This document shows, in pieces, positions 1-64,000 of a DNA stretch of 64,000 nucleotides. This DNA is from an uncultured Lachnospiraceae bacterium (lineage in GTDB: Bacteria; Bacillota; Clostridia; Lachnospirales; Lachnospiraceae). Numbering within the stretch: the stretch's first letter is position 1; each line of letters opens with the position of its first letter. Under the pieces are notes generated by a model. That model searched no databases, had not been told where the DNA came from, and saw only the letters and a program-made list of their open reading frames with translations. The DNA lies in assembly GCA_948989975.1 (NCBI GenBank), contig CARHSH010000001.1, positions 18,906 through 82,905 of the forward strand. Direction: 5' to 3'. A program made the position numbers and the translations under genes.

Positions 1-1207
1 TAATGATTTTATTTACATATTTAATCGGGTCAATGGACGCAGCGTTTGCTTTTGCCGACAAAGAATTTTTAAACGAATTTAGCACAGAAAATGTATTGCT
101 GATGTCGTTTGTGTCTATCGCGTCTTCAAGCATATCCCGGTCAATCGAGATTGAGCCGTTGTCATTTACAATCATGCCGACGGATTCTAGGCCGTGCCTA
201 TAGGAGAAAGAAACGCTTTTTAAATCATCTAAAAGGCGGGTTCCTTGATGTCTGTTGGAATATTGTTCTCCGGTTTTGACAAATCCATTATAAGCGGTGA
301 CTAATTCCTGAAGGTTATCCGCAACGGCATCCACGCTGGTTTTAAAACCAATCTTAGCCGGTTTATCCTCTGGGCTTATGCCATGTAAGGTTACTTCAAA
401 TACCCGGTCAATGGTAAATGTGTTTGAAAAAGAAGAATGCTCCGTTCCATCAATGAAAAAAGAAGAATTATGGGCAGGAGACGTAATCTCATGTATGCCT
501 AAAAGTTCAACTGCTTCTATGGAATTTCCCGAAGCTTTTGGCTTAATGTCAAACAGGGAAGATTCATTTGCGCTTAAACCGGTTTGTTTGGAAGTGAGCT
601 TTAATGCGCTCCGGCTTTTTTCGTCCGTAGATATTTCAGCGGTCAGGCCGACGCCTGATGTGTTGACTAACCGCATTAGCTTTTCTTGGACGGTGCGGTT
701 TGTGTCGTCTGCATTGACTGCAAATTGAAATTCATAAGAGTTTGTAGTGGTAACCAAATCAAAAGTATATTCTCCGGGGGTAAAGTCACAGGACTGGCTT
801 TCTAAATAATTTCCAAGGTTCGACTGCGGGGCGGCAAGGCTGCGCACCTCTATTTCAAATTGCTGAACCGAATTATCATCTGCTCCTCCGATATAATTTG
901 CGCTTACAATATCTTCATCAGAAGATACCGCGACTTTTTTCTGGAAAGCGCTCTCTAATCCTTCCCCGCTTTCCGATAAAGAAGAAACCACATTTTTTAT
1001 TTGACGCGCATGCTCCTTTATGTCAATTAAAAACTCCGGAATATTTTGATCATTCTTAATCTTATAAAGAGGAGATTCTTTATTGATTTTCAGAATATTA
1101 TTGTAGATACTGCGTAGTTCGCTTCTTTTGTGCGTATCATAACGAGAAACGGCAGAATTGCCATATACGCTTAAATAATAATGATAAGCGCTGCCAATGA
1201 AAGCCAT
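1..1207 (-). CDS. Hypothetical protein, truncated at the left window edge (N-terminus MAFIGSAYHYYLSVYGNSAVSRYDTHKRSELRSIYNNILKINKESP...)
   Basis: The ATG is at 1207..1205 on the minus strand, preceded by GGAGGGGG with an ~8 nt spacer. I translated the reverse complement by hand and the frame is open at several checked points (e.g. ...LMRLVNTSGV... around 650-680). The supplied track omits it because the ORF runs off the window edge. The only listed plus-strand ORFs here (3..203, 378..728) are antisense to it. Confidence 0.5.
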   Translation of the reverse strand, partial: MAFIGSAYHYYLSVYGNSAVSRYDTHKRSELRSIYNNILKINKESPLYKIKNDQNIPEFLIDIKEHARQIKNVVSSLSESGEGLESAFQKKVAVSSDEDIVSANYIGGADDNSVQQFEIEVRSLAAPQSNLGNYLESQSCDFTPGEYTFDLVTTTNSYEFQFAVNADDTNRTVQEKLMRLVNTSGVGLTAEISTDEKSRSALKLTSKQTGLSANESSLFDIKPKASGNSIEAVELLGIHEITSPAHNSSFFIDGTEHSSFSNTFTIDRVFEVTLHGISPEDKPAKIGFKTSVDAVADNLQELVTAYNGFVKTGEQYSNRHQGTRLLDDLKSVSFSYRHGLESVGMIVNDNGSISIDRDMLEDAIDTNDISNTFSVLNSFKNSLSAKANAASIDPIKYVNKII

Positions 1208-1622
1208 AAATTCCCCCTCCTTTCTTCCATGAAATCTGCGCCTGCGCGCTAAGGGTAATATAAATCCGTTTATATTATTTGAGAAATCATTAAAAAACTT
1301 ATCTTTTTATTTATATCGTAAGTTCTTAGTGATTTATTTAGGTTATTTCAGAATTTTTTTCGAATTATTTCCTGTTTTGCTGTATAAATATGTAAAGTTA
1401 TAGTTGTATGGCATGTTATTTACAGTCTCTGTTAATAATAGAGGCATTTGTATATTCATTTGAAACAGGCTGTCAGCAATCATAATATGCTAATTTTTAT
1501 TTGGAAATGAGAAGTATAATTACTCATGTTGTAATAGGGCAGTATAATTGAAAAGGAAGCAGGATGCGAAGTTCTGGAAGATACCCTCTAGTCTAACGAA
1601 AAAACGAAAGAGGGTGGCGCTG

Positions 1623-1703
1623 ATGAGTGTGATGGAAATTTTGACATTATTGCTTGTAATATTTACAGCCCTGTCTTACATAGATAATCATAAAAAGAAA
1701 TAA
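1623..1703 (+). CDS. 26-aa hydrophobic micro-protein (MSVMEILTLLLVIFTALSYIDNHKKK)
   Basis: The ATG at 1623 sits 8 nt after AGAGGG. It encodes a single predicted TM helix with a KKK tail. Its TAA stop lies inside the stem of a strong terminator hairpin. Confidence 0.3.
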   Translation: MSVMEILTLLLVIFTALSYIDNHKKK

Positions 1704-1750
1704 GCATCCCTGACCGACCAAAGTTGAGGATGCTTATTTCTTTATTATTA
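1695..1750 (+). terminator. Rho-independent terminator (15-bp stem AAGAAATAAGCATCC / GGATGCTTATTTCTT followed by TATTATT)
   Basis: A perfect 15-bp inverted repeat with a 18-nt loop, followed by a T-rich tract. Confidence 0.6.
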
Positions 1751-1990
1751 AGCTAATTCACTGAGGGCAATCGGAACTTTGTGTCCGATCAATCTTTCTG
1801 ATTAGATTATACACTAGAGCCGCTTGTATTTCAAGTGGCTCTTTTTAAGTTTTATCTATCTTTATCTCATTTTATCACACAATGCCAAAAGTTGAGTCAA
1901 AAATTGAGTCAGGGCTTGACATTTCCCCATTTTGCTTTATAATAAAACATCGAAAAAGCCCATAAAATAAAGGCTTTTCTAAAATAAAAC

Positions 1991-2033
1991 GGTGAGTTCG
2001 AGACCTTCCTCACCTAAAACAAAACTAAAGGAG
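1991..2033 (+). ncRNA. preQ1-I-type riboswitch candidate upstream of queT
   Basis: GGUGAG-UUCGAGACCUUC-CUCACC hairpin (6-bp stem) followed by the A-rich tail UAAAACAAAACUAAAGGAG. The tail overlaps the RBS of the downstream QueT-family gene. This matches the small-hairpin plus A-rich pseudoknot-tail architecture of preQ1-I aptamers. Confidence 0.55.
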
Positions 2034-2043
2034 AAAATTGAAT

Positions 2044-2535
2044 ATGAGAGACAAAAAAGTGTTGTTTACCACTCAGGCAGCTATGATTGCCGCGTTGTAT
2101 GTTGCGTTGACATTGCTTGCGAATGCGTTAGGGCTTGCGAATTATGCGGTTCAGGTGCGGTTTTCGGAAGCGCTTACGGTATTGCCGTATTTTACTCCGG
2201 CAGCAGTGCCGGGGCTTTTAGTGGGCTGCGCGCTTAGTAACCTGCTTACAGGCTGTCTGCCGCTTGATATTTTATTCGGAAGCCTTGCCACTTTACTTGG
2301 GGCAGTCGGGACATATCTTCTGCGGAAGCATAAATTTGCGGCTCCCATTCCGCCGATTGTGGCAAATACGGTGATCGTTCCGTTTGTGCTGGCTTATGTG
2401 TATAAGTTTGACGGCTCTGTGCCTTATTTTATGCTGACAGTGGGGATAGGTGAAGTGATTTCCTGTGGGGTTTTGGGAATGATTTTGCTTGGTATTTTAA
2501 ATAAATACCGGAATGTGATTTTTCGTCAGGAATAA
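2044..2535 (+). CDS. queT: QueT-family queuosine-precursor transporter (ECF-type S component)
   Basis: A ~164 aa polytopic membrane protein whose sequence is typical of QueT/COG4708. The ATG at 2044 follows AAAGGAG. The upstream TTG at 2038 given in the track is less likely to be the start. Confidence 0.55.
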   Translation: MRDKKVLFTTQAAMIAALYVALTLLANALGLANYAVQVRFSEALTVLPYFTPAAVPGLLVGCALSNLLTGCLPLDILFGSLATLLGAVGTYLLRKHKFAAPIPPIVANTVIVPFVLAYVYKFDGSVPYFMLTVGIGEVISCGVLGMILLGILNKYRNVIFRQE

Positions 2536-2662
2536 GGGGATAAGCTTTCAGGGTTGAAACAAAAAGATAAAAAGGGATTATGTTAAATTAAAAATACATA
2601 ATGATACATATAAAAATATAATCACAGAAGTAAAACAGATAGATATAAAAATTATATAAAAA

Positions 2663-2702
2663 AGAAGCGGCATCAAATTTTCCGATTTGATGCCGCTTTT
2701 AA
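2663..2702 (+). terminator. Rho-independent terminator after queT
   Basis: GAAGCGGCATCAAA...TTTGATGCCGCTTTT hairpin plus a T-run. Confidence 0.6.
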
Positions 2703-3193
2703 ACTATACTGTCCATGGGATTTACCTCCAATTTATATTTTCCGTCAGCTAGACTTAAAATAAATTTTCATTTTTTGGATTCAAACAGGAAACATATCTG
2801 AATATTGCAACTGCATCTCTGCTTGGAAATTCAAATTCATTTGTTCGTCCGAATTTGGAATCGTTACCTTTTTAATAAGGATTTTTTGGGATATTACGTT
2901 TTCTTTTTGGTGGACCGTACCTCCTGTTCTCTTAGATTTTAGAAGATGTTGTGTTTTTTGATAAATTTATTGTATTACAAAAATGGAATTATGTCAATAA
3001 AAAAATAGAAAAATATGTATAAGATTTTATAATAAAACATTTATTTTTTATAAGTGATAAAATATTCAGATAATTATGTGCTTCAGATGAAGGGTTATAC
3101 AGAATTGTAGACAGGTAATTGCGGCGATGGCTTGATTTCTTAGGCAAACTCGATTAGAATAAATTTAATTTAACCAAACGTGGAGATGAAATC

Positions 3194-4609
3194 ATGTATT
3201 TTAGTTCAATGACCTTTTTATGGATCTTTCTTCCGGCGACCTTGCTTTTATATTTGCTTGCGGAACGCTTTCAGAGGATTGCATTGGAAAATTTTGTCCT
3301 GCTGTCTGCAAGCCTTATTTTTTATGCTTGGGGAGAGCCGTTTTATATTTTCCTGTTGCTTTTCTCTGTATTGATGAATTATGTGTTTGGCAGGCTGCTT
3401 GAGGCAGAGCGGCCCCGTTTTAGAAAATGGATCTTAGCTTGCGGCGTTCTTTCAAATCTTGGTTTGCTGGCATTTTTCAAATACTTTAATTTCTTTGCGG
3501 GTTACATCAACCGTTTTTTGGGGCAGGATGCAGTTCCGCTTAGTGAGTTTACGCTGCCGCTTGGAATTTCATTTTATACGTTTCAGGCGATGTCTTATGT
3601 CATTGACGTTTACCGCAAAGAGGTAACGGCGCAGAGAAATTTCTTTTCTCTTTTGTTATATATCTCTCTGTTCCCACAGCTTGTCGCAGGGCCTATTGTG
3701 AAATATAAAGATATTGAGGAGCAAATCAAATACAGGACGAAAACGGATGCGAAACGGGCGTATGGGGTGAAACGGTTTATTTACGGGCTTGGCAAGAAAG
3801 TTTTAATTTCAAATGTGATGGGAAAATATGTGGATATGGTTTTAGCGTTTGAGACAAAACAGTTAAGCACAGGGCTGATGTGGCTGGTTATGATTATGTA
3901 TGCTTTTCAGATTTATTATGATTTTTCCGGTTATTCCGATATGGCAATCGGGCTTGGCTCTATGTTTGGGTTTGACTTTAAGGAGAATTTTCATTATCCG
4001 TATATTTCGAAATCCGTCCGTGAGTTTTGGACAAGGTGGCATATTTCCCTTTCCACTTGGTTTAAGGAGTATGTTTATATTCCCCTTGGCGGCAACCGGA
4101 ATGGGAAATGGAGGACATACCGGAATTTATTTCTCGTATTTCTTTTGACCGGATTTTGGCATGGCGCAGGATTAAATTTTGTGTTCTGGGGCATTTTCCA
4201 TGGGTGTTTTATGGTGTTAGAGCGGATTGGGTTTGGAAAACTGTTGGAAAAGAATCCGTTTAAAATTTTTAATCATATTTATATGGCCGTGACCGTTGTA
4301 TGTATCTGGACGTTTTTCCGCATTGAATCCATGCAGGCGGCAGGGGAATATTTAAAAGGAATGTTTATCTACCAGAGAGGGGAATACAATTTATTTTCCT
4401 GTATCAATTTGGAAATTATTTTGCTTCTTGTGACAGCGTTCCTCTTATGCGGCGTTTTACAGACGGCAGTTCCGAGATTAAAAGAAGCGCTTTATCAAAA
4501 AGAGAAGGTTTCCGCCGTTGAGTCGGTGGGATTGCTTGCAATATTGCTGTTATGCGTTGTTACGCTGTCAAGCAATTCATATAATCCATTTATTTATTTT
4601 CGGTTTTAA
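3194..4609 (+). CDS. MBOAT-family membrane-bound O-acyltransferase (AlgI/DltB/PatA-like)
   Basis: A 471 aa multi-TM protein with MBOAT hallmark regions (…WHISLSTWFKEYVYIPLGGNR… conserved His). Confidence 0.8.
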   Translation: MYFSSMTFLWIFLPATLLLYLLAERFQRIALENFVLLSASLIFYAWGEPFYIFLLLFSVLMNYVFGRLLEAERPRFRKWILACGVLSNLGLLAFFKYFNFFAGYINRFLGQDAVPLSEFTLPLGISFYTFQAMSYVIDVYRKEVTAQRNFFSLLLYISLFPQLVAGPIVKYKDIEEQIKYRTKTDAKRAYGVKRFIYGLGKKVLISNVMGKYVDMVLAFETKQLSTGLMWLVMIMYAFQIYYDFSGYSDMAIGLGSMFGFDFKENFHYPYISKSVREFWTRWHISLSTWFKEYVYIPLGGNRNGKWRTYRNLFLVFLLTGFWHGAGLNFVFWGIFHGCFMVLERIGFGKLLEKNPFKIFNHIYMAVTVVCIWTFFRIESMQAAGEYLKGMFIYQRGEYNLFSCINLEIILLLVTAFLLCGVLQTAVPRLKEALYQKEKVSAVESVGLLAILLLCVVTLSSNSYNPFIYFRF

Positions 4610-4620
4610 AAGGAGTAAGA

Positions 4621-5751
4621 ATGAAAAATAAATATATTTTTTATGTGTTTGTGTTGTTGTTGTCGCTCCCAGTGATTACGTTTCCGTTTATAAAGGGCCA
4701 TATAGATTCCAAAAACCATGAGAAGCGGAAATTTGCGGAGCGTCCGTCGCTTTCATTAGCGACATTGCCAGACTTTCCGGAGCAGTTTGACAACTATTTC
4801 AGCGATCATCTTCCATACAAGAACCAGCTTGTTATGGTAAATGGAATCAAGAATGAGTTGTTAGGTTCAGGCGCGACAGCGATTGAGTATTTGACAAACA
4901 CCAAGGCGATACGCGGGAAAGAGAACTGGCTGTTTTACAATGCGGTCAGTGAAGATGAAGAATCCATGCGGGATTTTCTGTGCAATAATTTATATGAAGA
5001 AAATGAGCTGTCCGAAATTTCAAAGCGCTATGTATTGCTTGAACAAAAGCTAAAGGAAATGGGGATTGAGCTGGTTGTTTTGTATGCCGCAAATAAGGAA
5101 CAAGTATATCCGGAATATATGCCGTCTACGATTGTTCCGATGGGTTCATACAGCAGGACGGATCAGCTTGTGGATTATCTGCATGAACATACTGACGTGC
5201 CCTTGATTTACACAAAAGAAGCCTTGCAGAAAGAAAAAGAGAACCATCAGGTTTTTTACAAATATGACACCCACTGGAATAATCTGGGCGGCTTTGTCGG
5301 ATGCCAGCTTCTCAATGAATATTTCCATGGGGAATATGTTTCTTTAGACGAAGTTTCTTATTCGGCTGTAAAAGACGATGAGAGCGGGGATTTGGCGGAT
5401 TTACTGTCAATGAGGAAAATTTTAAATGACGATATTGTTTGGGAAATAAACAGTTATAAGACAGACGTAAAAGAAGAAACGGTAAGGAATGACGACAACG
5501 CCTTTGAATTTGTGTCAAATGCAGAAGATAAAAGGAAAGTCCTTGTAGTTCAGGATTCGTTTGGATATGCGCTAATGGGGATTACAAAAGACTTTGCAGA
5601 GGTTACGTTTTTAAAGAATACGGAAGTGTTTAAAAAATATTGTGAAGAATGGAAGCCGGACATTTTGCTGGTGGAAATTGTCGAACGGCGTAAAAGGCCA
5701 CAAGAACAGATTTGCCAAGGGCTGTATGATTTATTAGTAAGCGGGGAATAG
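4621..5751 (+). CDS. DHHW-motif protein, the AlgJ/AlgX/PatB-like partner of the MBOAT
   Basis: N-terminal signal/TM segment; KYDTHWN (DHHW family) motif. It lies immediately after the MBOAT gene. Confidence 0.6.
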   Translation: MKNKYIFYVFVLLLSLPVITFPFIKGHIDSKNHEKRKFAERPSLSLATLPDFPEQFDNYFSDHLPYKNQLVMVNGIKNELLGSGATAIEYLTNTKAIRGKENWLFYNAVSEDEESMRDFLCNNLYEENELSEISKRYVLLEQKLKEMGIELVVLYAANKEQVYPEYMPSTIVPMGSYSRTDQLVDYLHEHTDVPLIYTKEALQKEKENHQVFYKYDTHWNNLGGFVGCQLLNEYFHGEYVSLDEVSYSAVKDDESGDLADLLSMRKILNDDIVWEINSYKTDVKEETVRNDDNAFEFVSNAEDKRKVLVVQDSFGYALMGITKDFAEVTFLKNTEVFKKYCEEWKPDILLVEIVERRKRPQEQICQGLYDLLVSGE

Positions 5752-5756
5752 AAACG

Positions 5757-6857
5757 ATGTATACGGAAGCCGGTTTAGTCAGAATTGCAAAACGGGAAAA
5801 TAATCCCAAGAGAAATTATTTAGTTGTCAACCGCCTGCAGGGAAAGCATATCCCTGTTTCTCCAACAAAAGCGTTTGAAATGTTTGACGCCCTTGCCGGA
5901 CAACTAAAGCGGGCGTATCCAAAGGAAACGTTACTCATTATTGGATTTGCTGAAACAGCGACTGCCATTGGCGCGCGGCTGGCAGCGCAGACGGATTCTT
6001 ATTATATGCAGACGACAAGAGAACAGATACCGAATGTGGAGTATATTTATTTTTCGGAAACGCACAGCCATGCAACGGAACAAAAGCTGGTCTGCAATGA
6101 TCTTGAACGGCTGATTGGGAAAATTGACCGGATTGTGTTTGCAGAAGATGAAGTGACGACAGGAAATACGATTCTGCATATGATTCAGAAATTAGAAGAA
6201 CGCTTTCCTTTAAAGACGCGGTTTTCCGTGGCTTCTTTGTTAAATGGCATGGATGCGGAGGCAAGAGAGCGTTATGCGGCAAAAGGGATTGATTTGCATT
6301 TTCTGGTGAAAACAGATCATGCTTCTTATGCCGAAAAAGCAGAGCGTTTCGCGGAGGACGGGACATACGTTTTAGCAAAGGCGGGGAACTTATATGCTTC
6401 AAAGCAGTATGTGGCGGGGAATTATGTCAATGCAAGAAGGCAGACGGCAGGAGCGGAATATACAAAAGCGTGCGAATCGCTTTGGGCGCAGATAAAAGAT
6501 TACATTTGTGAAGCGGCGTCCCAAGACATACTCGCGCTTGGAACGGAAGAATGTATGTATCCGGCGTTGTATGTAGGAGAATGTTTGGAACGGCTTGGGA
6601 ATCGCGTTTCCTGCCATGCGACGACGCGCAGTCCGATTGCGGTGAGCAGTGAGAATGAGTATCCACTGCATACGAGATATGAATTGGAGAGCGTTTACCA
6701 AGATGGCCGCAGAACGTTTCTTTATGATTTGAGACAGTATGACAAGGTCATTCTTGTTACGGATGCGCCGCAAACCCAAACGAAAGGGATCGGGACTTTA
6801 GTGGATGCTCTGGCGCGTTGTGGGAATCGGGAGATTCAGATTATTTGGTGGAGGTGA
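5757..6857 (+). CDS. Phosphoribosyltransferase (PRTase_2/TRSP-like) of the Ter-linked biosynthetic module
   Basis: Canonical PRPP-binding loop IVFAEDEVTTGNTI. Size (366 aa) and context (C-C lyase, HAD, TelA/TerD nearby) match Ter-associated PRTase proteins. Confidence 0.5.
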   Translation: MYTEAGLVRIAKRENNPKRNYLVVNRLQGKHIPVSPTKAFEMFDALAGQLKRAYPKETLLIIGFAETATAIGARLAAQTDSYYMQTTREQIPNVEYIYFSETHSHATEQKLVCNDLERLIGKIDRIVFAEDEVTTGNTILHMIQKLEERFPLKTRFSVASLLNGMDAEARERYAAKGIDLHFLVKTDHASYAEKAERFAEDGTYVLAKAGNLYASKQYVAGNYVNARRQTAGAEYTKACESLWAQIKDYICEAASQDILALGTEECMYPALYVGECLERLGNRVSCHATTRSPIAVSSENEYPLHTRYELESVYQDGRRTFLYDLRQYDKVILVTDAPQTQTKGIGTLVDALARCGNREIQIIWWR

Positions 6858-6860
6858 CGC

Positions 6861-7910
6861 ATGAGAAGTTCGTATCACAAAGACGATGTTTGTCTGCTTT
6901 TAAAAGATATTACGGGATTAGTGCAGCCCCAGCCGACAGATGAGCGGGAAAAACTGATTCAGGCAGGGCGCCATTATTGTGAAATGCTGCCAATCGAATA
7001 TGTGCCGACGGCAGAGTATATGGAAGCGTACCATGCGGCGTTAGAGCATTATGCAAAACCTACGGCGCGGGCAGTCGGGAATCTCGCGGATAAAATTATG
7101 CAGGCAAGGGGAGAAAAGACGGCGCTTGTGTCGTTGGCAAGAGCTGGGATTCCGGCTGGGATTCTTTTAAAATGGTATATTCGTTTTAAATACGGCGTGG
7201 ATTTGCCGCATTATTCAGTTTCCATTATACGGGGTAAAGGAATTGATGACAATGCAATGCAGTATTTGCTGAAACGGCATTTGCCAGAGCAGCTTTTGTT
7301 TGTAGACGGGTGGATTGGCAAGGGCGCGATTTTAAAAGAACTGCAGAAAGACATGGCGGCTTACCGCGGCGTTTCGCCTGAAATTGCCACACTTTCCGAT
7401 CCGGCAAATGTGACAGGGCTGTGTGGGACGCATCGGGATATTTTAATTCCGAGCTCTTGTTTAAATTGTACGGTTTCCGGTCTTATCAGCAGAACATTTT
7501 TGCGGGAAGACGTCATAGGAAAAGCGGATTTCCATGGCGCGGTTTATTATGAGGAATATCGGGATATGGATTTGTCCTATTCGTTTCTACATGCCATTGA
7601 AGCGGAATTTGAGAAGGATTGTAAGACCGATGACTTTTTTGTGGAAGGGTTTGGCTATGAGGAAGCGTGGGAGGTGGCAAGGGAATTTCAGATAGATGAC
7701 ATAAATTTAGTGAAGCCGGGAATTGGGGAAACGACAAGAGTCCTGCTCCGGCGGGCGCCTTTTAAAATCTTATTGGATAAACGGTATCAAAAAGATCCGT
7801 CACTGGCGCACATTTTACGTCTTGCAGAGGAAAAAGGCGTGCCAGTGGAGTTCTATCCGCTGAAGCATTATAAGGCCTGCGGAATCATAAAAAAAATGAC
7901 GGATTTATAG
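6861..7910 (+). CDS. PRTase-fold / StiP-like protein of the Ter-linked module
   Basis: A LLFVDGWIGKGAI segment resembles a degenerate PRPP loop. It is translationally adjacent to the PRTase gene. Confidence 0.35.
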   Translation: MRSSYHKDDVCLLLKDITGLVQPQPTDEREKLIQAGRHYCEMLPIEYVPTAEYMEAYHAALEHYAKPTARAVGNLADKIMQARGEKTALVSLARAGIPAGILLKWYIRFKYGVDLPHYSVSIIRGKGIDDNAMQYLLKRHLPEQLLFVDGWIGKGAILKELQKDMAAYRGVSPEIATLSDPANVTGLCGTHRDILIPSSCLNCTVSGLISRTFLREDVIGKADFHGAVYYEEYRDMDLSYSFLHAIEAEFEKDCKTDDFFVEGFGYEEAWEVAREFQIDDINLVKPGIGETTRVLLRRAPFKILLDKRYQKDPSLAHILRLAEEKGVPVEFYPLKHYKACGIIKKMTDL

Positions 7911-7917
7911 AGGTTCT

Positions 7918-8877
7918 TTATGTAATGCCGTAAGATTCGGCTAAATAGAGGATTTTTCTGGCCCAGTTGGAATGCGTTTTGCATTCGGTCATACGTTCAT
8001 TTTTGGCATTTCCGGATACCATAGAGATGGAAGTGGCGTCCCAATTAAGGATATGTTTTGCATCTGCAATGTCTTCTTTCGAAACGGCGTAGGTTTTGTT
8101 GACAAGCGGGATTTGCTTTGGGTGAATAACCGTTTTGCCAATAAAGCCTGCGCTTCTGTCGTTTTGCAGTTCCTGAAAAAGCCCGCGTTCCCAGTTGTCG
8201 CCATCATAGTATTCCCATACGGGACCGGATATTACATAGTCCATGCCAAATACAGTAATAATGTCAGAAAGGATATTTGCGACAGGGCGTATATCGTAAA
8301 TGGTTTCCGAACTGCGTCTGCGGAAGCCGAAAGCATGGCATAAATCGTTGCCGCCGACGCGGATATTTAACACAAGATCTTCAATGGCGCTTAATTTGTC
8401 TTTTATGCCATAAAGGAGTTTGTGGCGGGTTCTTAGGTCAATCAGGGACGGGCTTTCCATAATAGGCATAATATAGAAAGTCTGTGTCTGGGACTGGTTG
8501 AGCTGAACTATGGCTTTAATATAGCTGTCGGCGTTTGTCAGGTCAAATTTTGGGAGGATAAATCCGGTAAGTATGGATTTCGCTTCGTTTAACTGGCTGG
8601 CAAGACGGAGCGCTTGACCAGAGTTTCGAATGCGGATAAATATTTTTGGCAGATAAAAAGGTTTGGTTTTTAGGGCGGAATAAATTTGCCGAAGGGAGTT
8701 TAGGAGTATGGCTTCGGCTTCCGGCACGAATTGGTCGTTAATGGTGTCCTCTAAACACAGCGCCAGGGAAAATTGGCTGCCAAACCGCTGGCTTATGACA
8801 GATTCGGCAATGGATGTGTTGTTTGCCGGACAATATAGGAGAGCGCCGATACTGTAAGGCATTTGAGTGGTTTTCAT
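7918..8877 (-). CDS. HpcH/HpaI-CitE-like TIM-barrel C-C lyase (Ter-module lyase)
   Basis: 319 aa. The N-terminal segment SIGALLYCPANN resembles the CitE substrate motif. RBS AAAGGAGC. It is convergent with the PRTase genes and divergent from the protease operon. Confidence 0.45.
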   Translation of the reverse strand: MKTTQMPYSIGALLYCPANNTSIAESVISQRFGSQFSLALCLEDTINDQFVPEAEAILLNSLRQIYSALKTKPFYLPKIFIRIRNSGQALRLASQLNEAKSILTGFILPKFDLTNADSYIKAIVQLNQSQTQTFYIMPIMESPSLIDLRTRHKLLYGIKDKLSAIEDLVLNIRVGGNDLCHAFGFRRRSSETIYDIRPVANILSDIITVFGMDYVISGPVWEYYDGDNWERGLFQELQNDRSAGFIGKTVIHPKQIPLVNKTYAVSKEDIADAKHILNWDATSISMVSGNAKNERMTECKTHSNWARKILYLAESYGIT

Positions 8878-9040
8878 GTCAGGCTCCTTTTCTTATTTTC
8901 TAGCTTTTAGAATGATTTTTTGTTTGGCATAATAGCGTTTTTTTGAAATGGGTTGTTGTGGTTAAAATGCGTTTAGATTAGGATTGTTTTTATAGTTTTA
9001 TTGTATTTTTGTTGTATTTTTTCATGTTATTTTTTGTAAG

Positions 9041-9137
9041 TATTGCAATTTTGTAAGCATGGCGGCTTTTCGTGTATTGCAGTTTTGCAAGTATTGCAAT
9101 TTTGTATGTATGGCGATTTTGCGTGTATGGCAAGGGG
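9041..9137. repeat. About 6 tandem imperfect 17-nt direct repeats (consensus TATTGCAATTTTGYAWG) in the divergent intergenic region
   Basis: Read directly: tattgcaattttgtaag / catggcggcttttcgtg / tattgcagttttgcaag / tattgcaattttgtatg / tatggcgattttgcgtg / tatggcaagggg. Confidence 0.6.
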
Positions 9138-9308
9138 AGTTTATGGCGGGTGGGTCATCATTGGAATTACAAGTTTTTTGGAAACTTTTTGTTAATAATA
9201 GCATATATGGGGAATTATTGGTAGATAATTTTATGATTGTGTGGTAAAATTTAGATACTTTTAGAGTTTAACTTGTATATGTGCTTTTTACTCAGGGGGC
9301 GTTTTCAG

Positions 9309-10979
9309 ATGGACGGAATTATGCGGTTTCGGCATAATGTAATGAATATAGATTCTTTTGCTGCCTTTGAAAGTATTCGGGGCGGGGTGAATCAAGATTG
9401 CAGAGATGTTTATTTTGTCCGGTTTGTTGGGGTAAATGAGAAGATTCAATCTGATATACAGAAGATGGACGCTGATTTGCAGGAGCAGATGAGGCAGGGG
9501 CAGATCGGCTATCGGAGGACTGCCCATTTGCCGGGGATTGATTCTGGGGAGTCAGTGAAGCGTTATGTGGAACGGTATTTTGCTTGGGTGGAATCTGGGA
9601 GAATAAGTATATCCTCTGATGTTTTATCCGGTGACAAGGAGTATGAACGGGCGCTTGGCAACGCAGTTTTGAAAGTGACGGAGGTTTATTTTTCTGGGAA
9701 GCAGATGACGGAATCTATGGAAAAAAATTTTGTCGTGAAACTTTTGTTTTGGCATGATTTTTTGATGAATGGCGTTGCGCTGAATTGGAATGAAAGGGTG
9801 TCCGTTAAACTGGTTTTGGCGAATATTGTGAAAAGACAAGAGTATTTGTTTTGTTATCTGCTCACGTTGTTGGGATATGATGTGCTTTTACTGCAATGCG
9901 AAGCGGATATTTCAGCAGAAGATGCGAAGCTGGGGTATTCCCGAAAAATTGAGCTGGGGAATTTTGGGCGGATAGATTTTAAAGCTATGGAAACGGGAAA
10001 CAAGGCGGTTCCAGAATCTATAGCAACCGCAAAACTGGAATCAGCGGCAGAATCCGCAGCGGCAAGACCCGTTACGGTAACGAAGCCCGTAACAGCGGCG
10101 AAACCTGTGATGGCAACAAAGCCCGTAACGACGGCGAAACCTGTGACGGCAACAAAGCCCGTAACAGCGGCAAAACCCGTTACGGTGACGAAGCCCGTAA
10201 CGACGGCGAAACCTGTGACGGCAACAAAACCGGTAACGGCAGTAAATCCTGTGAAGGCAACGAAGCCTACAACAGCGGCGAAACCTGTGACGGCAACAAA
10301 ACCTGTATCGGCAGTAAAACCAGAGAGGGTGACGAAGCCTATAACGGCAACAAAACCAGTAACAGCGGTGAAACCTGTAATGGCAACGAAATCCGCAGGG
10401 AGCCGTGTGGAAAAAAGTTTCGAGGAGCTTGCGCTTCTTGCATCATCGGTTGTGCTGATTGCAATTCACGGCCATAATGGCGATGTGATAGGGACGGGTT
10501 CCGGTATTATGGTTGGGGCAAATGGGTATATTTTGACGAATTGCCATGTGGCAAGCGGCGGAAAATATTATTCAGTCCGGATAGAGGAAGATGAGACAGT
10601 TTACACGACAGATGAGTTAATAAAATACAATTCCGTATTGGATCTGGCAGTTCTTCGGATTGACAGGCGCTTAGAGCCGCTTACGCTTTACAGAGGGAAA
10701 CAAAAACTTGTCAGAGGGCAGAAAGTTGTGGCGATTGGAAGCCCGTTAGGGCTGTTTAATTCGGTGTCGGACGGAATTGTATCGGGATTCCGGCGGATAG
10801 ATGATGTGGATATGATTCAGTTTACGGCTCCGACTTCTCATGGAAGTTCGGGCGGAGCGGTGTTAAATATGTTTGGCGAAGTGATTGGGATTAGCACAGC
10901 GGGATTTGACAATGCGCAGAATATCAATCTTGCAGTTGGCTATGAAAGCATTAAGCCGTTTATCAGAGGGTTTACATAA
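9309..10979 (+). CDS. Three-part protein: a YceG-N-like N-terminal domain, a (KPVTxx)n tandem-repeat linker, and a C-terminal trypsin-like (S1, HtrA-like) serine protease domain
   Basis: Catalytic His (TNCHVASGG), Asp (DLAVLRID) and Ser (GSSGGAVLN) are present. The ATG at 9309 follows GGGGG; the track start at 9273 is probably too far upstream. Confidence 0.6.
   Translation: MDGIMRFRHNVMNIDSFAAFESIRGGVNQDCRDVYFVRFVGVNEKIQSDIQKMDADLQEQMRQGQIGYRRTAHLPGIDSGESVKRYVERYFAWVESGRISISSDVLSGDKEYERALGNAVLKVTEVYFSGKQMTESMEKNFVVKLLFWHDFLMNGVALNWNERVSVKLVLANIVKRQEYLFCYLLTLLGYDVLLLQCEADISAEDAKLGYSRKIELGNFGRIDFKAMETGNKAVPESIATAKLESAAESAAARPVTVTKPVTAAKPVMATKPVTTAKPVTATKPVTAAKPVTVTKPVTTAKPVTATKPVTAVNPVKATKPTTAAKPVTATKPVSAVKPERVTKPITATKPVTAVKPVMATKSAGSRVEKSFEELALLASSVVLIAIHGHNGDVIGTGSGIMVGANGYILTNCHVASGGKYYSVRIEEDETVYTTDELIKYNSVLDLAVLRIDRRLEPLTLYRGKQKLVRGQKVVAIGSPLGLFNSVSDGIVSGFRRIDDVDMIQFTAPTSHGSSGGAVLNMFGEVIGISTAGFDNAQNINLAVGYESIKPFIRGFT
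10063..10390 (+). repeat. In-frame 36-nt (12-aa KPVTAAKPVTAT) tandem repeat, about 9 copies, inside the protease gene
   Basis: Near-identical nucleotide units aagcccgtaacagcggcgaaacctgtgacggcaaca repeated in tandem. Confidence 0.7.
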
Positions 10980-11005
10980 AGTTTTCAAAGGGATAATGGG
11001 AATCT

Positions 11006-13279
11006 ATGTTTGAACATAAAATAATTCAGGATTTAGATGAATATTTTTTGAAACAGAGCGGCCGAAAAGAGACCGGCGTGTACTTTTACCGGATCAATGG
11101 GTATAGTGAGCGGATTTGTGGTTTTGTACAGAAATATTTTGATGCGGCGCGGGTTTGCGGCGTTGTGATTGAAGGGAAAATTCCAAATCCCGATGAGCGC
11201 CAGCTTGCGTATTATTCGGAAATAATGGGAGAAACGTTTCGGTTGAGTGTCGGATTTATCCGGCAGTCGCTTGCGAAATGGCTTCCGCGAATGAACGGGA
11301 ATCAGCAGGAGAATGTGGCTGTTTCTATCTATGACACGCTAAATGACATGCGCCGCATGGGCAAAAATGACAATATCCTGAAAAACACGTATATTAAGTT
11401 TATGTGCTGGCTTTATTATAAGTTTGAACGGATTGTAAATTGTTTAGGCGCAGAACAACTGCCTAAGATTTTATATGAAGGGGAAGTCAGCAATTATGAA
11501 TTAAAGCTGCTCTGCGTTTTGTCAAAAGCGGGATGTGACATTGTTCTGCTTCAATATCATGGCGATTTGGCGTATTTAAAACTTGATCCGAAGTCGGAAA
11601 CTTCTATGGAATGGACGCAGGAAGGGCTGACAGCGTTTCCGGAATGGTTTCATTTAAAGTGGATTCAGCAGGAATCGCAGAGAGAGCGGGAGAGAGAACG
11701 TCTCTACGGGGGCGCGCCGGAGTTTCTAAACGCAACGAATGTCTGGATTCAGGGAACAGGGCTTACCGACATAAAAACAGGAATCTCAGCAAGAGGAGAC
11801 GATCCAAAGCTGTTTTATAACTGTTTTATCCGCATTTGCGGCGTGGAGGATAAGCTAACGTATATGAATGAACTGTATCAATTTCAGCTTGAATTTAAAG
11901 CGGGCAAACGAAATCTTTTGGTATTGGACGGGCAGATTCCAAAGCCTTCTATGGAAGAAATTGCCGGAATCCGCAGAGGGAATTATAGCAGTTTTGATTC
12001 GATGCTGGCAGATTTATCTTCAGGCATCCAGTATAGCGCAAACCTTTCCTTGCAGAAGCTTATGCGGAAAGCTTTTTTAGACGTTATGTTTGAGGCGCAA
12101 AAACTGCCGGATATGAATGTCAACAAACTGACAAATAAAGCGGTGTATCTGCTTTGCTGGCTGAAACGCTATCAGGGTAAACTGTTTTCTAATTGGAAGT
12201 TCCCCCAAATTGGATGCGTGATTTTCTTCAATGCGTGCAAAAATGAAAATGAAGCGTTGTTTCTAAAAATGCTTGCAAGGCTTCCGGCAGATGTGCTTTT
12301 ACTTAGTCCGGATCAAAATGAGCGCTGTATCGTCAAAGATAAATTATTATATGAAATCCAATATGGAGAGTCGATGTCTGTAAAGGATTTTCCGGCGGAA
12401 GAATCGCAAATCCGTATGTCGACGGCGGCATATCAGGCGGAACGGGAGCTTGACTCGCTGATGTATGAGGATTCCGGATTGTACCGGAACAGGCAGTATG
12501 AGAAGGCGAATGCAGTTTCTTTAAAAACGACATATGAAGAAATTGCAATACTTTGGAATGAGGAATTGCAGTATCGGCCAAACTTTAGTACAATAGATGC
12601 AGCAGTGAATGCGCCTGTGTTGTTTGCGAAAGTATCCGGCGTAAAAGACGGGCAAAAACAGCAGTATTGGGCGGATATAAAGGAATTGATTACAAAAGAC
12701 GCCATTGTGGTAAAACAGGTTCCTTATATTCGCAGGGAAGATGAAAACCCCATAAAACCTTATGCAACGGAATTTTTAAAGAATGGAAAAGCGCAAAAGG
12801 CGAAGATAAAGGCGCATAAGGCATACCGTTACAGTTTTTTGCGGGAAGAAATCCAAGACTATATTTTGGATAAACTTCAGCTTTTGCTTGACCAGCGGAT
12901 TATAAAAGGGACATATGAGAATGGTACAGAGTATACGATTGTGTCTGCCGTATTAAATCTGAAACAGGAAATTATCCGTTTACTGCAAAATTTCGATTTT
13001 ACCAAAAAAAATCCGAAATTGATTTATATTCATACTTCAGAGGCGGCGCCTTCGTTGGAAGATGCGGTGATGGCGGCTTTTTTGAATCTGGCGGGCTTCG
13101 ACGTTTTGGTTTTTACGCCGACCGGATACCAGAGCATAGAAAATTTTTACACGCGTGAGATTTTAGAGGAACATCAGATCGGGGAATATATGTATGATTT
13201 AAGCGTTCCAAATTTCGACAGGCTTTCATTTGGCGCGCCCCTGTCATGGTACGAAAAAATTTTTAAGAGAGGAAGATAA
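11006..13279 (+). CDS. Large TelA-associated protein (YceG-like), with internally repeated D[IV][VL]LL modules
   Basis: 757 aa. Its N-terminal ~200 aa align with the N-terminal domain of the upstream protease (GVYFYRINGYSE / DVYFVRFVGVNE; CDIVLLQYHG / YDVLLLQCEA). It lies immediately upstream of telA, as yceG does in Bacillus. Confidence 0.35.
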   Translation: MFEHKIIQDLDEYFLKQSGRKETGVYFYRINGYSERICGFVQKYFDAARVCGVVIEGKIPNPDERQLAYYSEIMGETFRLSVGFIRQSLAKWLPRMNGNQQENVAVSIYDTLNDMRRMGKNDNILKNTYIKFMCWLYYKFERIVNCLGAEQLPKILYEGEVSNYELKLLCVLSKAGCDIVLLQYHGDLAYLKLDPKSETSMEWTQEGLTAFPEWFHLKWIQQESQRERERERLYGGAPEFLNATNVWIQGTGLTDIKTGISARGDDPKLFYNCFIRICGVEDKLTYMNELYQFQLEFKAGKRNLLVLDGQIPKPSMEEIAGIRRGNYSSFDSMLADLSSGIQYSANLSLQKLMRKAFLDVMFEAQKLPDMNVNKLTNKAVYLLCWLKRYQGKLFSNWKFPQIGCVIFFNACKNENEALFLKMLARLPADVLLLSPDQNERCIVKDKLLYEIQYGESMSVKDFPAEESQIRMSTAAYQAERELDSLMYEDSGLYRNRQYEKANAVSLKTTYEEIAILWNEELQYRPNFSTIDAAVNAPVLFAKVSGVKDGQKQQYWADIKELITKDAIVVKQVPYIRREDENPIKPYATEFLKNGKAQKAKIKAHKAYRYSFLREEIQDYILDKLQLLLDQRIIKGTYENGTEYTIVSAVLNLKQEIIRLLQNFDFTKKNPKLIYIHTSEAAPSLEDAVMAAFLNLAGFDVLVFTPTGYQSIENFYTREILEEHQIGEYMYDLSVPNFDRLSFGAPLSWYEKIFKRGR

Positions 13280-13281
13280 CT

Positions 13282-14424
13282 ATGGGCCTAGATTTTAGTA
13301 AAACGGCAGTACAGCAGCAGGCAACGGCTCCTGAGGCTAAAAATGAACTTCAAATTGCAGAAACTTATGACATCGTTTCAGACAGACAGCAGATGAATGA
13401 CGAACTAGTCAATTCCGCAGAGGTGGATGCGCTGGTCAGTACGATTGAGGTGAATAATTTAGAAACAATCGTGTCATTTGGCGCGGAAGCGGCAGAAGAA
13501 ATTTCAAAAGCGTCGGACGTAGTCTTAAACAGTATGAATATGTCGCAGATTGACGATACAAGCGTTATGCTGACGACGCTTTCAAAAATAATGTCGAAGT
13601 TTGACATCGAGGAAATACAGGAAAATCCGGGGCTGTTTGGCAAGTTATTTGGGAATATGCGCAAGCAGTTGGATAAAATCCTTGCGAAATACCATACGAT
13701 GGGCGAGGAAGTGGACAAAATTTATGTGCAGTTGAAACAGTATGAATCGGAAATCAAACAGTCAAACAGAAAATTAGACCAGATGTTTACGGCAAATGTA
13801 AATTATTATCATGAACTTGTCAAATATATACTGGCAGGCGAGCAAGGCTGTCGGGAATTGGAAGATTATATTGCGCAGCGGAGGACAGATATGGAGGCTA
13901 GCGGCGATATGTCGATCCAGTTTGAAATCCAGAGTTTGGAACAGGCGCTTATGATGCTAGAACAGCGGACGCAGGACTTACGGACGGCGGAAAGCGTGGC
14001 AATGCAGTCAGTGCCGATGATAAAGACAATGGCATTTTCCAATATGAATCTCGTACGGAAAATCAACTCTGCGTTTATCGTGACGCTTCCGGTCTTTAAA
14101 CAGGCTCTGGCTCAGGCGATTATGTTAAAACGCCAGAGGATTCAGGCGGAAGCCATGTCTGCATTAGATGAAAAAACAAATGAGATGTTAGTGAAAAATG
14201 CCAGAAATACAGTAGAACAGTCGAAAATGACGGCGCGTCTTGCATCCGGCAGTTCCATTAAAATTGAAACATTAGAGACAACTTGGAGAACGATTGTAAA
14301 CGGTATTGATGAAACAAGGCAGATTCAGGAAACGGCGAGAAAACAGCGCGTAGAGGATCAGGCAAGGCTTCAAAATATCAAAGATGAGTTCAACAGGATG
14401 TATCATATGCCCAAAAAACAATAA
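13282..14424 (+). CDS. telA: TelA/KlaA-family toxic-anion-resistance protein
   Basis: A 380 aa coiled-coil-rich protein typical of TelA (YceH-like). The gap to the upstream gene is 3 nt. Confidence 0.7.
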   Translation: MGLDFSKTAVQQQATAPEAKNELQIAETYDIVSDRQQMNDELVNSAEVDALVSTIEVNNLETIVSFGAEAAEEISKASDVVLNSMNMSQIDDTSVMLTTLSKIMSKFDIEEIQENPGLFGKLFGNMRKQLDKILAKYHTMGEEVDKIYVQLKQYESEIKQSNRKLDQMFTANVNYYHELVKYILAGEQGCRELEDYIAQRRTDMEASGDMSIQFEIQSLEQALMMLEQRTQDLRTAESVAMQSVPMIKTMAFSNMNLVRKINSAFIVTLPVFKQALAQAIMLKRQRIQAEAMSALDEKTNEMLVKNARNTVEQSKMTARLASGSSIKIETLETTWRTIVNGIDETRQIQETARKQRVEDQARLQNIKDEFNRMYHMPKKQ

Positions 14425-14449
14425 TAATAATACATAAGGAGGAATAGTT

Positions 14450-15031
14450 ATGCCAATTAATTTATCAAAAGGACAAAAGGTTGATTTAACAAAAGGAAAT
14501 CCGGGACTAAAGAAAATTATGGTGGGTCTTGGCTGGGACGTAAACCAGTTTGATTCCGGCGCGGATTTTGACTTGGATGCGGCCGCATTTATGCTGGCAG
14601 GCGCCGGAAAATGCCCGACGGAAAAAGAATTTATCTTTTATGGAAATTTAGAGCATGGCAGCGGATCCGTATTGCATATGGGCGACAACTTAACGGGAGA
14701 GGGGGAAGGCGACGATGAGCAAATCGAAGTCGACTTATCGAAAGTTCCGGCAAATATCGAACGGATCGCATTTACGGTAACGATTTATGATTCCGATGCG
14801 CGCAGGCAGAATTTCGGGCAGGTGTCTAATTCCTTTATCCGAATCGTAGATGAATCGACCGGCGCAGAATTAATCCGTTATGATTTAGGCGAAGATTTTT
14901 CTGTAGAGACAGCCGTAGTCGTTGGGGAACTCTACCGTCACAATGGAGAATGGAAATTCAATGCCATCGGAAGCGGTTTTCAGGGAGGACTTGCGGCGTT
15001 GTGCGGCCATTATGGAATCGAAGTGGCATAA
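14450..15031 (+). CDS. terD: TerD-family stress protein (Ca2+-binding)
   Basis: [15 protein letters not shown] calcium-binding motif; 193 aa. Confidence 0.8.
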
Positions 15032-15043
15032 GGAGGGTGGAAT

Positions 15044-15634
15044 ATGTCAATTAGTTTACAGAAAGGCCAGAAAGTCAGTTTGACGAAAGAAAACGCAGGG
15101 CTTTCTTCTGTGTTAATCGGACTGGGATGGGACGAAGCAAAACGAATGCGCGGCGGTTTTTTTTCGCCGAAGCCACAGCCGATTGACTGTGATGCATCCG
15201 CGCTTTTGCTAAGGGGCGGAAGGCTGATAGAACAGGCGGATATTGTGTATTTTGGAAATCTTTCGCATAAGACGGGCACAGTCCGCCATATGGGGGATAA
15301 TTTAACGGGCGCGGGGGAAGGCGACGATGAACAGATTATCGTAGACTTAGACCAGCTTCCGGCGGAATATGATAGAATTGTCATCGTTGTCAATATCTAT
15401 GAAGCAAACCAGCGTAACCAGCATTTTGGAATGATAGAAAACGCGTTTATCCGTCTGGTAGATGGAAAAACAAATCAGGAAATGTGCAAATACAATCTGT
15501 CTGAGAATTATACTGGTATGACGGCGATGATTTTTGGTGAAGTCTACCGCCATAATGGAGAGTGGAAATTCAACGCCATCGGACAGGCGACAAACGATCC
15601 GGGGTTAAGCTCTCTTGTCAACCGATACAGGTAA
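15044..15634 (+). CDS. terD: TerD-family stress protein, second paralogue
   Basis: [15 protein letters not shown] motif; 196 aa; RBS AAGGAGGG. Confidence 0.8.
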   Translation: MSISLQKGQKVSLTKENAGLSSVLIGLGWDEAKRMRGGFFSPKPQPIDCDASALLLRGGRLIEQADIVYFGNLSHKTGTVRHMGDNLTGAGEGDDEQIIVDLDQLPAEYDRIVIVVNIYEANQRNQHFGMIENAFIRLVDGKTNQEMCKYNLSENYTGMTAMIFGEVYRHNGEWKFNAIGQATNDPGLSSLVNRYR

Positions 15635-15640
15635 ACATAA

Positions 15641-15680
15641 TGTACTCCCGAAATCACAGTACATGGATTTTGGGAGTACA
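15641..15680. promoter_or_regulatory. 14-bp perfect inverted repeat (TGTACTCCCGAAAT...ATTTTGGGAGTACA) between terD and the ATPase gene
   Basis: Seen directly. No U-tract follows, so it is not a classic terminator. It is a candidate operator or RNA processing/attenuation hairpin. Confidence 0.4.
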
Positions 15681-15703
15681 AAAACGTTTCAAGGAGGAAC
15701 GAA

Positions 15704-18364
15704 ATGAAATATCAGGGACTTACAGAAAAGGAAGTGGAAGCTTCCAGAAGGCAGCATGGTTCGAATGAAATTCCAGATTCTGAACCGACGACGTTTTGGG
15801 AGGAATTTAAAGAAACATTTGGCGATCCGATGATAAAAATATTGCTTGCAATCGCGGCATTGATGATCGTTATGTTTTTCTTTGGGTATGCAGAAATCTA
15901 TGAACCGCTCGGGACGATAATTGCTGTTTTAATTGTTGCGTTTGTATCTGCAAAAACAGGCGTGGCAAGCGACACGAAATACCGTGAATTAAAAGACAGC
16001 GCGAAAAAAGACCAATGTAAGGTGTACCGTAACGGCATAGTGACAGTGATTGACGTAGATGACGTTGTTGTAGGAGATAAAGCGCTCTTACAGTCCGGCG
16101 ATAAAATACCCGCTGACGGAATCTTGGTGTCGGGCTCCCTTGCCGTGGATAATTCTGCGCTAAACGGGGAAGCGGAAGAATGTAAAAAAACAGAAGCGCC
16201 GGAACAGACAGAGCTTGCAGATGACATAACCGGAGATACTTTTGTAGACAGGCATTCCCTGTTCCGCGGCGCGGTTGTGTTTGACGGAGAAGGGGTTTTA
16301 GACGTCCGCAAAGTCGGCTTAAAGACAATGATGGGCAAAATGGCGGAAGAAATGCAGGAAGATGAGCCGGATTCCCCGTTAAAAGTCAAACTGGCAAAAC
16401 TGGCAAAACAAATTTCTACATTTGGCTATATTGGCGCGATCGTTATAGCCGTATTATATTTTGCGTATTTTATTATATCCGCAGGCGGCGTGTCTGATTA
16501 CTTTGCCAGCGGCGCAGAGCAGATTATCAAAGATCTCGTAGAAGCCGTGTCGCTTGCAGTCGTTATTATCGTCTGCGCTGTTCCGGAAGGCCTGCCGCTT
16601 ATGATTTCCTTAGTGCTTATGCAAAATACAAGCAAAATGTTAGATCACAACGTGCTGGTCCGTAAAGCGGAAGGAATTGAAACTGCGGGCTCCCTGAATA
16701 TTTTATTTAGTGACAAAACGGGAACAATTACGAAAGGAATGCTGGAAGTTGTGGATTTCTTTACGGCGGACGGCAATTCCATAGAAATACCGGACTTAAG
16801 CAAACACAGCGGAGTAAAAGGCCTTCTTGACCTTGCCATCGGCAAAAATACGCAGTCTATGTTTGACGGCGAGCATAGAGTGATAGGCGGAAACGCTACG
16901 GATCAGGCTCTCATGAAATTTATCGGTGAATCTACCTTCCGGGCGCTTGAGGCGGACAAAGAATGTAAGGTAACGAAATCGCAGAGTTTTAATTCCGCCA
17001 ATAAATTCAGTCAGGCAAGGATTGACAGCGTCGGAAAAACATTCTATAAAGGCGCGCCGGAACGGCTGCTTGCAATGGCGGGCAAATATTTAGACGGAAA
17101 CGGTGACGTGAAAACGCTAGACAAAGCCGCGCTGGACAAAAAAATCGACGCTCTTGCCGCAAAGGCTATGCGTGTTTTAGCTTTTGGCTATTCCGAGAAA
17201 GATCTCGTGGAGAACAAAATTAATGATGATGTCGTAATTATTGGTTTAGTTGGAATCCGCGATGACGTAAGGCCGGAAGCGCGTGAAGCGATAGAAGAAG
17301 TGCAAAAGGCGGGAATCCAAGTTGTAATGATAACTGGAGACCGTTTGGAAACGGCGGTTGCCATCGCAAAAGATGCGGGTCTTTTGCAGAATGATTCAGA
17401 TATTGCGCTGTCTTCTTCACAGCTCAACGAAAAGTCTGACGACGAACTGAAAAAAATTATACCGAATATCCGCGTCATTGCAAGGGCGCTTCCAACGGAT
17501 AAATCCCGTATGGTGCGTTTATGTCAGGAAATGAATCTTGTCGTAGGCATGACTGGGGACGGCGTCAACGACTCTCCCGCCCTAAAACGCGCAGACGTAG
17601 GCTTTGCAATGGGAAGCGGCACAGAAGCGGCAAAAGAAGCTGGGAAAATTGTAATATTAGATGACAATTTTAAATCCATTAAAGATGCAATCTGGTATGG
17701 CAGGACGATATACCACAATATCCTAAAGTTTTGTAAATTCCAGCTTGTCATAAATGTAGCGGCTGTCGTAGTCAGCGCAATCGCGCCGTTTTTCGGCGTA
17801 GAGGAGCCGTTAAAAGTCACCCATCTTCTGTTTGTCAATCTGGTAATGGACGGCTTGGGCGCAATTATGCTTGGCAACGAGCCGGCTCTGAAAAAATATA
17901 TGGGCGAAAAACCCAGAAGAAGGGACGAGAGCATTGTCAGCAAGAAAATGATGGCCCAGATCATTGTCATGGGCGCCTGGCTTACTTTTATCAGTTTTCT
18001 ATACTTAAAGCATCCATTTTTCAGAGGTTTATTTGATACAGAAAAACAGCATTTGACAGGTTACTTTGTTCTGTTTATTGTTAGCGCTTTGTTTAACGGA
18101 TTTAATGTTAGAGATGACAGCTTTGCTATTTTCAAAGGATTAAGCGAGAATACTGGTTTCTTAAAAGTGTTTTTTATCATTATACTTGTGCAGGCGGTCA
18201 TCGTCAATGCGGCGCTAGTCCCGTTTACGGCGTTTACATGGATTGGAAATATGTTTAGCTGTGTGCCGTTTGGGCTTACCGGCTGGGTGGCAGTGATACT
18301 TCTGGCAGTTACCATGATTCCCGTTGACCTAATCCGAAAAGCGCTGATAGGAAAAGGAAATTAA
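15704..18364 (+). CDS. P2-type cation-transporting ATPase (Ca2+-ATPase-like)
   Basis: DKTGTIT phosphorylation motif, TGDRLETA, GDGVNDSPALKRADVGFAMG hinge, 886 aa, PMCA/YloB-like N-terminus. Confidence 0.85.
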   Translation: MKYQGLTEKEVEASRRQHGSNEIPDSEPTTFWEEFKETFGDPMIKILLAIAALMIVMFFFGYAEIYEPLGTIIAVLIVAFVSAKTGVASDTKYRELKDSAKKDQCKVYRNGIVTVIDVDDVVVGDKALLQSGDKIPADGILVSGSLAVDNSALNGEAEECKKTEAPEQTELADDITGDTFVDRHSLFRGAVVFDGEGVLDVRKVGLKTMMGKMAEEMQEDEPDSPLKVKLAKLAKQISTFGYIGAIVIAVLYFAYFIISAGGVSDYFASGAEQIIKDLVEAVSLAVVIIVCAVPEGLPLMISLVLMQNTSKMLDHNVLVRKAEGIETAGSLNILFSDKTGTITKGMLEVVDFFTADGNSIEIPDLSKHSGVKGLLDLAIGKNTQSMFDGEHRVIGGNATDQALMKFIGESTFRALEADKECKVTKSQSFNSANKFSQARIDSVGKTFYKGAPERLLAMAGKYLDGNGDVKTLDKAALDKKIDALAAKAMRVLAFGYSEKDLVENKINDDVVIIGLVGIRDDVRPEAREAIEEVQKAGIQVVMITGDRLETAVAIAKDAGLLQNDSDIALSSSQLNEKSDDELKKIIPNIRVIARALPTDKSRMVRLCQEMNLVVGMTGDGVNDSPALKRADVGFAMGSGTEAAKEAGKIVILDDNFKSIKDAIWYGRTIYHNILKFCKFQLVINVAAVVVSAIAPFFGVEEPLKVTHLLFVNLVMDGLGAIMLGNEPALKKYMGEKPRRRDESIVSKKMMAQIIVMGAWLTFISFLYLKHPFFRGLFDTEKQHLTGYFVLFIVSALFNGFNVRDDSFAIFKGLSENTGFLKVFFIIILVQAVIVNAALVPFTAFTWIGNMFSCVPFGLTGWVAVILLAVTMIPVDLIRKALIGKGN

Positions 18365-18365
18365 T

Positions 18366-19121
18366 ATGATACGGTTCCATGCAGATTTAGACAATACGAT
18401 ACTGTATTCCTATAAACACGAAATTGGCGAAACTAAAAATTGCGTAGAAGTCTATCAGGGAAGGCAGATATCCTATATGACGCATGAGACTGCCCGGCTT
18501 CTAAGTGGGTTAAAAGAAAAAATGTCTATCGTCCCGACTACGACAAGGACGGTAGAACAGTACAAACGGCTGGATCTTTCCGTTATTTCCCCAAAATATG
18601 CGCTGGTATGCAATGGCGGGGCGCTGCTTGTGGACGGAGAAGAAGATATGGATTGGTATAAAGAGTCGCTTGCGCTGATTTCGGACAGTAGGGAAATGTT
18701 AAAATATGGAGAATGGCTTTTAGGGCAGGATGAAAACCGCTGTTTTGAGGTCAGGAATATCAAAGGGCTTTTCATTTTTACAAAAAGTGAAAAGCCCTTC
18801 ACTTCGGTAATGCGGTTAAAAGAGCGTTTGGACGAAAGCCTGACTGATATATTCAGTAACGGCGCGAAAGTATACATAGTGCCGAAACGGCTGAATAAAG
18901 GAATGGCGGTTTCACGGTTCCAAAAACGGTATCCTTCCGATTTAGTCATCGCGGCGGGAGACAGTGAATTTGACATACCGATGTTAAATGAAGCCCGTCT
19001 TGCAGTCGCGCCGCGCGCATTAAAAGGCGGGAAAGGAATAAAAGGCCATATTACATATATGAGAGGGAAGAAACTATTTTCTGAAGAAGGATTAGAGTAT
19101 ATAACTAATATAATAATGTAG
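18366..19121 (+). CDS. HAD-superfamily phosphatase (Ter-module HAD)
   Basis: N-terminal HADLDNTIL (DxDxT) motif; 251 aa; 1-nt gap from the ATPase gene. Confidence 0.6.
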   Translation: MIRFHADLDNTILYSYKHEIGETKNCVEVYQGRQISYMTHETARLLSGLKEKMSIVPTTTRTVEQYKRLDLSVISPKYALVCNGGALLVDGEEDMDWYKESLALISDSREMLKYGEWLLGQDENRCFEVRNIKGLFIFTKSEKPFTSVMRLKERLDESLTDIFSNGAKVYIVPKRLNKGMAVSRFQKRYPSDLVIAAGDSEFDIPMLNEARLAVAPRALKGGKGIKGHITYMRGKKLFSEEGLEYITNIIM

Positions 19122-19393
19122 GAAACAGACTGTATTTTTGCCGTATAGCGTGTCATATCATATTTTGCGCTATGCGGTTTTTATAACAGTTTTTTCGTAA
19201 CAAGGCGCTTATTAAATTGATGCGTAATTTAATACAAATTCAATATGATACAATGATATGTTTTTTTTTGTTTTGTATGATTGAACAAAAAACTATAAAA
19301 TTATATGGCAAAACAAGGCATACTGTGATATACTAAAACATATATCAAAATGGGCAATATAAAATATGCACAATTAAGAAAGGAGCATATGAT

Positions 19394-22300
19394 ATGCAGG
19401 TGAAATTTATTTCAAAAGCCCTTTCGGCGGTTTTGTCGGCAGCTATGCTGGTGACGTCTCTGCCGACAGCGGCGTTAGCGGTTCAGGCAGATGAGCCGGA
19501 AGCGGCGACAGCTCAGAAGCCAAATTTGTTAAAACTTTGGTATGATGAGCCGGCCAGCCAAGGGAAAAATATTCTCAGCTCTGGAGCTTATCAGACTTCA
19601 GCAGAGGACAATAACTGGCAGCAGCACACGCTTCCAATCGGCAACAGCTATATGGGGGCAAATGTCTATGGCGAGATAGCAAGAGAAAGGCTGACCTTTA
19701 ACCAGAAAACGATGTGGAACGGTGGACCAAGCTCGAAAAGGCCAAATTATAACGGCGGTAATAAAGATGGCATGGTGGAGCGTTACCAAAACATTGTGAA
19801 TAACTTTCTGGCAGGCAATGATGCGACGGCAAGCGAACAATGCGGAGGGCTGACAGGGGAAGGCGAGGCGCAAGGATATGGCGTTTATCAGTCATGGGGC
19901 GATTTGTATCTTGATTACAAAGATTTGGCAAATGTGACGGAAACGGAAGACTATGAACGTAATCTGGATTTAACGACAGGGATTGCAAACGTTGATTTTG
20001 TGGCTGCAAATACGGAATACCATAGAGAGTATTTTGTCAGCTATCCAGACAATGTCTTAGCGATGAAACTGACTACGGGAAAAGAAGCGGGCATGAATTT
20101 GAATGTCAGCTTCCCAATAGATAATGGCGAAAATGAATCTGAGCAAACCAGCATCATTAACGGGCAGTTAGGAAAAGAAAATTTACAGTATACAGTAGAT
20201 GCGGCGGAAGGAACGATTGTGAATGCGGGTAATATGCAGGACAACCAGCTTAAATTTAATTCTGTCCTAAAAGTGGTGACGGATAAAGGCGCGATGGCAA
20301 AAGGAGCTGACAATTCGTCACTGGATATTACAGGGGCAAAGGAAGTGGTGATTTTCCTGTCCGCGAATACGGATTATAAAAATGTATATCCGAAGTACCG
20401 TACCGGAGAAACGGCAGAGCAGCTTGCGTCAAGAGTGAAGAAAGCTGTGGATAATGCGGCAGGAAAAGGCTATGAAAGGGTAAAAACCAGATATTTAGCG
20501 GATTATCAGGCGTTATTTGGCAGAGTGGATTTAGACCTTGGCCAGGGAGCTTCTGAAAAGACGACGGACGACCTTTTGGCGGCGTATAAAGCTTCCGGTA
20601 AGGACGCTGCGACAGAACAGGAAAGACGTTTATTGGAAACCCTGCTTTACCAATATGGAAGATATTTGACGATAGCATCCTCAAGAGATGGAGATTTGCC
20701 CTCTAATTTGCAGGGCGTATGGAATAACAGGGTAGGAACCGGCAGCCATGTTCCATGGGGCAGTGATTTCCATATGAATGTAAACCTTCAGATGAATTAT
20801 TGGCCGACCTATTCTGCTAACTTGGCAGAATGCGCGACGCCGATTATTGATTATGTTAATTCATTAAGAGAGCCGGGGCGTGTGACGGCAGAGAAATATT
20901 TTGGGATTGCAAGCGAACCGGGCGAGGCAAATGGATTCAGCGCGCATACGCAGAATACGCCGTTTGGCTGGACATGTCCGGGCTGGGCTTTTAGCTGGGG
21001 ATGGTCTCCGGGAGCGGTTCCGTGGATAATCCAAAATTGTTGGGAGTACTATGAGTATACGGGCGATTTAGAGTATATGAGAACACACCTTTACCCGATG
21101 ATGAAGGAAGAGACGATCCTGTATGATAAGATTTTAATTGACAGCGGCAAAGAGATTACGCTTGCAGATGGAACCAAAAGCACCCGTCTTGTAACGGCTC
21201 CTACTTATTCTTCAGAGCATGGTCCGTATACGATGGGCAATACATATGAAAACAGTCTGGCATGGCAGTTATATGACGATACGATTACGGCTGCAAAATT
21301 GTTGGGCGTTGATTCAGATCTTGTAACGCGTTGGGAAAAGACAAGAGAGAGGCTTGTGCCTGTTGAAATTGGGGACAGCGGGCAGATTAAAGAATGGTAC
21401 ATTGAAGGGGAATACGGCAAGACGGAATCGGGTGAGAATATCAGCTCATTTGAGAGAGGCCACCGCCATATGTCCCATATGTTAGGGCTGTTCCCGGGAG
21501 ATTTGATTTCGGTAGAAGATACAGATCTGTTGAATGCGGCAGTCGTGTCTTTAGAGGATCGCGGATATACCAGCACAGGCTGGGGAATGGGTCAGCGCAT
21601 TAACGCATGGGCAAGAACGGGAAACGGCAATACGGCGTACCGTTTGATTCAGAATTTGTTTAAAGGCGGGATATACCCAAATCTCTGGGACGCCCATCCG
21701 CCATTCCAGATTGACGGGAACTTTGGTTACACTTCAGGCGTCAATGAAATGCTGATGCAGAGCAATATGGGATATATCAATATTTTACCGGCGCTTCCGG
21801 AGGTATGGGAGAACGGTTCTGTAAATGGAATCTTAGCAAGGGGGAATTTTGAAATTGGCATCGATTGGACGAATGGGACGGCAGATGAAATTCGGATCTT
21901 GTCGAAGAATGGCGGGGAATGCGCGGTACAGTATCCGGGCATTGCTACAGCGGTAATTAAAAATTCTTCAGGCAGTGTGGTTGCCTCTAATGTGGTATCT
22001 GGAAAAGAAAACAGAATTACATTTAATACAACAAAAGGAGAGGCATATACGATTCAAAGTATGTCGGCGGCTCCGGAAAACTGTAAGGCAGTGGCGGCTG
22101 AGACGGGCGTAACGCTTACATGGGACGCCGTGGAAGGAGCAACTTCTTATAATGTGTATAGTAAGGTCAGGGCGATTGAAACAAAAATCGGCGCAGTTTC
22201 GTCGGCTTCGTATACAGATACGAAAAAGTATGAAGATGTGTACGCAGTGGAATATTCTGTTGCCGCGGTGAAAGACGGCAAAGAGGGAAGGCGTTCGAAT

Positions 22301-25300
22301 CGGTTTCGGGCTCCAGAGCCGGAGTCTTTGATTGAATTGGTGGACGATGGAGATGCAAGAATTAAATATTCTGATGGGTGGGGCACATGGTCAGATTCAG
22401 GTCATTATGGCGGAGGAATCCATTTTATAGAAACAACGAACGGAGAGGAGAGCGTAGAGTTACCGTTTGAAGGAACGGGAATTGAAATTATAGCCAGAAA
22501 AAACAGTGGAAAGTATGCTGCAAGCTGGAAAGTGCTCATAGATGGCGCAGATGCGGGGACTGCAAATTGCGCCGGAAGCGGCGAATACCGCAACGCGGTT
22601 TTCTCGAATTATGATTTGCCAGACGGGAAGCATACGATTAAATTGGTGACGGAAGGAAATACAAATAAGAAGATAGAGTTTGATGCATTTTTCGTTTATA
22701 AAGAAAAAGATCCGGATATTACGGTTTCTTTCAGTTTAGGCGGCAAAGAGGGGGAAGCTCCCGCTTCAAAAAAAGGAAAGTTCAGGGGTTCGGTTACGCT
22801 TCCGGCTTGTAACGTGGAGGGTTTTACAGGCTGGAGTGACGGCAGTGGAGTTTATAATGCCGGAGCGGCTTATGTGGTTCCTTATAAGGACATTAAGTTG
22901 ACTGCCCAGTATGAAGAAGAAGAACCGGAGCCTCCAGTAAACACAACGGATGAGTATTTGCCGATTGACGCCCCCAAAACATCATGGACTGCTGCTGCTG
23001 GAAGTCAACAGAATAGCGGGACTGACGGACCGGCAAGCAGCGCGATAGATGGGAACTTGAATACATGGTGGCATAGCAATTATAGTGGAGTGAATGAACC
23101 GTCATTTGGCGAAAATGGAGTGAACAATGACTTTACGATTGACTTCGGTAAGACAGTTCAAGTTGATAAGCTTGAGTATGTTCCACGTAACAATGAGAAT
23201 GCAAATGGATTTATCACTCAATATAAAATATTTTATTCTGCAACTACAGATGGAGCTTTTACGGAATGCGCAAGTGGTGAATGGACGGATTGCGCAACAA
23301 ACCGGACTGCGAAATCAGCGATATTTGATTCGACGGTGTCAGCGCGCAGGATTCAAATTAAGGCGATTGCAGTAGACAATGCTCCGGGAGGAAACAGCAA
23401 TAGGAAATTTATCCACGCGGCAGAGTTTAATGTATACAAAAAGAATCCGAATTGCACGCCATTGACCGGAATAAGTGTAGATTCTTCCCTTACGTTAAAT
23501 CAGGGAGAAAGTGAAAGTCTGACAATCACTTATCAGCCGGAGAATGCAACGGATAAGAAATTAACTTATGCAAGTTCGGATGTGAATATTGCAACAGTTT
23601 CTCCGAAGGGCGTTGTGATGGCAAGCGCATATAAATCAGGAACAGCCACAATTACGATTGCTTCAGCTAACAAACCGGAAATTACGCAGACAGTCACTGT
23701 AACGGTGAACCCGCCAACAGAGACTCCGGTTACAAGCGTTACGTTAGAAAGAAAGAGAATCCTTTTAAAGGTAGAGGATTCGGCAACGCTTGATGCGGCG
23801 ATTCAGCCGTATTTTGGGACAAATAAAAGCCTGACATGGGAAAGCGGCGATTCATCCATTGCGACTGTAACGGACGGAACGATAACGGCTGTTGCCACAG
23901 GGAAAACGACAATTACGGTTAAGGCAGCAAGTGACAATACTAAATCGGATACATGTGAGGTATTAGTTGCCGCTAAGGGCGAAGAACCGGATAGGACGGA
24001 ATTGCTGGGTTTGGTTAGTGAACTTCAGACACAGTACAGTGATTTGACAGGATATGGGCAAGACACAGCCGCAGCATTTGAAACAGCGTTAGCAAAAGCG
24101 CAGGAAGTATTGGCTTACAGAAACGATGTTTTACAGTCAGAACTGGACGAAGCGTTAGATGGTTTAAATACAGCAAAAAAAGGGTTGATGAAAGAAGACC
24201 TTACGAAAAAAATTGCGGAAGCGGACGGGATCACAGAAAATAACTATGCGCAGAGCTCTGTAGACGCATTAAAAGCGGCAAAAGCGGCGGCGCAAACAGT
24301 TGCAAATGACACAGAGGCAACGGTAGATGAAATAGATGCGGCGTTATTTGATTTGGCTTTGGCGCTGAAGAATTTGGAAGCGCCGGGAGACCCTTCGGAT
24401 TTGCAGGAGCTGCTTACCGAAGCAGGAGGCATCAATACGCAAGGATCATCTGCGGAAGCGATAGCTGAATTTGAAGCGGCGAAGACTGCCGCTCAGACGG
24501 TTGTGGCTGGCAGGCCGACGCAATCTGAGATCGATGCCGCATTAAGAAGATTAGAGCGGGCGATTTCTGAAGTAAAGATATTTACTGTGCGGTTTGATAA
24601 AAATGCCGGAAGTGACAACGTGACAGGGATGCCGGAAAATAAGACGGGCAGAAAAGGCGAGCAAGTCACTTTGCCGACGGGATCTCCGCAAAGAACAGGT
24701 TATATTTTTAGTGGATGGAGTTTAGAGCCGGATGGGGAAATTTTGACGGAAGGTCCGACAATCCATAATACAGATCTCACTGTATATGCAATTTGGGAGG
24801 TCACCTGCATTTGCGAGATTGAAACATTGACGGTTGAGGGCGGTTCTGTCAACATTGCGGCAGATGAATCAAGCAAAACATTTCCGCTTTCTCCTGAAGC
24901 GGCGCTGAAAGCAGGATGTAAGGTTCCAAATCATCCGGCGGGCAATCGCATTACTTACTCTTACACAGTGAAAAACGCAGACGGCACAGGGGCGGAAGTA
25001 GATGCGGATGGCATAGTGACGGTAAAAGCGAAGGGAACGGCTGTGATTACAGTGACGGCCCAAATCGCAACTGGAGCCGATGGAAAGAAATCGAAATCCG
25101 AAGATGTGGAAATTGAAGTGACGAAATCAGAGCCGGAAGAGCCGGATACAGTTAAAATCACTTTTGAAGCGAACGGAACAAGCGTGACAAATCTGCCAGA
25201 GGAAGAAACGGTGGAAATCGGGGCGGCATTCCCGAAACCGTCGAAAATCCCGGTACGGGCAGGCTATACGTTTAAAGGCTGGAGCAAGACGGCATCTGGA

Positions 25301-27127
25301 GCTGTCATTACAGAATGGCCTCAGACAATCGATTCTAATACAACGTTTTATGCGATTTGGGAAGAAGAAGTGAATGAGTGTGCCTGTGAAATTGAGTCGT
25401 TGACAGTGGAAGGCGGATCTATCCTGATTCCTGCTGCGGCGCAAGACGCTAATTTCCGGCTTAATCCGGTAGCGGTTTTTAAAAAAGACGTTTGCCATGT
25501 GGCAAATCACCCGACTGGAAATGAGATTACATATTCGTTTGAGATTACTGATTCAGGCGATACGGGAGCCGAAGTAAGTGATGACGGGCTTGTGACCGCA
25601 AGCAGGGAAGGTAAAGTAACGATTAAAGTGACAGCCGAAATTGCAAGCGGCGCAGAAGGCAAGAGAATAAAAACTCAAACAGTGGAAATTGAAGTGACGA
25701 AATTAAAAGAAGGATATTGCTTCGTGAAGTTTGAGGCGAATGGAAGCGGCGTGACAAATATGCCGGAGAATGTGTCGGTGGAAGAAGGCGGGACAGTAGC
25801 GAAACCGTCGGGAGCGCCGGAGCGGGCAGGCTATACATTTAAAGGATGGAGCAAGACAGAGTCCGGCGCAGTCATTGCAGATGACGAATGGCCTCAGACA
25901 ATTAATGAAGACACAACGTATTATGCAGTTTGGGAAAAGATCTCAGGCGGGGAACTTACGCAGGAAGAAGCGGAGGCGGCAGTGGCTGAAGCAATTTCAG
26001 AGGCAAGCGAAACGCATGAGAAAGGAAAAGGAGATTATTCAAGCGCGACATGGAACGCATTTGTAACGGCTTATCAAGCGGCGCAGAATCCGAAAGAAGG
26101 CATTACGCCAGAAGAATTGAAGCAGTTAGCGGATAATTTGGAGAAAGCCAGAGAAGACTTAAAACTTCTTGACAGAAAACAAATTATCAATGATGCAAAC
26201 GGTGTGGTGAATCGAGCAAAAAGCGCGATTAATAAGAAGAATACAAAGTATACGGCTGTAAGCTGGAATGCGTATAAGGCGGCGTATGACGCTTTAGTGA
26301 GTGAAATAAATAAGGGCGCGAAGGCTGACTTAGAAAAAGTGATTCAATTACAGAAAGCATTTGGGCAGAAAAAGCTTGTGACGGATACCACATGGGAAAA
26401 AGCAAAGAACGCATTGAATCTGGCGTTAAAAAATGCAAAAACAAAATACGCCGCAGGCCAGAAGAACTATACGAAAGAGACATGGGATGCATTTGCCAGA
26501 GCATATGCTGCAGCAAATAAACAGAGTAATGCAATAGCCGGAAACAGCGCAGCGGCGAACTTAAATAATCTGGCAAAGGCGTTAAATACAGCCCTTGGAA
26601 AATTGAAGGAGAGCCTGTTAAACGCATCTGTTGTAAAGGACGGAATTTGCTATGTAGTAACAGATGAAACAAATAAAACGGCGGCCGCTTATGGCGAAGT
26701 TTCAAAGAAAAGCTCCTTAAAGAAAGTTGTTATTCCGGATACAATTACGATACAGGGAACTGAGTGCGCCGTTACGGAAATCAAGGCAAAAGGATTTTCC
26801 AAATTTAAGAAAATTACACAAGTGACAATCGGCAAAAATGTTAAAAAAATCGGAGCGCAGGCATTTAAGGGCTGTGCGGCGGTTACGAAATTGACGGTAA
26901 ACGGAGAGGTAAAGACATTTGACAAACAGTGCTTTAACGGTTGTAAGAAATTGAAAAAAATCACTTTCAAAGGCAAGAAAGCGCCGGCCTTTAAGTCAGG
27001 CGCGTTTAAAGGAACAAATGCAAAAGCGGTAGTGAAACTTGCGAAGAAAATGAGTAAGAAAGACAAAAATAAGATGAAGACGAGGCTGAAAAAAGCAGGC
27101 ATCAGCAAAAAAGCAAAAATCAGTTAG
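19394..27127 (+). CDS. Giant secreted multidomain glycoside hydrolase. Domain order: signal peptide, GH95 alpha-L-fucosidase domain, FN3/discoidin (F5/8-C) domain, Big_2 Ig domains, three Listeria-Bacteroides (Flg_new) repeat units, FIVAR domains, BspA-type LRR and a Lys-rich tail
   Basis: Signal peptide (MQVKFISKALSAVLSAAMLVTSLPTAALA). GH95 N-terminal motif (LPIGNSYMGANVYGEIARERLTFNQKTMWNGGP). IDGNLNTWWHSNYSG discoidin segment. Repeated RAGYTFKGWSKT units. C-terminal LRR; 2577 aa. Confidence 0.65.
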   Translation: MQVKFISKALSAVLSAAMLVTSLPTAALAVQADEPEAATAQKPNLLKLWYDEPASQGKNILSSGAYQTSAEDNNWQQHTLPIGNSYMGANVYGEIARERLTFNQKTMWNGGPSSKRPNYNGGNKDGMVERYQNIVNNFLAGNDATASEQCGGLTGEGEAQGYGVYQSWGDLYLDYKDLANVTETEDYERNLDLTTGIANVDFVAANTEYHREYFVSYPDNVLAMKLTTGKEAGMNLNVSFPIDNGENESEQTSIINGQLGKENLQYTVDAAEGTIVNAGNMQDNQLKFNSVLKVVTDKGAMAKGADNSSLDITGAKEVVIFLSANTDYKNVYPKYRTGETAEQLASRVKKAVDNAAGKGYERVKTRYLADYQALFGRVDLDLGQGASEKTTDDLLAAYKASGKDAATEQERRLLETLLYQYGRYLTIASSRDGDLPSNLQGVWNNRVGTGSHVPWGSDFHMNVNLQMNYWPTYSANLAECATPIIDYVNSLREPGRVTAEKYFGIASEPGEANGFSAHTQNTPFGWTCPGWAFSWGWSPGAVPWIIQNCWEYYEYTGDLEYMRTHLYPMMKEETILYDKILIDSGKEITLADGTKSTRLVTAPTYSSEHGPYTMGNTYENSLAWQLYDDTITAAKLLGVDSDLVTRWEKTRERLVPVEIGDSGQIKEWYIEGEYGKTESGENISSFERGHRHMSHMLGLFPGDLISVEDTDLLNAAVVSLEDRGYTSTGWGMGQRINAWARTGNGNTAYRLIQNLFKGGIYPNLWDAHPPFQIDGNFGYTSGVNEMLMQSNMGYINILPALPEVWENGSVNGILARGNFEIGIDWTNGTADEIRILSKNGGECAVQYPGIATAVIKNSSGSVVASNVVSGKENRITFNTTKGEAYTIQSMSAAPENCKAVAAETGVTLTWDAVEGATSYNVYSKVRAIETKIGAVSSASYTDTKKYEDVYAVEYSVAAVKDGKEGRRSNRFRAPEPESLIELVDDGDARIKYSDGWGTWSDSGHYGGGIHFIETTNGEESVELPFEGTGIEIIARKNSGKYAASWKVLIDGADAGTANCAGSGEYRNAVFSNYDLPDGKHTIKLVTEGNTNKKIEFDAFFVYKEKDPDITVSFSLGGKEGEAPASKKGKFRGSVTLPACNVEGFTGWSDGSGVYNAGAAYVVPYKDIKLTAQYEEEEPEPPVNTTDEYLPIDAPKTSWTAAAGSQQNSGTDGPASSAIDGNLNTWWHSNYSGVNEPSFGENGVNNDFTIDFGKTVQVDKLEYVPRNNENANGFITQYKIFYSATTDGAFTECASGEWTDCATNRTAKSAIFDSTVSARRIQIKAIAVDNAPGGNSNRKFIHAAEFNVYKKNPNCTPLTGISVDSSLTLNQGESESLTITYQPENATDKKLTYASSDVNIATVSPKGVVMASAYKSGTATITIASANKPEITQTVTVTVNPPTETPVTSVTLERKRILLKVEDSATLDAAIQPYFGTNKSLTWESGDSSIATVTDGTITAVATGKTTITVKAASDNTKSDTCEVLVAAKGEEPDRTELLGLVSELQTQYSDLTGYGQDTAAAFETALAKAQEVLAYRNDVLQSELDEALDGLNTAKKGLMKEDLTKKIAEADGITENNYAQSSVDALKAAKAAAQTVANDTEATVDEIDAALFDLALALKNLEAPGDPSDLQELLTEAGGINTQGSSAEAIAEFEAAKTAAQTVVAGRPTQSEIDAALRRLERAISEVKIFTVRFDKNAGSDNVTGMPENKTGRKGEQVTLPTGSPQRTGYIFSGWSLEPDGEILTEGPTIHNTDLTVYAIWEVTCICEIETLTVEGGSVNIAADESSKTFPLSPEAALKAGCKVPNHPAGNRITYSYTVKNADGTGAEVDADGIVTVKAKGTAVITVTAQIATGADGKKSKSEDVEIEVTKSEPEEPDTVKITFEANGTSVTNLPEEETVEIGAAFPKPSKIPVRAGYTFKGWSKTASGAVITEWPQTIDSNTTFYAIWEEEVNECACEIESLTVEGGSILIPAAAQDANFRLNPVAVFKKDVCHVANHPTGNEITYSFEITDSGDTGAEVSDDGLVTASREGKVTIKVTAEIASGAEGKRIKTQTVEIEVTKLKEGYCFVKFEANGSGVTNMPENVSVEEGGTVAKPSGAPERAGYTFKGWSKTESGAVIADDEWPQTINEDTTYYAVWEKISGGELTQEEAEAAVAEAISEASETHEKGKGDYSSATWNAFVTAYQAAQNPKEGITPEELKQLADNLEKAREDLKLLDRKQIINDANGVVNRAKSAINKKNTKYTAVSWNAYKAAYDALVSEINKGAKADLEKVIQLQKAFGQKKLVTDTTWEKAKNALNLALKNAKTKYAAGQKNYTKETWDAFARAYAAANKQSNAIAGNSAAANLNNLAKALNTALGKLKESLLNASVVKDGICYVVTDETNKTAAAYGEVSKKSSLKKVVIPDTITIQGTECAVTEIKAKGFSKFKKITQVTIGKNVKKIGAQAFKGCAAVTKLTVNGEVKTFDKQCFNGCKKLKKITFKGKKAPAFKSGAFKGTNAKAVVKLAKKMSKKDKNKMKTRLKKAGISKKAKIS
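24575..25930 (+). repeat. About 2.5 tandem copies of a ~560-nt coding repeat (Flg_new plus Ig-like unit) inside the giant gene
   Basis: Repeated protein blocks VKITFEANGTSVTN...YTFKGWSKT...CEIESLTVEGGS...VEIEVTK. Confidence 0.6.
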
Positions 27128-27151
27128 CCGTCGTAGGACAGTGTTTTTTGA

Positions 27152-27186
27152 CGGGAGGGCTCCATTTGGAACCCTCCCGTTTTCCG
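27152..27186 (+). terminator. Rho-independent terminator after the giant gene
   Basis: CGGGAGGGCTCCA-TT-TGGAACCCTCCCG stem followed by TTTTCC. Confidence 0.65.
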
Positions 27187-27220
27187 TTCATATAAAGCGC
27201 TTCAAAATTCAAGAATAGGC

Positions 27221-27248
27221 TAATGAATTTCCAAAAACAACCGATAAA
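27221..27248 (+). promoter_or_regulatory. Possible sigma28 (FliA/SigD)-type promoter for the flgM operon (TAAT-N15-ACCGATAA)
   Basis: Three mismatches to the TAAA-N15-GCCGATAT consensus. Its position ~70 nt upstream of flgM is appropriate. Confidence 0.3.
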
Positions 27249-27314
27249 TAGTTTAGGAGCGATGAATATAGTAAATACTTACTATAATTTTCAAGGAAGA
27301 AAGGGGATGCTGTC

Positions 27315-27596
27315 ATGCGTATAGAAACATATAATCAGGTAGCTCAATTATATAAAGGGAGCAAGTCAGGAAAAACACAGCAGCCATACGGCGCTGCCGC
27401 GGGACGGGATGAGCTGACAATATCACAGGCAGGCTACGATTATCAAATTGCAAAAAAGGCAGTAGCGGAAACTTCAGATATCAGGGAAGATAAAGTCGCC
27501 AGCTTGAAAACAAGAGTGGAGTCAGGGAATTATAAAGTTGATTCTGGGGATTTTGCCAGCAAACTGTTAGAGAGATACAATGCTCTGCAGAAATAA
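27315..27596 (+). CDS. flgM: Anti-sigma-28 factor FlgM
   Basis: 93 aa; C-terminal DKVASLKTRVESGNYKVDSGDFASKLL typical of FlgM. Confidence 0.75.
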   Translation: MRIETYNQVAQLYKGSKSGKTQQPYGAAAGRDELTISQAGYDYQIAKKAVAETSDIREDKVASLKTRVESGNYKVDSGDFASKLLERYNALQK

Positions 27597-27619
27597 GTGT
27601 GTAGAAATGAGGAACGCCA

Positions 27620-28132
27620 GTGGCTAGTTTAATGGATAATCTTGTAGAAGTCCTAGAGCAGGAAAATAATTGGTATGAGCAGCTTGTGGAATTGTCAAAA
27701 GACAAGAAACAGGCAATTATCAACGGAGATGTTCAGACATTAGAGCATATTACGGAACAGGAGCAGGAGATTTCAAGCGCACTTCGGAATCTGGATATCA
27801 AACGAGACGCCGTATTAAAAGATATGTCAGACGTACTTGGAAAGAATTTTGAGGAGATGACCATTACAAGGCTCATTGGTTATCTGGGGCAGCAACCGCA
27901 GGAACAGGAGCGTTTATCGAAGATACGCGCGAAAATCCTGACAACCGGAAAAGAAATGCAGGAATGGAATAAGCGGAATGAAGTCCTTCTACAGCAAGCG
28001 CTAGAAATGGTAGAATTCGATCTCACCTTGTTTAAGAGTATGCGTCAGGCGCCTGAAACGGCGAATTATGACAAGAATGCCTATAATACAGGTGATTTGC
28101 TCGGAAGCGGCGGGTTTGACGCGAAACAGTAA
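27620..28132 (+). CDS. flgN: FlgN-like flagellar chaperone
   Basis: A 170 aa helical protein located between flgM and flgK, as B. subtilis yvyG/flgN is. Confidence 0.5.
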   Translation: MASLMDNLVEVLEQENNWYEQLVELSKDKKQAIINGDVQTLEHITEQEQEISSALRNLDIKRDAVLKDMSDVLGKNFEEMTITRLIGYLGQQPQEQERLSKIRAKILTTGKEMQEWNKRNEVLLQQALEMVEFDLTLFKSMRQAPETANYDKNAYNTGDLLGSGGFDAKQ

Positions 28133-28158
28133 GAATGGCAGGATGAGGAGGAAGAATT

Positions 28159-29904
28159 ATGGCCAATTCAATGGGAAGTTTATTTATCGGGGTATCGGGG
28201 CTTAAGACAAGCCAGAATGCCTTGAATACGACAGCAAACAACCTTGCGAATGTAGACACAAAAGGCTATGTGCGCCAACGTGTGTTACAGGAAGACAGGC
28301 ATTATATGAATTTAGACCCGACAACAGCCGTAGGGCCGCAGCAGTCGGGACTTGGCGTCGGGATTGGCGACGTCATACATGCAAGGGAAATCTTTTTAGA
28401 TAAAGTCTACCGTACCCATGCAGGGCGGTATGGGTTTTATTCTTCCACTTATGAGACAATATCGGAAGTGGAGACATTTTTTGGGGAATTAGAGGGGACG
28501 GCGTTTCAGGATGTTTTGACGGGAAATGATGGCCTTTGGGTTGCGTTTCAGGAATTTGCCAAAGATCCGTCGGATCGGCTCAACCAAAATCTTGTGATTG
28601 AAAAAGCGAATCTTTTCATCAGCAGATCGCAGGAGGTTTATAAGGGGCTGCAAAAATACCAGCATAATTTGAATGAGCAGATTTCAGATGCGATAGATGA
28701 CATAAACGAATTAGGCGCAACGATTAAACAGTTAAATATTGACATTATGAAAGTGGAAGCCGGCGGCGTGGAAACGGCGATGAATCTCCGTGATGCAAGG
28801 GATTTAGCGATTGACAGGCTCGCGGAATACGGGGCGGTGACATATAAGGAATTGCCAAATGGAGTTGTAAAAGTCAATTTTGAGCATGTTTCTTTTGTAG
28901 ACGAACATCATGTCTATGAAATTGCGAAACAGGTGGATAAGGTGACAGGTTTTGTTACGCCGTATTGGAACCATCTTTCCAATACGTCAAAAGGCCAGTA
29001 TTATAAAGTGTACGATCAGGGAGAAAGCATTTCCACTGCCAAGAAAAATGACATTGGCCAGTTAAAAGCCCTCTATTTGGCGAGAGGGGATAAATATACA
29101 AATTATCTTGATGTTGAGGGGATTTCCATGAAGGACTATGACGATACGCTTGGAAATTCCGTTATGATGAATATAGAAGCTGAATTTGACTTGCTGGTGC
29201 ATGCGGTTGTGACAAGGGTAAACGACTTATTTGCTCCAAATATCAGTTCAAAGACGGCGATTTCAGGAATAGATGAAAATGGCAATACCGTAAATTACCC
29301 GGCGGGGACGAAAATCCTTGATGTAGAGAATTGCTGTGTGGGCGCAGATGAAGCCCTGCCTCCTCAGGAATTGTTCGTGCGCACCGGATGTTCCCGATAT
29401 ACGACTGTAACGGGAAATGACGGGAAAACGTATTATGTATTTAATGAGGAAGATCCGTCGGATACAGCTTTGCAGTATACGTCAAAAGGCGTTCAGATTA
29501 ATCCGAAATTGTTAGAAAGCGAATCGCTTCTTCCGGCGTTTAAGCAAAACGGCAAGCCGGGCGAACTTCCAGTAGCGTATGAGATGGCAGAAGCGATTCG
29601 GGATCTTTGGGAAAATGAAGATTTATACTTAAGCCCGCATGACACTACGCCATGTACATTCGGTGAATACTATGCGAAGATGACGAGCGAGCTTGCGTTG
29701 CTGGGCGATGTGTTTCAGTCAACCGCGGACGGCCTTCAGGGGACGAAATTGGAAACGGATAACGGAAGACAGCAGGTAATTGGCGTTTCGGCGGACGAAG
29801 AATTGACGAATATGGTCAAATTCCAAAGCGCATATAACGCGTCCAGCCGTTTTATGAATGTGGTAAGCGAAATGATTGAGACCATCATTAACCAGATGGG
29901 CTGA
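28159..29904 (+). CDS. flgK: Flagellar hook-associated protein FlgK-like (first paralogue)
   Basis: N-terminal flg_bb_rod motif (NTTANNLANVDTKGY) and FlgK-type C-terminus (MVKFQSAYNASSRFMNVVSEM). Confidence 0.65.
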   Translation: MANSMGSLFIGVSGLKTSQNALNTTANNLANVDTKGYVRQRVLQEDRHYMNLDPTTAVGPQQSGLGVGIGDVIHAREIFLDKVYRTHAGRYGFYSSTYETISEVETFFGELEGTAFQDVLTGNDGLWVAFQEFAKDPSDRLNQNLVIEKANLFISRSQEVYKGLQKYQHNLNEQISDAIDDINELGATIKQLNIDIMKVEAGGVETAMNLRDARDLAIDRLAEYGAVTYKELPNGVVKVNFEHVSFVDEHHVYEIAKQVDKVTGFVTPYWNHLSNTSKGQYYKVYDQGESISTAKKNDIGQLKALYLARGDKYTNYLDVEGISMKDYDDTLGNSVMMNIEAEFDLLVHAVVTRVNDLFAPNISSKTAISGIDENGNTVNYPAGTKILDVENCCVGADEALPPQELFVRTGCSRYTTVTGNDGKTYYVFNEEDPSDTALQYTSKGVQINPKLLESESLLPAFKQNGKPGELPVAYEMAEAIRDLWENEDLYLSPHDTTPCTFGEYYAKMTSELALLGDVFQSTADGLQGTKLETDNGRQQVIGVSADEELTNMVKFQSAYNASSRFMNVVSEMIETIINQMG

Positions 29905-29928
29905 TAAATTAGAAAGAGGTGATTTGAT

Positions 29929-31782
29929 ATGCCATCTACATTTTTTGGGTTAAATATTGCGTCTTCTGCAATGAACGCATTTCAGATAGCGACAAATACG
30001 ACAGCGAATAATATATCAAATGTACAGACGAAGGGGTACAGCAAGCAAGTGGCGTACCGTGAGGCTTCCGACGCCCTTAGGGTTTACCAGAAGTTTGGAT
30101 GCGCCGGCAGCGGCGTAAAGACGACTTCCATTAAGTCAGTAAGGAATACATACTATGATACAAAATATTGGGAAAATCAGGCGTATGTCGGCCATTATAA
30201 CCAGAAGTTGACCCATTTGCAGCAGATTGAAAATTATTTCGTAGACGAGGGCGCGGCGCAGCCGGGATTTTCCACGATATTTGCCAATATGTTCAATCAG
30301 ATGAATGCGCTGGTGTCGGATGCAGGGAATGAAAACAGGCGTAAGAATTTCATTAGCGAAGCGCAGGTGTTTACGACTTATTTCCATAATGTGGCAAGCG
30401 GGCTTGCGGATATCCAGAAAGACTGTAACGATCAGATTAAAGTCTTTGTGGAAAATATTAATTCCGGCGCGGCGAAAATTGCGGCGCTGACGAAGCAGAT
30501 TAACGAGATAGAGATGCAGGGCGGCACGGCAAATGAGCTGAGGGATCAAAGAGCGCTGGTGTTGGACGGATTATCTGAAATTGTCCCAATTTCCGTAGAA
30601 GAAACTCCGGTGGAAAACAGCAATTTTCCGGGTATGTATGTAGGCGGAACCAATTATGTCGTAAAAGTGGACGGACAGACGATTGTCAGCACATATGAAT
30701 ACCGTTCTTTAAAATGTGTTCCAAGAGAGAATAAAGTGAACCAGTCCGACGTCGAAGGTTTGTATGATGTTGTCTGGCAGGACACCAGAATGGATTTTAA
30801 GATCAGTTCGAAATCCATGGAAGGCACGTTAAAAGCCCTTCTTGAAATCAGGGACGGAAATAACAATGAAAACTTCCAAGGCAATATTAAAACAGTAACG
30901 CCAAAGAGCATAGTAGTGGAACCTTCCACGATGAAGACCATAGAGTCGATGTCAATGGCGGCGGAAGGAATTATCACGATAAAGAATAAAGATTATCATT
31001 ATACCGGATTTAAGGCGGAATTAGACGAAAATGGAAAGATCATTTCATATACGTTTGATTTGGAAGACAGCATTGACGTAGATACGATGAATGCAATCCA
31101 AGGCGCATCTGTAAGAATAGGGGATACGATAGACGCGATGGGGATTCCTTACTATATGAGCCAGATGAATGAATTTATCCGTTCTTTTTCTGAGCGGTTC
31201 AATGCTTACCAGCAGAGCGGCGTGGATTTAAACAACAACCCAATGGGGGCGTTCTTTATTGCGACAAACTATGACGGTAAAGAAATGGATTTTGCAGATC
31301 AAAGCGTAAATACAGACGGCCTGACAGATGGCGCTAAATCCGTAATCACATCGACGTCAAACAGTTATTATCTTTTGACGGCGGCAAATTTCAATGTAGC
31401 GGACGCAAGCGTCCGGGATTCTTCGATTTTCGCTACGGCATCGGATCTTTCTGACGGGAAAATAGACAGAAGCGATATTGTAAAAGCGATGCAGGATCTT
31501 CAAGAGAAGGTCAAAATGTTCCGTGGCGGAAGCGCAAAAGATTTCCTGCATTGTATTTATTCTGATATTTCGATTGATACAAAGAGATCAGAGCTGTTTC
31601 AGGAAAACTTTACGGATATAGCCGCTTCAATTACAAATCAGCGGCTTTCCGTTTCCGGCGTAGACGAAGATGAAGAAGCGTTAGACATTGTAAAATTCCA
31701 GAATGCTTATAATCTGGCTTCACGAATGATCCAGTGTATGTCGGAATTGTACAATAAATTGATTAATGAGACTGGAGTATAG
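29929..31782 (+). CDS. flgK: Flagellar hook-associated protein 1 FlgK (second paralogue)
   Basis: MPSTFFGLNIASSAMNAFQIATNTTANNISNVQTKGYSKQ N-terminus; C-terminus IVKFQNAYNLASRMIQ. Confidence 0.7.
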   Translation: MPSTFFGLNIASSAMNAFQIATNTTANNISNVQTKGYSKQVAYREASDALRVYQKFGCAGSGVKTTSIKSVRNTYYDTKYWENQAYVGHYNQKLTHLQQIENYFVDEGAAQPGFSTIFANMFNQMNALVSDAGNENRRKNFISEAQVFTTYFHNVASGLADIQKDCNDQIKVFVENINSGAAKIAALTKQINEIEMQGGTANELRDQRALVLDGLSEIVPISVEETPVENSNFPGMYVGGTNYVVKVDGQTIVSTYEYRSLKCVPRENKVNQSDVEGLYDVVWQDTRMDFKISSKSMEGTLKALLEIRDGNNNENFQGNIKTVTPKSIVVEPSTMKTIESMSMAAEGIITIKNKDYHYTGFKAELDENGKIISYTFDLEDSIDVDTMNAIQGASVRIGDTIDAMGIPYYMSQMNEFIRSFSERFNAYQQSGVDLNNNPMGAFFIATNYDGKEMDFADQSVNTDGLTDGAKSVITSTSNSYYLLTAANFNVADASVRDSSIFATASDLSDGKIDRSDIVKAMQDLQEKVKMFRGGSAKDFLHCIYSDISIDTKRSELFQENFTDIAASITNQRLSVSGVDEDEEALDIVKFQNAYNLASRMIQCMSELYNKLINETGV

Positions 31783-31823
31783 TCTTTGAAAGAGACTGCA
31801 ATGTATTTACAGGAGGGAATAAT

Positions 31824-33392
31824 ATGAGAATCACCAATAACATGATGATTAATAATACATCGATGAATATCAACAACAATAAAATAAATTTTATGTTCAC
31901 CAATACGCAGATGTCATCGCAAAAGAAAATATCCCGTCCTTCGGACGATCCAGTTATTGCAATCCGGTCTTTGCGGCTTCGTTCTTCTTTGAGCCAGATT
32001 AATCAGTATTGCAAGAAAAACATTCCGGATGCGTGGACGTGGCTTGAGACGACGGAAACGGCATTGACAAATATGAATAAAATTTTGACGGACGTCAAAA
32101 CCCAGTGCAATACAGGAACAAACTCCTACTTAACGCCGGAAGACAGGGATACGATATTAAAGAGCCTGACAGCGTTGCAAAAACAGCTCTATAGTGAAGG
32201 AAATTCCGACAATACGGGACGGAATATCTTTACCGGATATAAAACCAATTCCCAGCTTGCCTTTATGGAAGATGAGAAAGAAACTTCATATGAGATTACG
32301 CAGAAATTTACATATAAAGACATTAATGAATACACCTATTACAGCGGCAATATTGATATGCCGAAAACCGTGACGGAAGTCCAGAATACGGCAAATATCG
32401 GCGACATTGCCAAGGACAGCCATGAGCGTATCCGCTTAGCGTATGACAAGATAGAGGATATGGAAAGCTTCAGCTATAAAACAGACGCCGGAACAGTGAC
32501 GTTTACCAAAAACAATGCCGGCGGCTACGATGCAGTAGATGAAAATGGAAATCCTGTAGCGAATGCGCCAAACGTTACCGTATATGATTCGGAAGAAGAT
32601 TGGGAAGATGCGTTGAACCGGAAAACGATTGGCGATAATGACATTATTATCGTGAAAAATACGGGAGACGTCGTGCTGGGCAAGGAATTAAGCAACGGAT
32701 TAAAGACGAACAAAGCTTCCTTTGAAATAAACTATAAAAAGACAGGGTTTGAAAAAGGAGAGCTGCGTCCGGAATATTATTATAATTGTACGGACGTTAC
32801 GGCAAGCAACCCGAAACCGATTGTCTACACCAAGTATAGGGAAGACGGCTCGAAGGTTTACGAAGACATTAATTACACCATCGCAGTAAACCAGACGTTA
32901 AAAGTCAATATGCACGCAGATGAATTGTTTGACATGAATATTTATCAGGACGTGACAGAGCTGATAGACGCTGTGCAAAATGCGATTGATGCGCATGAAA
33001 AAGTAGACAAATTAAAAGAGATGAAAAACGAAGCGCAGTATGTTGATTGTCAGGAAGAAATCCAACAATGGATAGATGCGGCGCAGAAAGAAGCGGATTA
33101 TGCGGATCACCGCCTGACCGAGCTTTACAGCGCCGGAATCGGTAAATTTGACAAGTATATGGATACGCTTAATAGAGCGATAACGGAAGTTGGCGCAAGG
33201 GGCGAACAGCTTACAATGACGGAAACGAGAATTGGCAACCAGCAGCTTACCGTAGAAGACTTAAAATCCACAAATGAAGATGAGGAAATTTCCAATATTA
33301 TTATAAATTACACTGCGGCATATAACGCGTACCAAGCATCGCTTATGGCGGCGTCGAAAATTGAGAAGCAGACATTATTGGATTATATTTAA
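31824..33392 (+). CDS. flgL: Flagellar hook-associated protein 3 FlgL (enlarged, 522 aa)
   Basis: MRITNNMM... N-terminus, KKISRPSDDPVIAIRSLRLRSSL motif, flagellin-like C-terminus. Confidence 0.7.
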   Translation: MRITNNMMINNTSMNINNNKINFMFTNTQMSSQKKISRPSDDPVIAIRSLRLRSSLSQINQYCKKNIPDAWTWLETTETALTNMNKILTDVKTQCNTGTNSYLTPEDRDTILKSLTALQKQLYSEGNSDNTGRNIFTGYKTNSQLAFMEDEKETSYEITQKFTYKDINEYTYYSGNIDMPKTVTEVQNTANIGDIAKDSHERIRLAYDKIEDMESFSYKTDAGTVTFTKNNAGGYDAVDENGNPVANAPNVTVYDSEEDWEDALNRKTIGDNDIIIVKNTGDVVLGKELSNGLKTNKASFEINYKKTGFEKGELRPEYYYNCTDVTASNPKPIVYTKYREDGSKVYEDINYTIAVNQTLKVNMHADELFDMNIYQDVTELIDAVQNAIDAHEKVDKLKEMKNEAQYVDCQEEIQQWIDAAQKEADYADHRLTELYSAGIGKFDKYMDTLNRAITEVGARGEQLTMTETRIGNQQLTVEDLKSTNEDEEISNIIINYTAAYNAYQASLMAASKIEKQTLLDYI

Positions 33393-33413
33393 TATAAGAA
33401 ATGAGGGTACAAA

Positions 33414-33863
33414 ATGAAAGCGGATACAAGAATGTTTGGGAAAATTGAGATAGAGGATTCCAAAATAATCACATTAGAACAAGGCATTATCGGATTTCCT
33501 GACATAAAGAATTTTGCGTTGATTTTTGATTCAGACAAAGGGGAGGAAACGGCCATTAAATGGTTTCAGTCTATGGACGATCCGGTGTTTGCCATGCCAG
33601 TCGTAGATCCTTTTCTGTTTGTGGAAGATTATGCGCCGACAATTAGTGACGAGCTTTGCAATTCACTGGGCGGGCTGACCGGCGAAAATTCATTTGTGCT
33701 TACGACTGTAACAGTACCCACTGACATAAAGAAAATTTCCATCAATTTAAAAGCGCCGATTATTATCAATACGGATAATAATCAGGCAGTGCAGTTGATT
33801 GTAGAGGAGGATTATCCCGTAAAATATCAGATTTATGACAAGCTGAAAAAGGAAGGGGAATAG
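33414..33863 (+). CDS. fliW: Flagellar assembly factor FliW
   Basis: 149 aa; FliW-type sequence (GIIGFPDIKNFALI...). Confidence 0.8.
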   Translation: MKADTRMFGKIEIEDSKIITLEQGIIGFPDIKNFALIFDSDKGEETAIKWFQSMDDPVFAMPVVDPFLFVEDYAPTISDELCNSLGGLTGENSFVLTTVTVPTDIKKISINLKAPIIINTDNNQAVQLIVEEDYPVKYQIYDKLKKEGE

Positions 33864-33865
33864 AA

Positions 33866-34081
33866 ATGCTCGCATTGACAAGGCGGAAAGGCGAAGCGCT
33901 GATTATCAACAATAACGTAGAGATTGACATATTAGAGATTCGCGGAGATCAGGTTAAAATCGGCATTTCTGCGCCAAAGGAAGTCCCGATTTACCGCAAA
34001 GAGGTATATTTGCAGATACAAAACGAAAATAAGCAGTCGACAAATACAGATGGAATGGCGGCATTGAAAAAATTATTCTAA
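33866..34081 (+). CDS. csrA: Carbon storage regulator CsrA
   Basis: MLALTRRKGEALIINNNVEIDILEIRGDQVKIGISAPKEVPIYRKEVY; 71 aa. Confidence 0.9.
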   Translation: MLALTRRKGEALIINNNVEIDILEIRGDQVKIGISAPKEVPIYRKEVYLQIQNENKQSTNTDGMAALKKLF

Positions 34082-34148
34082 TAATTTATTGGAAATGTAC
34101 CGATATAGTATACAATAAACAATTTAAAACCATACGGAGGTGGTTGCA

Positions 34149-34580
34149 ATGGCAATAGAAGCAGCATTAATTACGGCCGTGGCAAATCAGGGAGGAAAGC
34201 CGGGACCGAAAGCGCCGCAGAAGAAAGTGGAAATTGCGGAAAAAAGCAATACTGCAGCTATGGCGAAAAGTGAAAAGCGTGTAGCGGACACAAACGCTGC
34301 GGCGCAAAAAGACGAGGGTTCCCCAATACGGATTCAAGAAGAAAATATGCTTCCGCAGGCAGGGACGGAGAGCTTGAAAAAAGCTTTAGAGGAGCTAAAC
34401 AAGAACGTGCATAATTCTGAGATTGCTTTCGGAATCCATGACGCAACCCATCGTGTAACAATCAAAATTATTGACAAAGACACCAAAAAAGTCCTTAAAG
34501 AATACCCGCCTGAGAAAACGCTTGACATGATAGCGAAGGTATGGGAAATGGCAGGGCTGATGGTAGACGAAAAAGGTTAG
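34149..34580 (+). CDS. flaG: FlaG-family flagellar protein
   Basis: C-terminal IAFGIHDATHRVTIKIIDKDTKKVLKEYPPEK is typical of FlaG. The ATG at 34149 follows GGAGG; the track's GTG at 34140 lies within the RBS. Confidence 0.7.
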   Translation: MAIEAALITAVANQGGKPGPKAPQKKVEIAEKSNTAAMAKSEKRVADTNAAAQKDEGSPIRIQEENMLPQAGTESLKKALEELNKNVHNSEIAFGIHDATHRVTIKIIDKDTKKVLKEYPPEKTLDMIAKVWEMAGLMVDEKG

Positions 34581-34592
34581 GAGGAGAAAAAA

Positions 34593-36854
34593 ATGCCAAT
34601 TAGAATCACAGGAATGAATTCAGGATTAGATACAGAAGCGTTAGTTCAGGAACTTGTATCCGCATACCGCAAGAAATCTGAGAAATACACAAAAGCGCAG
34701 ACAAAGCTTTCATGGAAACAAGATGCGTGGAAAGATCTGAATACAAAAATCAATAAATTTTATGGCAATATCAGAAGCTTGAAATATTCATCTGCGTATA
34801 ACTCGAAAAAAGCGACAGTTTCTAATTCAAATAAAGCATCCGTTTCAGTAAAAAGCACAGTCGCTACAGGCACATATTCGTTAAAAATTAACAGTGTGGC
34901 GAAATCCGGTTATCTGACTGGCGCAAAACTGAACAATAATATTAATGAAAACAGTTCCATGGCAGAGTTAGGCTATACGGGCACTGACGGCAGAATCAGC
35001 GTGACAAGCGGCGGCAAGACGACAGATATTGCTATAACCGGCCAGACAAAAGTTTCTGATTTTATTAAATCTTTAAACGATGCCGGAGTAAATGCAAGTT
35101 TTGACTCTGCAAATCATAGAATTTTTATCAGCGCAAAGAAATCCGGCAAAGAAAATGACTTTACATTGACTGGCACGAACTTAAACGGCAATAACGCTTT
35201 ATCAAAATTAGGCTTAAGCGTTGACAGTCAGGCAGAAATGAATATTTATAAAGAATATGCAAAGTATGCGAAAAACACTGCCGGAGGAAGTTATTTTGAG
35301 ATTGATCCCGCGACGGGCGAGATTAAGTTCGATGCAAATGGAAAAGCAATTACTAACGGACAGTACAGCCCGGCAGAGACGCAGAAAAATATTGAAGACA
35401 TAAAAGCGCTGCTTTCCAGCAGTTCAGCGGCAGTTACGAAGGCAAATGTGCAGATTAGTTATGCGAAAGCATATCGGACTGTTCAAGATGTGGATAAGAC
35501 GTCAATGTCGGCGGCTGATAAAGAGCTCTTAAAAGAACTGGGTGGAAAAGGCGATCTGAGCAATGTTTATGTTGGCGCAGATAATACTGTTTATGAAAAG
35601 CAATCAGACGGCACATATGTAAAGAAAGCGGCCGATGGCACAGCGGTTACAGTTACGCAGGCTGAATTAGATGCGGCAGGTGGGGCGGTTTCCGGCAGCA
35701 GCAGGCTTTCCGCTTTAGAGACGGCGGCAGGCGTAACAGGCGCAGAATATGCAGCCGCTCATGCTACGTTAGATCAGTATTCCAGTATGCAGGCAGATTA
35801 TGATTTGAATGATATAGCTGTGGAATACGCAAATGGGACATTGGACACTTACATTGCCACAAAAGGAACAGAACTGAATACAGCGCAGGCAGTGATTAAT
35901 CAGAACAAGCTTCTGATGGAAGATTCCAGCAGCGCCGCAGTTTTCACTACGAAAGTATATAACGCTGCAAGCATTTTAGACGGGACTACAAAATTAGATC
36001 CAAATGCTGGCGCAAAACGTATCTATGGATCAGATACGGAAATTGAGTTAAATGGAGCAGTATTTACCGGAACCGGCAATGAAATCACAGTTAATGGGCT
36101 GACGATTAACGCAATGAATGTGACGGAGCCGGGAGAAACCATTTCCATCGGCGTGACGAATGATTCACAGGGAATGTATGATAAAATTAAGGGCTTCATA
36201 AAAGAATACAATGAAATAATCAATGAAATGACGTCATTGTTTAATGCAGATTCAGCAAAAGGCTATGAACCGCTGACAAAAGATGAAAAAGAAGCAATGA
36301 CGGATAAAGAAATCGAGGAATGGGAGAAAAAGATTAAAGGTTCCATTCTTAGGAGAGATGAAAGCGTAAATCAGATGATGAGCGTAATGAAGAATGCCAT
36401 GTTTAAGACTTATACGGTAAATGGCAAGAATTATTCACTTTCCAGTTTTGGGATTTCTACAATAGGAATCTTAAATGCAACGAAAAATCAAGAAAATGCG
36501 TTCCATATTGACGGAGATTCTGAGGATGCGGAAGTGTCAGGCAAGGAAGATAAGCTTTTGGCGGCATTGCAGGACGATCCGGATTCCGTAGCAGATTTTA
36601 TGATGCAGCTTGCGACGGGCTTATACGATGCAATCGGTACAAAGATGAGTTCTTCCACATTGAGCAGTTTCGGCGTTGTATACAACGACAAAGAAATGGC
36701 TAGGGAATATAGCGATTATACAAAGACAATCAGCAAATGGGAAGAAAAATTAAAAGATATTGAAGAATCTTACTACAAAAAGTTTGCCGCAATGGAATCT
36801 GCGTTGGCAAAATTACAGAGCCAGCAGTCTTCATTGGCGAATCTGTTTGCATAA
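34593..36854 (+). CDS. fliD: Flagellar filament cap protein FliD (enlarged, 753 aa)
   Basis: MPIRITGMNSGLDTEALVQELVSAYR N-terminus; coiled-coil C-terminus. Confidence 0.8.
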   Translation: MPIRITGMNSGLDTEALVQELVSAYRKKSEKYTKAQTKLSWKQDAWKDLNTKINKFYGNIRSLKYSSAYNSKKATVSNSNKASVSVKSTVATGTYSLKINSVAKSGYLTGAKLNNNINENSSMAELGYTGTDGRISVTSGGKTTDIAITGQTKVSDFIKSLNDAGVNASFDSANHRIFISAKKSGKENDFTLTGTNLNGNNALSKLGLSVDSQAEMNIYKEYAKYAKNTAGGSYFEIDPATGEIKFDANGKAITNGQYSPAETQKNIEDIKALLSSSSAAVTKANVQISYAKAYRTVQDVDKTSMSAADKELLKELGGKGDLSNVYVGADNTVYEKQSDGTYVKKAADGTAVTVTQAELDAAGGAVSGSSRLSALETAAGVTGAEYAAAHATLDQYSSMQADYDLNDIAVEYANGTLDTYIATKGTELNTAQAVINQNKLLMEDSSSAAVFTTKVYNAASILDGTTKLDPNAGAKRIYGSDTEIELNGAVFTGTGNEITVNGLTINAMNVTEPGETISIGVTNDSQGMYDKIKGFIKEYNEIINEMTSLFNADSAKGYEPLTKDEKEAMTDKEIEEWEKKIKGSILRRDESVNQMMSVMKNAMFKTYTVNGKNYSLSSFGISTIGILNATKNQENAFHIDGDSEDAEVSGKEDKLLAALQDDPDSVADFMMQLATGLYDAIGTKMSSSTLSSFGVVYNDKEMAREYSDYTKTISKWEEKLKDIEESYYKKFAAMESALAKLQSQQSSLANLFA

Positions 36855-36884
36855 CAGAATGATGTCATTGGACAGGGAGGTTAA

Positions 36885-37283
36885 ATGATGACAAATACCC
36901 ATGGATATACAGCATATGCGAATAACAGGATTATGACAGCTTCACCGGCGGAATTGACTTTAATGCTATACGAAGGCGCGATTAAATTCTGCAACATTGC
37001 GATTGCTGCTATTGAGAAAAGGGATATAGAAAAAGCGCATAACAATATTGTAAAAGTGGAAAATATTATTACTGAGTTTCAATCTACGTTGGATCACAAA
37101 TATCCGGTTGCGAAAGATTTCGATAATGTCTACCGCTATTTGCAAGAGAGGCTTTTAGAAGCGAATTTAAAAAAAGACAAAGAAATCTTAGAAGAAATTC
37201 TAGGGCATCTCCGTACAATGCGTGATACATGGAAAGAAATTATGCAGAAAGCAAATGTAGACGGACGCAAGCATGTATCCTAA
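36885..37283 (+). CDS. fliS: Flagellin-specific export chaperone FliS
   Basis: 132 aa; sequence typical of FliS. Confidence 0.8.
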   Translation: MMTNTHGYTAYANNRIMTASPAELTLMLYEGAIKFCNIAIAAIEKRDIEKAHNNIVKVENIITEFQSTLDHKYPVAKDFDNVYRYLQERLLEANLKKDKEILEEILGHLRTMRDTWKEIMQKANVDGRKHVS

Positions 37284-37324
37284 TGAAATAGACGCAGTTT
37301 TGGCGTTATAGACAGGAGAATGGA

Positions 37325-37801
37325 ATGGAAGCGGATTATATACGGATTATGGCTGAAAGCCTTGAAAAAAAGAAAGATATTTTAGATCGGATCATCGAAT
37401 TAAACCGACAGCAGAAATTTCTATTGCAGGATCCGAATCTTTCGCCGGAAGATTTTGAGCAGAACATGAAATTTAAAGGTGAACTGATAGAACAGTTGAA
37501 TTTTCTGGACGATGGATTTGAGGAGTTGTTTGGGCGTGTGCGTGATGCGTTGAATACGAACCGGCAGCAATATGCAGATGAGATTACGCAGATTCAGGGG
37601 CTGATTCGGGATATTATGACGCGGACTACTGAAATTCAGGCTCAAGAAGCCAGAAACCATGAAAGCGCTGTCAAAAAATTTTCAACTGTACGCAGTCAGG
37701 TGCGCGGCGTTCGCAACAGTCAGAAAGTCGTGAAACAATATTACGATAATATGATGAGCCATCGGAGCGCAGAAGCGCAGACGATTGACAATAAAAAATA
37801 A
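37325..37801 (+). CDS. FliT-like flagellar chaperone (helical, 158 aa)
   Basis: Its position after fliS matches the fliD-fliS-fliT order. It is helical and charged. Confidence 0.4.
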   Translation: MEADYIRIMAESLEKKKDILDRIIELNRQQKFLLQDPNLSPEDFEQNMKFKGELIEQLNFLDDGFEELFGRVRDALNTNRQQYADEITQIQGLIRDIMTRTTEIQAQEARNHESAVKKFSTVRSQVRGVRNSQKVVKQYYDNMMSHRSAEAQTIDNKK

Positions 37802-37803
37802 AA

Positions 37804-37846
37804 AGCTCCCGGATGCGGTTTGCCGTATCTGGGAGTTCTTTTATTT
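37804..37846. terminator. Bidirectional terminator between the late flagellar operon and the convergent GT gene
   Basis: GCTCCCGGATGCGG-TTTG-CCGTATCTGGGAGTTCTTTTATTT. Confidence 0.6.
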
Positions 37847-37939
37847 CTTACAGAATAAATATAATAAGGGAATACAGAGATTTATTGTGACATATTTGCT
37901 TCTATTTCGCTGTAAATCATAGAAGCGTAACAGGTTTCA

Positions 37940-39469
37940 TTAGAGTTTAAGATTTGTCATGCTTAATAATAAATTTCCCATGATTGCCCTGCATTGTATC
38001 GAAAATAATTCGGGAATATGTTCAAGGTTTTCTGTATCTTTACAATGCAAAGAATGTTCAATATAAGGAGAGAGTTCCAATCCGTCCAAATGATTTGAAA
38101 ATTGCTGTTGGAATCTTCTGAAACATTCAGACAGTAAAGCAATTTCCTTTTGGGAAATATGCTCCGTTTGACATAAATCATCAGATGCCAATACCGACAT
38201 TCGATTTAGTTGGTAAATCGCATCTAAAATAAGCGTCTGTTTATCAGGGTATTCAATTTGAAAATCCAGTTCCTCACCTTCCCCGTCTTGGATAAAAGAA
38301 ACATGGAATGTAGTTTCCAGTTCTCTTAACATATCATGCGCGCGGGAATGCCATGTATGGTTCTGTATTTTTTTGTGTCCGTTTTCGGCAATTTGCATCG
38401 CAGTTTGTGGGTTTGCCAGCAAATCTTTGAGGCGGTTTGCAAGTGAATCCAAATCTTTTAAAGAATAAATGATTATATTTTCATTATTCTCAAAATTTTC
38501 GACGATATATTTGCTTTCGTCTGTGACAGCAACTGCTTTGCTTAACATGGCGGAAGCAATTCTTTCCTGAAAGGCGTCTTTAAACCACGGCATTATATTT
38601 AATGAAAGTTTTGCGTTTGCCAAAGCTTTGCAGGCGGCATAAGGGCCTCCTTTATGGATCGTCAGGTTTTGTTTACAGTCAAAGTTAAAATTTTCCCAGC
38701 CATTTCCAAAAACGTCTATTTTTAAGCCGGCGGATAAAAGAGCGCAGAGCGCTTTTTCCCGATAGTAAAAGCGGGCATAAAAATCCACTTTTGTAAAATC
38801 CTCCACTAATTCTTCAAACTCAGCATCACTGACAGAGACATTGTATTTTTTTAAAATTCTGGCAAGGCATTCCGGCAATGTGTATTGTGGGTTTGTAATG
38901 CTGTCTTCCATTAGATCCTCTGCAAATTTTGTTAGTGTGGCGTTGTCTTTGAATTGGTTAAGCAGGTCATTTTTATAGACCTCCGGACTTGTGTAGGTTC
39001 CCGTAAAGATAATGTCTGTCTGGCGGTTTTCATAGGGCGCGCATTCGGGATAAGAGCTTCCCGACAAAGGAATGAAAGCCGCATGTTTTACGCTGGGATA
39101 ATAGCGGAGGATATAGTCGCGGAAATGTTTGTCACAGGCGAATATGACGGTTCGTTCATCCGCTTGGGCATATAGAGTTTTAAAAGCGGAAGGCGGATCG
39201 CAAAGATACGTCACATAGATTGTTTCAGGCGGCAGGCATTTTGTCACATTCCATGAACTGAGGATGCCGTTTACGTCGATTACTGCGTCGAATTGATAAG
39301 TTGAAATAATGTGGTTATATAAAGTGGGCTGTGCGAGAGACCATGCATCTAATACACATGTGTTACAGCCGAATTTTCGCATGGAGCAGGCCCATTCGTC
39401 GATATATCTGTTTAGTGAATTATAACGGGAAACAGTTTTTACTAATAGAATGTTCTTTCGTTTATCCAT
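37940..39469 (-). CDS. CgeB-like / GT-B-fold glycosyltransferase-like protein (flagellar-locus associated)
   Basis: 509 aa; C-terminal half resembles the GT1 C-terminal fold; RBS AAAGGAGAA. Confidence 0.3.
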   Translation of the reverse strand: MDKRKNILLVKTVSRYNSLNRYIDEWACSMRKFGCNTCVLDAWSLAQPTLYNHIISTYQFDAVIDVNGILSSWNVTKCLPPETIYVTYLCDPPSAFKTLYAQADERTVIFACDKHFRDYILRYYPSVKHAAFIPLSGSSYPECAPYENRQTDIIFTGTYTSPEVYKNDLLNQFKDNATLTKFAEDLMEDSITNPQYTLPECLARILKKYNVSVSDAEFEELVEDFTKVDFYARFYYREKALCALLSAGLKIDVFGNGWENFNFDCKQNLTIHKGGPYAACKALANAKLSLNIMPWFKDAFQERIASAMLSKAVAVTDESKYIVENFENNENIIIYSLKDLDSLANRLKDLLANPQTAMQIAENGHKKIQNHTWHSRAHDMLRELETTFHVSFIQDGEGEELDFQIEYPDKQTLILDAIYQLNRMSVLASDDLCQTEHISQKEIALLSECFRRFQQQFSNHLDGLELSPYIEHSLHCKDTENLEHIPELFSIQCRAIMGNLLLSMTNLKL

Positions 39470-39585
39470 TTGAGGTTCTCCTTTTAAATTTATGAAGTAA
39501 AAAATATAAGTTCAATAGCTTCATTATAAGAAAAGAGACTAATTTGCACAAGTTGAAATTTGCTAAAAAAATTTAAAATTTAGGC

Positions 39586-39612
39586 TAAAGTTTTCCAGTA
39601 GAGGGACGATAT
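39586..39612 (+). promoter_or_regulatory. Sigma28-type promoter for flagellin 1 (TAAA-N15-GACGATAT)
   Basis: One mismatch to TAAA-N15-GCCGATAT. Confidence 0.55.
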
Positions 39613-39712
39613 ATAATGTGAGTAAACAAAAACAATATTGTTACTTACTGACACAGTTCCAAATGAAGCGTACGGTCATTGGGGATTGCGTCGTATAGCA
39701 AATCAAAATTAT

Positions 39713-39744
39713 GCAGCAAGGAAGCTGCAGTAAATTCAAGGAGG
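39713..39744 (+). promoter_or_regulatory. CsrA-binding leader elements: BS1 hairpin GCAGC-AAGGAA-GCTGC and BS2 AAGGAGG overlapping the SD
   Basis: A GGA in a hairpin loop plus a GGA in the SD, matching the B. subtilis hag CsrA-site architecture. fliW and csrA are in the same window. Confidence 0.5.
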
Positions 39745-39753
39745 AAAAATATT

Positions 39754-40866
39754 ATGGCAATGGTAGTACAGCACAACCTTACAGCAATGAACGCAAACCG
39801 TCAGTTAGGCGTTACAACAAGCGGACAGTCCAAATCAACAGAGAAATTATCCACAGGTTACAGAATTAACCGCGCAGGCGATGACGCAGCAGGATTAAAA
39901 ATCTCTGAGAAAATGAGAAGCCAGATCCGCGGATTGAACAAAGCTTCTTCCAACGCGCAGGACGGCGTATCCCTTATCCAGACAGCAGAAGGCGCATTAA
40001 ACGAAGCGCACAGCATCCTTCAGAGAATGAATGAGCTTGCAGTTCAGGGCGCAAACGACACAAACCAAGGCATCGACCGTGACGCAATCAACCAGGAGTT
40101 AAGCGCGTTGACAGAAGAGCTTGACCGTATTTCTGAAACGACACAGTTCAATAAGCAGAGCCTGTTAGACGGAAGCTTCACAGGAAAGAACCTTCAGGTA
40201 GGCGCAAACCAGAACCAGAAGATTACAATCAACATTGCGGCAATGAACGCAGTGGCAATCGGAATCAAACCGACAGGCGTTGGCGGAACATCCGGATACC
40301 TGACAACAAATGAAGTTGTTAAGAATCAGAAGGTTGGCGTTGACAATTCTGCCGCTCTTAGAGGATCCATTGGTAAATTGGCAGCATGCAATGCTCAGGT
40401 AGCTCCAATCTACTCAGCAAACGCAGCAGGCAAACCATACTTCAAGACAGCAAATGGAACAATCACAACTGATTCTTCTGTAGTAAGAGCATCTGTTGAG
40501 AACTTGGCAAAATGCGCTGCGCAGATCTTCAAAGTGGCAACAAAGGCTGCAACAACAGTCAGCACGCCAAACGTAAGGGATTACCAGCAGGCAACAGGTA
40601 CCATCACAATGGTACAGAACGCAATCAACAATGTATCCAGCCAGAGATCCGCTCTTGGCGCATTACAGAACAGATTAGAGCACACGATTGCAAACTTAGA
40701 CAACGTATCTGAGAATACACAGGCAGCAGAATCCCGTATCCGTGATACAGATATGGCTTCTGAAATGGTAGAATACAGCAAGAACAACATTCTTGCGCAG
40801 GCTGGACAGTCTATGTTAGCTCAGGCAAACCAGTCAAATCAGGGTGTATTATCATTATTACAGTAA
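39754..40866 (+). CDS. fliC: Flagellin (FliC/Hag), copy 1
   Basis: MAMVVQHNLTAMNANRQLG... flagellin N and C domains. The ATG at 39754 follows AAGGAGGAAAAA. The track ORF start at 39679 is an upstream in-frame extension. Confidence 0.9.
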   Translation: MAMVVQHNLTAMNANRQLGVTTSGQSKSTEKLSTGYRINRAGDDAAGLKISEKMRSQIRGLNKASSNAQDGVSLIQTAEGALNEAHSILQRMNELAVQGANDTNQGIDRDAINQELSALTEELDRISETTQFNKQSLLDGSFTGKNLQVGANQNQKITINIAAMNAVAIGIKPTGVGGTSGYLTTNEVVKNQKVGVDNSAALRGSIGKLAACNAQVAPIYSANAAGKPYFKTANGTITTDSSVVRASVENLAKCAAQIFKVATKAATTVSTPNVRDYQQATGTITMVQNAINNVSSQRSALGALQNRLEHTIANLDNVSENTQAAESRIRDTDMASEMVEYSKNNILAQAGQSMLAQANQSNQGVLSLLQ

Positions 40867-40883
40867 TATTGAATTATTTAATA

Positions 40884-40916
40884 AAAAGAGCCGATGGAAA
40901 TCGGCTCTTTTTTTCA
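40884..40916 (+). terminator. Terminator after flagellin 1
   Basis: GAGCCGA-TGGAAA-TCGGCTC plus T8. Confidence 0.7.
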
Positions 40917-40927
40917 TATTTTTGATA

Positions 40928-40954
40928 TAAAGTATTTTATAAAATGCCCGATAT
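40928..40954 (+). promoter_or_regulatory. Sigma28-type promoter for flagellin 2 (TAAA-N15-CCCGATAT)
   Basis: TAAAGTATTTTATAAAATGCCCGATAT. Confidence 0.6.
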
Positions 40955-41047
40955 AATAAATAGGTGACAGAAATCATGTTACTTATTAAAGAGTGGGTTT
41001 TTGAATGGAGCGTACGGCCGGAAAAAAACACTATGAATCAAAATCAT

Positions 41048-41079
41048 GCAGCAAGGAAGCTGCAGTAAATTCAAGGAGG
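41048..41079 (+). promoter_or_regulatory. CsrA-binding leader elements (BS1 hairpin plus BS2/SD) of flagellin 2
   Basis: Identical to the copy 1 leader. Confidence 0.5.
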
Positions 41080-41087
41080 AAAAAATT

Positions 41088-42200
41088 ATGGCAATGGTAG
41101 TACAGCACAACCTTACAGCAATGAACGCAAACCGTCAGTTAGGCGTTACAACAAGCGGACAGTCCAAATCAACAGAGAAATTATCCACAGGTTACAGAAT
41201 TAACCGCGCAGGCGATGACGCAGCAGGATTAAAAATCTCTGAGAAAATGAGAAGCCAGATCCGCGGATTGAACAAAGCTTCTTCCAACGCGCAGGACGGC
41301 GTATCCCTTATCCAGACAGCAGAAGGCGCATTAAACGAAGCGCACAGCATCCTTCAGAGAATGAATGAGCTTGCAGTTCAGGGCGCAAACGACACAAACC
41401 AAGGCATCGACCGTGACGCAATCAACCAGGAGTTAAGCGCGTTGACAGAAGAGCTTGACCGTATTTCTGAAACGACACAGTTCAATAAGCAGAGCCTGTT
41501 AGACGGAAGCTTCACAGGAAAGAACCTTCAGGTAGGCGCAAACCAGAACCAGAAGATTACAATCAACATTGCGGCAATGAACGCAGTGGCAATCGGAATC
41601 AAACCGACAGGCGTTGGCGGAACATCCGGATACCTGACAACAAATGAAGTTGTTAAGAATCAGAAGGTTGGCGTTGACAATTCTGCCGCTCTTAGAGGAT
41701 CCATTGGTAAATTGGCAGCATGCAATGCTCAGGTAGCTCCAATCTACTCAGCAAACGCAGCAGGCAAACCATACTTCAAGACAGCAAATGGAACAATCAC
41801 AACTGATTCTTCTGTAGTAAGAGCATCTGTTGAGAACTTGGCAAAATGCGCTGCGCAGATCTTCAAAGTGGCAACAAAGGCTGCAACAACAGTCAGCACG
41901 CCAAACGTAAGGGATTACCAGCAGGCAACAGGTACCATCACAATGGTACAGAACGCAATCAACAATGTATCCAGCCAGAGATCCGCTCTTGGCGCATTAC
42001 AGAACAGATTAGAGCACACGATTGCAAACTTAGACAACGTATCTGAGAATACACAGGCAGCAGAATCCCGTATCCGTGATACAGATATGGCTTCTGAAAT
42101 GGTAGAATACAGCAAGAACAACATTCTTGCGCAGGCTGGACAGTCTATGTTAGCTCAGGCAAACCAGTCAAATCAGGGTGTATTATCATTGTTACAGTAA
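41088..42200 (+). CDS. fliC: Flagellin (FliC/Hag), copy 2, identical to copy 1
   Basis: Protein identical to copy 1 from MAMVVQ onward. The duplicated unit is ~1334 bp. Confidence 0.9.
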   Translation: MAMVVQHNLTAMNANRQLGVTTSGQSKSTEKLSTGYRINRAGDDAAGLKISEKMRSQIRGLNKASSNAQDGVSLIQTAEGALNEAHSILQRMNELAVQGANDTNQGIDRDAINQELSALTEELDRISETTQFNKQSLLDGSFTGKNLQVGANQNQKITINIAAMNAVAIGIKPTGVGGTSGYLTTNEVVKNQKVGVDNSAALRGSIGKLAACNAQVAPIYSANAAGKPYFKTANGTITTDSSVVRASVENLAKCAAQIFKVATKAATTVSTPNVRDYQQATGTITMVQNAINNVSSQRSALGALQNRLEHTIANLDNVSENTQAAESRIRDTDMASEMVEYSKNNILAQAGQSMLAQANQSNQGVLSLLQ

Positions 42201-42217
42201 TATTGAATTATTTAATA

Positions 42218-42250
42218 AAAAAGAGCCGGCGTTTGCCGGTTCTTTTTTAT
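42218..42250 (+). terminator. Terminator after flagellin 2
   Basis: GAGCCGGC-GTTT-GCCGGTTC plus T6. Confidence 0.65.
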
Positions 42251-42258
42251 ATAAAATC

Positions 42259-42392
42259 TAAAGTTTTTGTATGTATGTCCGATATATACTATAATGAAAT
42301 CAACATTTTTAAAATCTATTGTAGCAAGGAAGCTGCGCCAAATTCAGGGAGGAAAATTCATGGCATTCAAAATCTGGAATTATTTTACCTAA
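42259..42392 (+). pseudogene. Remnant of a third flagellin gene: intact sigma28 promoter (TAAA-N15-TCCGATAT), degenerate CsrA leader, and an ATG followed by a 10-codon frame
   Basis: Alignable to the flagellin leaders (gcaaggaagctgc..aaattcagggaggaaaat..atggca). The ORF collapses after MAFKIWNYFT. Confidence 0.5.
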
Positions 42393-42425
42393 GTATAATT
42401 GAACATTGAATAAGAAAAATATAGG

Positions 42426-42453
42426 TTGACAAATGTCAGCTTTTTATTATAAT
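42426..42453 (+). promoter_or_regulatory. Consensus sigmaA-type promoter (TTGACA-N16-TATAAT) upstream of the maf operon
   Basis: Perfect hexamers, read directly. Confidence 0.45.
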
Positions 42454-42491
42454 ACAAAAAAATATTGCTGGGCAATATGGAGGGGTATAGT

Positions 42492-42833
42492 ATGGAGGAA
42501 TTTTCAAATTTATTGTGGCACAATATTGAAATTGTTCAGTGCATTTGTAATAAAATCGAGAATCAGGAAGCGTACATTGAGGATATTCGGGGATACCTTC
42601 CTTCTCTTAATCAAATGATTACATCAATATTTACAAATATGCAGCAAGGGCAAATTTCTTTGGAATTGAATCAAGGCTTTATTATTCAGGCGCTAAATGA
42701 TATTCTATATGGAATAGAAAATGAAGATTCTGTATTTTTGCTTGATGTATTGCGATATGGGTTATTAGAAATTTATGGATACATAAGTAGTGAACTGCAA
42801 AGTGAGGGCTGTTATGAATCAGTTAATATATAA
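42492..42833 (+). CDS. Hypothetical small protein upstream of and overlapping maf
   Basis: ATG at 42492 after GGAGGGG; 113 aa; no recognisable motif. Confidence 0.35.
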   Translation: MEEFSNLLWHNIEIVQCICNKIENQEAYIEDIRGYLPSLNQMITSIFTNMQQGQISLELNQGFIIQALNDILYGIENEDSVFLLDVLRYGLLEIYGYISSELQSEGCYESVNI

Positions 42834-44712
42834 AAAAAATCTGGAGGCGTTAAATGCGAAATATCCTATATGGGCGGCTCTTATAGACGGGGTAAAACGT
42901 AAAAAACGAAATTTCAATGTTGAAGCAGAGCAGAGTTTCATGGGAGAAACTATTTTGAAAGTAACTCAAGATGGGAAAATGCGTTACTTAAATGGAAAAT
43001 ATGCTCCTTCGGCAGTAGTGGAACGTTGGTTTGAAAAACAGGGAAAAATAGAAGAATACGCGCCAATTGTGATAATAGGCATTTCAAATGGAGAACATAT
43101 ACGACAAATTATAGAACGCTCCCCAAAGACTTCTAATATTTTAATTTATGAGCCATCTTTTGAATTATTCCGCAGGGCGATGCAAGAAGTGGATTTAACA
43201 TTTCTCTTTGAGATGGATATTCCGGTAGGGATTATTGTTGAGGGATTAAATGAAGATGAGTTAGAAGCTTTCCTTTATTTATTTATATCTTATGACAATA
43301 TGGCTTTTCTTCGGTGGTATATTTCAGGGAATTATCAGGAATTATTTCCAAAAGAAGTGGAAGAATTTGTAGGACGTTTAAAGAATCATGTGTCACAAAT
43401 CCATATTGGCTGGAATACAAAATTACGTTATACAAATGTCAGGGCAGTAAATGTATTTGTCAATCTGCCATATTTAGCAGATGGATACAGCATTCGGGAA
43501 TTGTATGGAATGCTTCCGGAAGACGTTCCGGTTATTGTCGTTTCAGCAGGCCCATCTTTAAATAAAAACATTATGGAATTGAAAAAAGCAGTCGGGAAAG
43601 CCTGTATTATTTCAACAGATACTGCGATAAAGCCTCTCTTAAATGCAGGAATCGTGCCGAATTTCTTTATTATTATAGATGGGTTAAAGCCGGAAGTGCT
43701 ATTTCAACATAAGGATATATCTAAAGTTCCTATGGTGACTATGACGGCGGTTTCCACAGAGCCGATGTCATGCCATAAAGGGAAAAAATTCTTTTATGGC
43801 GCGGAGTCTGCATTTGAAGATGAACTTACGGGAGATATAAAGAGGAGCCGTGACGAAGACAGTGACAGAGTGATACCGTTTCTTGTAACTGGCGGTTCTG
43901 TTGCGACTTCGGCATATGCGCTGGGTTTAAATATGGGAGCTAAGACAGTGATATTAGTGGGTCAGGATCTTGCAATGACCGGGAATAAAACGCATGCAGA
44001 CGGTACATTTCAGGCGCAGATGGATCAGATTGACAAAAATAGCGGCGAATACTTTGAAGTGGAAGCTATAGATGGCGGCAAGGTTTTGACGAGACTTGAT
44101 TTTGATATGTACCGTAAATGGTTTGAAGACCATTTTAAGCAGTGGAATCATGTCACAGTCGTAGATGCGACAGAAGGCGGAGCATTAATTCATGGAACGA
44201 AAGTAATGACTTTAAAAAAGGCAGTTCAAAAATATTGTGTGCATGAATTTAATGTAAAGTGGCATACGGATCGCTGCAAAAAATTATTTCAAGATGAACA
44301 GCGGGAAGTTGTGTTGGATTATTTTGCAAATTCCCTAAAAAAATTACAGGAAGTGAAGAAAAAAGCGACAGAAGGGATTCGTTTCTATGAACGTCTGGAG
44401 AAGATGGCGAAAAAAAGCTCGGTATCAGATCAGGAGCTTGGAAAGGCTTTGAAAAAAATCAAGAAATTAAATCATTATATGGAAACTGACTATATGGCGC
44501 GCACTGTTATGGATAGTTTAGATGGTCTAAATTTTACGTTAAGGCCGCTTGCTTATCAATTAAGAGAGGATAAACGGAGCGAGCTTTTAGATGTGGCTAG
44601 TCAGGGAAAAGTGCTACTTTACGGGGTGGCAGTTGCAGTAGATGAAGTATCTGAGATAGCGGAAAAGACGATTGTGCAGTACGCCAATTCCAACAGGACG
44701 AAACGGAAATAA
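42814..44712 (+). CDS. maf: Motility accessory factor Maf (DUF115 / MptE-like), a putative flagellin nonulosonic/heptose glycosyltransferase
   Basis: VIVVSAGPSLNKNI...ISTDTA core typical of DUF115. It lies directly downstream of the flagellins. Confidence 0.6.
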   Translation: MNQLIYKKNLEALNAKYPIWAALIDGVKRKKRNFNVEAEQSFMGETILKVTQDGKMRYLNGKYAPSAVVERWFEKQGKIEEYAPIVIIGISNGEHIRQIIERSPKTSNILIYEPSFELFRRAMQEVDLTFLFEMDIPVGIIVEGLNEDELEAFLYLFISYDNMAFLRWYISGNYQELFPKEVEEFVGRLKNHVSQIHIGWNTKLRYTNVRAVNVFVNLPYLADGYSIRELYGMLPEDVPVIVVSAGPSLNKNIMELKKAVGKACIISTDTAIKPLLNAGIVPNFFIIIDGLKPEVLFQHKDISKVPMVTMTAVSTEPMSCHKGKKFFYGAESAFEDELTGDIKRSRDEDSDRVIPFLVTGGSVATSAYALGLNMGAKTVILVGQDLAMTGNKTHADGTFQAQMDQIDKNSGEYFEVEAIDGGKVLTRLDFDMYRKWFEDHFKQWNHVTVVDATEGGALIHGTKVMTLKKAVQKYCVHEFNVKWHTDRCKKLFQDEQREVVLDYFANSLKKLQEVKKKATEGIRFYERLEKMAKKSSVSDQELGKALKKIKKLNHYMETDYMARTVMDSLDGLNFTLRPLAYQLREDKRSELLDVASQGKVLLYGVAVAVDEVSEIAEKTIVQYANSNRTKRK

Positions 44713-44792
44713 TAGGATCACATGATACAGGGCATTACAAAAAGCAGCGGGCGGCTGAAAATCAAATTTCAGCCGCCCGCGTTATGTATCTT

Positions 44793-45776
44793 TTATTTTA
44801 GGTACTTGAACCAATCTTCCGTGGCATCGACAATGGTATCCGGCGTCCATACAGGAGCTTTCCGCCAATAGTCAATGTTTTCAAGGACTTTGCTAACGCC
44901 ATCTTCAAATGAGATTTTAGGCTCCCATCCCAGAACATCATGAATTTTTGAAGTGTCAGCAAATGTGCAGTCGGGTTCTCCGGGTCTTTTTGGGATATTT
45001 GTGATTTCACCGCCCAATAGTTCACACAGCCTGTTTATAGAGTAGGTTCCTCCGCTTCCAACGTTGAATGTGTCTTGTTTGATATCCGACATAGCGGCTG
45101 TATAAAAAGCGTCGACAATATCTGTTACATATGTAAAGTCCCTTGTTTGAGTTCCATCTCCTACAACGGTAAATGGTTTGTTGGCTAGTTTTTGGGCTAA
45201 AAATACGCCAAATACAGCCCCATAAGTGCCGGAAGTCCTCGATCTTGTGCCATATACGTTGAATAGTCTCAAAGTAATCACAGGAAGACCGTAGACTTGC
45301 CCCCAGTGCAAGATGGTTTCTTCCCCTAATCTTTTTGTAAGGGCATAAGGATACTGTGGCCTGATTTCGGCTGTTTCTCTGGTAGGGTATTGGTCAGGAA
45401 TGCCATAACAGGAAGATGAAGCGGCATAAAGCAGCTTTTTGATATTTGTGTTTTTCGCGCATTCCACTACATTAAACGTTCCTAGGACATTAGAGGAGTA
45501 ATAATCTTGAGGCCTCTGAATAGATGGAACGATGTCGGCTAATGCCGCAAAGTGGAAAATGTAGTCCACATCTTTAAAAATAGGCTGGATTTCCTCCTTA
45601 TTTCGAATGTCCATTTGATAGATGCTGAGATTTTTGTGGCCTTTGAGGTGATCTAGGTTTTCTAATCTTCCAGTGCTTAAATTATCAATTACGCGGACGT
45701 CATGCCCTTCAGATAAAAGCCTATCCACCATATGGGAGCCAATAAATCCGCACCCGCCTGTAACCAGTGACGTCAT
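44793..45776 (-). CDS. NAD-dependent SDR epimerase/dehydratase (nucleotide-sugar)
   Basis: TGGCGFIGSH Rossmann motif, YALTK catalytic dyad, VIDNLSTG. Confidence 0.7.
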   Translation of the reverse strand: MTSLVTGGCGFIGSHMVDRLLSEGHDVRVIDNLSTGRLENLDHLKGHKNLSIYQMDIRNKEEIQPIFKDVDYIFHFAALADIVPSIQRPQDYYSSNVLGTFNVVECAKNTNIKKLLYAASSSCYGIPDQYPTRETAEIRPQYPYALTKRLGEETILHWGQVYGLPVITLRLFNVYGTRSRTSGTYGAVFGVFLAQKLANKPFTVVGDGTQTRDFTYVTDIVDAFYTAAMSDIKQDTFNVGSGGTYSINRLCELLGGEITNIPKRPGEPDCTFADTSKIHDVLGWEPKISFEDGVSKVLENIDYWRKAPVWTPDTIVDATEDWFKYLK

Positions 45777-46336
45777 ATACTGTTTCCTTCCTTTCTTTCT
45801 AATATTTTAATAAAGTCCCTCAAATCTTTCAATGTATAATCGGGAACTACTATTTCTTCTAGGCGCGCAACTCCATAACCGGAATCAAGCAATACCGTTT
45901 TTAAGTTCGCATTTTCGCCAAGCCGTATATCACATGCGCGATCTCCAACTACATAAGAGCCATTCATAGTTATTTGAAAATCTGAACAGGCTTTTTCTAA
46001 CATACCTATAGCGGGTTTGCGGCAATTACAATTAAAGGCATAGCCTTGTATCACGCCTTTTTGATGATGTGGGCAGTAATACACAGCATCAACTCCTGTC
46101 TCTTGTATGAGATATTGATTCATGGAGAGAAGCGTTTCTTCCGTGAAATAACCGCGCGCAATCCCGCTTTGGTTAGAAACGACAATCGCATAGTAACCAT
46201 AAGTATGTATTTTTTCTATACAGCTTTTGGAGTATGGGAAAATTTCCAGCTCATTTGTGGAACGGATATAGCTTTTTTCTTTAGTAAGAACGCCATCTCT
46301 ATCAAGGAAAATAGCGGGTTTTGCTTTCTTTTTCAA
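45773..46336 (-). CDS. gmhB: D-glycero-D-manno-heptose 1,7-bisphosphate phosphatase GmhB (HAD-IIIA)
   Basis: IFLDRDGVL DxDxT motif; 187 aa; overlaps neighbours by 4 nt. Confidence 0.65.
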   Translation of the reverse strand: MKKKAKPAIFLDRDGVLTKEKSYIRSTNELEIFPYSKSCIEKIHTYGYYAIVVSNQSGIARGYFTEETLLSMNQYLIQETGVDAVYYCPHHQKGVIQGYAFNCNCRKPAIGMLEKACSDFQITMNGSYVVGDRACDIRLGENANLKTVLLDSGYGVARLEEIVVPDYTLKDLRDFIKILERKEGNSI

Positions 46337-46914
46337 ATGGATGCCCCTTCACTTTCTAATATCATATCTACTATTTGTTGTAAAATTAAATTATGGGCTG
46401 ATTCCACAATGCCATATTTACTGCAAGGAGTATAGACGTTAATATCGCCTAATTGCCTTGCCTTATTGTCAGGGCTAAAACCTGTAAATGTAATGACTTT
46501 TGCATTTTTTGCTTTGGCTGTTTGAATTGCATTGATAATATTTTGTGAATTGCCTGAACTGCTGATTGCCACGACTAAATCATCTTTTTTTACAAGAAAA
46601 TCCATTGGTTTTGAAAATATATATTCATAACCATAATCGTTGCCAATGCAGGTTGTCAAAGCGTTATCATACAGGTTATATGCGTTCATTTTTCCGTTTT
46701 TCATAAAATCTGCCGCCATATGGCTGGCAATGGCAGCGCTGCCGCCGTTTCCTACGAAAAAGAGATTTGAGCAGAAACGTTTATGTTCAAGAAAAACATC
46801 AAAAAGCATTTGGATGCCTTCTGTGTAGGTTTCGTGGTATGAACCGTCTTTTTTTTGTATTTTCGTTGATTCTAATGTTTGTATAAATGTGTTAATATAA
46901 TTATTTTGCAGCAT
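46333..46914 (-). CDS. gmhA: Sedoheptulose-7-phosphate isomerase GmhA (SIS domain)
   Basis: 193 aa; SIS motif FFVGNGGSAAIASHMAADF. Confidence 0.7.
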   Translation of the reverse strand: MLQNNYINTFIQTLESTKIQKKDGSYHETYTEGIQMLFDVFLEHKRFCSNLFFVGNGGSAAIASHMAADFMKNGKMNAYNLYDNALTTCIGNDYGYEYIFSKPMDFLVKKDDLVVAISSSGNSQNIINAIQTAKAKNAKVITFTGFSPDNKARQLGDINVYTPCSKYGIVESAHNLILQQIVDMILESEGASI

Positions 46915-47523
46915 AATAATCGCTTCTTTCTGATAATTATTTATAATGTATTAGTATATCACAGGAGTATAGCATGTAACAAGAATTTTTTGTAATGATT
47001 CCTGTTATTGATTTCTGTTATAAATAATAGAAATGGTTAGAATGAAATAATTCGTAAATGATTGTATTTAATATGTATAAAGTTAAATTAAGGATAAGCC
47101 GATAAAAAGAATAAGAGTTAAATTGCGTTTTCTATCAGCATGGAAGCTGTATTTTATTCAGGGAGGAAGAAGAAATGACGAAAAGGAAAGACATGCAGCG
47201 AAAAATTGCATGGGGGGGGAAAATCAGAATCTACTAAAAAGTGGAAAAAAATTCAAACTTTATATGGATTATCTCAAGAGACGTTAGGGGCAATTTTTTT
47301 GTTGCCTTTTTTTTGGTGTCTGCCGTTTGATCCGGTTATGGCTTGTAAAGGATATAAGTGTGTTGGGATAAGAATGGATAAGAATTGTTGGAAGGACGCC
47401 TATGTTTGAAACAAAGACAGCATGGGAAACGCAGTGAATATACTACAATTCTTTTTTTGCGTTTTATAACATTTTTTGCAACAGAAGATAATATGCCAAA
47501 ATAGCTGGGAAGAAGGAATTAAA

Positions 47524-49104
47524 ATGAATTTAGAAGCTGAATTTGAACGGTTAAAAACATGTTCCCGTATTTTGATTTGGGGCGGCGGTTATCATACGAA
47601 AGAGGCGCTAAGGTTTTATAAATCTTTTTTTAGGGAACGGGACATACAGATTGTAGATAAGAATAAGGCAGGCCAAAGCATAGAAGGATATAAAATTATT
47701 GCTTCAGATGAAGCAGATTATTCGATTGATTATGTTGTGATTATGTCGTCAATATACCATGATGAAATTGAATATGCTTTGCGGAACAGACATGGTTATC
47801 AAGGGGCAGTGATAGGTTTATATGCGTTTCGGAGAGTTCTTTTAAAACTGGATTCATATGAAGAATGTATTGGGCATATGGAAGATTTTGTGTCTCATAT
47901 GGAACAAGGCATAGCAAGTTATTCTTACGACTATATATTTCAAGAAAACTATAGCGTATATAAAAAAATAAGGCTATATGCGTTTTGGGCGTCTTCTATT
48001 GGTGAATCAGTCCGGTATTTATCGGCATATTATGAAACTGTTTTTAAGGATAAGGCAGAAGATGAATACTGCCTGTTAATTCCCTATATAAAAGGGAATG
48101 ATTTCGCGAATGGGCAATTTATAGAGGTTGTTTCCCGTACAGTTCCTATGGTTACATATTGCAACTGTCATTTTTGGGAGTATGCGGTGAAAAAGTACAG
48201 AGAGCGTTTTGATTTGACGTCTTATAATGAATTTAACGGTATTTTAGTGGATGCATATAATCAATTTGATGAACGGATTATAAACAGGACGTTTTGTGAT
48301 AAAAAGTTTCCTTTGATTGCCTATACGCCGGAAGAACGTAAGATGGCGGAATATAAATTAAGGCAAATGGGCGTTTTTGGAGATTTCGTGTGTATATTTG
48401 CAAGAGATAACCACTATTTGCAGCATCAGTATGGACAGGCTTATGGAATTAATGAAATAAGAAATATGGATATCAATTCTTTTAAATCTGCAGTGGATTA
48501 TTTGGAGGGACAGGGAGTAAAGGCAGTCCGCATGGGAAAAGTTGTCAACGGGCCGGTCAATCTGCCAAACTGCATAGATTATGCGGCGGATTTCCATAGC
48601 GACTTTATGGATTTATATTTATGCGGTAATTGCAAGTTTTATGCAGGGAGTTTGTCTGGGATTGTTGCGCTTGCCCAGCTTCAAAGCGCGCCTGTGGTTT
48701 TGCTCGGGGTGGTTCAGCTGGGGATTCACAATTCAATACCATATAGGAGCAGAGATATTTACGTCCCAAAGAAAATATATGACAAAAATAAGAAACGTTT
48801 TTTAAATTTTACGGAAATATGGGATGCGGAAATGGCCGCTAAGGACAAAATATCAAAATATTATGGGGAACACGGGCTTGAGTTTATAGAGCTTGGCAAA
48901 GAAGAAATAAAAGAAGCGATAGTGGAGATGAACGATAAATTAGATGGAGTGTATCAGGAAGACGAACAGGAAAAAGAACTTCAAAAGAAATATCATTTGC
49001 TGTTGGAAAACTGGATATTAGAGAATGGATACCAGTATTCTTATTTCTTGCATATTGACATAAGCGGCAGTTTTATTAAAAAGAATACATTTATGCTTGC
49101 ATAG
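47524..49104 (+). CDS. Hypothetical glycan-biosynthesis protein (526 aa; possible unusual glycosyltransferase)
   Basis: First gene of a long plus-strand operon. N-terminal ILIWGGGYHTKEAL...IVD Rossmann-like segment. The more likely start is MNLEAEFERL at 47524. Confidence 0.3.
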   Translation: MNLEAEFERLKTCSRILIWGGGYHTKEALRFYKSFFRERDIQIVDKNKAGQSIEGYKIIASDEADYSIDYVVIMSSIYHDEIEYALRNRHGYQGAVIGLYAFRRVLLKLDSYEECIGHMEDFVSHMEQGIASYSYDYIFQENYSVYKKIRLYAFWASSIGESVRYLSAYYETVFKDKAEDEYCLLIPYIKGNDFANGQFIEVVSRTVPMVTYCNCHFWEYAVKKYRERFDLTSYNEFNGILVDAYNQFDERIINRTFCDKKFPLIAYTPEERKMAEYKLRQMGVFGDFVCIFARDNHYLQHQYGQAYGINEIRNMDINSFKSAVDYLEGQGVKAVRMGKVVNGPVNLPNCIDYAADFHSDFMDLYLCGNCKFYAGSLSGIVALAQLQSAPVVLLGVVQLGIHNSIPYRSRDIYVPKKIYDKNKKRFLNFTEIWDAEMAAKDKISKYYGEHGLEFIELGKEEIKEAIVEMNDKLDGVYQEDEQEKELQKKYHLLLENWILENGYQYSYFLHIDISGSFIKKNTFMLA

Positions 49105-49153
49105 CATTCTGGCGGGAACAAAATTTGATGAATAAACAGGGGGAATTTGAATT

Positions 49154-50215
49154 ATGGCAGATAAAATCCGAATGGATTCGCACAAATTAATTTATCATCC
49201 AGAGAGGGTTGCGGCTTGGAAGCGTGGAGAAAATATATATCCGATTGAATTGGAAATAGGATTAACAAACGCCTGTAATCATAGATGCATTTTTTGCGCA
49301 GTGGATTATACAGGTTACAAACCGACAATGCTTGAGGCGGATCTTTTAAAATTAAGGATCAGTGAGTTTGCAGAAAAAGGAGTGAAATCTATTATATATG
49401 CCGGAGAAGGGGAACCGCTTTTAAATAAAGACGCGGCAGATATTATTAATTTCACGAAAAAAAGCGGAATAGATGCGGCGTTATCTACAAATGGAGCATT
49501 GCTTACGCCGGAAGCATCGAGAGACTGTCTGGCTTCTTTGACATGGATTCGTTTTAGTACGGCCGCAATTAGAGAAAAAACGTATGAGAAAATCCATCAA
49601 TGCCGGAAAGGAGAGCTTAAAACTGTTTTAAATAATATTCAGGAAGCAGTCCGGACGAAAAAAGATCAAGGGCTCAAAACGACGATTGGCGCGCAATTAT
49701 TGCTTCTGCCGGATAATAAAGATGAAGTTGTGGAGATGGCGAAGGAAATGAAAAAAATAGGAGTGGATTATTTTACGGTAAAACCATTTTCGCAGCATCC
49801 GTCAAGCGGCAATATCTTGCAAGTGGATTATCAGGAATTACTGGAATTGGAACGGGAATTAGAAGGAATTGGAACGGAAGAATTTAAAATATATTTCCGG
49901 GCGCATTCTATGAAGAAATTGGCATGTGAGCGCGGTTATAAGCAATGTCTGGCGCTGCCATTTATGGTATACATTGATGCGAAGGGGAATTTATGGCCCT
50001 GTATTGTGTTTATGGGGCAGGAACAGTTTAGTTATGGAAATTTATATAATGCATCATTTGAAGAAATATGGGAAGGAGAGCGGAGGAAGAAGCTGATTCA
50101 AGAGTTTTCCCAGATGGATTTAGAGAAAAATTGCAGGGAGTTGTGCAGGCTGGATGAAATGAATAAGTATCTCAATGATTTGAGAAATCCCGGACTTCAT
50201 GTAAATTTTATATAG
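49154..50215 (+). CDS. Radical SAM enzyme with Cys-rich (SPASM/twitch-like) C-terminus, paralogue A
   Basis: CNHRCIFC CX3CX2C motif; C-terminal CLALPFMVYIDAKGNLWPC. Confidence 0.7.
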   Translation: MADKIRMDSHKLIYHPERVAAWKRGENIYPIELEIGLTNACNHRCIFCAVDYTGYKPTMLEADLLKLRISEFAEKGVKSIIYAGEGEPLLNKDAADIINFTKKSGIDAALSTNGALLTPEASRDCLASLTWIRFSTAAIREKTYEKIHQCRKGELKTVLNNIQEAVRTKKDQGLKTTIGAQLLLLPDNKDEVVEMAKEMKKIGVDYFTVKPFSQHPSSGNILQVDYQELLELERELEGIGTEEFKIYFRAHSMKKLACERGYKQCLALPFMVYIDAKGNLWPCIVFMGQEQFSYGNLYNASFEEIWEGERRKKLIQEFSQMDLEKNCRELCRLDEMNKYLNDLRNPGLHVNFI

Positions 50216-50265
50216 TATCCGTTTATTCCAATAGGAGAATAAATTTTAAGAGTTAGGAGAGAACG

Positions 50266-51111
50266 ATGGATTTAAAAGAGCGGGCGGCTGAAATAAGAAA
50301 AATGATTTTTAAAATGGCATACCGGGGAGGGAGCGGGCATTTGGCATCGGCTTTTTCGATTGTGGAAATTTTAACGGTTTTATATTTTGGGGGAATTTTA
50401 AATATAGATCCGAAAAATCCGGATTGGGCGCAAAGGGATAAATTGATATTAAGCAAGGGACACGCGAGTTTGGCATTATATAGTGTATTGGGTATGAAGG
50501 GATTTTTTCCACAAAAAGAGTTACAGACTTTTTGCAAGCCGGGTTCAGAATTCGGAGGAGAACCCAGAATGGGGCATATACCGGGCGTAGAGGCGACTAC
50601 AGGCTCGCTTGGGCATGGGCTTTCATTTGGCGTGGGGATTGCAATGGCGCATAAGATGAATGGGGAAGCGAACAGGACATATGTGATAATTGGAGATGGC
50701 GAATGCCAAGAAGGAAGTATATGGGAAGCTGTAATAGCGGCGCCGCACCACAAACTAGACAATTTGACAGTGATTTTAGATAATAACAGGCTACAGGCAA
50801 TGGGGAAAGTGGAGGATATTCTTGCGTTGCGCCGCCTGCGGGAAAGCTGGGAAAATTTCGGCTGGGGCATCGCAACAGTAGATGGGCACGATATAGAAAA
50901 GCTTTGTAAATGTCTGGATAAGGACAGACAAACGGAAGATGGCAGACCGCATTTAATTTGTGCGGATACAGTGAAAGGAAAAGGCGTTTCCTTTATGGAA
51001 AGCGAGCCCATCTGGCATTATCGGATGCCGAATGAACAGGAATTAGAAATTGTATTGCAAGATTTGGGCATGACAAGAGAGGAGCTGATTCAATGCGAAA
51101 TGAATATTTAG
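50266..51111 (+). CDS. tktA: Transketolase, N-terminal (TPP-binding) subunit
   Basis: GSGHLASAFS, GHASLALY, IIGDGECQEG motifs; 281 aa. Confidence 0.8.
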   Translation: MDLKERAAEIRKMIFKMAYRGGSGHLASAFSIVEILTVLYFGGILNIDPKNPDWAQRDKLILSKGHASLALYSVLGMKGFFPQKELQTFCKPGSEFGGEPRMGHIPGVEATTGSLGHGLSFGVGIAMAHKMNGEANRTYVIIGDGECQEGSIWEAVIAAPHHKLDNLTVILDNNRLQAMGKVEDILALRRLRESWENFGWGIATVDGHDIEKLCKCLDKDRQTEDGRPHLICADTVKGKGVSFMESEPIWHYRMPNEQELEIVLQDLGMTREELIQCEMNI

Positions 51112-52016
51112 CGGAACTATATCATCTTGCAAAAAATGATCGGAATGTGCTTTCTTTAGTGTCCGATAATGGCATGATTGTATATGATGAATTTCGGGCG
51201 GCTTTTCCAGAGCAATATTTTAATTTTGGCATTTCAGAATGCCATATGATTGCGGCGGCGGCAGGAATGGCGACATGTGGGAAAATTCCTTTTGCATATA
51301 CAATTAGTTCATTTTTGGCGTACCGGGCATACGAATTTTTAAGGCTGGACGTATGTCTGGAAAATTTGAATGTAAAGATAGTTGGAATAGGCACAGGCGT
51401 ATCTTATGGCTATTTAGGCCCTACGCATCATACGACAGAGGATTTGGCTCTTTTGCGATCACTGCCTAATTTGACTATATTTTCTCCGGCAAGCCCAATG
51501 GAAGCGCGCGAGGCGGTACGGGCTGCATATCAAATAAAGGGACCTGTCTATATCCGGCTTGGCAGCAGCGGGGAACCGGAGGTTCATACGGAAAAATTTT
51601 CTTTTGAAATTGGGAAAGGGCAGGTCATATTTGACGGGCATGACATTGCGCTGATAACTTCAGGGGCAATCACGGCTGAAGTGAAAATAGCGGCGGAGCG
51701 GCTTATGGAAGAAGGAATATCAGTTAAGCTGATTAGTATGCACACGATAAAGCCTTTTGATGAGGATCTTATAGCAAAAACGGCTGAAAAGGTTTCTAAA
51801 TTAGCTGTAATAGAAGAACATAATATTATCGGCGGGTTAGGAAGCGCAGTGGCTGAGACATTAGCAGACAGGCAGATTGCAATTCCTTTTTATAGAATTG
51901 GGTTATATGATCAATTTGCAAAAGGCTATGGAACGGGACAACAGGTACGGATGCAAAATAGGCTGGACAGTGAAGGGATTTATCAACAAATCAGCCAATA
52001 TGTAAAGGAAGGATGA
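51093..52016 (+). CDS. tktB: Transketolase, C-terminal (pyrimidine/C-terminal domain) subunit
   Basis: 307 aa; overlaps the N-subunit gene by 19 nt, typical of split tkt. Confidence 0.8.
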   Translation: MRNEYLAELYHLAKNDRNVLSLVSDNGMIVYDEFRAAFPEQYFNFGISECHMIAAAAGMATCGKIPFAYTISSFLAYRAYEFLRLDVCLENLNVKIVGIGTGVSYGYLGPTHHTTEDLALLRSLPNLTIFSPASPMEAREAVRAAYQIKGPVYIRLGSSGEPEVHTEKFSFEIGKGQVIFDGHDIALITSGAITAEVKIAAERLMEEGISVKLISMHTIKPFDEDLIAKTAEKVSKLAVIEEHNIIGGLGSAVAETLADRQIAIPFYRIGLYDQFAKGYGTGQQVRMQNRLDSEGIYQQISQYVKEG

Positions 52017-53131
52017 CAAAAATGGAGTCAGAAAAATTAATATTAGACGGCAGTAAAGTATTATGGCACAAAGATAGAATAGAGCAATGGAAAAAGGGGG
52101 AGCGTTTTGCGCCTGTTACGATTGATTGCGCGCTGACTACGAAATGCAGTTACCGCTGTGTGTATTGTTATGGAAAAATGCAGTGCATAAACCAGTCGGA
52201 TAATCTTGACGAAGAAACAATTTTACGCTTTTTAGAGGATGCGGCGGAAATAGGAGTAAAAGCGGTTAGTTTTGTAAGCGATGGAGAAAGCACATGTAAC
52301 CCACATTTGAAAAAAGCGGTTTTACATGGCAAGAGCCTTGGATTAGATATGGCTCTTGGCACAAATGGCTTTTTGTTAAAAGATGAGGAATTAGAGGAAA
52401 TTTTGCCGGCGCTTACTTATTTGCGTTTTAATATATCGGCTGGGGAGAGGGAACGATATGCCGAAATTCATGGCTGCGCCTTAAAATGCTATGATAAAGT
52501 AATTGAAACGATGAAAAAAGCGGTAGATATTAGGGAGAAGAAAGATCTGGCGGTTACAATTGGAATGCAAATGGTTTTAATGCCAGATTTTGCAGATCAG
52601 ATTCTTCCGCTTACAAAGTTAGGCAGAGAGATTGGCGTGGATTATCTCGTGATTAAACATTGCAGTGATGATGAGGAAGGCACGCTTGGCGTAAATTACG
52701 AAAAATATGATGCCGTGATTCCGGTTTTAAAGGAAGCGGAAACTTATTCTACGGATAAGTATCAGGTTTCGGCAAAATGGTCAAAGATTTTAAGCCATGG
52801 GAAGAAAAGTTACTGTAAGTGTTTTGGAGCCCCCTTTATTCTTCAAATGTCGGGTACGGGCCTTGTGGCTCCTTGTGGAATGTTTTTCAATGAGAAATAT
52901 AGTAAATACCATATTGGAAATATTAAGGAAAAGAGATTTAAAGAGATATTTGAAAGCGACAGGTATTGGGAAGTTATGAAAATGATAACAGACGAAACTT
53001 TTGATCCAAACCGCGATTGCGGTACGCTCTGTCTTCAGCATAAAACAAATGAGGCATTGTGGAAGATCTATCAAACAGGGACAATTCCAAAGAGTCCGGA
53101 AATTGAACCGAATCATATTAATTTTATATAA
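52013..53131 (+). CDS. Radical SAM enzyme, paralogue B of the 49154 gene
   Basis: CSYRCVYC motif; the N-terminus HKDRIEQWKKGE parallels HPERVAAWKRGE of paralogue A; ATGA overlap with tktB. Confidence 0.7.
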   Translation: MTKMESEKLILDGSKVLWHKDRIEQWKKGERFAPVTIDCALTTKCSYRCVYCYGKMQCINQSDNLDEETILRFLEDAAEIGVKAVSFVSDGESTCNPHLKKAVLHGKSLGLDMALGTNGFLLKDEELEEILPALTYLRFNISAGERERYAEIHGCALKCYDKVIETMKKAVDIREKKDLAVTIGMQMVLMPDFADQILPLTKLGREIGVDYLVIKHCSDDEEGTLGVNYEKYDAVIPVLKEAETYSTDKYQVSAKWSKILSHGKKSYCKCFGAPFILQMSGTGLVAPCGMFFNEKYSKYHIGNIKEKRFKEIFESDRYWEVMKMITDETFDPNRDCGTLCLQHKTNEALWKIYQTGTIPKSPEIEPNHINFI

Positions 53132-53170
53132 ATTTCAGAAATCTGGAAAAATAAGCATGGAGGCTGAAAA

Positions 53171-54700
53171 ATGGCACTTGTTGTGACAAAAGCGGAATTT
53201 AGGAATATAAGAAAGGAATTGCGGGCGGAAGGGAAGAAAGTGGTTCTCTGCCATGGCGTATTTGATTTAGTGCATCCCGGCCATATCATTCATTTTGAAG
53301 AAGCAAAAAAGATGGGGGACGTTTTAGTGGCGTCTGTCACGGCGGCAAAATATGTGAGAAAAGGTCCGGATAGGCCGTATTTTGGAGATGAGATGCGTCT
53401 GAAATTTTTATCTTCGATTGCGTATATTGATTATATTCTTTTGTCAGAGGGCTTTACTGTAGATGATATTATTGAAGCGGCGGAGCCGGACTTGTATGTA
53501 AAAGGCTCGGAGTATCAGGCGCAAGAAGATGACATTACCGGAAAGATTGCCGGAGAAATAGAGCTGGTCCGTAAACATGGAGGGGAAATTGCTTATACAG
53601 GCGGGCAGGTGTTTAGTTCAACGAAACTAATCAACCATGCTTTTCCATCACTTTCTGAGGAAGTGAAACAATTTATGAAATCATTTTCAGATAAGTATAG
53701 TTTATCTGAAATCAGAGCGCTGGCGGAAAAAATTTCGGGCTTTAAGATAGCGGTAATTGGAGACGTAATTATAGATGAATATATTTATTGCAATGTACAG
53801 GGGTTAATGTCGAAAGACAGGGGATATTCTGCCCGTTATAGATATGTGGAGCAGTATTTAGGCGGTTCGTTAGCCGTGGCGAGGCATATTGCCTCATTTT
53901 GTGACGACGTCACTCTTTTGAGCGTTGTAGGGAAAGAGGAGGCGGTACATAGCCGGATGTTAGACGAACTTGGCGATAAGATGAGGATAGACGTAACGTT
54001 TAGCGATGTTTTTGAAACCATTATAAAAACACGGTACGTTTCCATGAATGAAAAACGGGAAGAGCTTGATAAAATTTTCGCTGTAAATAACCTTCCTGTA
54101 TATATGCGCATTGATAAACCTGCATTAGATAAGTTTAAAGAAAAAATAAAAGAGAAAATAGAACAGTGTGACGTGGTTATTTTGTGTGATTTTGGGCATG
54201 GGCTGATAGATGAAGAAGTGATGGATTTGATTCAGTCTAAGGCGAAGTTTTTAGCGTTGAACTGCCAGACTAATTCATCGAATTATGGAAAAAATTTAAT
54301 TACAAAATATAAACGGGCAGATGTATTTGCGATTGACCAGAAAGAATTGGGGCTGGCATTTGCGAATTACCGTTTAGATGAGCAAGAGCTTCTTCAGAAG
54401 TTAGAAAAACATTTGGACTGCCATGGGTGGCTGACACAGGGATCCCAAGGGGCAGTTTCGATTGAAGATGGAGAAATAAAACATTGTCCGGCATTTGTTT
54501 TAAAAGTGAAAGACACCATTGGAGCAGGGGATGCGTTCTTTTCCATTGCAAGCTTATTTGCGGCAGCAGGCGCTTCCATGGAGATGGGAACATTTATGGG
54601 AAATATTGCGGGGGCATTGGCGACAAATATCGTAGGAAACAAAAAAGGCATTGATAAAGTAGATGTACTGAAGTACGCTTCTACTTTACTTAATATATGA
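53171..54700 (+). CDS. hldE: Bifunctional heptose-1-phosphate adenylyltransferase (N-terminal) and PfkB-family heptose-7-phosphate kinase (C-terminal). It is HldE/RfaE-like with reversed domain order.
   Basis: The N-terminus VLCHGVFDLVHPGHIIHFEEAKKMGDVLV...PDLYVKGSEY aligns with E. coli RfaE domain II. The C-terminus carries the GAGDAFFSIASLFAAAG PfkB signature. Confidence 0.6.
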   Translation: MALVVTKAEFRNIRKELRAEGKKVVLCHGVFDLVHPGHIIHFEEAKKMGDVLVASVTAAKYVRKGPDRPYFGDEMRLKFLSSIAYIDYILLSEGFTVDDIIEAAEPDLYVKGSEYQAQEDDITGKIAGEIELVRKHGGEIAYTGGQVFSSTKLINHAFPSLSEEVKQFMKSFSDKYSLSEIRALAEKISGFKIAVIGDVIIDEYIYCNVQGLMSKDRGYSARYRYVEQYLGGSLAVARHIASFCDDVTLLSVVGKEEAVHSRMLDELGDKMRIDVTFSDVFETIIKTRYVSMNEKREELDKIFAVNNLPVYMRIDKPALDKFKEKIKEKIEQCDVVILCDFGHGLIDEEVMDLIQSKAKFLALNCQTNSSNYGKNLITKYKRADVFAIDQKELGLAFANYRLDEQELLQKLEKHLDCHGWLTQGSQGAVSIEDGEIKHCPAFVLKVKDTIGAGDAFFSIASLFAAAGASMEMGTFMGNIAGALATNIVGNKKGIDKVDVLKYASTLLNI

Positions 54701-54738
54701 TGATTCTAAAGATATATTTATAAAATGGAGGGTAAGAA

Positions 54739-56379
54739 ATGAAGATTTTGTTGGTGGTTCCGCAATACTATAGCCGGAAAGAACGATATTATCAAATGCC
54801 ATTAGGCTTAGCGTATGTGAATGCAGCTCTGCGGGAAGCAAATTTAGATGTGCAATGCCTGAATATGAACCATATTGAAGCAGAAGACGCCTATTCAGTT
54901 TTAGCTGAACGGGTAGTAAATTCCAATATTGACGTTGTCCTTTGCGGCGGAATAAGCCCGCTTTGGAAAACGATTAAAAAAGTGTTTGATACAGTTAAAA
55001 GGGCAAAAGCTTCCATAATTACTGTGGGGGGGGGTGGAGCCTTTACGTCGGAGCCTCTTATTTCAGCGGAACTTCTTGAAGTAGATTATGCTGTAATTGG
55101 AGAAGGGGAGATTACAGATGTAGAGCTTATTCAAACGTTGATGGCGAATCAGAATGTAAGCAATGTAAAAGGAATTGTATATAAAACGCCGGACGGATAT
55201 AGGCAGACGGCTCCGAGGGAAGAAATTGCCGATGTGGATTCCATTCCATTTCCATGCTATGAGGGGTTTGACATGGATTTATATTTAGAAAATCAAATGG
55301 TGAGCGATGAATATTATTCTTTTTATTCGGACAAGCCGAGAATTATGCCGATGATTTTAGGCAGGTCATGCCCTTATCAATGCAAATTTTGTTTTCACCC
55401 TATAGGAAATAAATACAGGGTGCGAAGTCTGGATAATTTTTTTATGGAACTGGATCAATGGAAGAATAAGTATGCTCCAACCTGTATTTTGATATTAGAT
55501 GAATTATTTAGCGCAAGCGTTGAAAGAGTGTATGAGTTTTGTGAAAGAATAAAAGGATATGAGATAAAATGGATTGTCCAAATGCGGGTGGATATTATCA
55601 CGAAAGAGTTATTGCAGACAATGCGGGACGCCGGATGCCTCAGCATCAGTTATGGACTTGAAAGTTTTAGCCCTGCAGTTTTGAAAAATATGAGAAAACA
55701 TATCTCTTTAGCAGACATAGAAAACGCTTTAAAATTGACTTATGAAGCAAAAATAGACATTCAGGGCAATTTTATTTTTGGAGACGAGTTAGAAAATGAG
55801 CATACGATATATGAAACATTGCGGTTTTGGTTTCAGCATCCAGAATATAAAATTAATTTGGGGTGGATAGAGACATATCCGGGATGCGGCTATTATCGGG
55901 AATTATCGAAAAATTGGAGCGTTGAGGAGAAAAAAGCATTTTTAGAAATGAGTGAATGGCTGACAAATTTAACAAAGATGCCAGATGAAGAATATGGGAA
56001 ATATAAAGTTGTGATTCAACTGCTTACATTTTATTATAACCCAGATTGTGTGAAAGAAAAAGAGACGCGGACAGACGAAAATGGCGATGGGATTATTGAA
56101 GCGAAGTGCGTGCATTGCGGTTCGGTAAATCGGTGGGCAGGAGTTAAAAAATATCTGCTAAATCAATCGTATTTTAAATTATGCTGCCGGAAATGCAATC
56201 ATAGGAATGTGATTTACAGCAGGAAAGAAAGGTTAAAAAATTGGGATTTAATTCTGCCATTATGTGAGAAAATGGCTTTGGCAACAAAGGAAGATGAATT
56301 TATTAAAGCGGTAAACGCTTTATATGAGACGTATATGGTGACGCATGACCCAGAAAATCCATTTCCTGTTTTGTTTTAG
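54739..56379 (+). CDS. B12-binding-domain radical SAM enzyme (class B, probable sugar C/O-methyltransferase or rearrangement enzyme)
   Basis: N-terminal cobalamin-binding-like domain; CPYQCKFCFHP CX3CX2C motif; 546 aa. Confidence 0.65.
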   Translation: MKILLVVPQYYSRKERYYQMPLGLAYVNAALREANLDVQCLNMNHIEAEDAYSVLAERVVNSNIDVVLCGGISPLWKTIKKVFDTVKRAKASIITVGGGGAFTSEPLISAELLEVDYAVIGEGEITDVELIQTLMANQNVSNVKGIVYKTPDGYRQTAPREEIADVDSIPFPCYEGFDMDLYLENQMVSDEYYSFYSDKPRIMPMILGRSCPYQCKFCFHPIGNKYRVRSLDNFFMELDQWKNKYAPTCILILDELFSASVERVYEFCERIKGYEIKWIVQMRVDIITKELLQTMRDAGCLSISYGLESFSPAVLKNMRKHISLADIENALKLTYEAKIDIQGNFIFGDELENEHTIYETLRFWFQHPEYKINLGWIETYPGCGYYRELSKNWSVEEKKAFLEMSEWLTNLTKMPDEEYGKYKVVIQLLTFYYNPDCVKEKETRTDENGDGIIEAKCVHCGSVNRWAGVKKYLLNQSYFKLCCRKCNHRNVIYSRKERLKNWDLILPLCEKMALATKEDEFIKAVNALYETYMVTHDPENPFPVLF

Positions 56380-56396
56380 GAAAAGGATTTCCGCCA

Positions 56397-57092
56397 TTAA
56401 ATTGTGACATTAAAGTATTGTTGGGCCTTACAGTATTTTTTCTGCCTGTTTCTGATTAAGACACTGCCGTCAGGGTTACGCAGCACAACGGAATCATCGG
56501 AGACCGGCTGTCCATATACAAACGCATCTACTCCAATGGATACACGGTTTCCGATTGGTTCATTGCCTATAATTTTAGCTCCGGCGGCTAAGTAGAGCCC
56601 TTTTCCGAGTTTTGGGACAGTTTCGCCGACAGGGCTTTCACCGGTATTGATGGTGACATTTTGGCCTATTACAAGAAAATCACTGTAAGCTGCATTGCCA
56701 ATTACGCTTCCTACCGGATGTGTAAGGAAGAATATTTCCGGCAGTTTGCCTTTGTAAGAGATAAAAAAACTATGTAAAGTTTTATTCAAGTAAATTAATT
56801 TGTCACAGACAGATTTGTTTGCGGAAAGCTCCCACAGTGAGTTAGCCCAAAAATATAAAAACTGGGCATACTGGTCAGAATGCAGATGCGAGAAAAATGT
56901 TTCGCCTTGGTTATCTGAATATGCGGAATTTTTAATAAAACGGAAGCAATGCTCTGTCCGTTCTAAGGCGCGTTCAAAAGCGGCGTCAACGTCGCTGCCT
57001 TTTAGAGTATGAGTATTGCGATCCGGAAAAAAAAGCTCTAACTGATGCAGCGTATATGTTTGAAGTTCTTGTTTCGGTAATGATAGGTTCAT
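56397..57092 (-). CDS. Hexapeptide-repeat (LbH) acetyltransferase
   Basis: C-terminal left-handed-helix repeats (GSVIGNAAYSDFLVIGQNVTIN...IGNRVSIGVDAFV). The ATG at 57092 overlaps the upstream stop (ATGA). Confidence 0.55.
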   Translation of the reverse strand: MNLSLPKQELQTYTLHQLELFFPDRNTHTLKGSDVDAAFERALERTEHCFRFIKNSAYSDNQGETFFSHLHSDQYAQFLYFWANSLWELSANKSVCDKLIYLNKTLHSFFISYKGKLPEIFFLTHPVGSVIGNAAYSDFLVIGQNVTINTGESPVGETVPKLGKGLYLAAGAKIIGNEPIGNRVSIGVDAFVYGQPVSDDSVVLRNPDGSVLIRNRQKKYCKAQQYFNVTI

Positions 57093-58061
57093 TTCTTCTT
57101 CCTTTTTTGAATATAAATTGGCTCTAAAATAAAACGTGGGAGAATTGCGTATGGCCATACATGGAACCATATCGTAGGATATTTGTATGTATTTAAAAAT
57201 AATATCCATTTATCGTCCATATCATACTGATTATCCTCTACGCTGTATTTTAGGATAGAATCTTTAATAAATCCTTTCATGTCAGTAAGAAAGATTTTTT
57301 TCATCTGGCTTTTTGGAAAACCGGCTTTTACGGCTGTTTGGAGCAAAAGTCTTTTATATTGCTTTACCCAGACTTCAAATAAATTAAATCCGCCGCTGTT
57401 ATTATTTTTTGCGGCTAAATAGGGGGCTTTTGTCAGGATCATTTTAGTATTTTTGCCTGAGAGAATGTGAAATACGATATGCGCGTGTAGAAAATGGGTT
57501 CCAAAATATTTCTCAGGATGCTTTATTTGTTTAAATTTGCTCATTTTCAGAACGGTTGCAGATATATACGTTACATAAACGCCAATGTAATTCATCAGAA
57601 GGGTTTTATCGTAAGTAATCAGATCGTTTGTTTCCCTAAGTTTTATTCTTGGCGCTTTTCTAATGTCCGGATTGAATGTCTGTGTTGAATATGTAAAAGA
57701 ATTTATATTAATATAGGCTGGTCTTTCTGTTTTTATCAGATATAATATTTTTTTTATCGCTCCGGGCAGCAATATGTCATCGTCCGAGAGAAACTGTATA
57801 TATTCGCCGTTCGCTTTTTGGAAACAGTTAAAAAAATTTTTATCCATACCCAAATTTTTTGAATTACGATAATAACGTATCTTATGTTCTTTGCAATATT
57901 TTTTCATTACTTTTGGGGTCTCGTCTGTGGAAGCGTTATCTGATACAAGGATTTCAACGCCGTCTTCCAACTGCCCTAGCGCGCTTTCTAATGACTGGCA
58001 TAATAAATGACAGCGGTTATAGGTAGGGATAGCGACTGTCAGTATAATTTTTTGTCCCATG
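57089..58061 (-). CDS. GT2-family glycosyltransferase
   Basis: ILTVAIPTYNR...ILVSDNASTD GT-A motifs; start at MGQKI with RBS GAGG. Confidence 0.7.
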
Positions 58062-58064
58062 ATC

Positions 58065-58997
58065 TTACCTCTTTCTTTTGGTTTCATAATACTGGATTGT
58101 TTTTTGGATGCCTTCTTCAAAGGGAATTTCAGGCTTCCAGCCGGTATCTCTTGTAAGAGGTTCAATATTGATACAAGAACTTGGCATTATGCCGGGGGAG
58201 CTGATTTTTCTTTCGGGAGGGGGAGTTTTTTCTCCAATGCCTAAAGGAAGCGATGGGTTTATCATGTCCCGAATAGTTAAGACGTATTCCCGAAGTGTTT
58301 TGTGCGTTCCGCTTCCTATTCCATATGTAATATTATGCCTGCCTTTCTCTCCAATTTTAATAATTGCTTTTGCTACATCTGATACATAGACAAAATCCCA
58401 ATTAGACTGGAGATTGCCATAGACAGGGTATTTGCCATCTAAAAGAGTGGTAATCGTATAAGTCAGGATATTGTCTTCTGTTCTTCCTTCCCCATATGTG
58501 CTTGGAAGAACAGTCCAAATCATATCCTGCCCTAATTGCGCGGCAACGGCTTCTAACAGATAGTGGACGGAAGTTTTTGTGGCTCCATAGATGTCAATGG
58601 GCGTCTGTTTCCTTGAAAAATCAATGACGCATTCATTATAAACATATTCTGCCACTGTGCCTGCGGCCAGAAATAGTTTGCATTTTAAATATTTAGAGAG
58701 ACGTAACATATCCAGAGAAGTTTCGATATTGCTTAATTGCAAAGGAATGTTGTTTTTTTCTTTCCCAGAAACGCCTGCCCAGCCAAGATGATAAAATATA
58801 TCATATGTTTTTCCAGACAGCCTTTGCGCCAGTTCTTTAAATTGATAGCCGGCAGTTATTGTTTTTACGGAAGAATTATGAAATGGCATAGAGGAGGGGG
58901 AGGAGGTCAGGACGGTTACGTTAGCGCCTGATTTTAATAATTCCGCAACAACATATCTGCCGATAAATCCGGTTCCTCCTGTAAGAATGGCTTTCAT
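58065..58997 (-). CDS. NAD(P)-dependent SDR nucleotide-sugar epimerase/reductase
   Basis: TGGTGFIGRYV; YGATK dyad; 310 aa. Confidence 0.65.
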   Translation of the reverse strand: MKAILTGGTGFIGRYVVAELLKSGANVTVLTSSPSSMPFHNSSVKTITAGYQFKELAQRLSGKTYDIFYHLGWAGVSGKEKNNIPLQLSNIETSLDMLRLSKYLKCKLFLAAGTVAEYVYNECVIDFSRKQTPIDIYGATKTSVHYLLEAVAAQLGQDMIWTVLPSTYGEGRTEDNILTYTITTLLDGKYPVYGNLQSNWDFVYVSDVAKAIIKIGEKGRHNITYGIGSGTHKTLREYVLTIRDMINPSLPLGIGEKTPPPERKISSPGIMPSSCINIEPLTRDTGWKPEIPFEEGIQKTIQYYETKRKR

Positions 58998-59007
58998 ATT
59001 CTTCCTC

Positions 59008-60021
59008 CTACTGTTCCATGCGTTTTAGAATGATGTCTGCATAGCTGTCTATATCGTCGGTTGTATTCGCCGACAGGCTTTCGCAATGTCTGCAGATTGG
59101 TATATCGTCTTTCCTCTTTTTTAAGTGGAGTTTTTGGTACTGGCAAAGTTTTTCGCCATTCCAAATATCCGCAATTTTTTCGGTTTTTAAATCGCCTAAA
59201 ATATATTCTGTTTTCCAGTCTACACAGCACAGATGCGCAATGCCGGAATGGTTTATTACCATCGTAGTAAATAAAAATGGGCAGACTTCTTTTGGTTGTA
59301 GCTCCTGGCCGTAAGTGCCTTTATGGGCGTTGTTTATTTTTGCGCCGATATTTGTGTCCTGCCAAAGGGTGGAAGAAATGGTTTCTACAAATATTTCGTC
59401 AGACACTTTTTCAAATGTCTGGTAAAAATTCTGTTTTTCTGTTTCGGTATAACCAATATCGCTGTATTTAATAAAGATTTTACAATTCTGTTTATTTTTA
59501 TAGAAAAACTCGATTTTTTTATAGAAATCCTGAAAGTCCATTTCGTATTGGCATACGTCTTTGTACTGTTGTTCATTAATTCCATTTACTGAAATATTTA
59601 ATATGTCAAGACCTGCCTCAATAAGCTCAAGGCTGAGCGTTTCGTTTAGAAGCGTGCCGTTGGTCGTGATTTCAATACATTCTGCGGCCTCTGCTTTTTT
59701 GGCATAGGCTGCCATTTGGGCAATCTTGGGATTCATCAAGGGCTCTCCGATTTTAAACAGCCTTAATTTTTTGATTTTTTGTCTGCCCCAGCAAGAGACA
59801 ATGTCGTCTATGATTTTTTGGAAAAGTTCCAAAGACATTGCGCCAAATGTTACATTAGATTTTTTTATGGTTTCCATGTCTGAGTGGAAACAAAAATTGC
59901 ATTTTAAATTACAGGCGCTGCATACGTCAATTTGAATTGCAAAGGGCGCGGAAAGCGGCAGAACTTCCTGTAACGGGGTTCTTTCCCTTGCGTAAATTTT
60001 GGCTCTTCTTATTGCGCTCAT
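59008..60021 (-). CDS. Radical SAM / SPASM-domain enzyme
   Basis: CNLKCNFC motif and C-terminal Cys cluster (CPF...HLCCVDW...CRHC). Confidence 0.7.
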   Translation of the reverse strand: MSAIRRAKIYARERTPLQEVLPLSAPFAIQIDVCSACNLKCNFCFHSDMETIKKSNVTFGAMSLELFQKIIDDIVSCWGRQKIKKLRLFKIGEPLMNPKIAQMAAYAKKAEAAECIEITTNGTLLNETLSLELIEAGLDILNISVNGINEQQYKDVCQYEMDFQDFYKKIEFFYKNKQNCKIFIKYSDIGYTETEKQNFYQTFEKVSDEIFVETISSTLWQDTNIGAKINNAHKGTYGQELQPKEVCPFLFTTMVINHSGIAHLCCVDWKTEYILGDLKTEKIADIWNGEKLCQYQKLHLKKRKDDIPICRHCESLSANTTDDIDSYADIILKRMEQ

Positions 60022-60047
60022 CGTTGTACCTCCGTGTGGTCTGCTTT

Positions 60048-61832
60048 TTAAGGCAGCATAAGTTTTTTTATTTCATCTTCTTCTAAGAAAGGATACATAT
60101 CATGTAAAGCGGGAGTTTTCATTTTGCCGTTTTCATCTATGCGTGACATGACTTTTGGAATAACAGGATCGTCAAATGCCTGCAATACTTCCAGTATCAT
60201 ATGCTTTGTTGTCTGCATAAAAGCATGTAAGCAGGAATCCACTTCGCCATTATTATGGCAGCAAAGATATTTAAACCCGAATGTGTCTGCAATTTTTTTA
60301 AAATCAGGGAAACTTACTCCGGTATCCGGCGTACAGCCAATGTATTCTCCTTGAAAGAAGTTTTTTGAAGTCTGCCGGATTGCCCCATAACCTTCATTTG
60401 AAAAGATAACGATTGAAATTGGAAGATCGTACTGGGCAATCGTTTGAAGTTCTTGTAGGTTCATCATTATGCTTCCGTCTCCTGTAATGCAGTATACGCC
60501 GGATTTGGAGGAGATGGCGGCGCCTATGGCCGCGGGAATATCGTATCCCATAGATCCGCAAGTATAATTTGTAAGAATCCGTTGGTTTCTCTTTTGGGTT
60601 CCAATTTGTAATTTTGCAGTATTTGCGCTGTTGTTACCAAGCGCTAAAATGCTGTTATCCGGTTCATGTGAATGGAACTGTTTCCAAAAATAGTAGGAAG
60701 AAACCCTGTCTGACAAATGAACGCCATGCCGGATTGCTTCATATGGAGAAAAGCGTTCTTTTAGGTTTTGGCAGTAGGAAAGCCATTCTTTATGCGGCAT
60801 ACAGGGGATGACGCTCTGTCTGGCAGTTTCAAAAAACTGATTTAGGTCTATATGGAGGCTCTTTTGGATTTTAAGCCCCGGTTTTAGGGCTTCGTTTTTG
60901 TCAGCGTCTATCATATAGATTTTTGCATTTGGGGCGAAGCCGTCTTGGTTAAACCCTGTCTGCCGGAATCCCAAACTATTTCCTAAAGTTAAGATTGCAT
61001 CTGCGTTTTGCAAAATAAAATTTCCGGATCTTGATCCCACATTTCCGGAGGAGCCGAAATAAAGAGGATGCTCCATATAGAGGTTATCGGCTACCCATGC
61101 GCCTCCAATTACAGGGAGCCGCATAGAATCAATAAAACTTAAAAACGCTTCCATACAGTTTCCGCTTCTAATGCCGGAGCCTGCAAGGATGCAAGGGCGT
61201 TTTGCAGACTGGAATTGTTGCAGAACAGATTCTATATCTTCTTTGGGAAGATGAGGGAGGGCGCTTTGATATTCTTCCGGTTCATATAATTCGCTTTCTT
61301 CGATATTTGCGCTCTGGATATCCTGTGGGACGTCTAACCAAACGGGTCCCCGCCTTCCGTCCATAGCGATATGAATTGCTTTAACCAATTCTCTCTTTAC
61401 GGCGTATGGATCAGTCAGCATTGTGGCATATTTAGTCATATTTTGAACAGATGGGATAATTTCAAATTCTTGCAAGCCACGATAACGTAAAGGAAGGCCT
61501 GATTTTGGGACGGAAATTTCATAACGGACTTGTCCAGACAACACAATCATGGGCAGACTGTCCTGCCATGCTCCCATCACGCCTGTTATGGCGTTGGTGG
61601 AACCGGGGCCAGAGGTGACGCAGACCGCCGCCATTTTTCCGCTGTATCTTGCATAGGCTTCTGCCGCCATGGCGCACGCCTGTTCGTGGTGGTTAAAGTA
61701 TTTATTCATTTTCGGACATTTTAGCAAAGCGTTGTCTAAAAACATCGCGCCTCCGCCAACGACAGCAAAACAGTCTATAATTCCGTATTCTGTCAGTGTG
61801 TCCATAATGATGTCAGCCACTCGTTTTAACAT
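60048..61832 (-). CDS. Thiamine-diphosphate enzyme of the acetolactate-synthase large-subunit / YerE-like family
   Basis: 594 aa; TPP-enzyme N-terminal and C-terminal domains (GGGAMFLDNA..., ITGDGSIMMNLQEL). Confidence 0.65.
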   Translation of the reverse strand: MLKRVADIIMDTLTEYGIIDCFAVVGGGAMFLDNALLKCPKMNKYFNHHEQACAMAAEAYARYSGKMAAVCVTSGPGSTNAITGVMGAWQDSLPMIVLSGQVRYEISVPKSGLPLRYRGLQEFEIIPSVQNMTKYATMLTDPYAVKRELVKAIHIAMDGRRGPVWLDVPQDIQSANIEESELYEPEEYQSALPHLPKEDIESVLQQFQSAKRPCILAGSGIRSGNCMEAFLSFIDSMRLPVIGGAWVADNLYMEHPLYFGSSGNVGSRSGNFILQNADAILTLGNSLGFRQTGFNQDGFAPNAKIYMIDADKNEALKPGLKIQKSLHIDLNQFFETARQSVIPCMPHKEWLSYCQNLKERFSPYEAIRHGVHLSDRVSSYYFWKQFHSHEPDNSILALGNNSANTAKLQIGTQKRNQRILTNYTCGSMGYDIPAAIGAAISSKSGVYCITGDGSIMMNLQELQTIAQYDLPISIVIFSNEGYGAIRQTSKNFFQGEYIGCTPDTGVSFPDFKKIADTFGFKYLCCHNNGEVDSCLHAFMQTTKHMILEVLQAFDDPVIPKVMSRIDENGKMKTPALHDMYPFLEEDEIKKLMLP

Positions 61833-61924
61833 CTTAACGCCCCTCCAAATTTAGCTTTCGATAATTCATAACATAATTTTATATTGTTATATGGGAATTG
61901 TAAATATATATTTCTGAAAATTGT

Positions 61925-62812
61925 TTAATAGAGTAACTGGAATAAATCTATTTCATCTTCATGTTCCAAATACCATTGATATAACTGGCGGACGGAATCT
62001 TCTATAGGCGTATATTCAAAACCGGTAAGTTCTTCCATTAAACGGGCGTTTGAAGCGGTATATTCTTTTGCCAGCCCTTCTTTACAAATGTAAATGGGGA
62101 GCTCTTTTCCGCTGATTTTTAGGACAAGGCGGCAGAGCTTTTCTAAACTGATTTTCTTTCCCGAGACGGCGTTATAGGTATGGCGGGTTGGGGCGTGATG
62201 CAAAAAATATTCTATGATCCGGCAAAAGTCTTCTACCCAGATGTAATCGAAATACACATTCTGCCGTATAGATAACGGCAGGTTTTTTATCGCTTTACAG
62301 CAGATATTTGAAATGAACTTCACGGGATAATATTCATATTTCCCGAATATTCCGAAAAGCCGGAAGTTATAAACATTGTCTGATTTTTCAATTAATTCCC
62401 CTATTGTATATTTCATCAAACCGTATTGGTCAGTCGGAAGGCTTTTGCCTAAATCTGTTTCCGCTACATTGGCAATGTCGAACCGTTTGTCATATTCTGC
62501 GCCTGAGCCAGAATAATACATCCTGCTAAAGAGATGGGAATTTTTATAGAAATTTAAAAAGATCCGCATATTATATTCAAATATTTTCGAACCGTCTTTC
62601 GATTTGTCTATGCTGTCGCCATATGAGGCAAAATGGAGGATGTAATCAAATCTGTGGGCTTTTAAATATTGTAATGTTTCCGTTTCTTCTATGCAGTTTA
62701 GCTCTTTGCTTGACGGAGTGTATATATCATAATTACGGTCGTTTTTCTGGAGATATTCTTTTACGTTTCTGCCAACAAAACCGCTGGCTCCGGTAATTAA
62801 TATTTTTGGCAT
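61925..62812 (-). CDS. SDR-family nucleotide-sugar 4-reductase/epimerase
   Basis: ITGASGFVGRNV; YGLMK dyad; 295 aa. Confidence 0.6.
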   Translation of the reverse strand: MPKILITGASGFVGRNVKEYLQKNDRNYDIYTPSSKELNCIEETETLQYLKAHRFDYILHFASYGDSIDKSKDGSKIFEYNMRIFLNFYKNSHLFSRMYYSGSGAEYDKRFDIANVAETDLGKSLPTDQYGLMKYTIGELIEKSDNVYNFRLFGIFGKYEYYPVKFISNICCKAIKNLPLSIRQNVYFDYIWVEDFCRIIEYFLHHAPTRHTYNAVSGKKISLEKLCRLVLKISGKELPIYICKEGLAKEYTASNARLMEELTGFEYTPIEDSVRQLYQWYLEHEDEIDLFQLLY

Positions 62813-62972
62813 AATGTCCTCTTTTCCGAATATACAATTTTAGTTACATTTAGGGGGATGCAGCAATTAAAAAACCCTAATACTATATCGGCAATTTTTG
62901 GGGAAACATGAGAAGCGGTTGTTACGGAAAAGTTATATTTGTCCGATATAAAAATAAAGTATGGGAAAGGAT

Positions 62973-64000
62973 GAGGGGGAAAATGAGAGAAGATGAGCTT
63001 TTAGAATATGGAATACAGCAGTTTGAGAAAGAAATATACGAGGAAGCTTTAGAAGCGTTCGTTTTATTACATATGAGAGGATATAACCAAGAGGAAATCT
63101 TAAAGAATATCTATTCGTGTTATATGGAAGGGAATGAGGGGCAGTTTCGGGAGACATATGGACGTTGTAGTATTTTTAAGGAGATTCCCTATGAAGAATG
63201 TTTGCTCGATTTTGTTCCATATAAAGAAGGGGAATATTTTATTTATGATAAATTAAAAAGGGGGTTTTTGGGAACTTTTTCTTTGCCTGAAATTGAGCGT
63301 GAAAAAGAGCTGAATAGAGAATTTGATGATATTGCGGTAGAACTTGACTGGGACTGGCGGTTGTTTAAGCCTGCTTTGAAGTGGACGGGCAAACATAAAC
63401 TATACGCCATATGCCATGACAAACGGCGCTCGGTTTCATTCTGTAAGATCCCTGAAATGGAAAAATATTTTCAGAAGGTGTTTGCGTTTGGGGATCGAGA
63501 AGAATACCGGCAATATTTCCATACAAATACCAGCGTATTTTTGCCACGTTTTTTTTGGGGGAATCAGGATGACAAACTTGCTTTGGCGCATATATGGGAG
63601 GAGGAGCACGCTTACCGTCTTACGCCTCAGGGAAGGAATACAGAGAATGTTGTGTTGTCAATCGGGATACCGACGCATGACCGTGGGAATTTAGCTTTGG
63701 AAAAAGTGGTAAATTTGCTGACGATGTGTTATGACGCAGAAATAGAAATACTGGTTTCTAAAAATGGTATGGCGTTATATCAAGAGGAATATCGTAAAAT
63801 TGCCGCAATTTCTGATGCGAGGCTTCGTTATGTGGATCATAATAAGGAACTGACGGCGGATATTTCATGGATAAAAACGGTTGAGCTGTCGAAAGGACGG
63901 TTTACGTTGCTGGTCAGTGATGAGGATAGTGTGATTATTGAAGCGCTTGATCACTATCTTTCAATGCTTTTGGAAAATCCGGAATTGATTTTTGTAAGGG
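62973..64000 (+). CDS. Multidomain protein with a GT2 glycosyltransferase domain, truncated at the right window edge
   Basis: ATG at 62973 (MRGKMREDELLEYG...). A GT2 N-terminal motif VLSIGIPTHDRGNLALEKVVNLL lies near 63650. The frame is open to the window end. The track omits it because it is edge-truncated. Confidence 0.5.

Follow-up and report, generated by a model that had tools for sequence, protein, structure and literature searches.

A widely conserved cassette of radical SAM and ThDP enzyme genes beside flagellin genes, with a probable role in reshaping an activated seven-carbon sugar

What are four radical SAM genes doing beside the flagellin genes of a Eubacterium/Lachnospiraceae bacterium that is common in the gut? 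An earlier note, made from the letters of the 64,000-nucleotide stretch analysed here (the window), had proposed radical chemistry on a nucleotide-heptose destined for flagellin glycans. We found all four genes (rSAM_A, rSAM_B, B12-rSAM and rSAM_C) to be intact open reading frames at the coordinates that the note gives (4 of 4), within an uncharacterised, widely conserved gene cassette that adjoins the flagellin genes and its neighbouring module. The cassette seems to reshape an activated sugar of seven carbons, by means of oxygen-sensitive radical enzymes and of vitamin-B1-dependent enzymes that add carbon. We give a probability of about 0.6 to the reading that the island consists of two modules that tailor sugars for flagellin O-glycosylation, in both of which a radical SAM enzyme of the twitch type partners a ThDP-dependent carbon-carbon ligase. 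The conserved cassette is module 1, at 44793-56379, and module 2 spans 56397-62812.

The flagellin neighbourhood and its glycosyltransferases are as follows.

37940..39469, minus strand: glycosyltransferase of the Glyco_trans_1_2 type (Pfam PF13524), adjoining the flagellin genes
39679..40866, plus strand: flagellin 1, presumed glycan acceptor (Pfam Flagellin_N and Flagellin_C)
41046..42200, plus strand: flagellin 2, presumed glycan acceptor (Pfam Flagellin_N and Flagellin_C)
42790..44712, plus strand: Maf-type (motility-associated factor) flagellin glycosyltransferase (Pfam MptE-like and Maf_flag10_N)
44747..44780, no strand: strong bidirectional terminator-like hairpin (stem) between the Maf gene and the minus-strand heptose operon
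47476..49104, plus strand: TIGR04372-family glycosyltransferase, opening the plus-strand operon (TIGR04372, 174 bits, cut-off 45)

Flagellins, Maf and four glycosyltransferases adjoin the sugar genes. The Maf-type protein matched the PseD-type model NF050051 below its cut-off (NCBIfam), and the hairpin has a 14 bp stem with 10 GC pairs. The ATG at 47524 may be the true start of the TIGR04372-family gene. Homologues of the 37940..39469 glycosyltransferase again lie beside flagellin and cassette in the related loci L028, L005 and L079, and the cassette is bordered by Maf genes in L005, L008 and L028. The pathway probably serves flagellin glycosylation in this genome, in line with the earlier note, but it is not confined to flagella: the cassette is found in Prevotella, Planctomycetota, Myxococcales and Omnitrophota as well, non-flagellated lineages among them.

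Four genes of module 1 resemble those that make activated heptoses or modify nucleotide-sugars.

44793..45776, minus strand: GalE-like extended SDR, the most conserved cassette protein (Pfam Epimerase and GDP_Man_Dehyd)
45773..46336, minus strand: GmhB-like HAD-IIIA phosphatase (NF006506, 149.5 bits, cut-off 178; synteny in 16 of 34 loci)
46333..46914, minus strand: GmhA-like SIS-domain sugar-phosphate isomerase (TIGR00441, 90.8 bits, cut-off 209)
53171..54700, plus strand: HldE-like bifunctional nucleotidyltransferase/kinase with swapped domain order (Pfam CTP_transf_like and PfkB)

The GalE-like SDR is 59-85% identical across phyla and carries an SSS...YxxxK motif; a TDE dehydratase motif was not found in its sequence, and the PDB entries most like it are 4-epimerases, UXS and Pal. 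In the HldE-like protein, CTP_transf_like is N-terminal (residues 27-118) and the PfkB kinase C-terminal (residues 192-485), and the NCBIfam models of rfaE domains I and II matched below their cut-offs. ADP-heptose is a likely substrate of the cassette. Since the GmhA-, GmhB- and HldE-like proteins all fall below the NCBIfam equivalog cut-offs, the claim of a nucleotide-heptose stays at that strength, and the sugar might not be glycero-manno-heptose.

Three radical SAM genes lie on the plus strand of this module.

49154..50215, plus strand: rSAM_A, twitch-type radical SAM, core heptose-linked member, 353 aa (Pfam, synteny, AF2 model)
52013..53131, plus strand: rSAM_B, twitch-type paralogue of rSAM_A, tied to the ThDP enzyme, 372 aa (Pfam)
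54739..56379, plus strand: class B radical SAM enzyme with B12-binding domain, 546 aa (Pfam B12-binding and Radical_SAM)

CX3CX2C is present in all four radical SAM genes of the island. Radical_SAM and SPASM domains scored above the Pfam gathering scores in rSAM_A, rSAM_B and rSAM_C, as did both domains of B12-rSAM. rSAM_A and rSAM_B are indeed paralogues, aligning end to end with 27% identity (E 1e-52), and the HxxRxxxWKxGE motif attributed to both was located at H15..R18...W22-K23-x-G25-E26 in the former and H19..R22...W26-K27-x-G29-E30 in the latter. D8, K11 and H15 are kept across 54 distinct A-family sequences, and both proteins end in H(V/I)NFI. The SPASM-type label is inexact: rSAM_A (C41/C45/C48 plus C265/C283/C327/C331), rSAM_B (C-terminal C270, C288, C336, C340) and rSAM_C each have four conserved C-terminal cysteines against seven in a full SPASM domain. 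These three are, to judge by cysteine pattern, BtrN-like twitch enzymes with a single predicted auxiliary-cluster site. rSAM_B has an additional family-conserved cysteine, Cys217, absent from rSAM_A and from a third paralogue, B'; extra conserved cysteines of this kind are typical of H-donor epimerases. For each enzyme, dehydrogenation, dehydration, epimerisation or C-C formation may be the reaction, as far as sequence tells.

The AF2 model of rSAM_A is of moderate quality (pLDDT 79, shallow alignment). Among PDB structures, its fold comes closest to that of DesII, a nucleotide-sugar enzyme (E 8e-16), by a narrow margin over the RiPP maturases SuiB and SkfB (about 5e-14); BlsE is also among the top matches. 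B12-rSAM gave a model of pLDDT 93.5 with the fold of class B enzymes, its neighbours being TsrM, MgmA, AprD4, OxsB, CysS and TokK. A 4-Cys zinc-ribbon-like element lies at its C-terminus, and C211/C215/C218 and C457/C460/C483/C486 are invariant. Not every class B enzyme is a methylase, AprD4 and OxsB being among these neighbours.

We compared 34 related A-family loci, all flanked by 10 kb or more of sequence, from six phyla (Firmicutes, Bacteroidota, Planctomycetota, Myxococcota, Omnitrophota and Proteobacteria). Neighbours of rSAM_A include the domain-swapped HldE-like gene in 28 of the 34, the GalE-like SDR in 26 and GmhA in 22. A transketolase-like (TK) pair is present in 25 loci, always with a second A-type radical SAM gene (B or B'); 9 of the 34 carry the GmhA/HldE/SDR/A core without any TK, and rSAM_A occurs without TK or B in L006, L007, L009 and L035. 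In L014, an Omnitrophota locus, the place of TK beside a B orthologue is taken by a PDH-E1 alpha/beta pair. B12-rSAM homologues belong to the same cassette in L083 and in L079, where the gene lies between TK_N and TK_C; another, in L081, belongs to a cluster of the GDP-heptose type that also has SIS, GHMP kinase and an NTP-transferase-HAD fusion. The gene arrangement is not a chance grouping and recurs across phyla, and this comparative genomics supports a probable sugar-pathway role for the radical SAM cassette.

The two genes between rSAM_A and rSAM_B form a split transketolase-type pair.

50266..51111, plus strand: TK_N, transketolase-like N-terminal (PP-domain) subunit with a non-canonical active site (Pfam Transketolase_N)
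51093..52016, plus strand: TK_C, transketolase-like C-terminal subunit (Pfam Transket_pyr and Transketolase_C), lacking phosphate- and aldose-binding residues (alignment)

TK_N keeps the ThDP/Mg motif GDGE...N, and has Glu in place of E. coli H100 (GGEP versus QGHP), as do most orthologues. TK_C lacks equivalents of E. coli S385, H461, E468/D469 and R520, both in the window and in 29 of 29 distinct orthologues. The Carboxydothermus split transketolase retains the residues that this pair has lost. By its domains the pair is a split transketolase, but not an ordinary one: the canonical substrate-binding residues are missing, and it is best read as a putative ThDP-dependent C2-transferase whose target is the carbonyl of a sugar.

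Could the pair instead act first, building an unusual higher ketose phosphate from sugar phosphates, which the GmhA-, HldE- and GmhB-like enzymes would activate and the radical SAM enzymes tailor? Homologous enzymes of the lincomycin pathway (LmbR/N/P/K/O) are able to handle an octose that a transaldolase has formed, and the sub-threshold equivalog scores would allow a non-heptose ketose phosphate. We consider this unlikely, as none of the 29 TK-like orthologues has any canonical substrate-phosphate-binding residue, the core persists in the loci without TK, and the pair can be replaced by PDH-E1, a user of pyruvate and not of ketose phosphates.

That the radical SAM enzymes are anSME-like protein maturases, modifying flagellin or activating an island enzyme such as the ThDP enzyme, is quite improbable. 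anSME is a fold neighbour of rSAM_A, the top NCBIfam match is TIGR04317 ("tungsten cofactor oxidoreductase maturase"), though far below cut-off, and rSAM_B co-occurs strictly with the ThDP enzyme. However, the four loci with rSAM_A but neither TK nor B do carry heptose-activation genes; rSAM_A is found in the non-flagellated Prevotella and Omnitrophota, always with those genes; B12-rSAM is likewise associated with a separate GDP-heptose-type cluster; and the ThDP partners of rSAM_B, one TK-like and one PDH-E1-like, are not homologous to each other, which argues against its being a specific protein maturase.

We regard as very improbable an ordinary pentose-phosphate-pathway transketolase that feeds sedoheptulose-7-phosphate (S7P) to GmhA and lies between the radical SAM genes without mechanistic meaning. 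S7P is the heptose precursor, the database name is "transketolase", and the nearest solved relative is the genuine Carboxydothermus enzyme (6yak for TK_N, E 7.5e-72; 6yaj for TK_C, E 2e-66), but the residue losses are conserved, the second radical SAM gene strictly accompanies the pair, PDH-E1 substitutes for it in L014 and a B12-rSAM gene separates its two genes in L079. Finally, RiPP maturases merely neighbouring sugar genes are a reading already largely refuted: the closest proteins by fold or sequence include SuiB, SkfB and CteB, and weak NCBIfam matches include many peptide maturases (StsB, PapB, WgkB, AlbA), but these matches are all far below cut-offs and no curated threshold is reached, the genes overlap or are 39-51 nt apart, leaving no room for the precursor ORF that the earlier note had also failed to see, RiPP recognition, protease and transporter genes are absent, synteny with heptose genes holds across phyla, and the top fold match, DesII, acts on a nucleotide-sugar.

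The fourth radical SAM gene, which had been placed in the same island, is present there but belongs to a second module, separate from the heptose cassette, that also encodes a YerE-like ThDP enzyme and two SDRs.

56397..57209, minus strand: hexapeptide-repeat acetyltransferase, CysE/WcaB-like (NCBIfam matches below cut-offs)
57089..58165, minus strand: family-2 glycosyltransferase, GT2 (Pfam Glycos_transf_2)
58065..58997, minus strand: extended SDR of epimerase/reductase type (Pfam Epimerase)
59008..60021, minus strand: rSAM_C, BtrN-like twitch radical SAM, 337 aa (Pfam Radical_SAM and SPASM)
60048..61832, minus strand: YerE/acetolactate-synthase (ALS)-like ThDP enzyme (Pfam TPP_enzyme_N, M and C)
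61925..62812, minus strand: extended SDR, RmlD/epimerase-like, opening the module 2 operon (Pfam Epimerase and RmlD_sub_bind)

As the annotated acetyltransferase overlaps the GT2 gene, its true start is probably near 57092. rSAM_C is distant from the paralogue pair (E 6e-7 to rSAM_A, 0.35 to rSAM_B), and its invariant cysteines are C37/C41/C44 plus C247/C265/C310/C313. The ThDP enzyme falls far below the cut-offs of all NCBIfam ALS equivalogs, and its best PDB match is 8rph, a "thiamine pyrophosphate-binding protein" (E 2.6e-100). An ALS-like ThDP enzyme adjoins rSAM_C in every locus examined. An SDR accompanies them in L075, where the position orthologous to 61925..62812 is occupied, and in L077; loci with this trio include another flagellar locus of Lachnospiraceae, which has Maf, and a sugar cluster of a deltaproteobacterium. 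No nucleotidyltransferase gene for module 2 was found in the window.

Returning to the two-module reading, we propose that module 1 is an anaerobic radical-plus-ThDP pathway elaborating a nucleotide-heptose. From homology and synteny, the GmhA-, HldE- and GmhB-like enzymes would supply a nucleotide-activated glycero-manno-heptose-type sugar, on which the GalE-like SDR may act at C4, by epimerisation or oxidation. rSAM_A would abstract a C-H hydrogen of the sugar and leave a carbonyl where CH-OH had been, the neighbouring OH being either lost or kept. The TK-like pair would transfer a two-carbon unit to a sugar carbonyl, giving a branched or chain-extended C9 sugar, and rSAM_B or B', from its strict co-occurrence, would either make the acceptor or process the product. 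The class B enzyme would further modify the heptose skeleton, most likely with a C-methyl group. By the same logic, module 2 (SDR, YerE-like ThDP enzyme, rSAM_C, second SDR, GT2 and acetyltransferase) could yield a second, acyl-branched sugar, and Maf with the other glycosyltransferases would attach the products to flagellin. The open-access literature yielded nothing tying radical SAM enzymes to heptose or flagellin glycans, in agreement with the earlier note, nor any sugar-building route of this radical-plus-ThDP heptose kind.

The proposed steps have counterparts in known systems. DesII, BtrN and AprD4 are models for the chemistry suggested for rSAM_A. In module 2, the twitch domain of BtrN is matched by residues 255-325 of rSAM_C (E 2e-7), with the same C-x17-C...C-x2-C spacing. 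For the TK-like step, the analogues are YerE, alpha-KADH2 and split transketolases put forward for miharamycin. YerE-like enzymes, alpha-KADH2 E1 pairs and split-gene transketolases are ThDP classes known or proposed to C-branch keto-sugars (review PMC12247030), and both enzyme types found at this position, the TK-like pair and the PDH-E1 pair of Omnitrophota, fall in such classes.

The window covers a flagellar locus from a gut bacterium of Clostridia type. Proteins identical to those encoded here were found in NCBI MAG records MCI9426221-35 (labelled 'Eubacterium sp.'), on 200-500 public contigs and on hundreds of human-gut metagenome contigs, and the nearest relatives of rSAM_A, the first of its radical SAM (rSAM) proteins, in the genome collection came from Lachnospiraceae. 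The glycosyltransferase gene next to the flagellins was assigned to the Maf family by PF01973 (MptE-like, 120 bits); PF20157 (Maf N-terminal) matched weakly, and the PseD model stayed under its cut-off. Downstream of Maf the genes form three transcription units, within which neighbours overlap or lie at most 50 nt apart.

27.6-36.9 kb: FlgN, FlgK, FlgL and FliD, upstream of the flagellins
39679 and 41046: two tandem flagellin genes
42790: Maf-type glycosyltransferase, directly downstream of the flagellins
44793-45776 (-), unit 1: GalE-like SDR
45773-46336 (-), unit 1: GmhB-like
46333-46914 (-), unit 1: GmhA-like
47476 (+), unit 2, divergent: TIGR04372 glycosyltransferase
49154-50215 (+), unit 2: rSAM_A
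50266-51111 (+), unit 2: TK_N, N-terminal half of a split transketolase-like pair
51093-52016 (+), unit 2: TK_C, C-terminal half
52013-53131 (+), unit 2: rSAM_B
53171 (+), unit 2: domain-swapped HldE-like gene
54739-56379 (+), unit 2: B12-rSAM
56397 (-), unit 3, convergent: acetyltransferase
57089 (-), unit 3: GT2 glycosyltransferase
58065 (-), unit 3: SDR
59008-60021 (-), unit 3: rSAM_C
60048-61832 (-), unit 3: ALS/YerE-like ThDP enzyme
61925 (-), unit 3: SDR

Unit 1 terminates at a strong bidirectional hairpin (44747-44780). A scan at Rfam gathering thresholds gave no match for a riboswitch or other RNA control between 36 and 64 kb, and no pseudaminic (Pse) or legionaminic (Leg) acid biosynthesis gene was found across the 64-kb window. 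As called mechanically, the acetyltransferase and GT2 genes (56397-58165, -) have start overlaps of 120 and 100 nt. Starts at internal ATGs near 57092 and 58060 are likelier and leave overlaps of 4-6 nt, as is typical of translational coupling. A 252-aa ORF antisense to TK_N (50253-51011, -), low-complexity and rich in Ser, Pro and Cys, lies inside a well-supported gene and is almost certainly spurious.

The upstream part of the window holds Ter-like stress genes, a P-type ATPase, a giant GH95 protein and flagellar hook-associated genes. At 3194-5751 (+), an MBOAT membrane O-acyltransferase gene followed by one for an AlgX-like SGNH protein makes a two-gene O-acylation pair of polysaccharide or teichoic-acid type. 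The Ter-type cluster (5757-15634) comprises PRTase_2/TRSP, StiP cysteine protease/PELOTA, a TIM-barrel C-C bond lyase, TelA, two TerD and two YceG_bac proteins, one of them fused to a trypsin-like protease; the P-type cation ATPase comes after it. Oddly placed between a HAD hydrolase gene and flgN is a giant glycoside hydrolase gene (19394-27127, +), encoding a 2,577-aa surface protein with GH95 alpha-L-fucosidase-type catalytic domains together with F5/8 type C, Big_2, FIVAR and Listeria-Bacteroides repeats and a BspA-type LRR.

Units 1 and 2 contain the predicted components of a heptose-activation pathway in diverged form. Homology was clear for the GmhA-like (90.8 bits, cut-off 209) and GmhB-like (149.5 versus 178 and 127 versus 149.6 bits) proteins, whose specificities are predicted from sequence. 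The HldE-like protein has both domains, in swapped order, and missed its cut-offs (PRK11316, 150 versus 521 bits; domain I, 120 versus 345; domain II, 91 versus 181). As for the SDR at 44793, a DmhA-like 4,6-dehydratase was discarded as a candidate, the protein being without a TDE motif and its relatives GalE/UXS/Pal-like; we treat it as a putative epimerase or oxidoreductase.

Loci with relatives of rSAM_A were fetched (21 genome and 53 metagenome loci) and every window protein was mapped onto them by tblastn and blastp. Counts cover 34 of these loci, those in which an A orthologue reached 37% identity or more and the flanking DNA amounted to 10 kb or more. An HldE-like gene was present in 28 of the 34, the GalE-like SDR in 26, the GmhA-like gene in 22 and the GmhB-like gene in 16; the transketolase-like pair was found in 25 and a second A-type rSAM in 28. 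In some loci this second rSAM was orthologous to B, at 38-84% identity; in the others it was a third paralogue, B', which shares about 25% identity with A and 22% with B, carries the N-terminal motif of A and B and has an HVNF(V/I) tail. The transketolase-like pair never occurred without a second rSAM in these 34 loci, and six loci had A with heptose genes and neither TK nor B. From these co-occurrences we read the cassette as a core (GmhA, HldE, GmhB, SDR and A) with an add-on made of a ThDP enzyme and B or B'. An Omnitrophota locus (L014, 13186-16773) carries a PDH-E1 alpha/beta pair flanked by the HldE-like gene and an orthologue of B, the position of the transketolase pair in the window, and is thus a non-orthologous replacement of the ThDP component. 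Carriers belong to Lachnospiraceae, Eubacteriaceae, Butyrivibrio, Selenomonadaceae, Prevotella, Planctomycetota, Myxococcales, Omnitrophota and Gallionellales. In five of the fetched loci (L002, L005 with three Maf genes, L008, L028 and L079) the cassette has flagellin or Maf genes beside it, and since Prevotella and environmental lineages carry it too, it is not restricted to flagella. Many gut loci with B' (L034:13927-16891, also L047) continue with a SAM methyltransferase, a DegT-type aminotransferase and a PglD-like N-acetyltransferase, followed by an rSAM_C-like gene and a TIGR04372-like glycosyltransferase; this extension suggests an amino, N-acetylated variant of the product.

All four rSAM genes named in the earlier note are real, with the domains it gave scoring above Pfam thresholds (PF04055, cut-off 29.5: A 68, B 61, C 55.5 and B12-rSAM 61 bits). 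A and B proved to be full-length paralogues (27% identity, E 1e-52), with the N-terminal motif and CX3CX2C as described, and both end in H(V/I)NFI. The label "SPASM-type" needs correcting: the Pfam SPASM HMM does match, but only 4 C-terminal cysteines, not 7, are conserved in each of the A, B and C families (alignments of 54 distinct sequences for A, 17 sequences for B and 20 for C), whereas the radical SAM cluster cysteines are invariant. A SPASM domain has seven C-terminal cysteines, CX9-15GX4C...CX2CX5CX3C...C, and two auxiliary clusters; its truncated form, the twitch domain, has three or four cysteines ligating one auxiliary [4Fe-4S] cluster. The spacing in A and B, C-x17-C...C-x3-C, follows the twitch pattern, and A, B and C are predicted to have this one-cluster arrangement rather than the seven-cysteine one. 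B carries an additional family-conserved cysteine, Cys217, which would fit an epimerase-type H-atom donor.

No NCBIfam model came near its cut-off for A, B or C, and none of the four rSAMs had an equivalog. The AF2 model of rSAM_A, of moderate quality (pLDDT 79, pTM 0.84, shallow alignment), had DesII as its top PDB match (8hzv, E 8e-16, TMq 0.67), followed by SuiB, SkfB, BlsE, CteB, MoaA, viperin and anSME. DesII and BlsE act on nucleotide or nucleoside sugars, and the predicted fold therefore favours a sugar substrate without deciding for it, the margin of DesII over RiPP maturases being small. Likeness to DesII is at the level of the fold only, its model TIGR04426 (cut-off 450) giving 38 bits for A and 33.9 bits for B.

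The B12-rSAM was placed in class B by PF02310 (47 bits, cut-off 32) followed by PF04055, and is a predicted cobalamin enzyme. Its model was confident (pLDDT 93.5), the nearest folds being the class B enzymes TsrM, MgmA, AprD4, OxsB, CysS and TokK. Invariant in its family are CX3CX2C and a C-terminal CxxC...CxxC (C457, C460, C483, C486), which to our knowledge has not been noted for class B enzymes; the latter is predicted to form a small beta-ribbon. Its 90% cluster contains many 413-aa forms, on dozens of contigs, so that an N-terminally shortened variant or alternative start appears to be common. Relatives were found in the same cassette between TK_N and TK_C, adjoining a flagellin gene (58% identity, L079:9168-12582), and between B and the HldE-like gene (47%, L083); in a GDP-heptose-type cluster with SIS isomerase, GHMP kinase and an NTP-transferase-HAD fusion and without A, B or TK (55%, L081); and beside an SDR gene in another sugar cluster (52%, L082). 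The L081 cluster (7128-13904), where two SDR genes flank the B12-rSAM, also has a fucosyltransferase (GT11) and an APS kinase. Close relatives of the B12-rSAM thus track heptose pathways of two activation types. A 41% identical relative (L080) lies in a context unrelated to sugars, which limits the heptose association to the closer relatives, at about 47% identity or more.

Both halves of the transketolase-like pair most resemble the split transketolase of Carboxydothermus hydrogenoformans (6yak, E 7.5e-72; 6yaj, E 2e-66). Scored by halves, NF004559 gave 265 and 200 bits, a sum of 465 against a whole-protein cut-off of 488. The ThDP/Mg2+ motif is kept (GDGECQEG...LDNN in TK_N), as is the Pyr-domain glutamate (GISE in TK_C). 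The substrate-binding residues are not, as the following comparison shows.

Transketolase active-site residues (E. coli numbering) in the Carboxydothermus split enzyme and in the window
Ser385 region: Carboxydothermus DADLSKST, window SD-NGMI
His461, Glu468 and Asp469: Carboxydothermus ATHAGLTVGEDGASHQ, window GIGTGVSYGYLGPTHH
Arg520: Carboxydothermus LGRSG, window LGSSG
His100: Carboxydothermus QGHP, window GGEP

The equivalents of S385, H461, E468, D469 and R520 were replaced or deleted in the window TK_C and in 29 of 29 distinct orthologues from the fetched loci, and GGEP (H100 to Glu) was found in most distinct TK_N orthologues; the Carboxydothermus enzyme keeps the canonical residues. In the yeast and E. 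coli transketolase structures, the substrate phosphate is bound by Ser385, His461 and Arg520, the acceptor C2-OH by Asp469 and the donor C1-OH by His100. Because phosphate, acceptor and donor residues are lost, the pair is probably a transketolase-fold ThDP enzyme with a different substrate pair, and not a supplier of sedoheptulose-7-phosphate.

A second combination of an rSAM with a ThDP enzyme occurs in unit 3. rSAM_C is only remotely related to A and B; its C-terminus matched the BtrN twitch domain directly (E 2e-7), and its spacing, C-x17-C...C-x2-C, is that of BtrN itself. It lies next to an ALS-like ThDP enzyme and an SDR in all loci examined, namely another Lachnospiraceae flagellar locus with Maf (L075/L076) and a sugar cluster of a deltaproteobacterial symbiont (L077/L078), which also encodes DegT, a dehydratase-type SDR, an NTP-transferase, an HpcH aldolase and a sugar C-methyltransferase. 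We conclude that rSAM_C and its ThDP enzyme constitute a second, independent module. The ThDP protein (60048-61832) has three TPP domains, missed all ALS equivalog cut-offs and had 8rph as best PDB match (E 2.6e-100); it is a candidate YerE-like keto-sugar brancher. After the rSAM_C/ThDP module, the Lachnospiraceae KK002-like flagellar locus (L075:12843-18048) encodes a sulfatase/phosphodiesterase-family protein, a choline kinase, a LicC-like NTP-transferase and a BCCT transporter, neighbours that suggest a phosphocholine decoration of its flagellin glycan.

According to a 2025 review (PMC12247030), a known or proposed role in the C-branching of keto-sugars falls to exactly three classes of ThDP enzyme: YerE-like enzymes of the decarboxylase family, alpha-KADH2 E1 pairs and split-gene transketolases. 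The first act in yersiniose and erwiniose formation, the second in that of aldgamycin and kibdelomycin, and the third are proposed for miharamycin and amipurimycin (PMC12247030, PMC9306805). All three occur here: the window has the transketolase-like pair and the ALS/YerE-like enzyme, the Omnitrophota locus the PDH-E1 pair.

Taken together, these data most likely describe a pathway that makes a nucleotide-activated sugar of heptose type and tailors it with the SDR, the rSAMs and a ThDP enzyme; reaction types, order, nucleotide and site of attack are as we infer them. The GalE-like SDR would act on the activated sugar, and rSAM_A would then carry out a radical reaction on it. The extended version would have the transketolase-like (or E1-like) enzyme add two carbons, with rSAM_B or B', and the class B rSAM could bring an optional further modification. 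The twitch rSAMs may generate or process the sugar carbonyl needed by the ThDP enzyme, by analogy either through radical dehydrogenation, in the manner of BtrN and DesII, or through diol dehydration, in that of AprD4. Such a role would explain why each ThDP enzyme of the island has an rSAM neighbour, why non-homologous ThDP enzymes are interchangeable beside B, and why E1/E3-type deoxygenation genes are absent. Candidates for transfer to flagellin are Maf, the TIGR04372 glycosyltransferase, GT2 and a Glyco_trans_1_2 protein.

In a more specific version of this pathway, which we consider unlikely, an anaerobic radical/ThDP route would turn NDP-heptose into a C9 (nonose-type) sugar, which Maf would transfer to flagellin in place of pseudaminic or legionaminic acid. 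Here, rSAM_A would perform a diol-dehydratase or dehydrogenase-type reaction on the exocyclic C6-C7 glycol, giving an aldehyde or ketone; the transketolase-like enzyme (or PDH-E1 pair) would use this carbonyl for extension or branching with a C2 unit, of which pyruvate or hydroxypyruvate is the probable donor; stereochemistry would be set, and a C-methyl group added, by rSAM_B or B' and the B12-rSAM. The aminotransferase and N-acetyltransferase of L034 could finish a Pse/Leg-like decoration in some loci.

Alternatively, the order of steps may be lincosamide-like, with the transketolase acting first to build a higher ketose phosphate. The position of the GmhA-, GmhB- and HldE-like proteins under equivalog thresholds is in keeping with this order; it clashes, however, with the lost phosphate-binding residues and with the core loci that have no transketolase, and we regard it as quite unlikely. 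That the rSAMs are anSME-like protein maturases is very unlikely, as A tracks heptose genes in non-flagellated lineages and in loci without TK. An ordinary housekeeping transketolase is most improbable, being contradicted by the active-site substitutions and by synteny. Finally, a RiPP maturase would be expected to have its precursor peptide encoded alongside it, and in most cases an RRE domain or a transporter/protease as well. The earlier note had seen no precursor nearby, and a listing of ORFs of at least 20 aa over 46.9-64 kb agrees, leaving no room for one between genes; the only free space there is the 562-nt divergent promoter region (46914-47476), whose TTG-initiated ORFs are unsupported. 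With every RiPP maturase model far under its cut-off and sugar enzymes as neighbours, this identity is effectively excluded.

Radical SAM sugar tailoring and ThDP-dependent sugar branching are both known chemistry. The searchable full-text literature yielded no paper joining radical SAM enzymes with heptose, with HldE/GmhA, with flagellin glycosylation islands or with a transketolase of glycan pathways. What appears to be undescribed in that literature is a widely conserved cassette coupling rSAM and ThDP chemistry to heptose activation, the A/B/B' rSAM superfamily, a transketolase-fold enzyme without phosphate-binding residues, and the cassette's use by abundant gut commensals in their flagellin glycosylation islands. 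More than 4,000 relatives of the A family are detectable, and among the entries seen the only labels were 'radical SAM protein', 'transketolase' or 'cyclic pyranopterin phosphate synthase'; with such generic labels on widespread proteins, a common pathway stands mis-annotated or unannotated.

The cassette predicts a heptose-derived sugar, not previously known, on the flagellin of abundant commensals. As flagellin is a key immune ligand and NDP-heptoses are ALPK1 agonists (PMC11461863, PMC11573728), the pathway may matter for how hosts recognise Lachnospiraceae. It would also provide natural, non-Streptomyces transketolase-type enzymes predicted to use non-phosphorylated sugar carbonyl acceptors, a kind of enzyme sought after in biocatalysis yet uncharacterised (PMC12247030). 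That a single island combines a twitch rSAM and a ThDP ligase twice, in non-homologous versions, suggests that such pairing is a general means of producing a keto acceptor anaerobically. Should the C9 product be real, it would represent a widespread, previously unrecognised family of bacterial higher-carbon sugars, and a new radical SAM/ThDP pairing in primary glycan biosynthesis.

The locus shares with the Maf-type flagellin glycosylation islands of Campylobacter, Helicobacter, Aeromonas and Clostridium botulinum the placement of Maf and sugar-biosynthesis genes directly beside tandem flagellins. Those islands make CMP-pseudaminic or CMP-legionaminic acid via PseB-I/Leg enzymes, whereas a heptose/rSAM/ThDP cassette stands in their place here. 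For the cassette, the four activities of the known heptose-activation pathway are predicted (SIS isomerase, PfkB kinase, HAD-IIIA phosphatase and cytidylyltransferase-like nucleotidyltransferase), together with an extended SDR. The cassette differs from the known pathway in the swapped HldE domain order, in having all components under NCBIfam equivalog cut-offs, in an SDR that is GalE-like and not HldD-like (112 bits, cut-off 274.6), and in its Gram-positive host without LPS.

Among radical SAM enzymes, DesII (TDP-4-amino-4,6-dideoxy-D-glucose deaminase / TDP-quinovose dehydrogenase) shares its fold with rSAM_A as best structural match, and converts a C-H/C-X pair of a nucleotide-activated sugar to a ketone. 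rSAM_A is set apart by about 15% identity, a 4-Cys twitch site, the N-terminal D-K-H...W-K-x-G-E, the H(V/I)NFI tail, and partners from a heptose rather than a TDP-hexose pathway. BtrN, the 2-deoxy-scyllo-inosamine dehydrogenase and founding twitch enzyme, likewise has one auxiliary [4Fe-4S] site and C-x17-C...C-x2/3-C spacing; its NAD-independent oxidation of a carbohydrate-like secondary alcohol may, by analogy, resemble what the twitch rSAMs of the window do. Only the twitch domain of rSAM_C aligns with BtrN, which acts on a free aminocyclitol from an aminoglycoside cluster, with no ThDP partner and no surface-glycan locus. Class B sugar tailoring enzymes (C-methylases of the GenK/Fom3 type, the diol dehydratase AprD4) have, like the B12-rSAM, an N-terminal Rossmann B12-binding domain before the radical SAM barrel and a place in a sugar pathway. 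The B12-rSAM reaches no curated family (BchE best, 128.6 versus 481 bits; AprD4, 62 versus 500), and is unique in its invariant C-terminal CxxC...CxxC and in its heptose clusters of two activation types.

The sugar C-branching ThDP enzymes share a proposed role, transfer of an acyl or hydroxyacyl carbanion to a keto-sugar, which by analogy may extend to the window. Genes for E1/E3-type 3-deoxygenation are absent here. The ketone-accepting transketolase class counts 13 candidate sequences, which come exclusively from secondary-metabolite clusters of Streptomyces; for none of them has in vitro characterisation been reported (PMC12247030). In contrast, the transketolase-like pair of the window belongs to primary surface-glycan (flagellin) loci of gut anaerobes and to several other phyla, is tied to a heptose pathway, and is always accompanied by a radical SAM partner.
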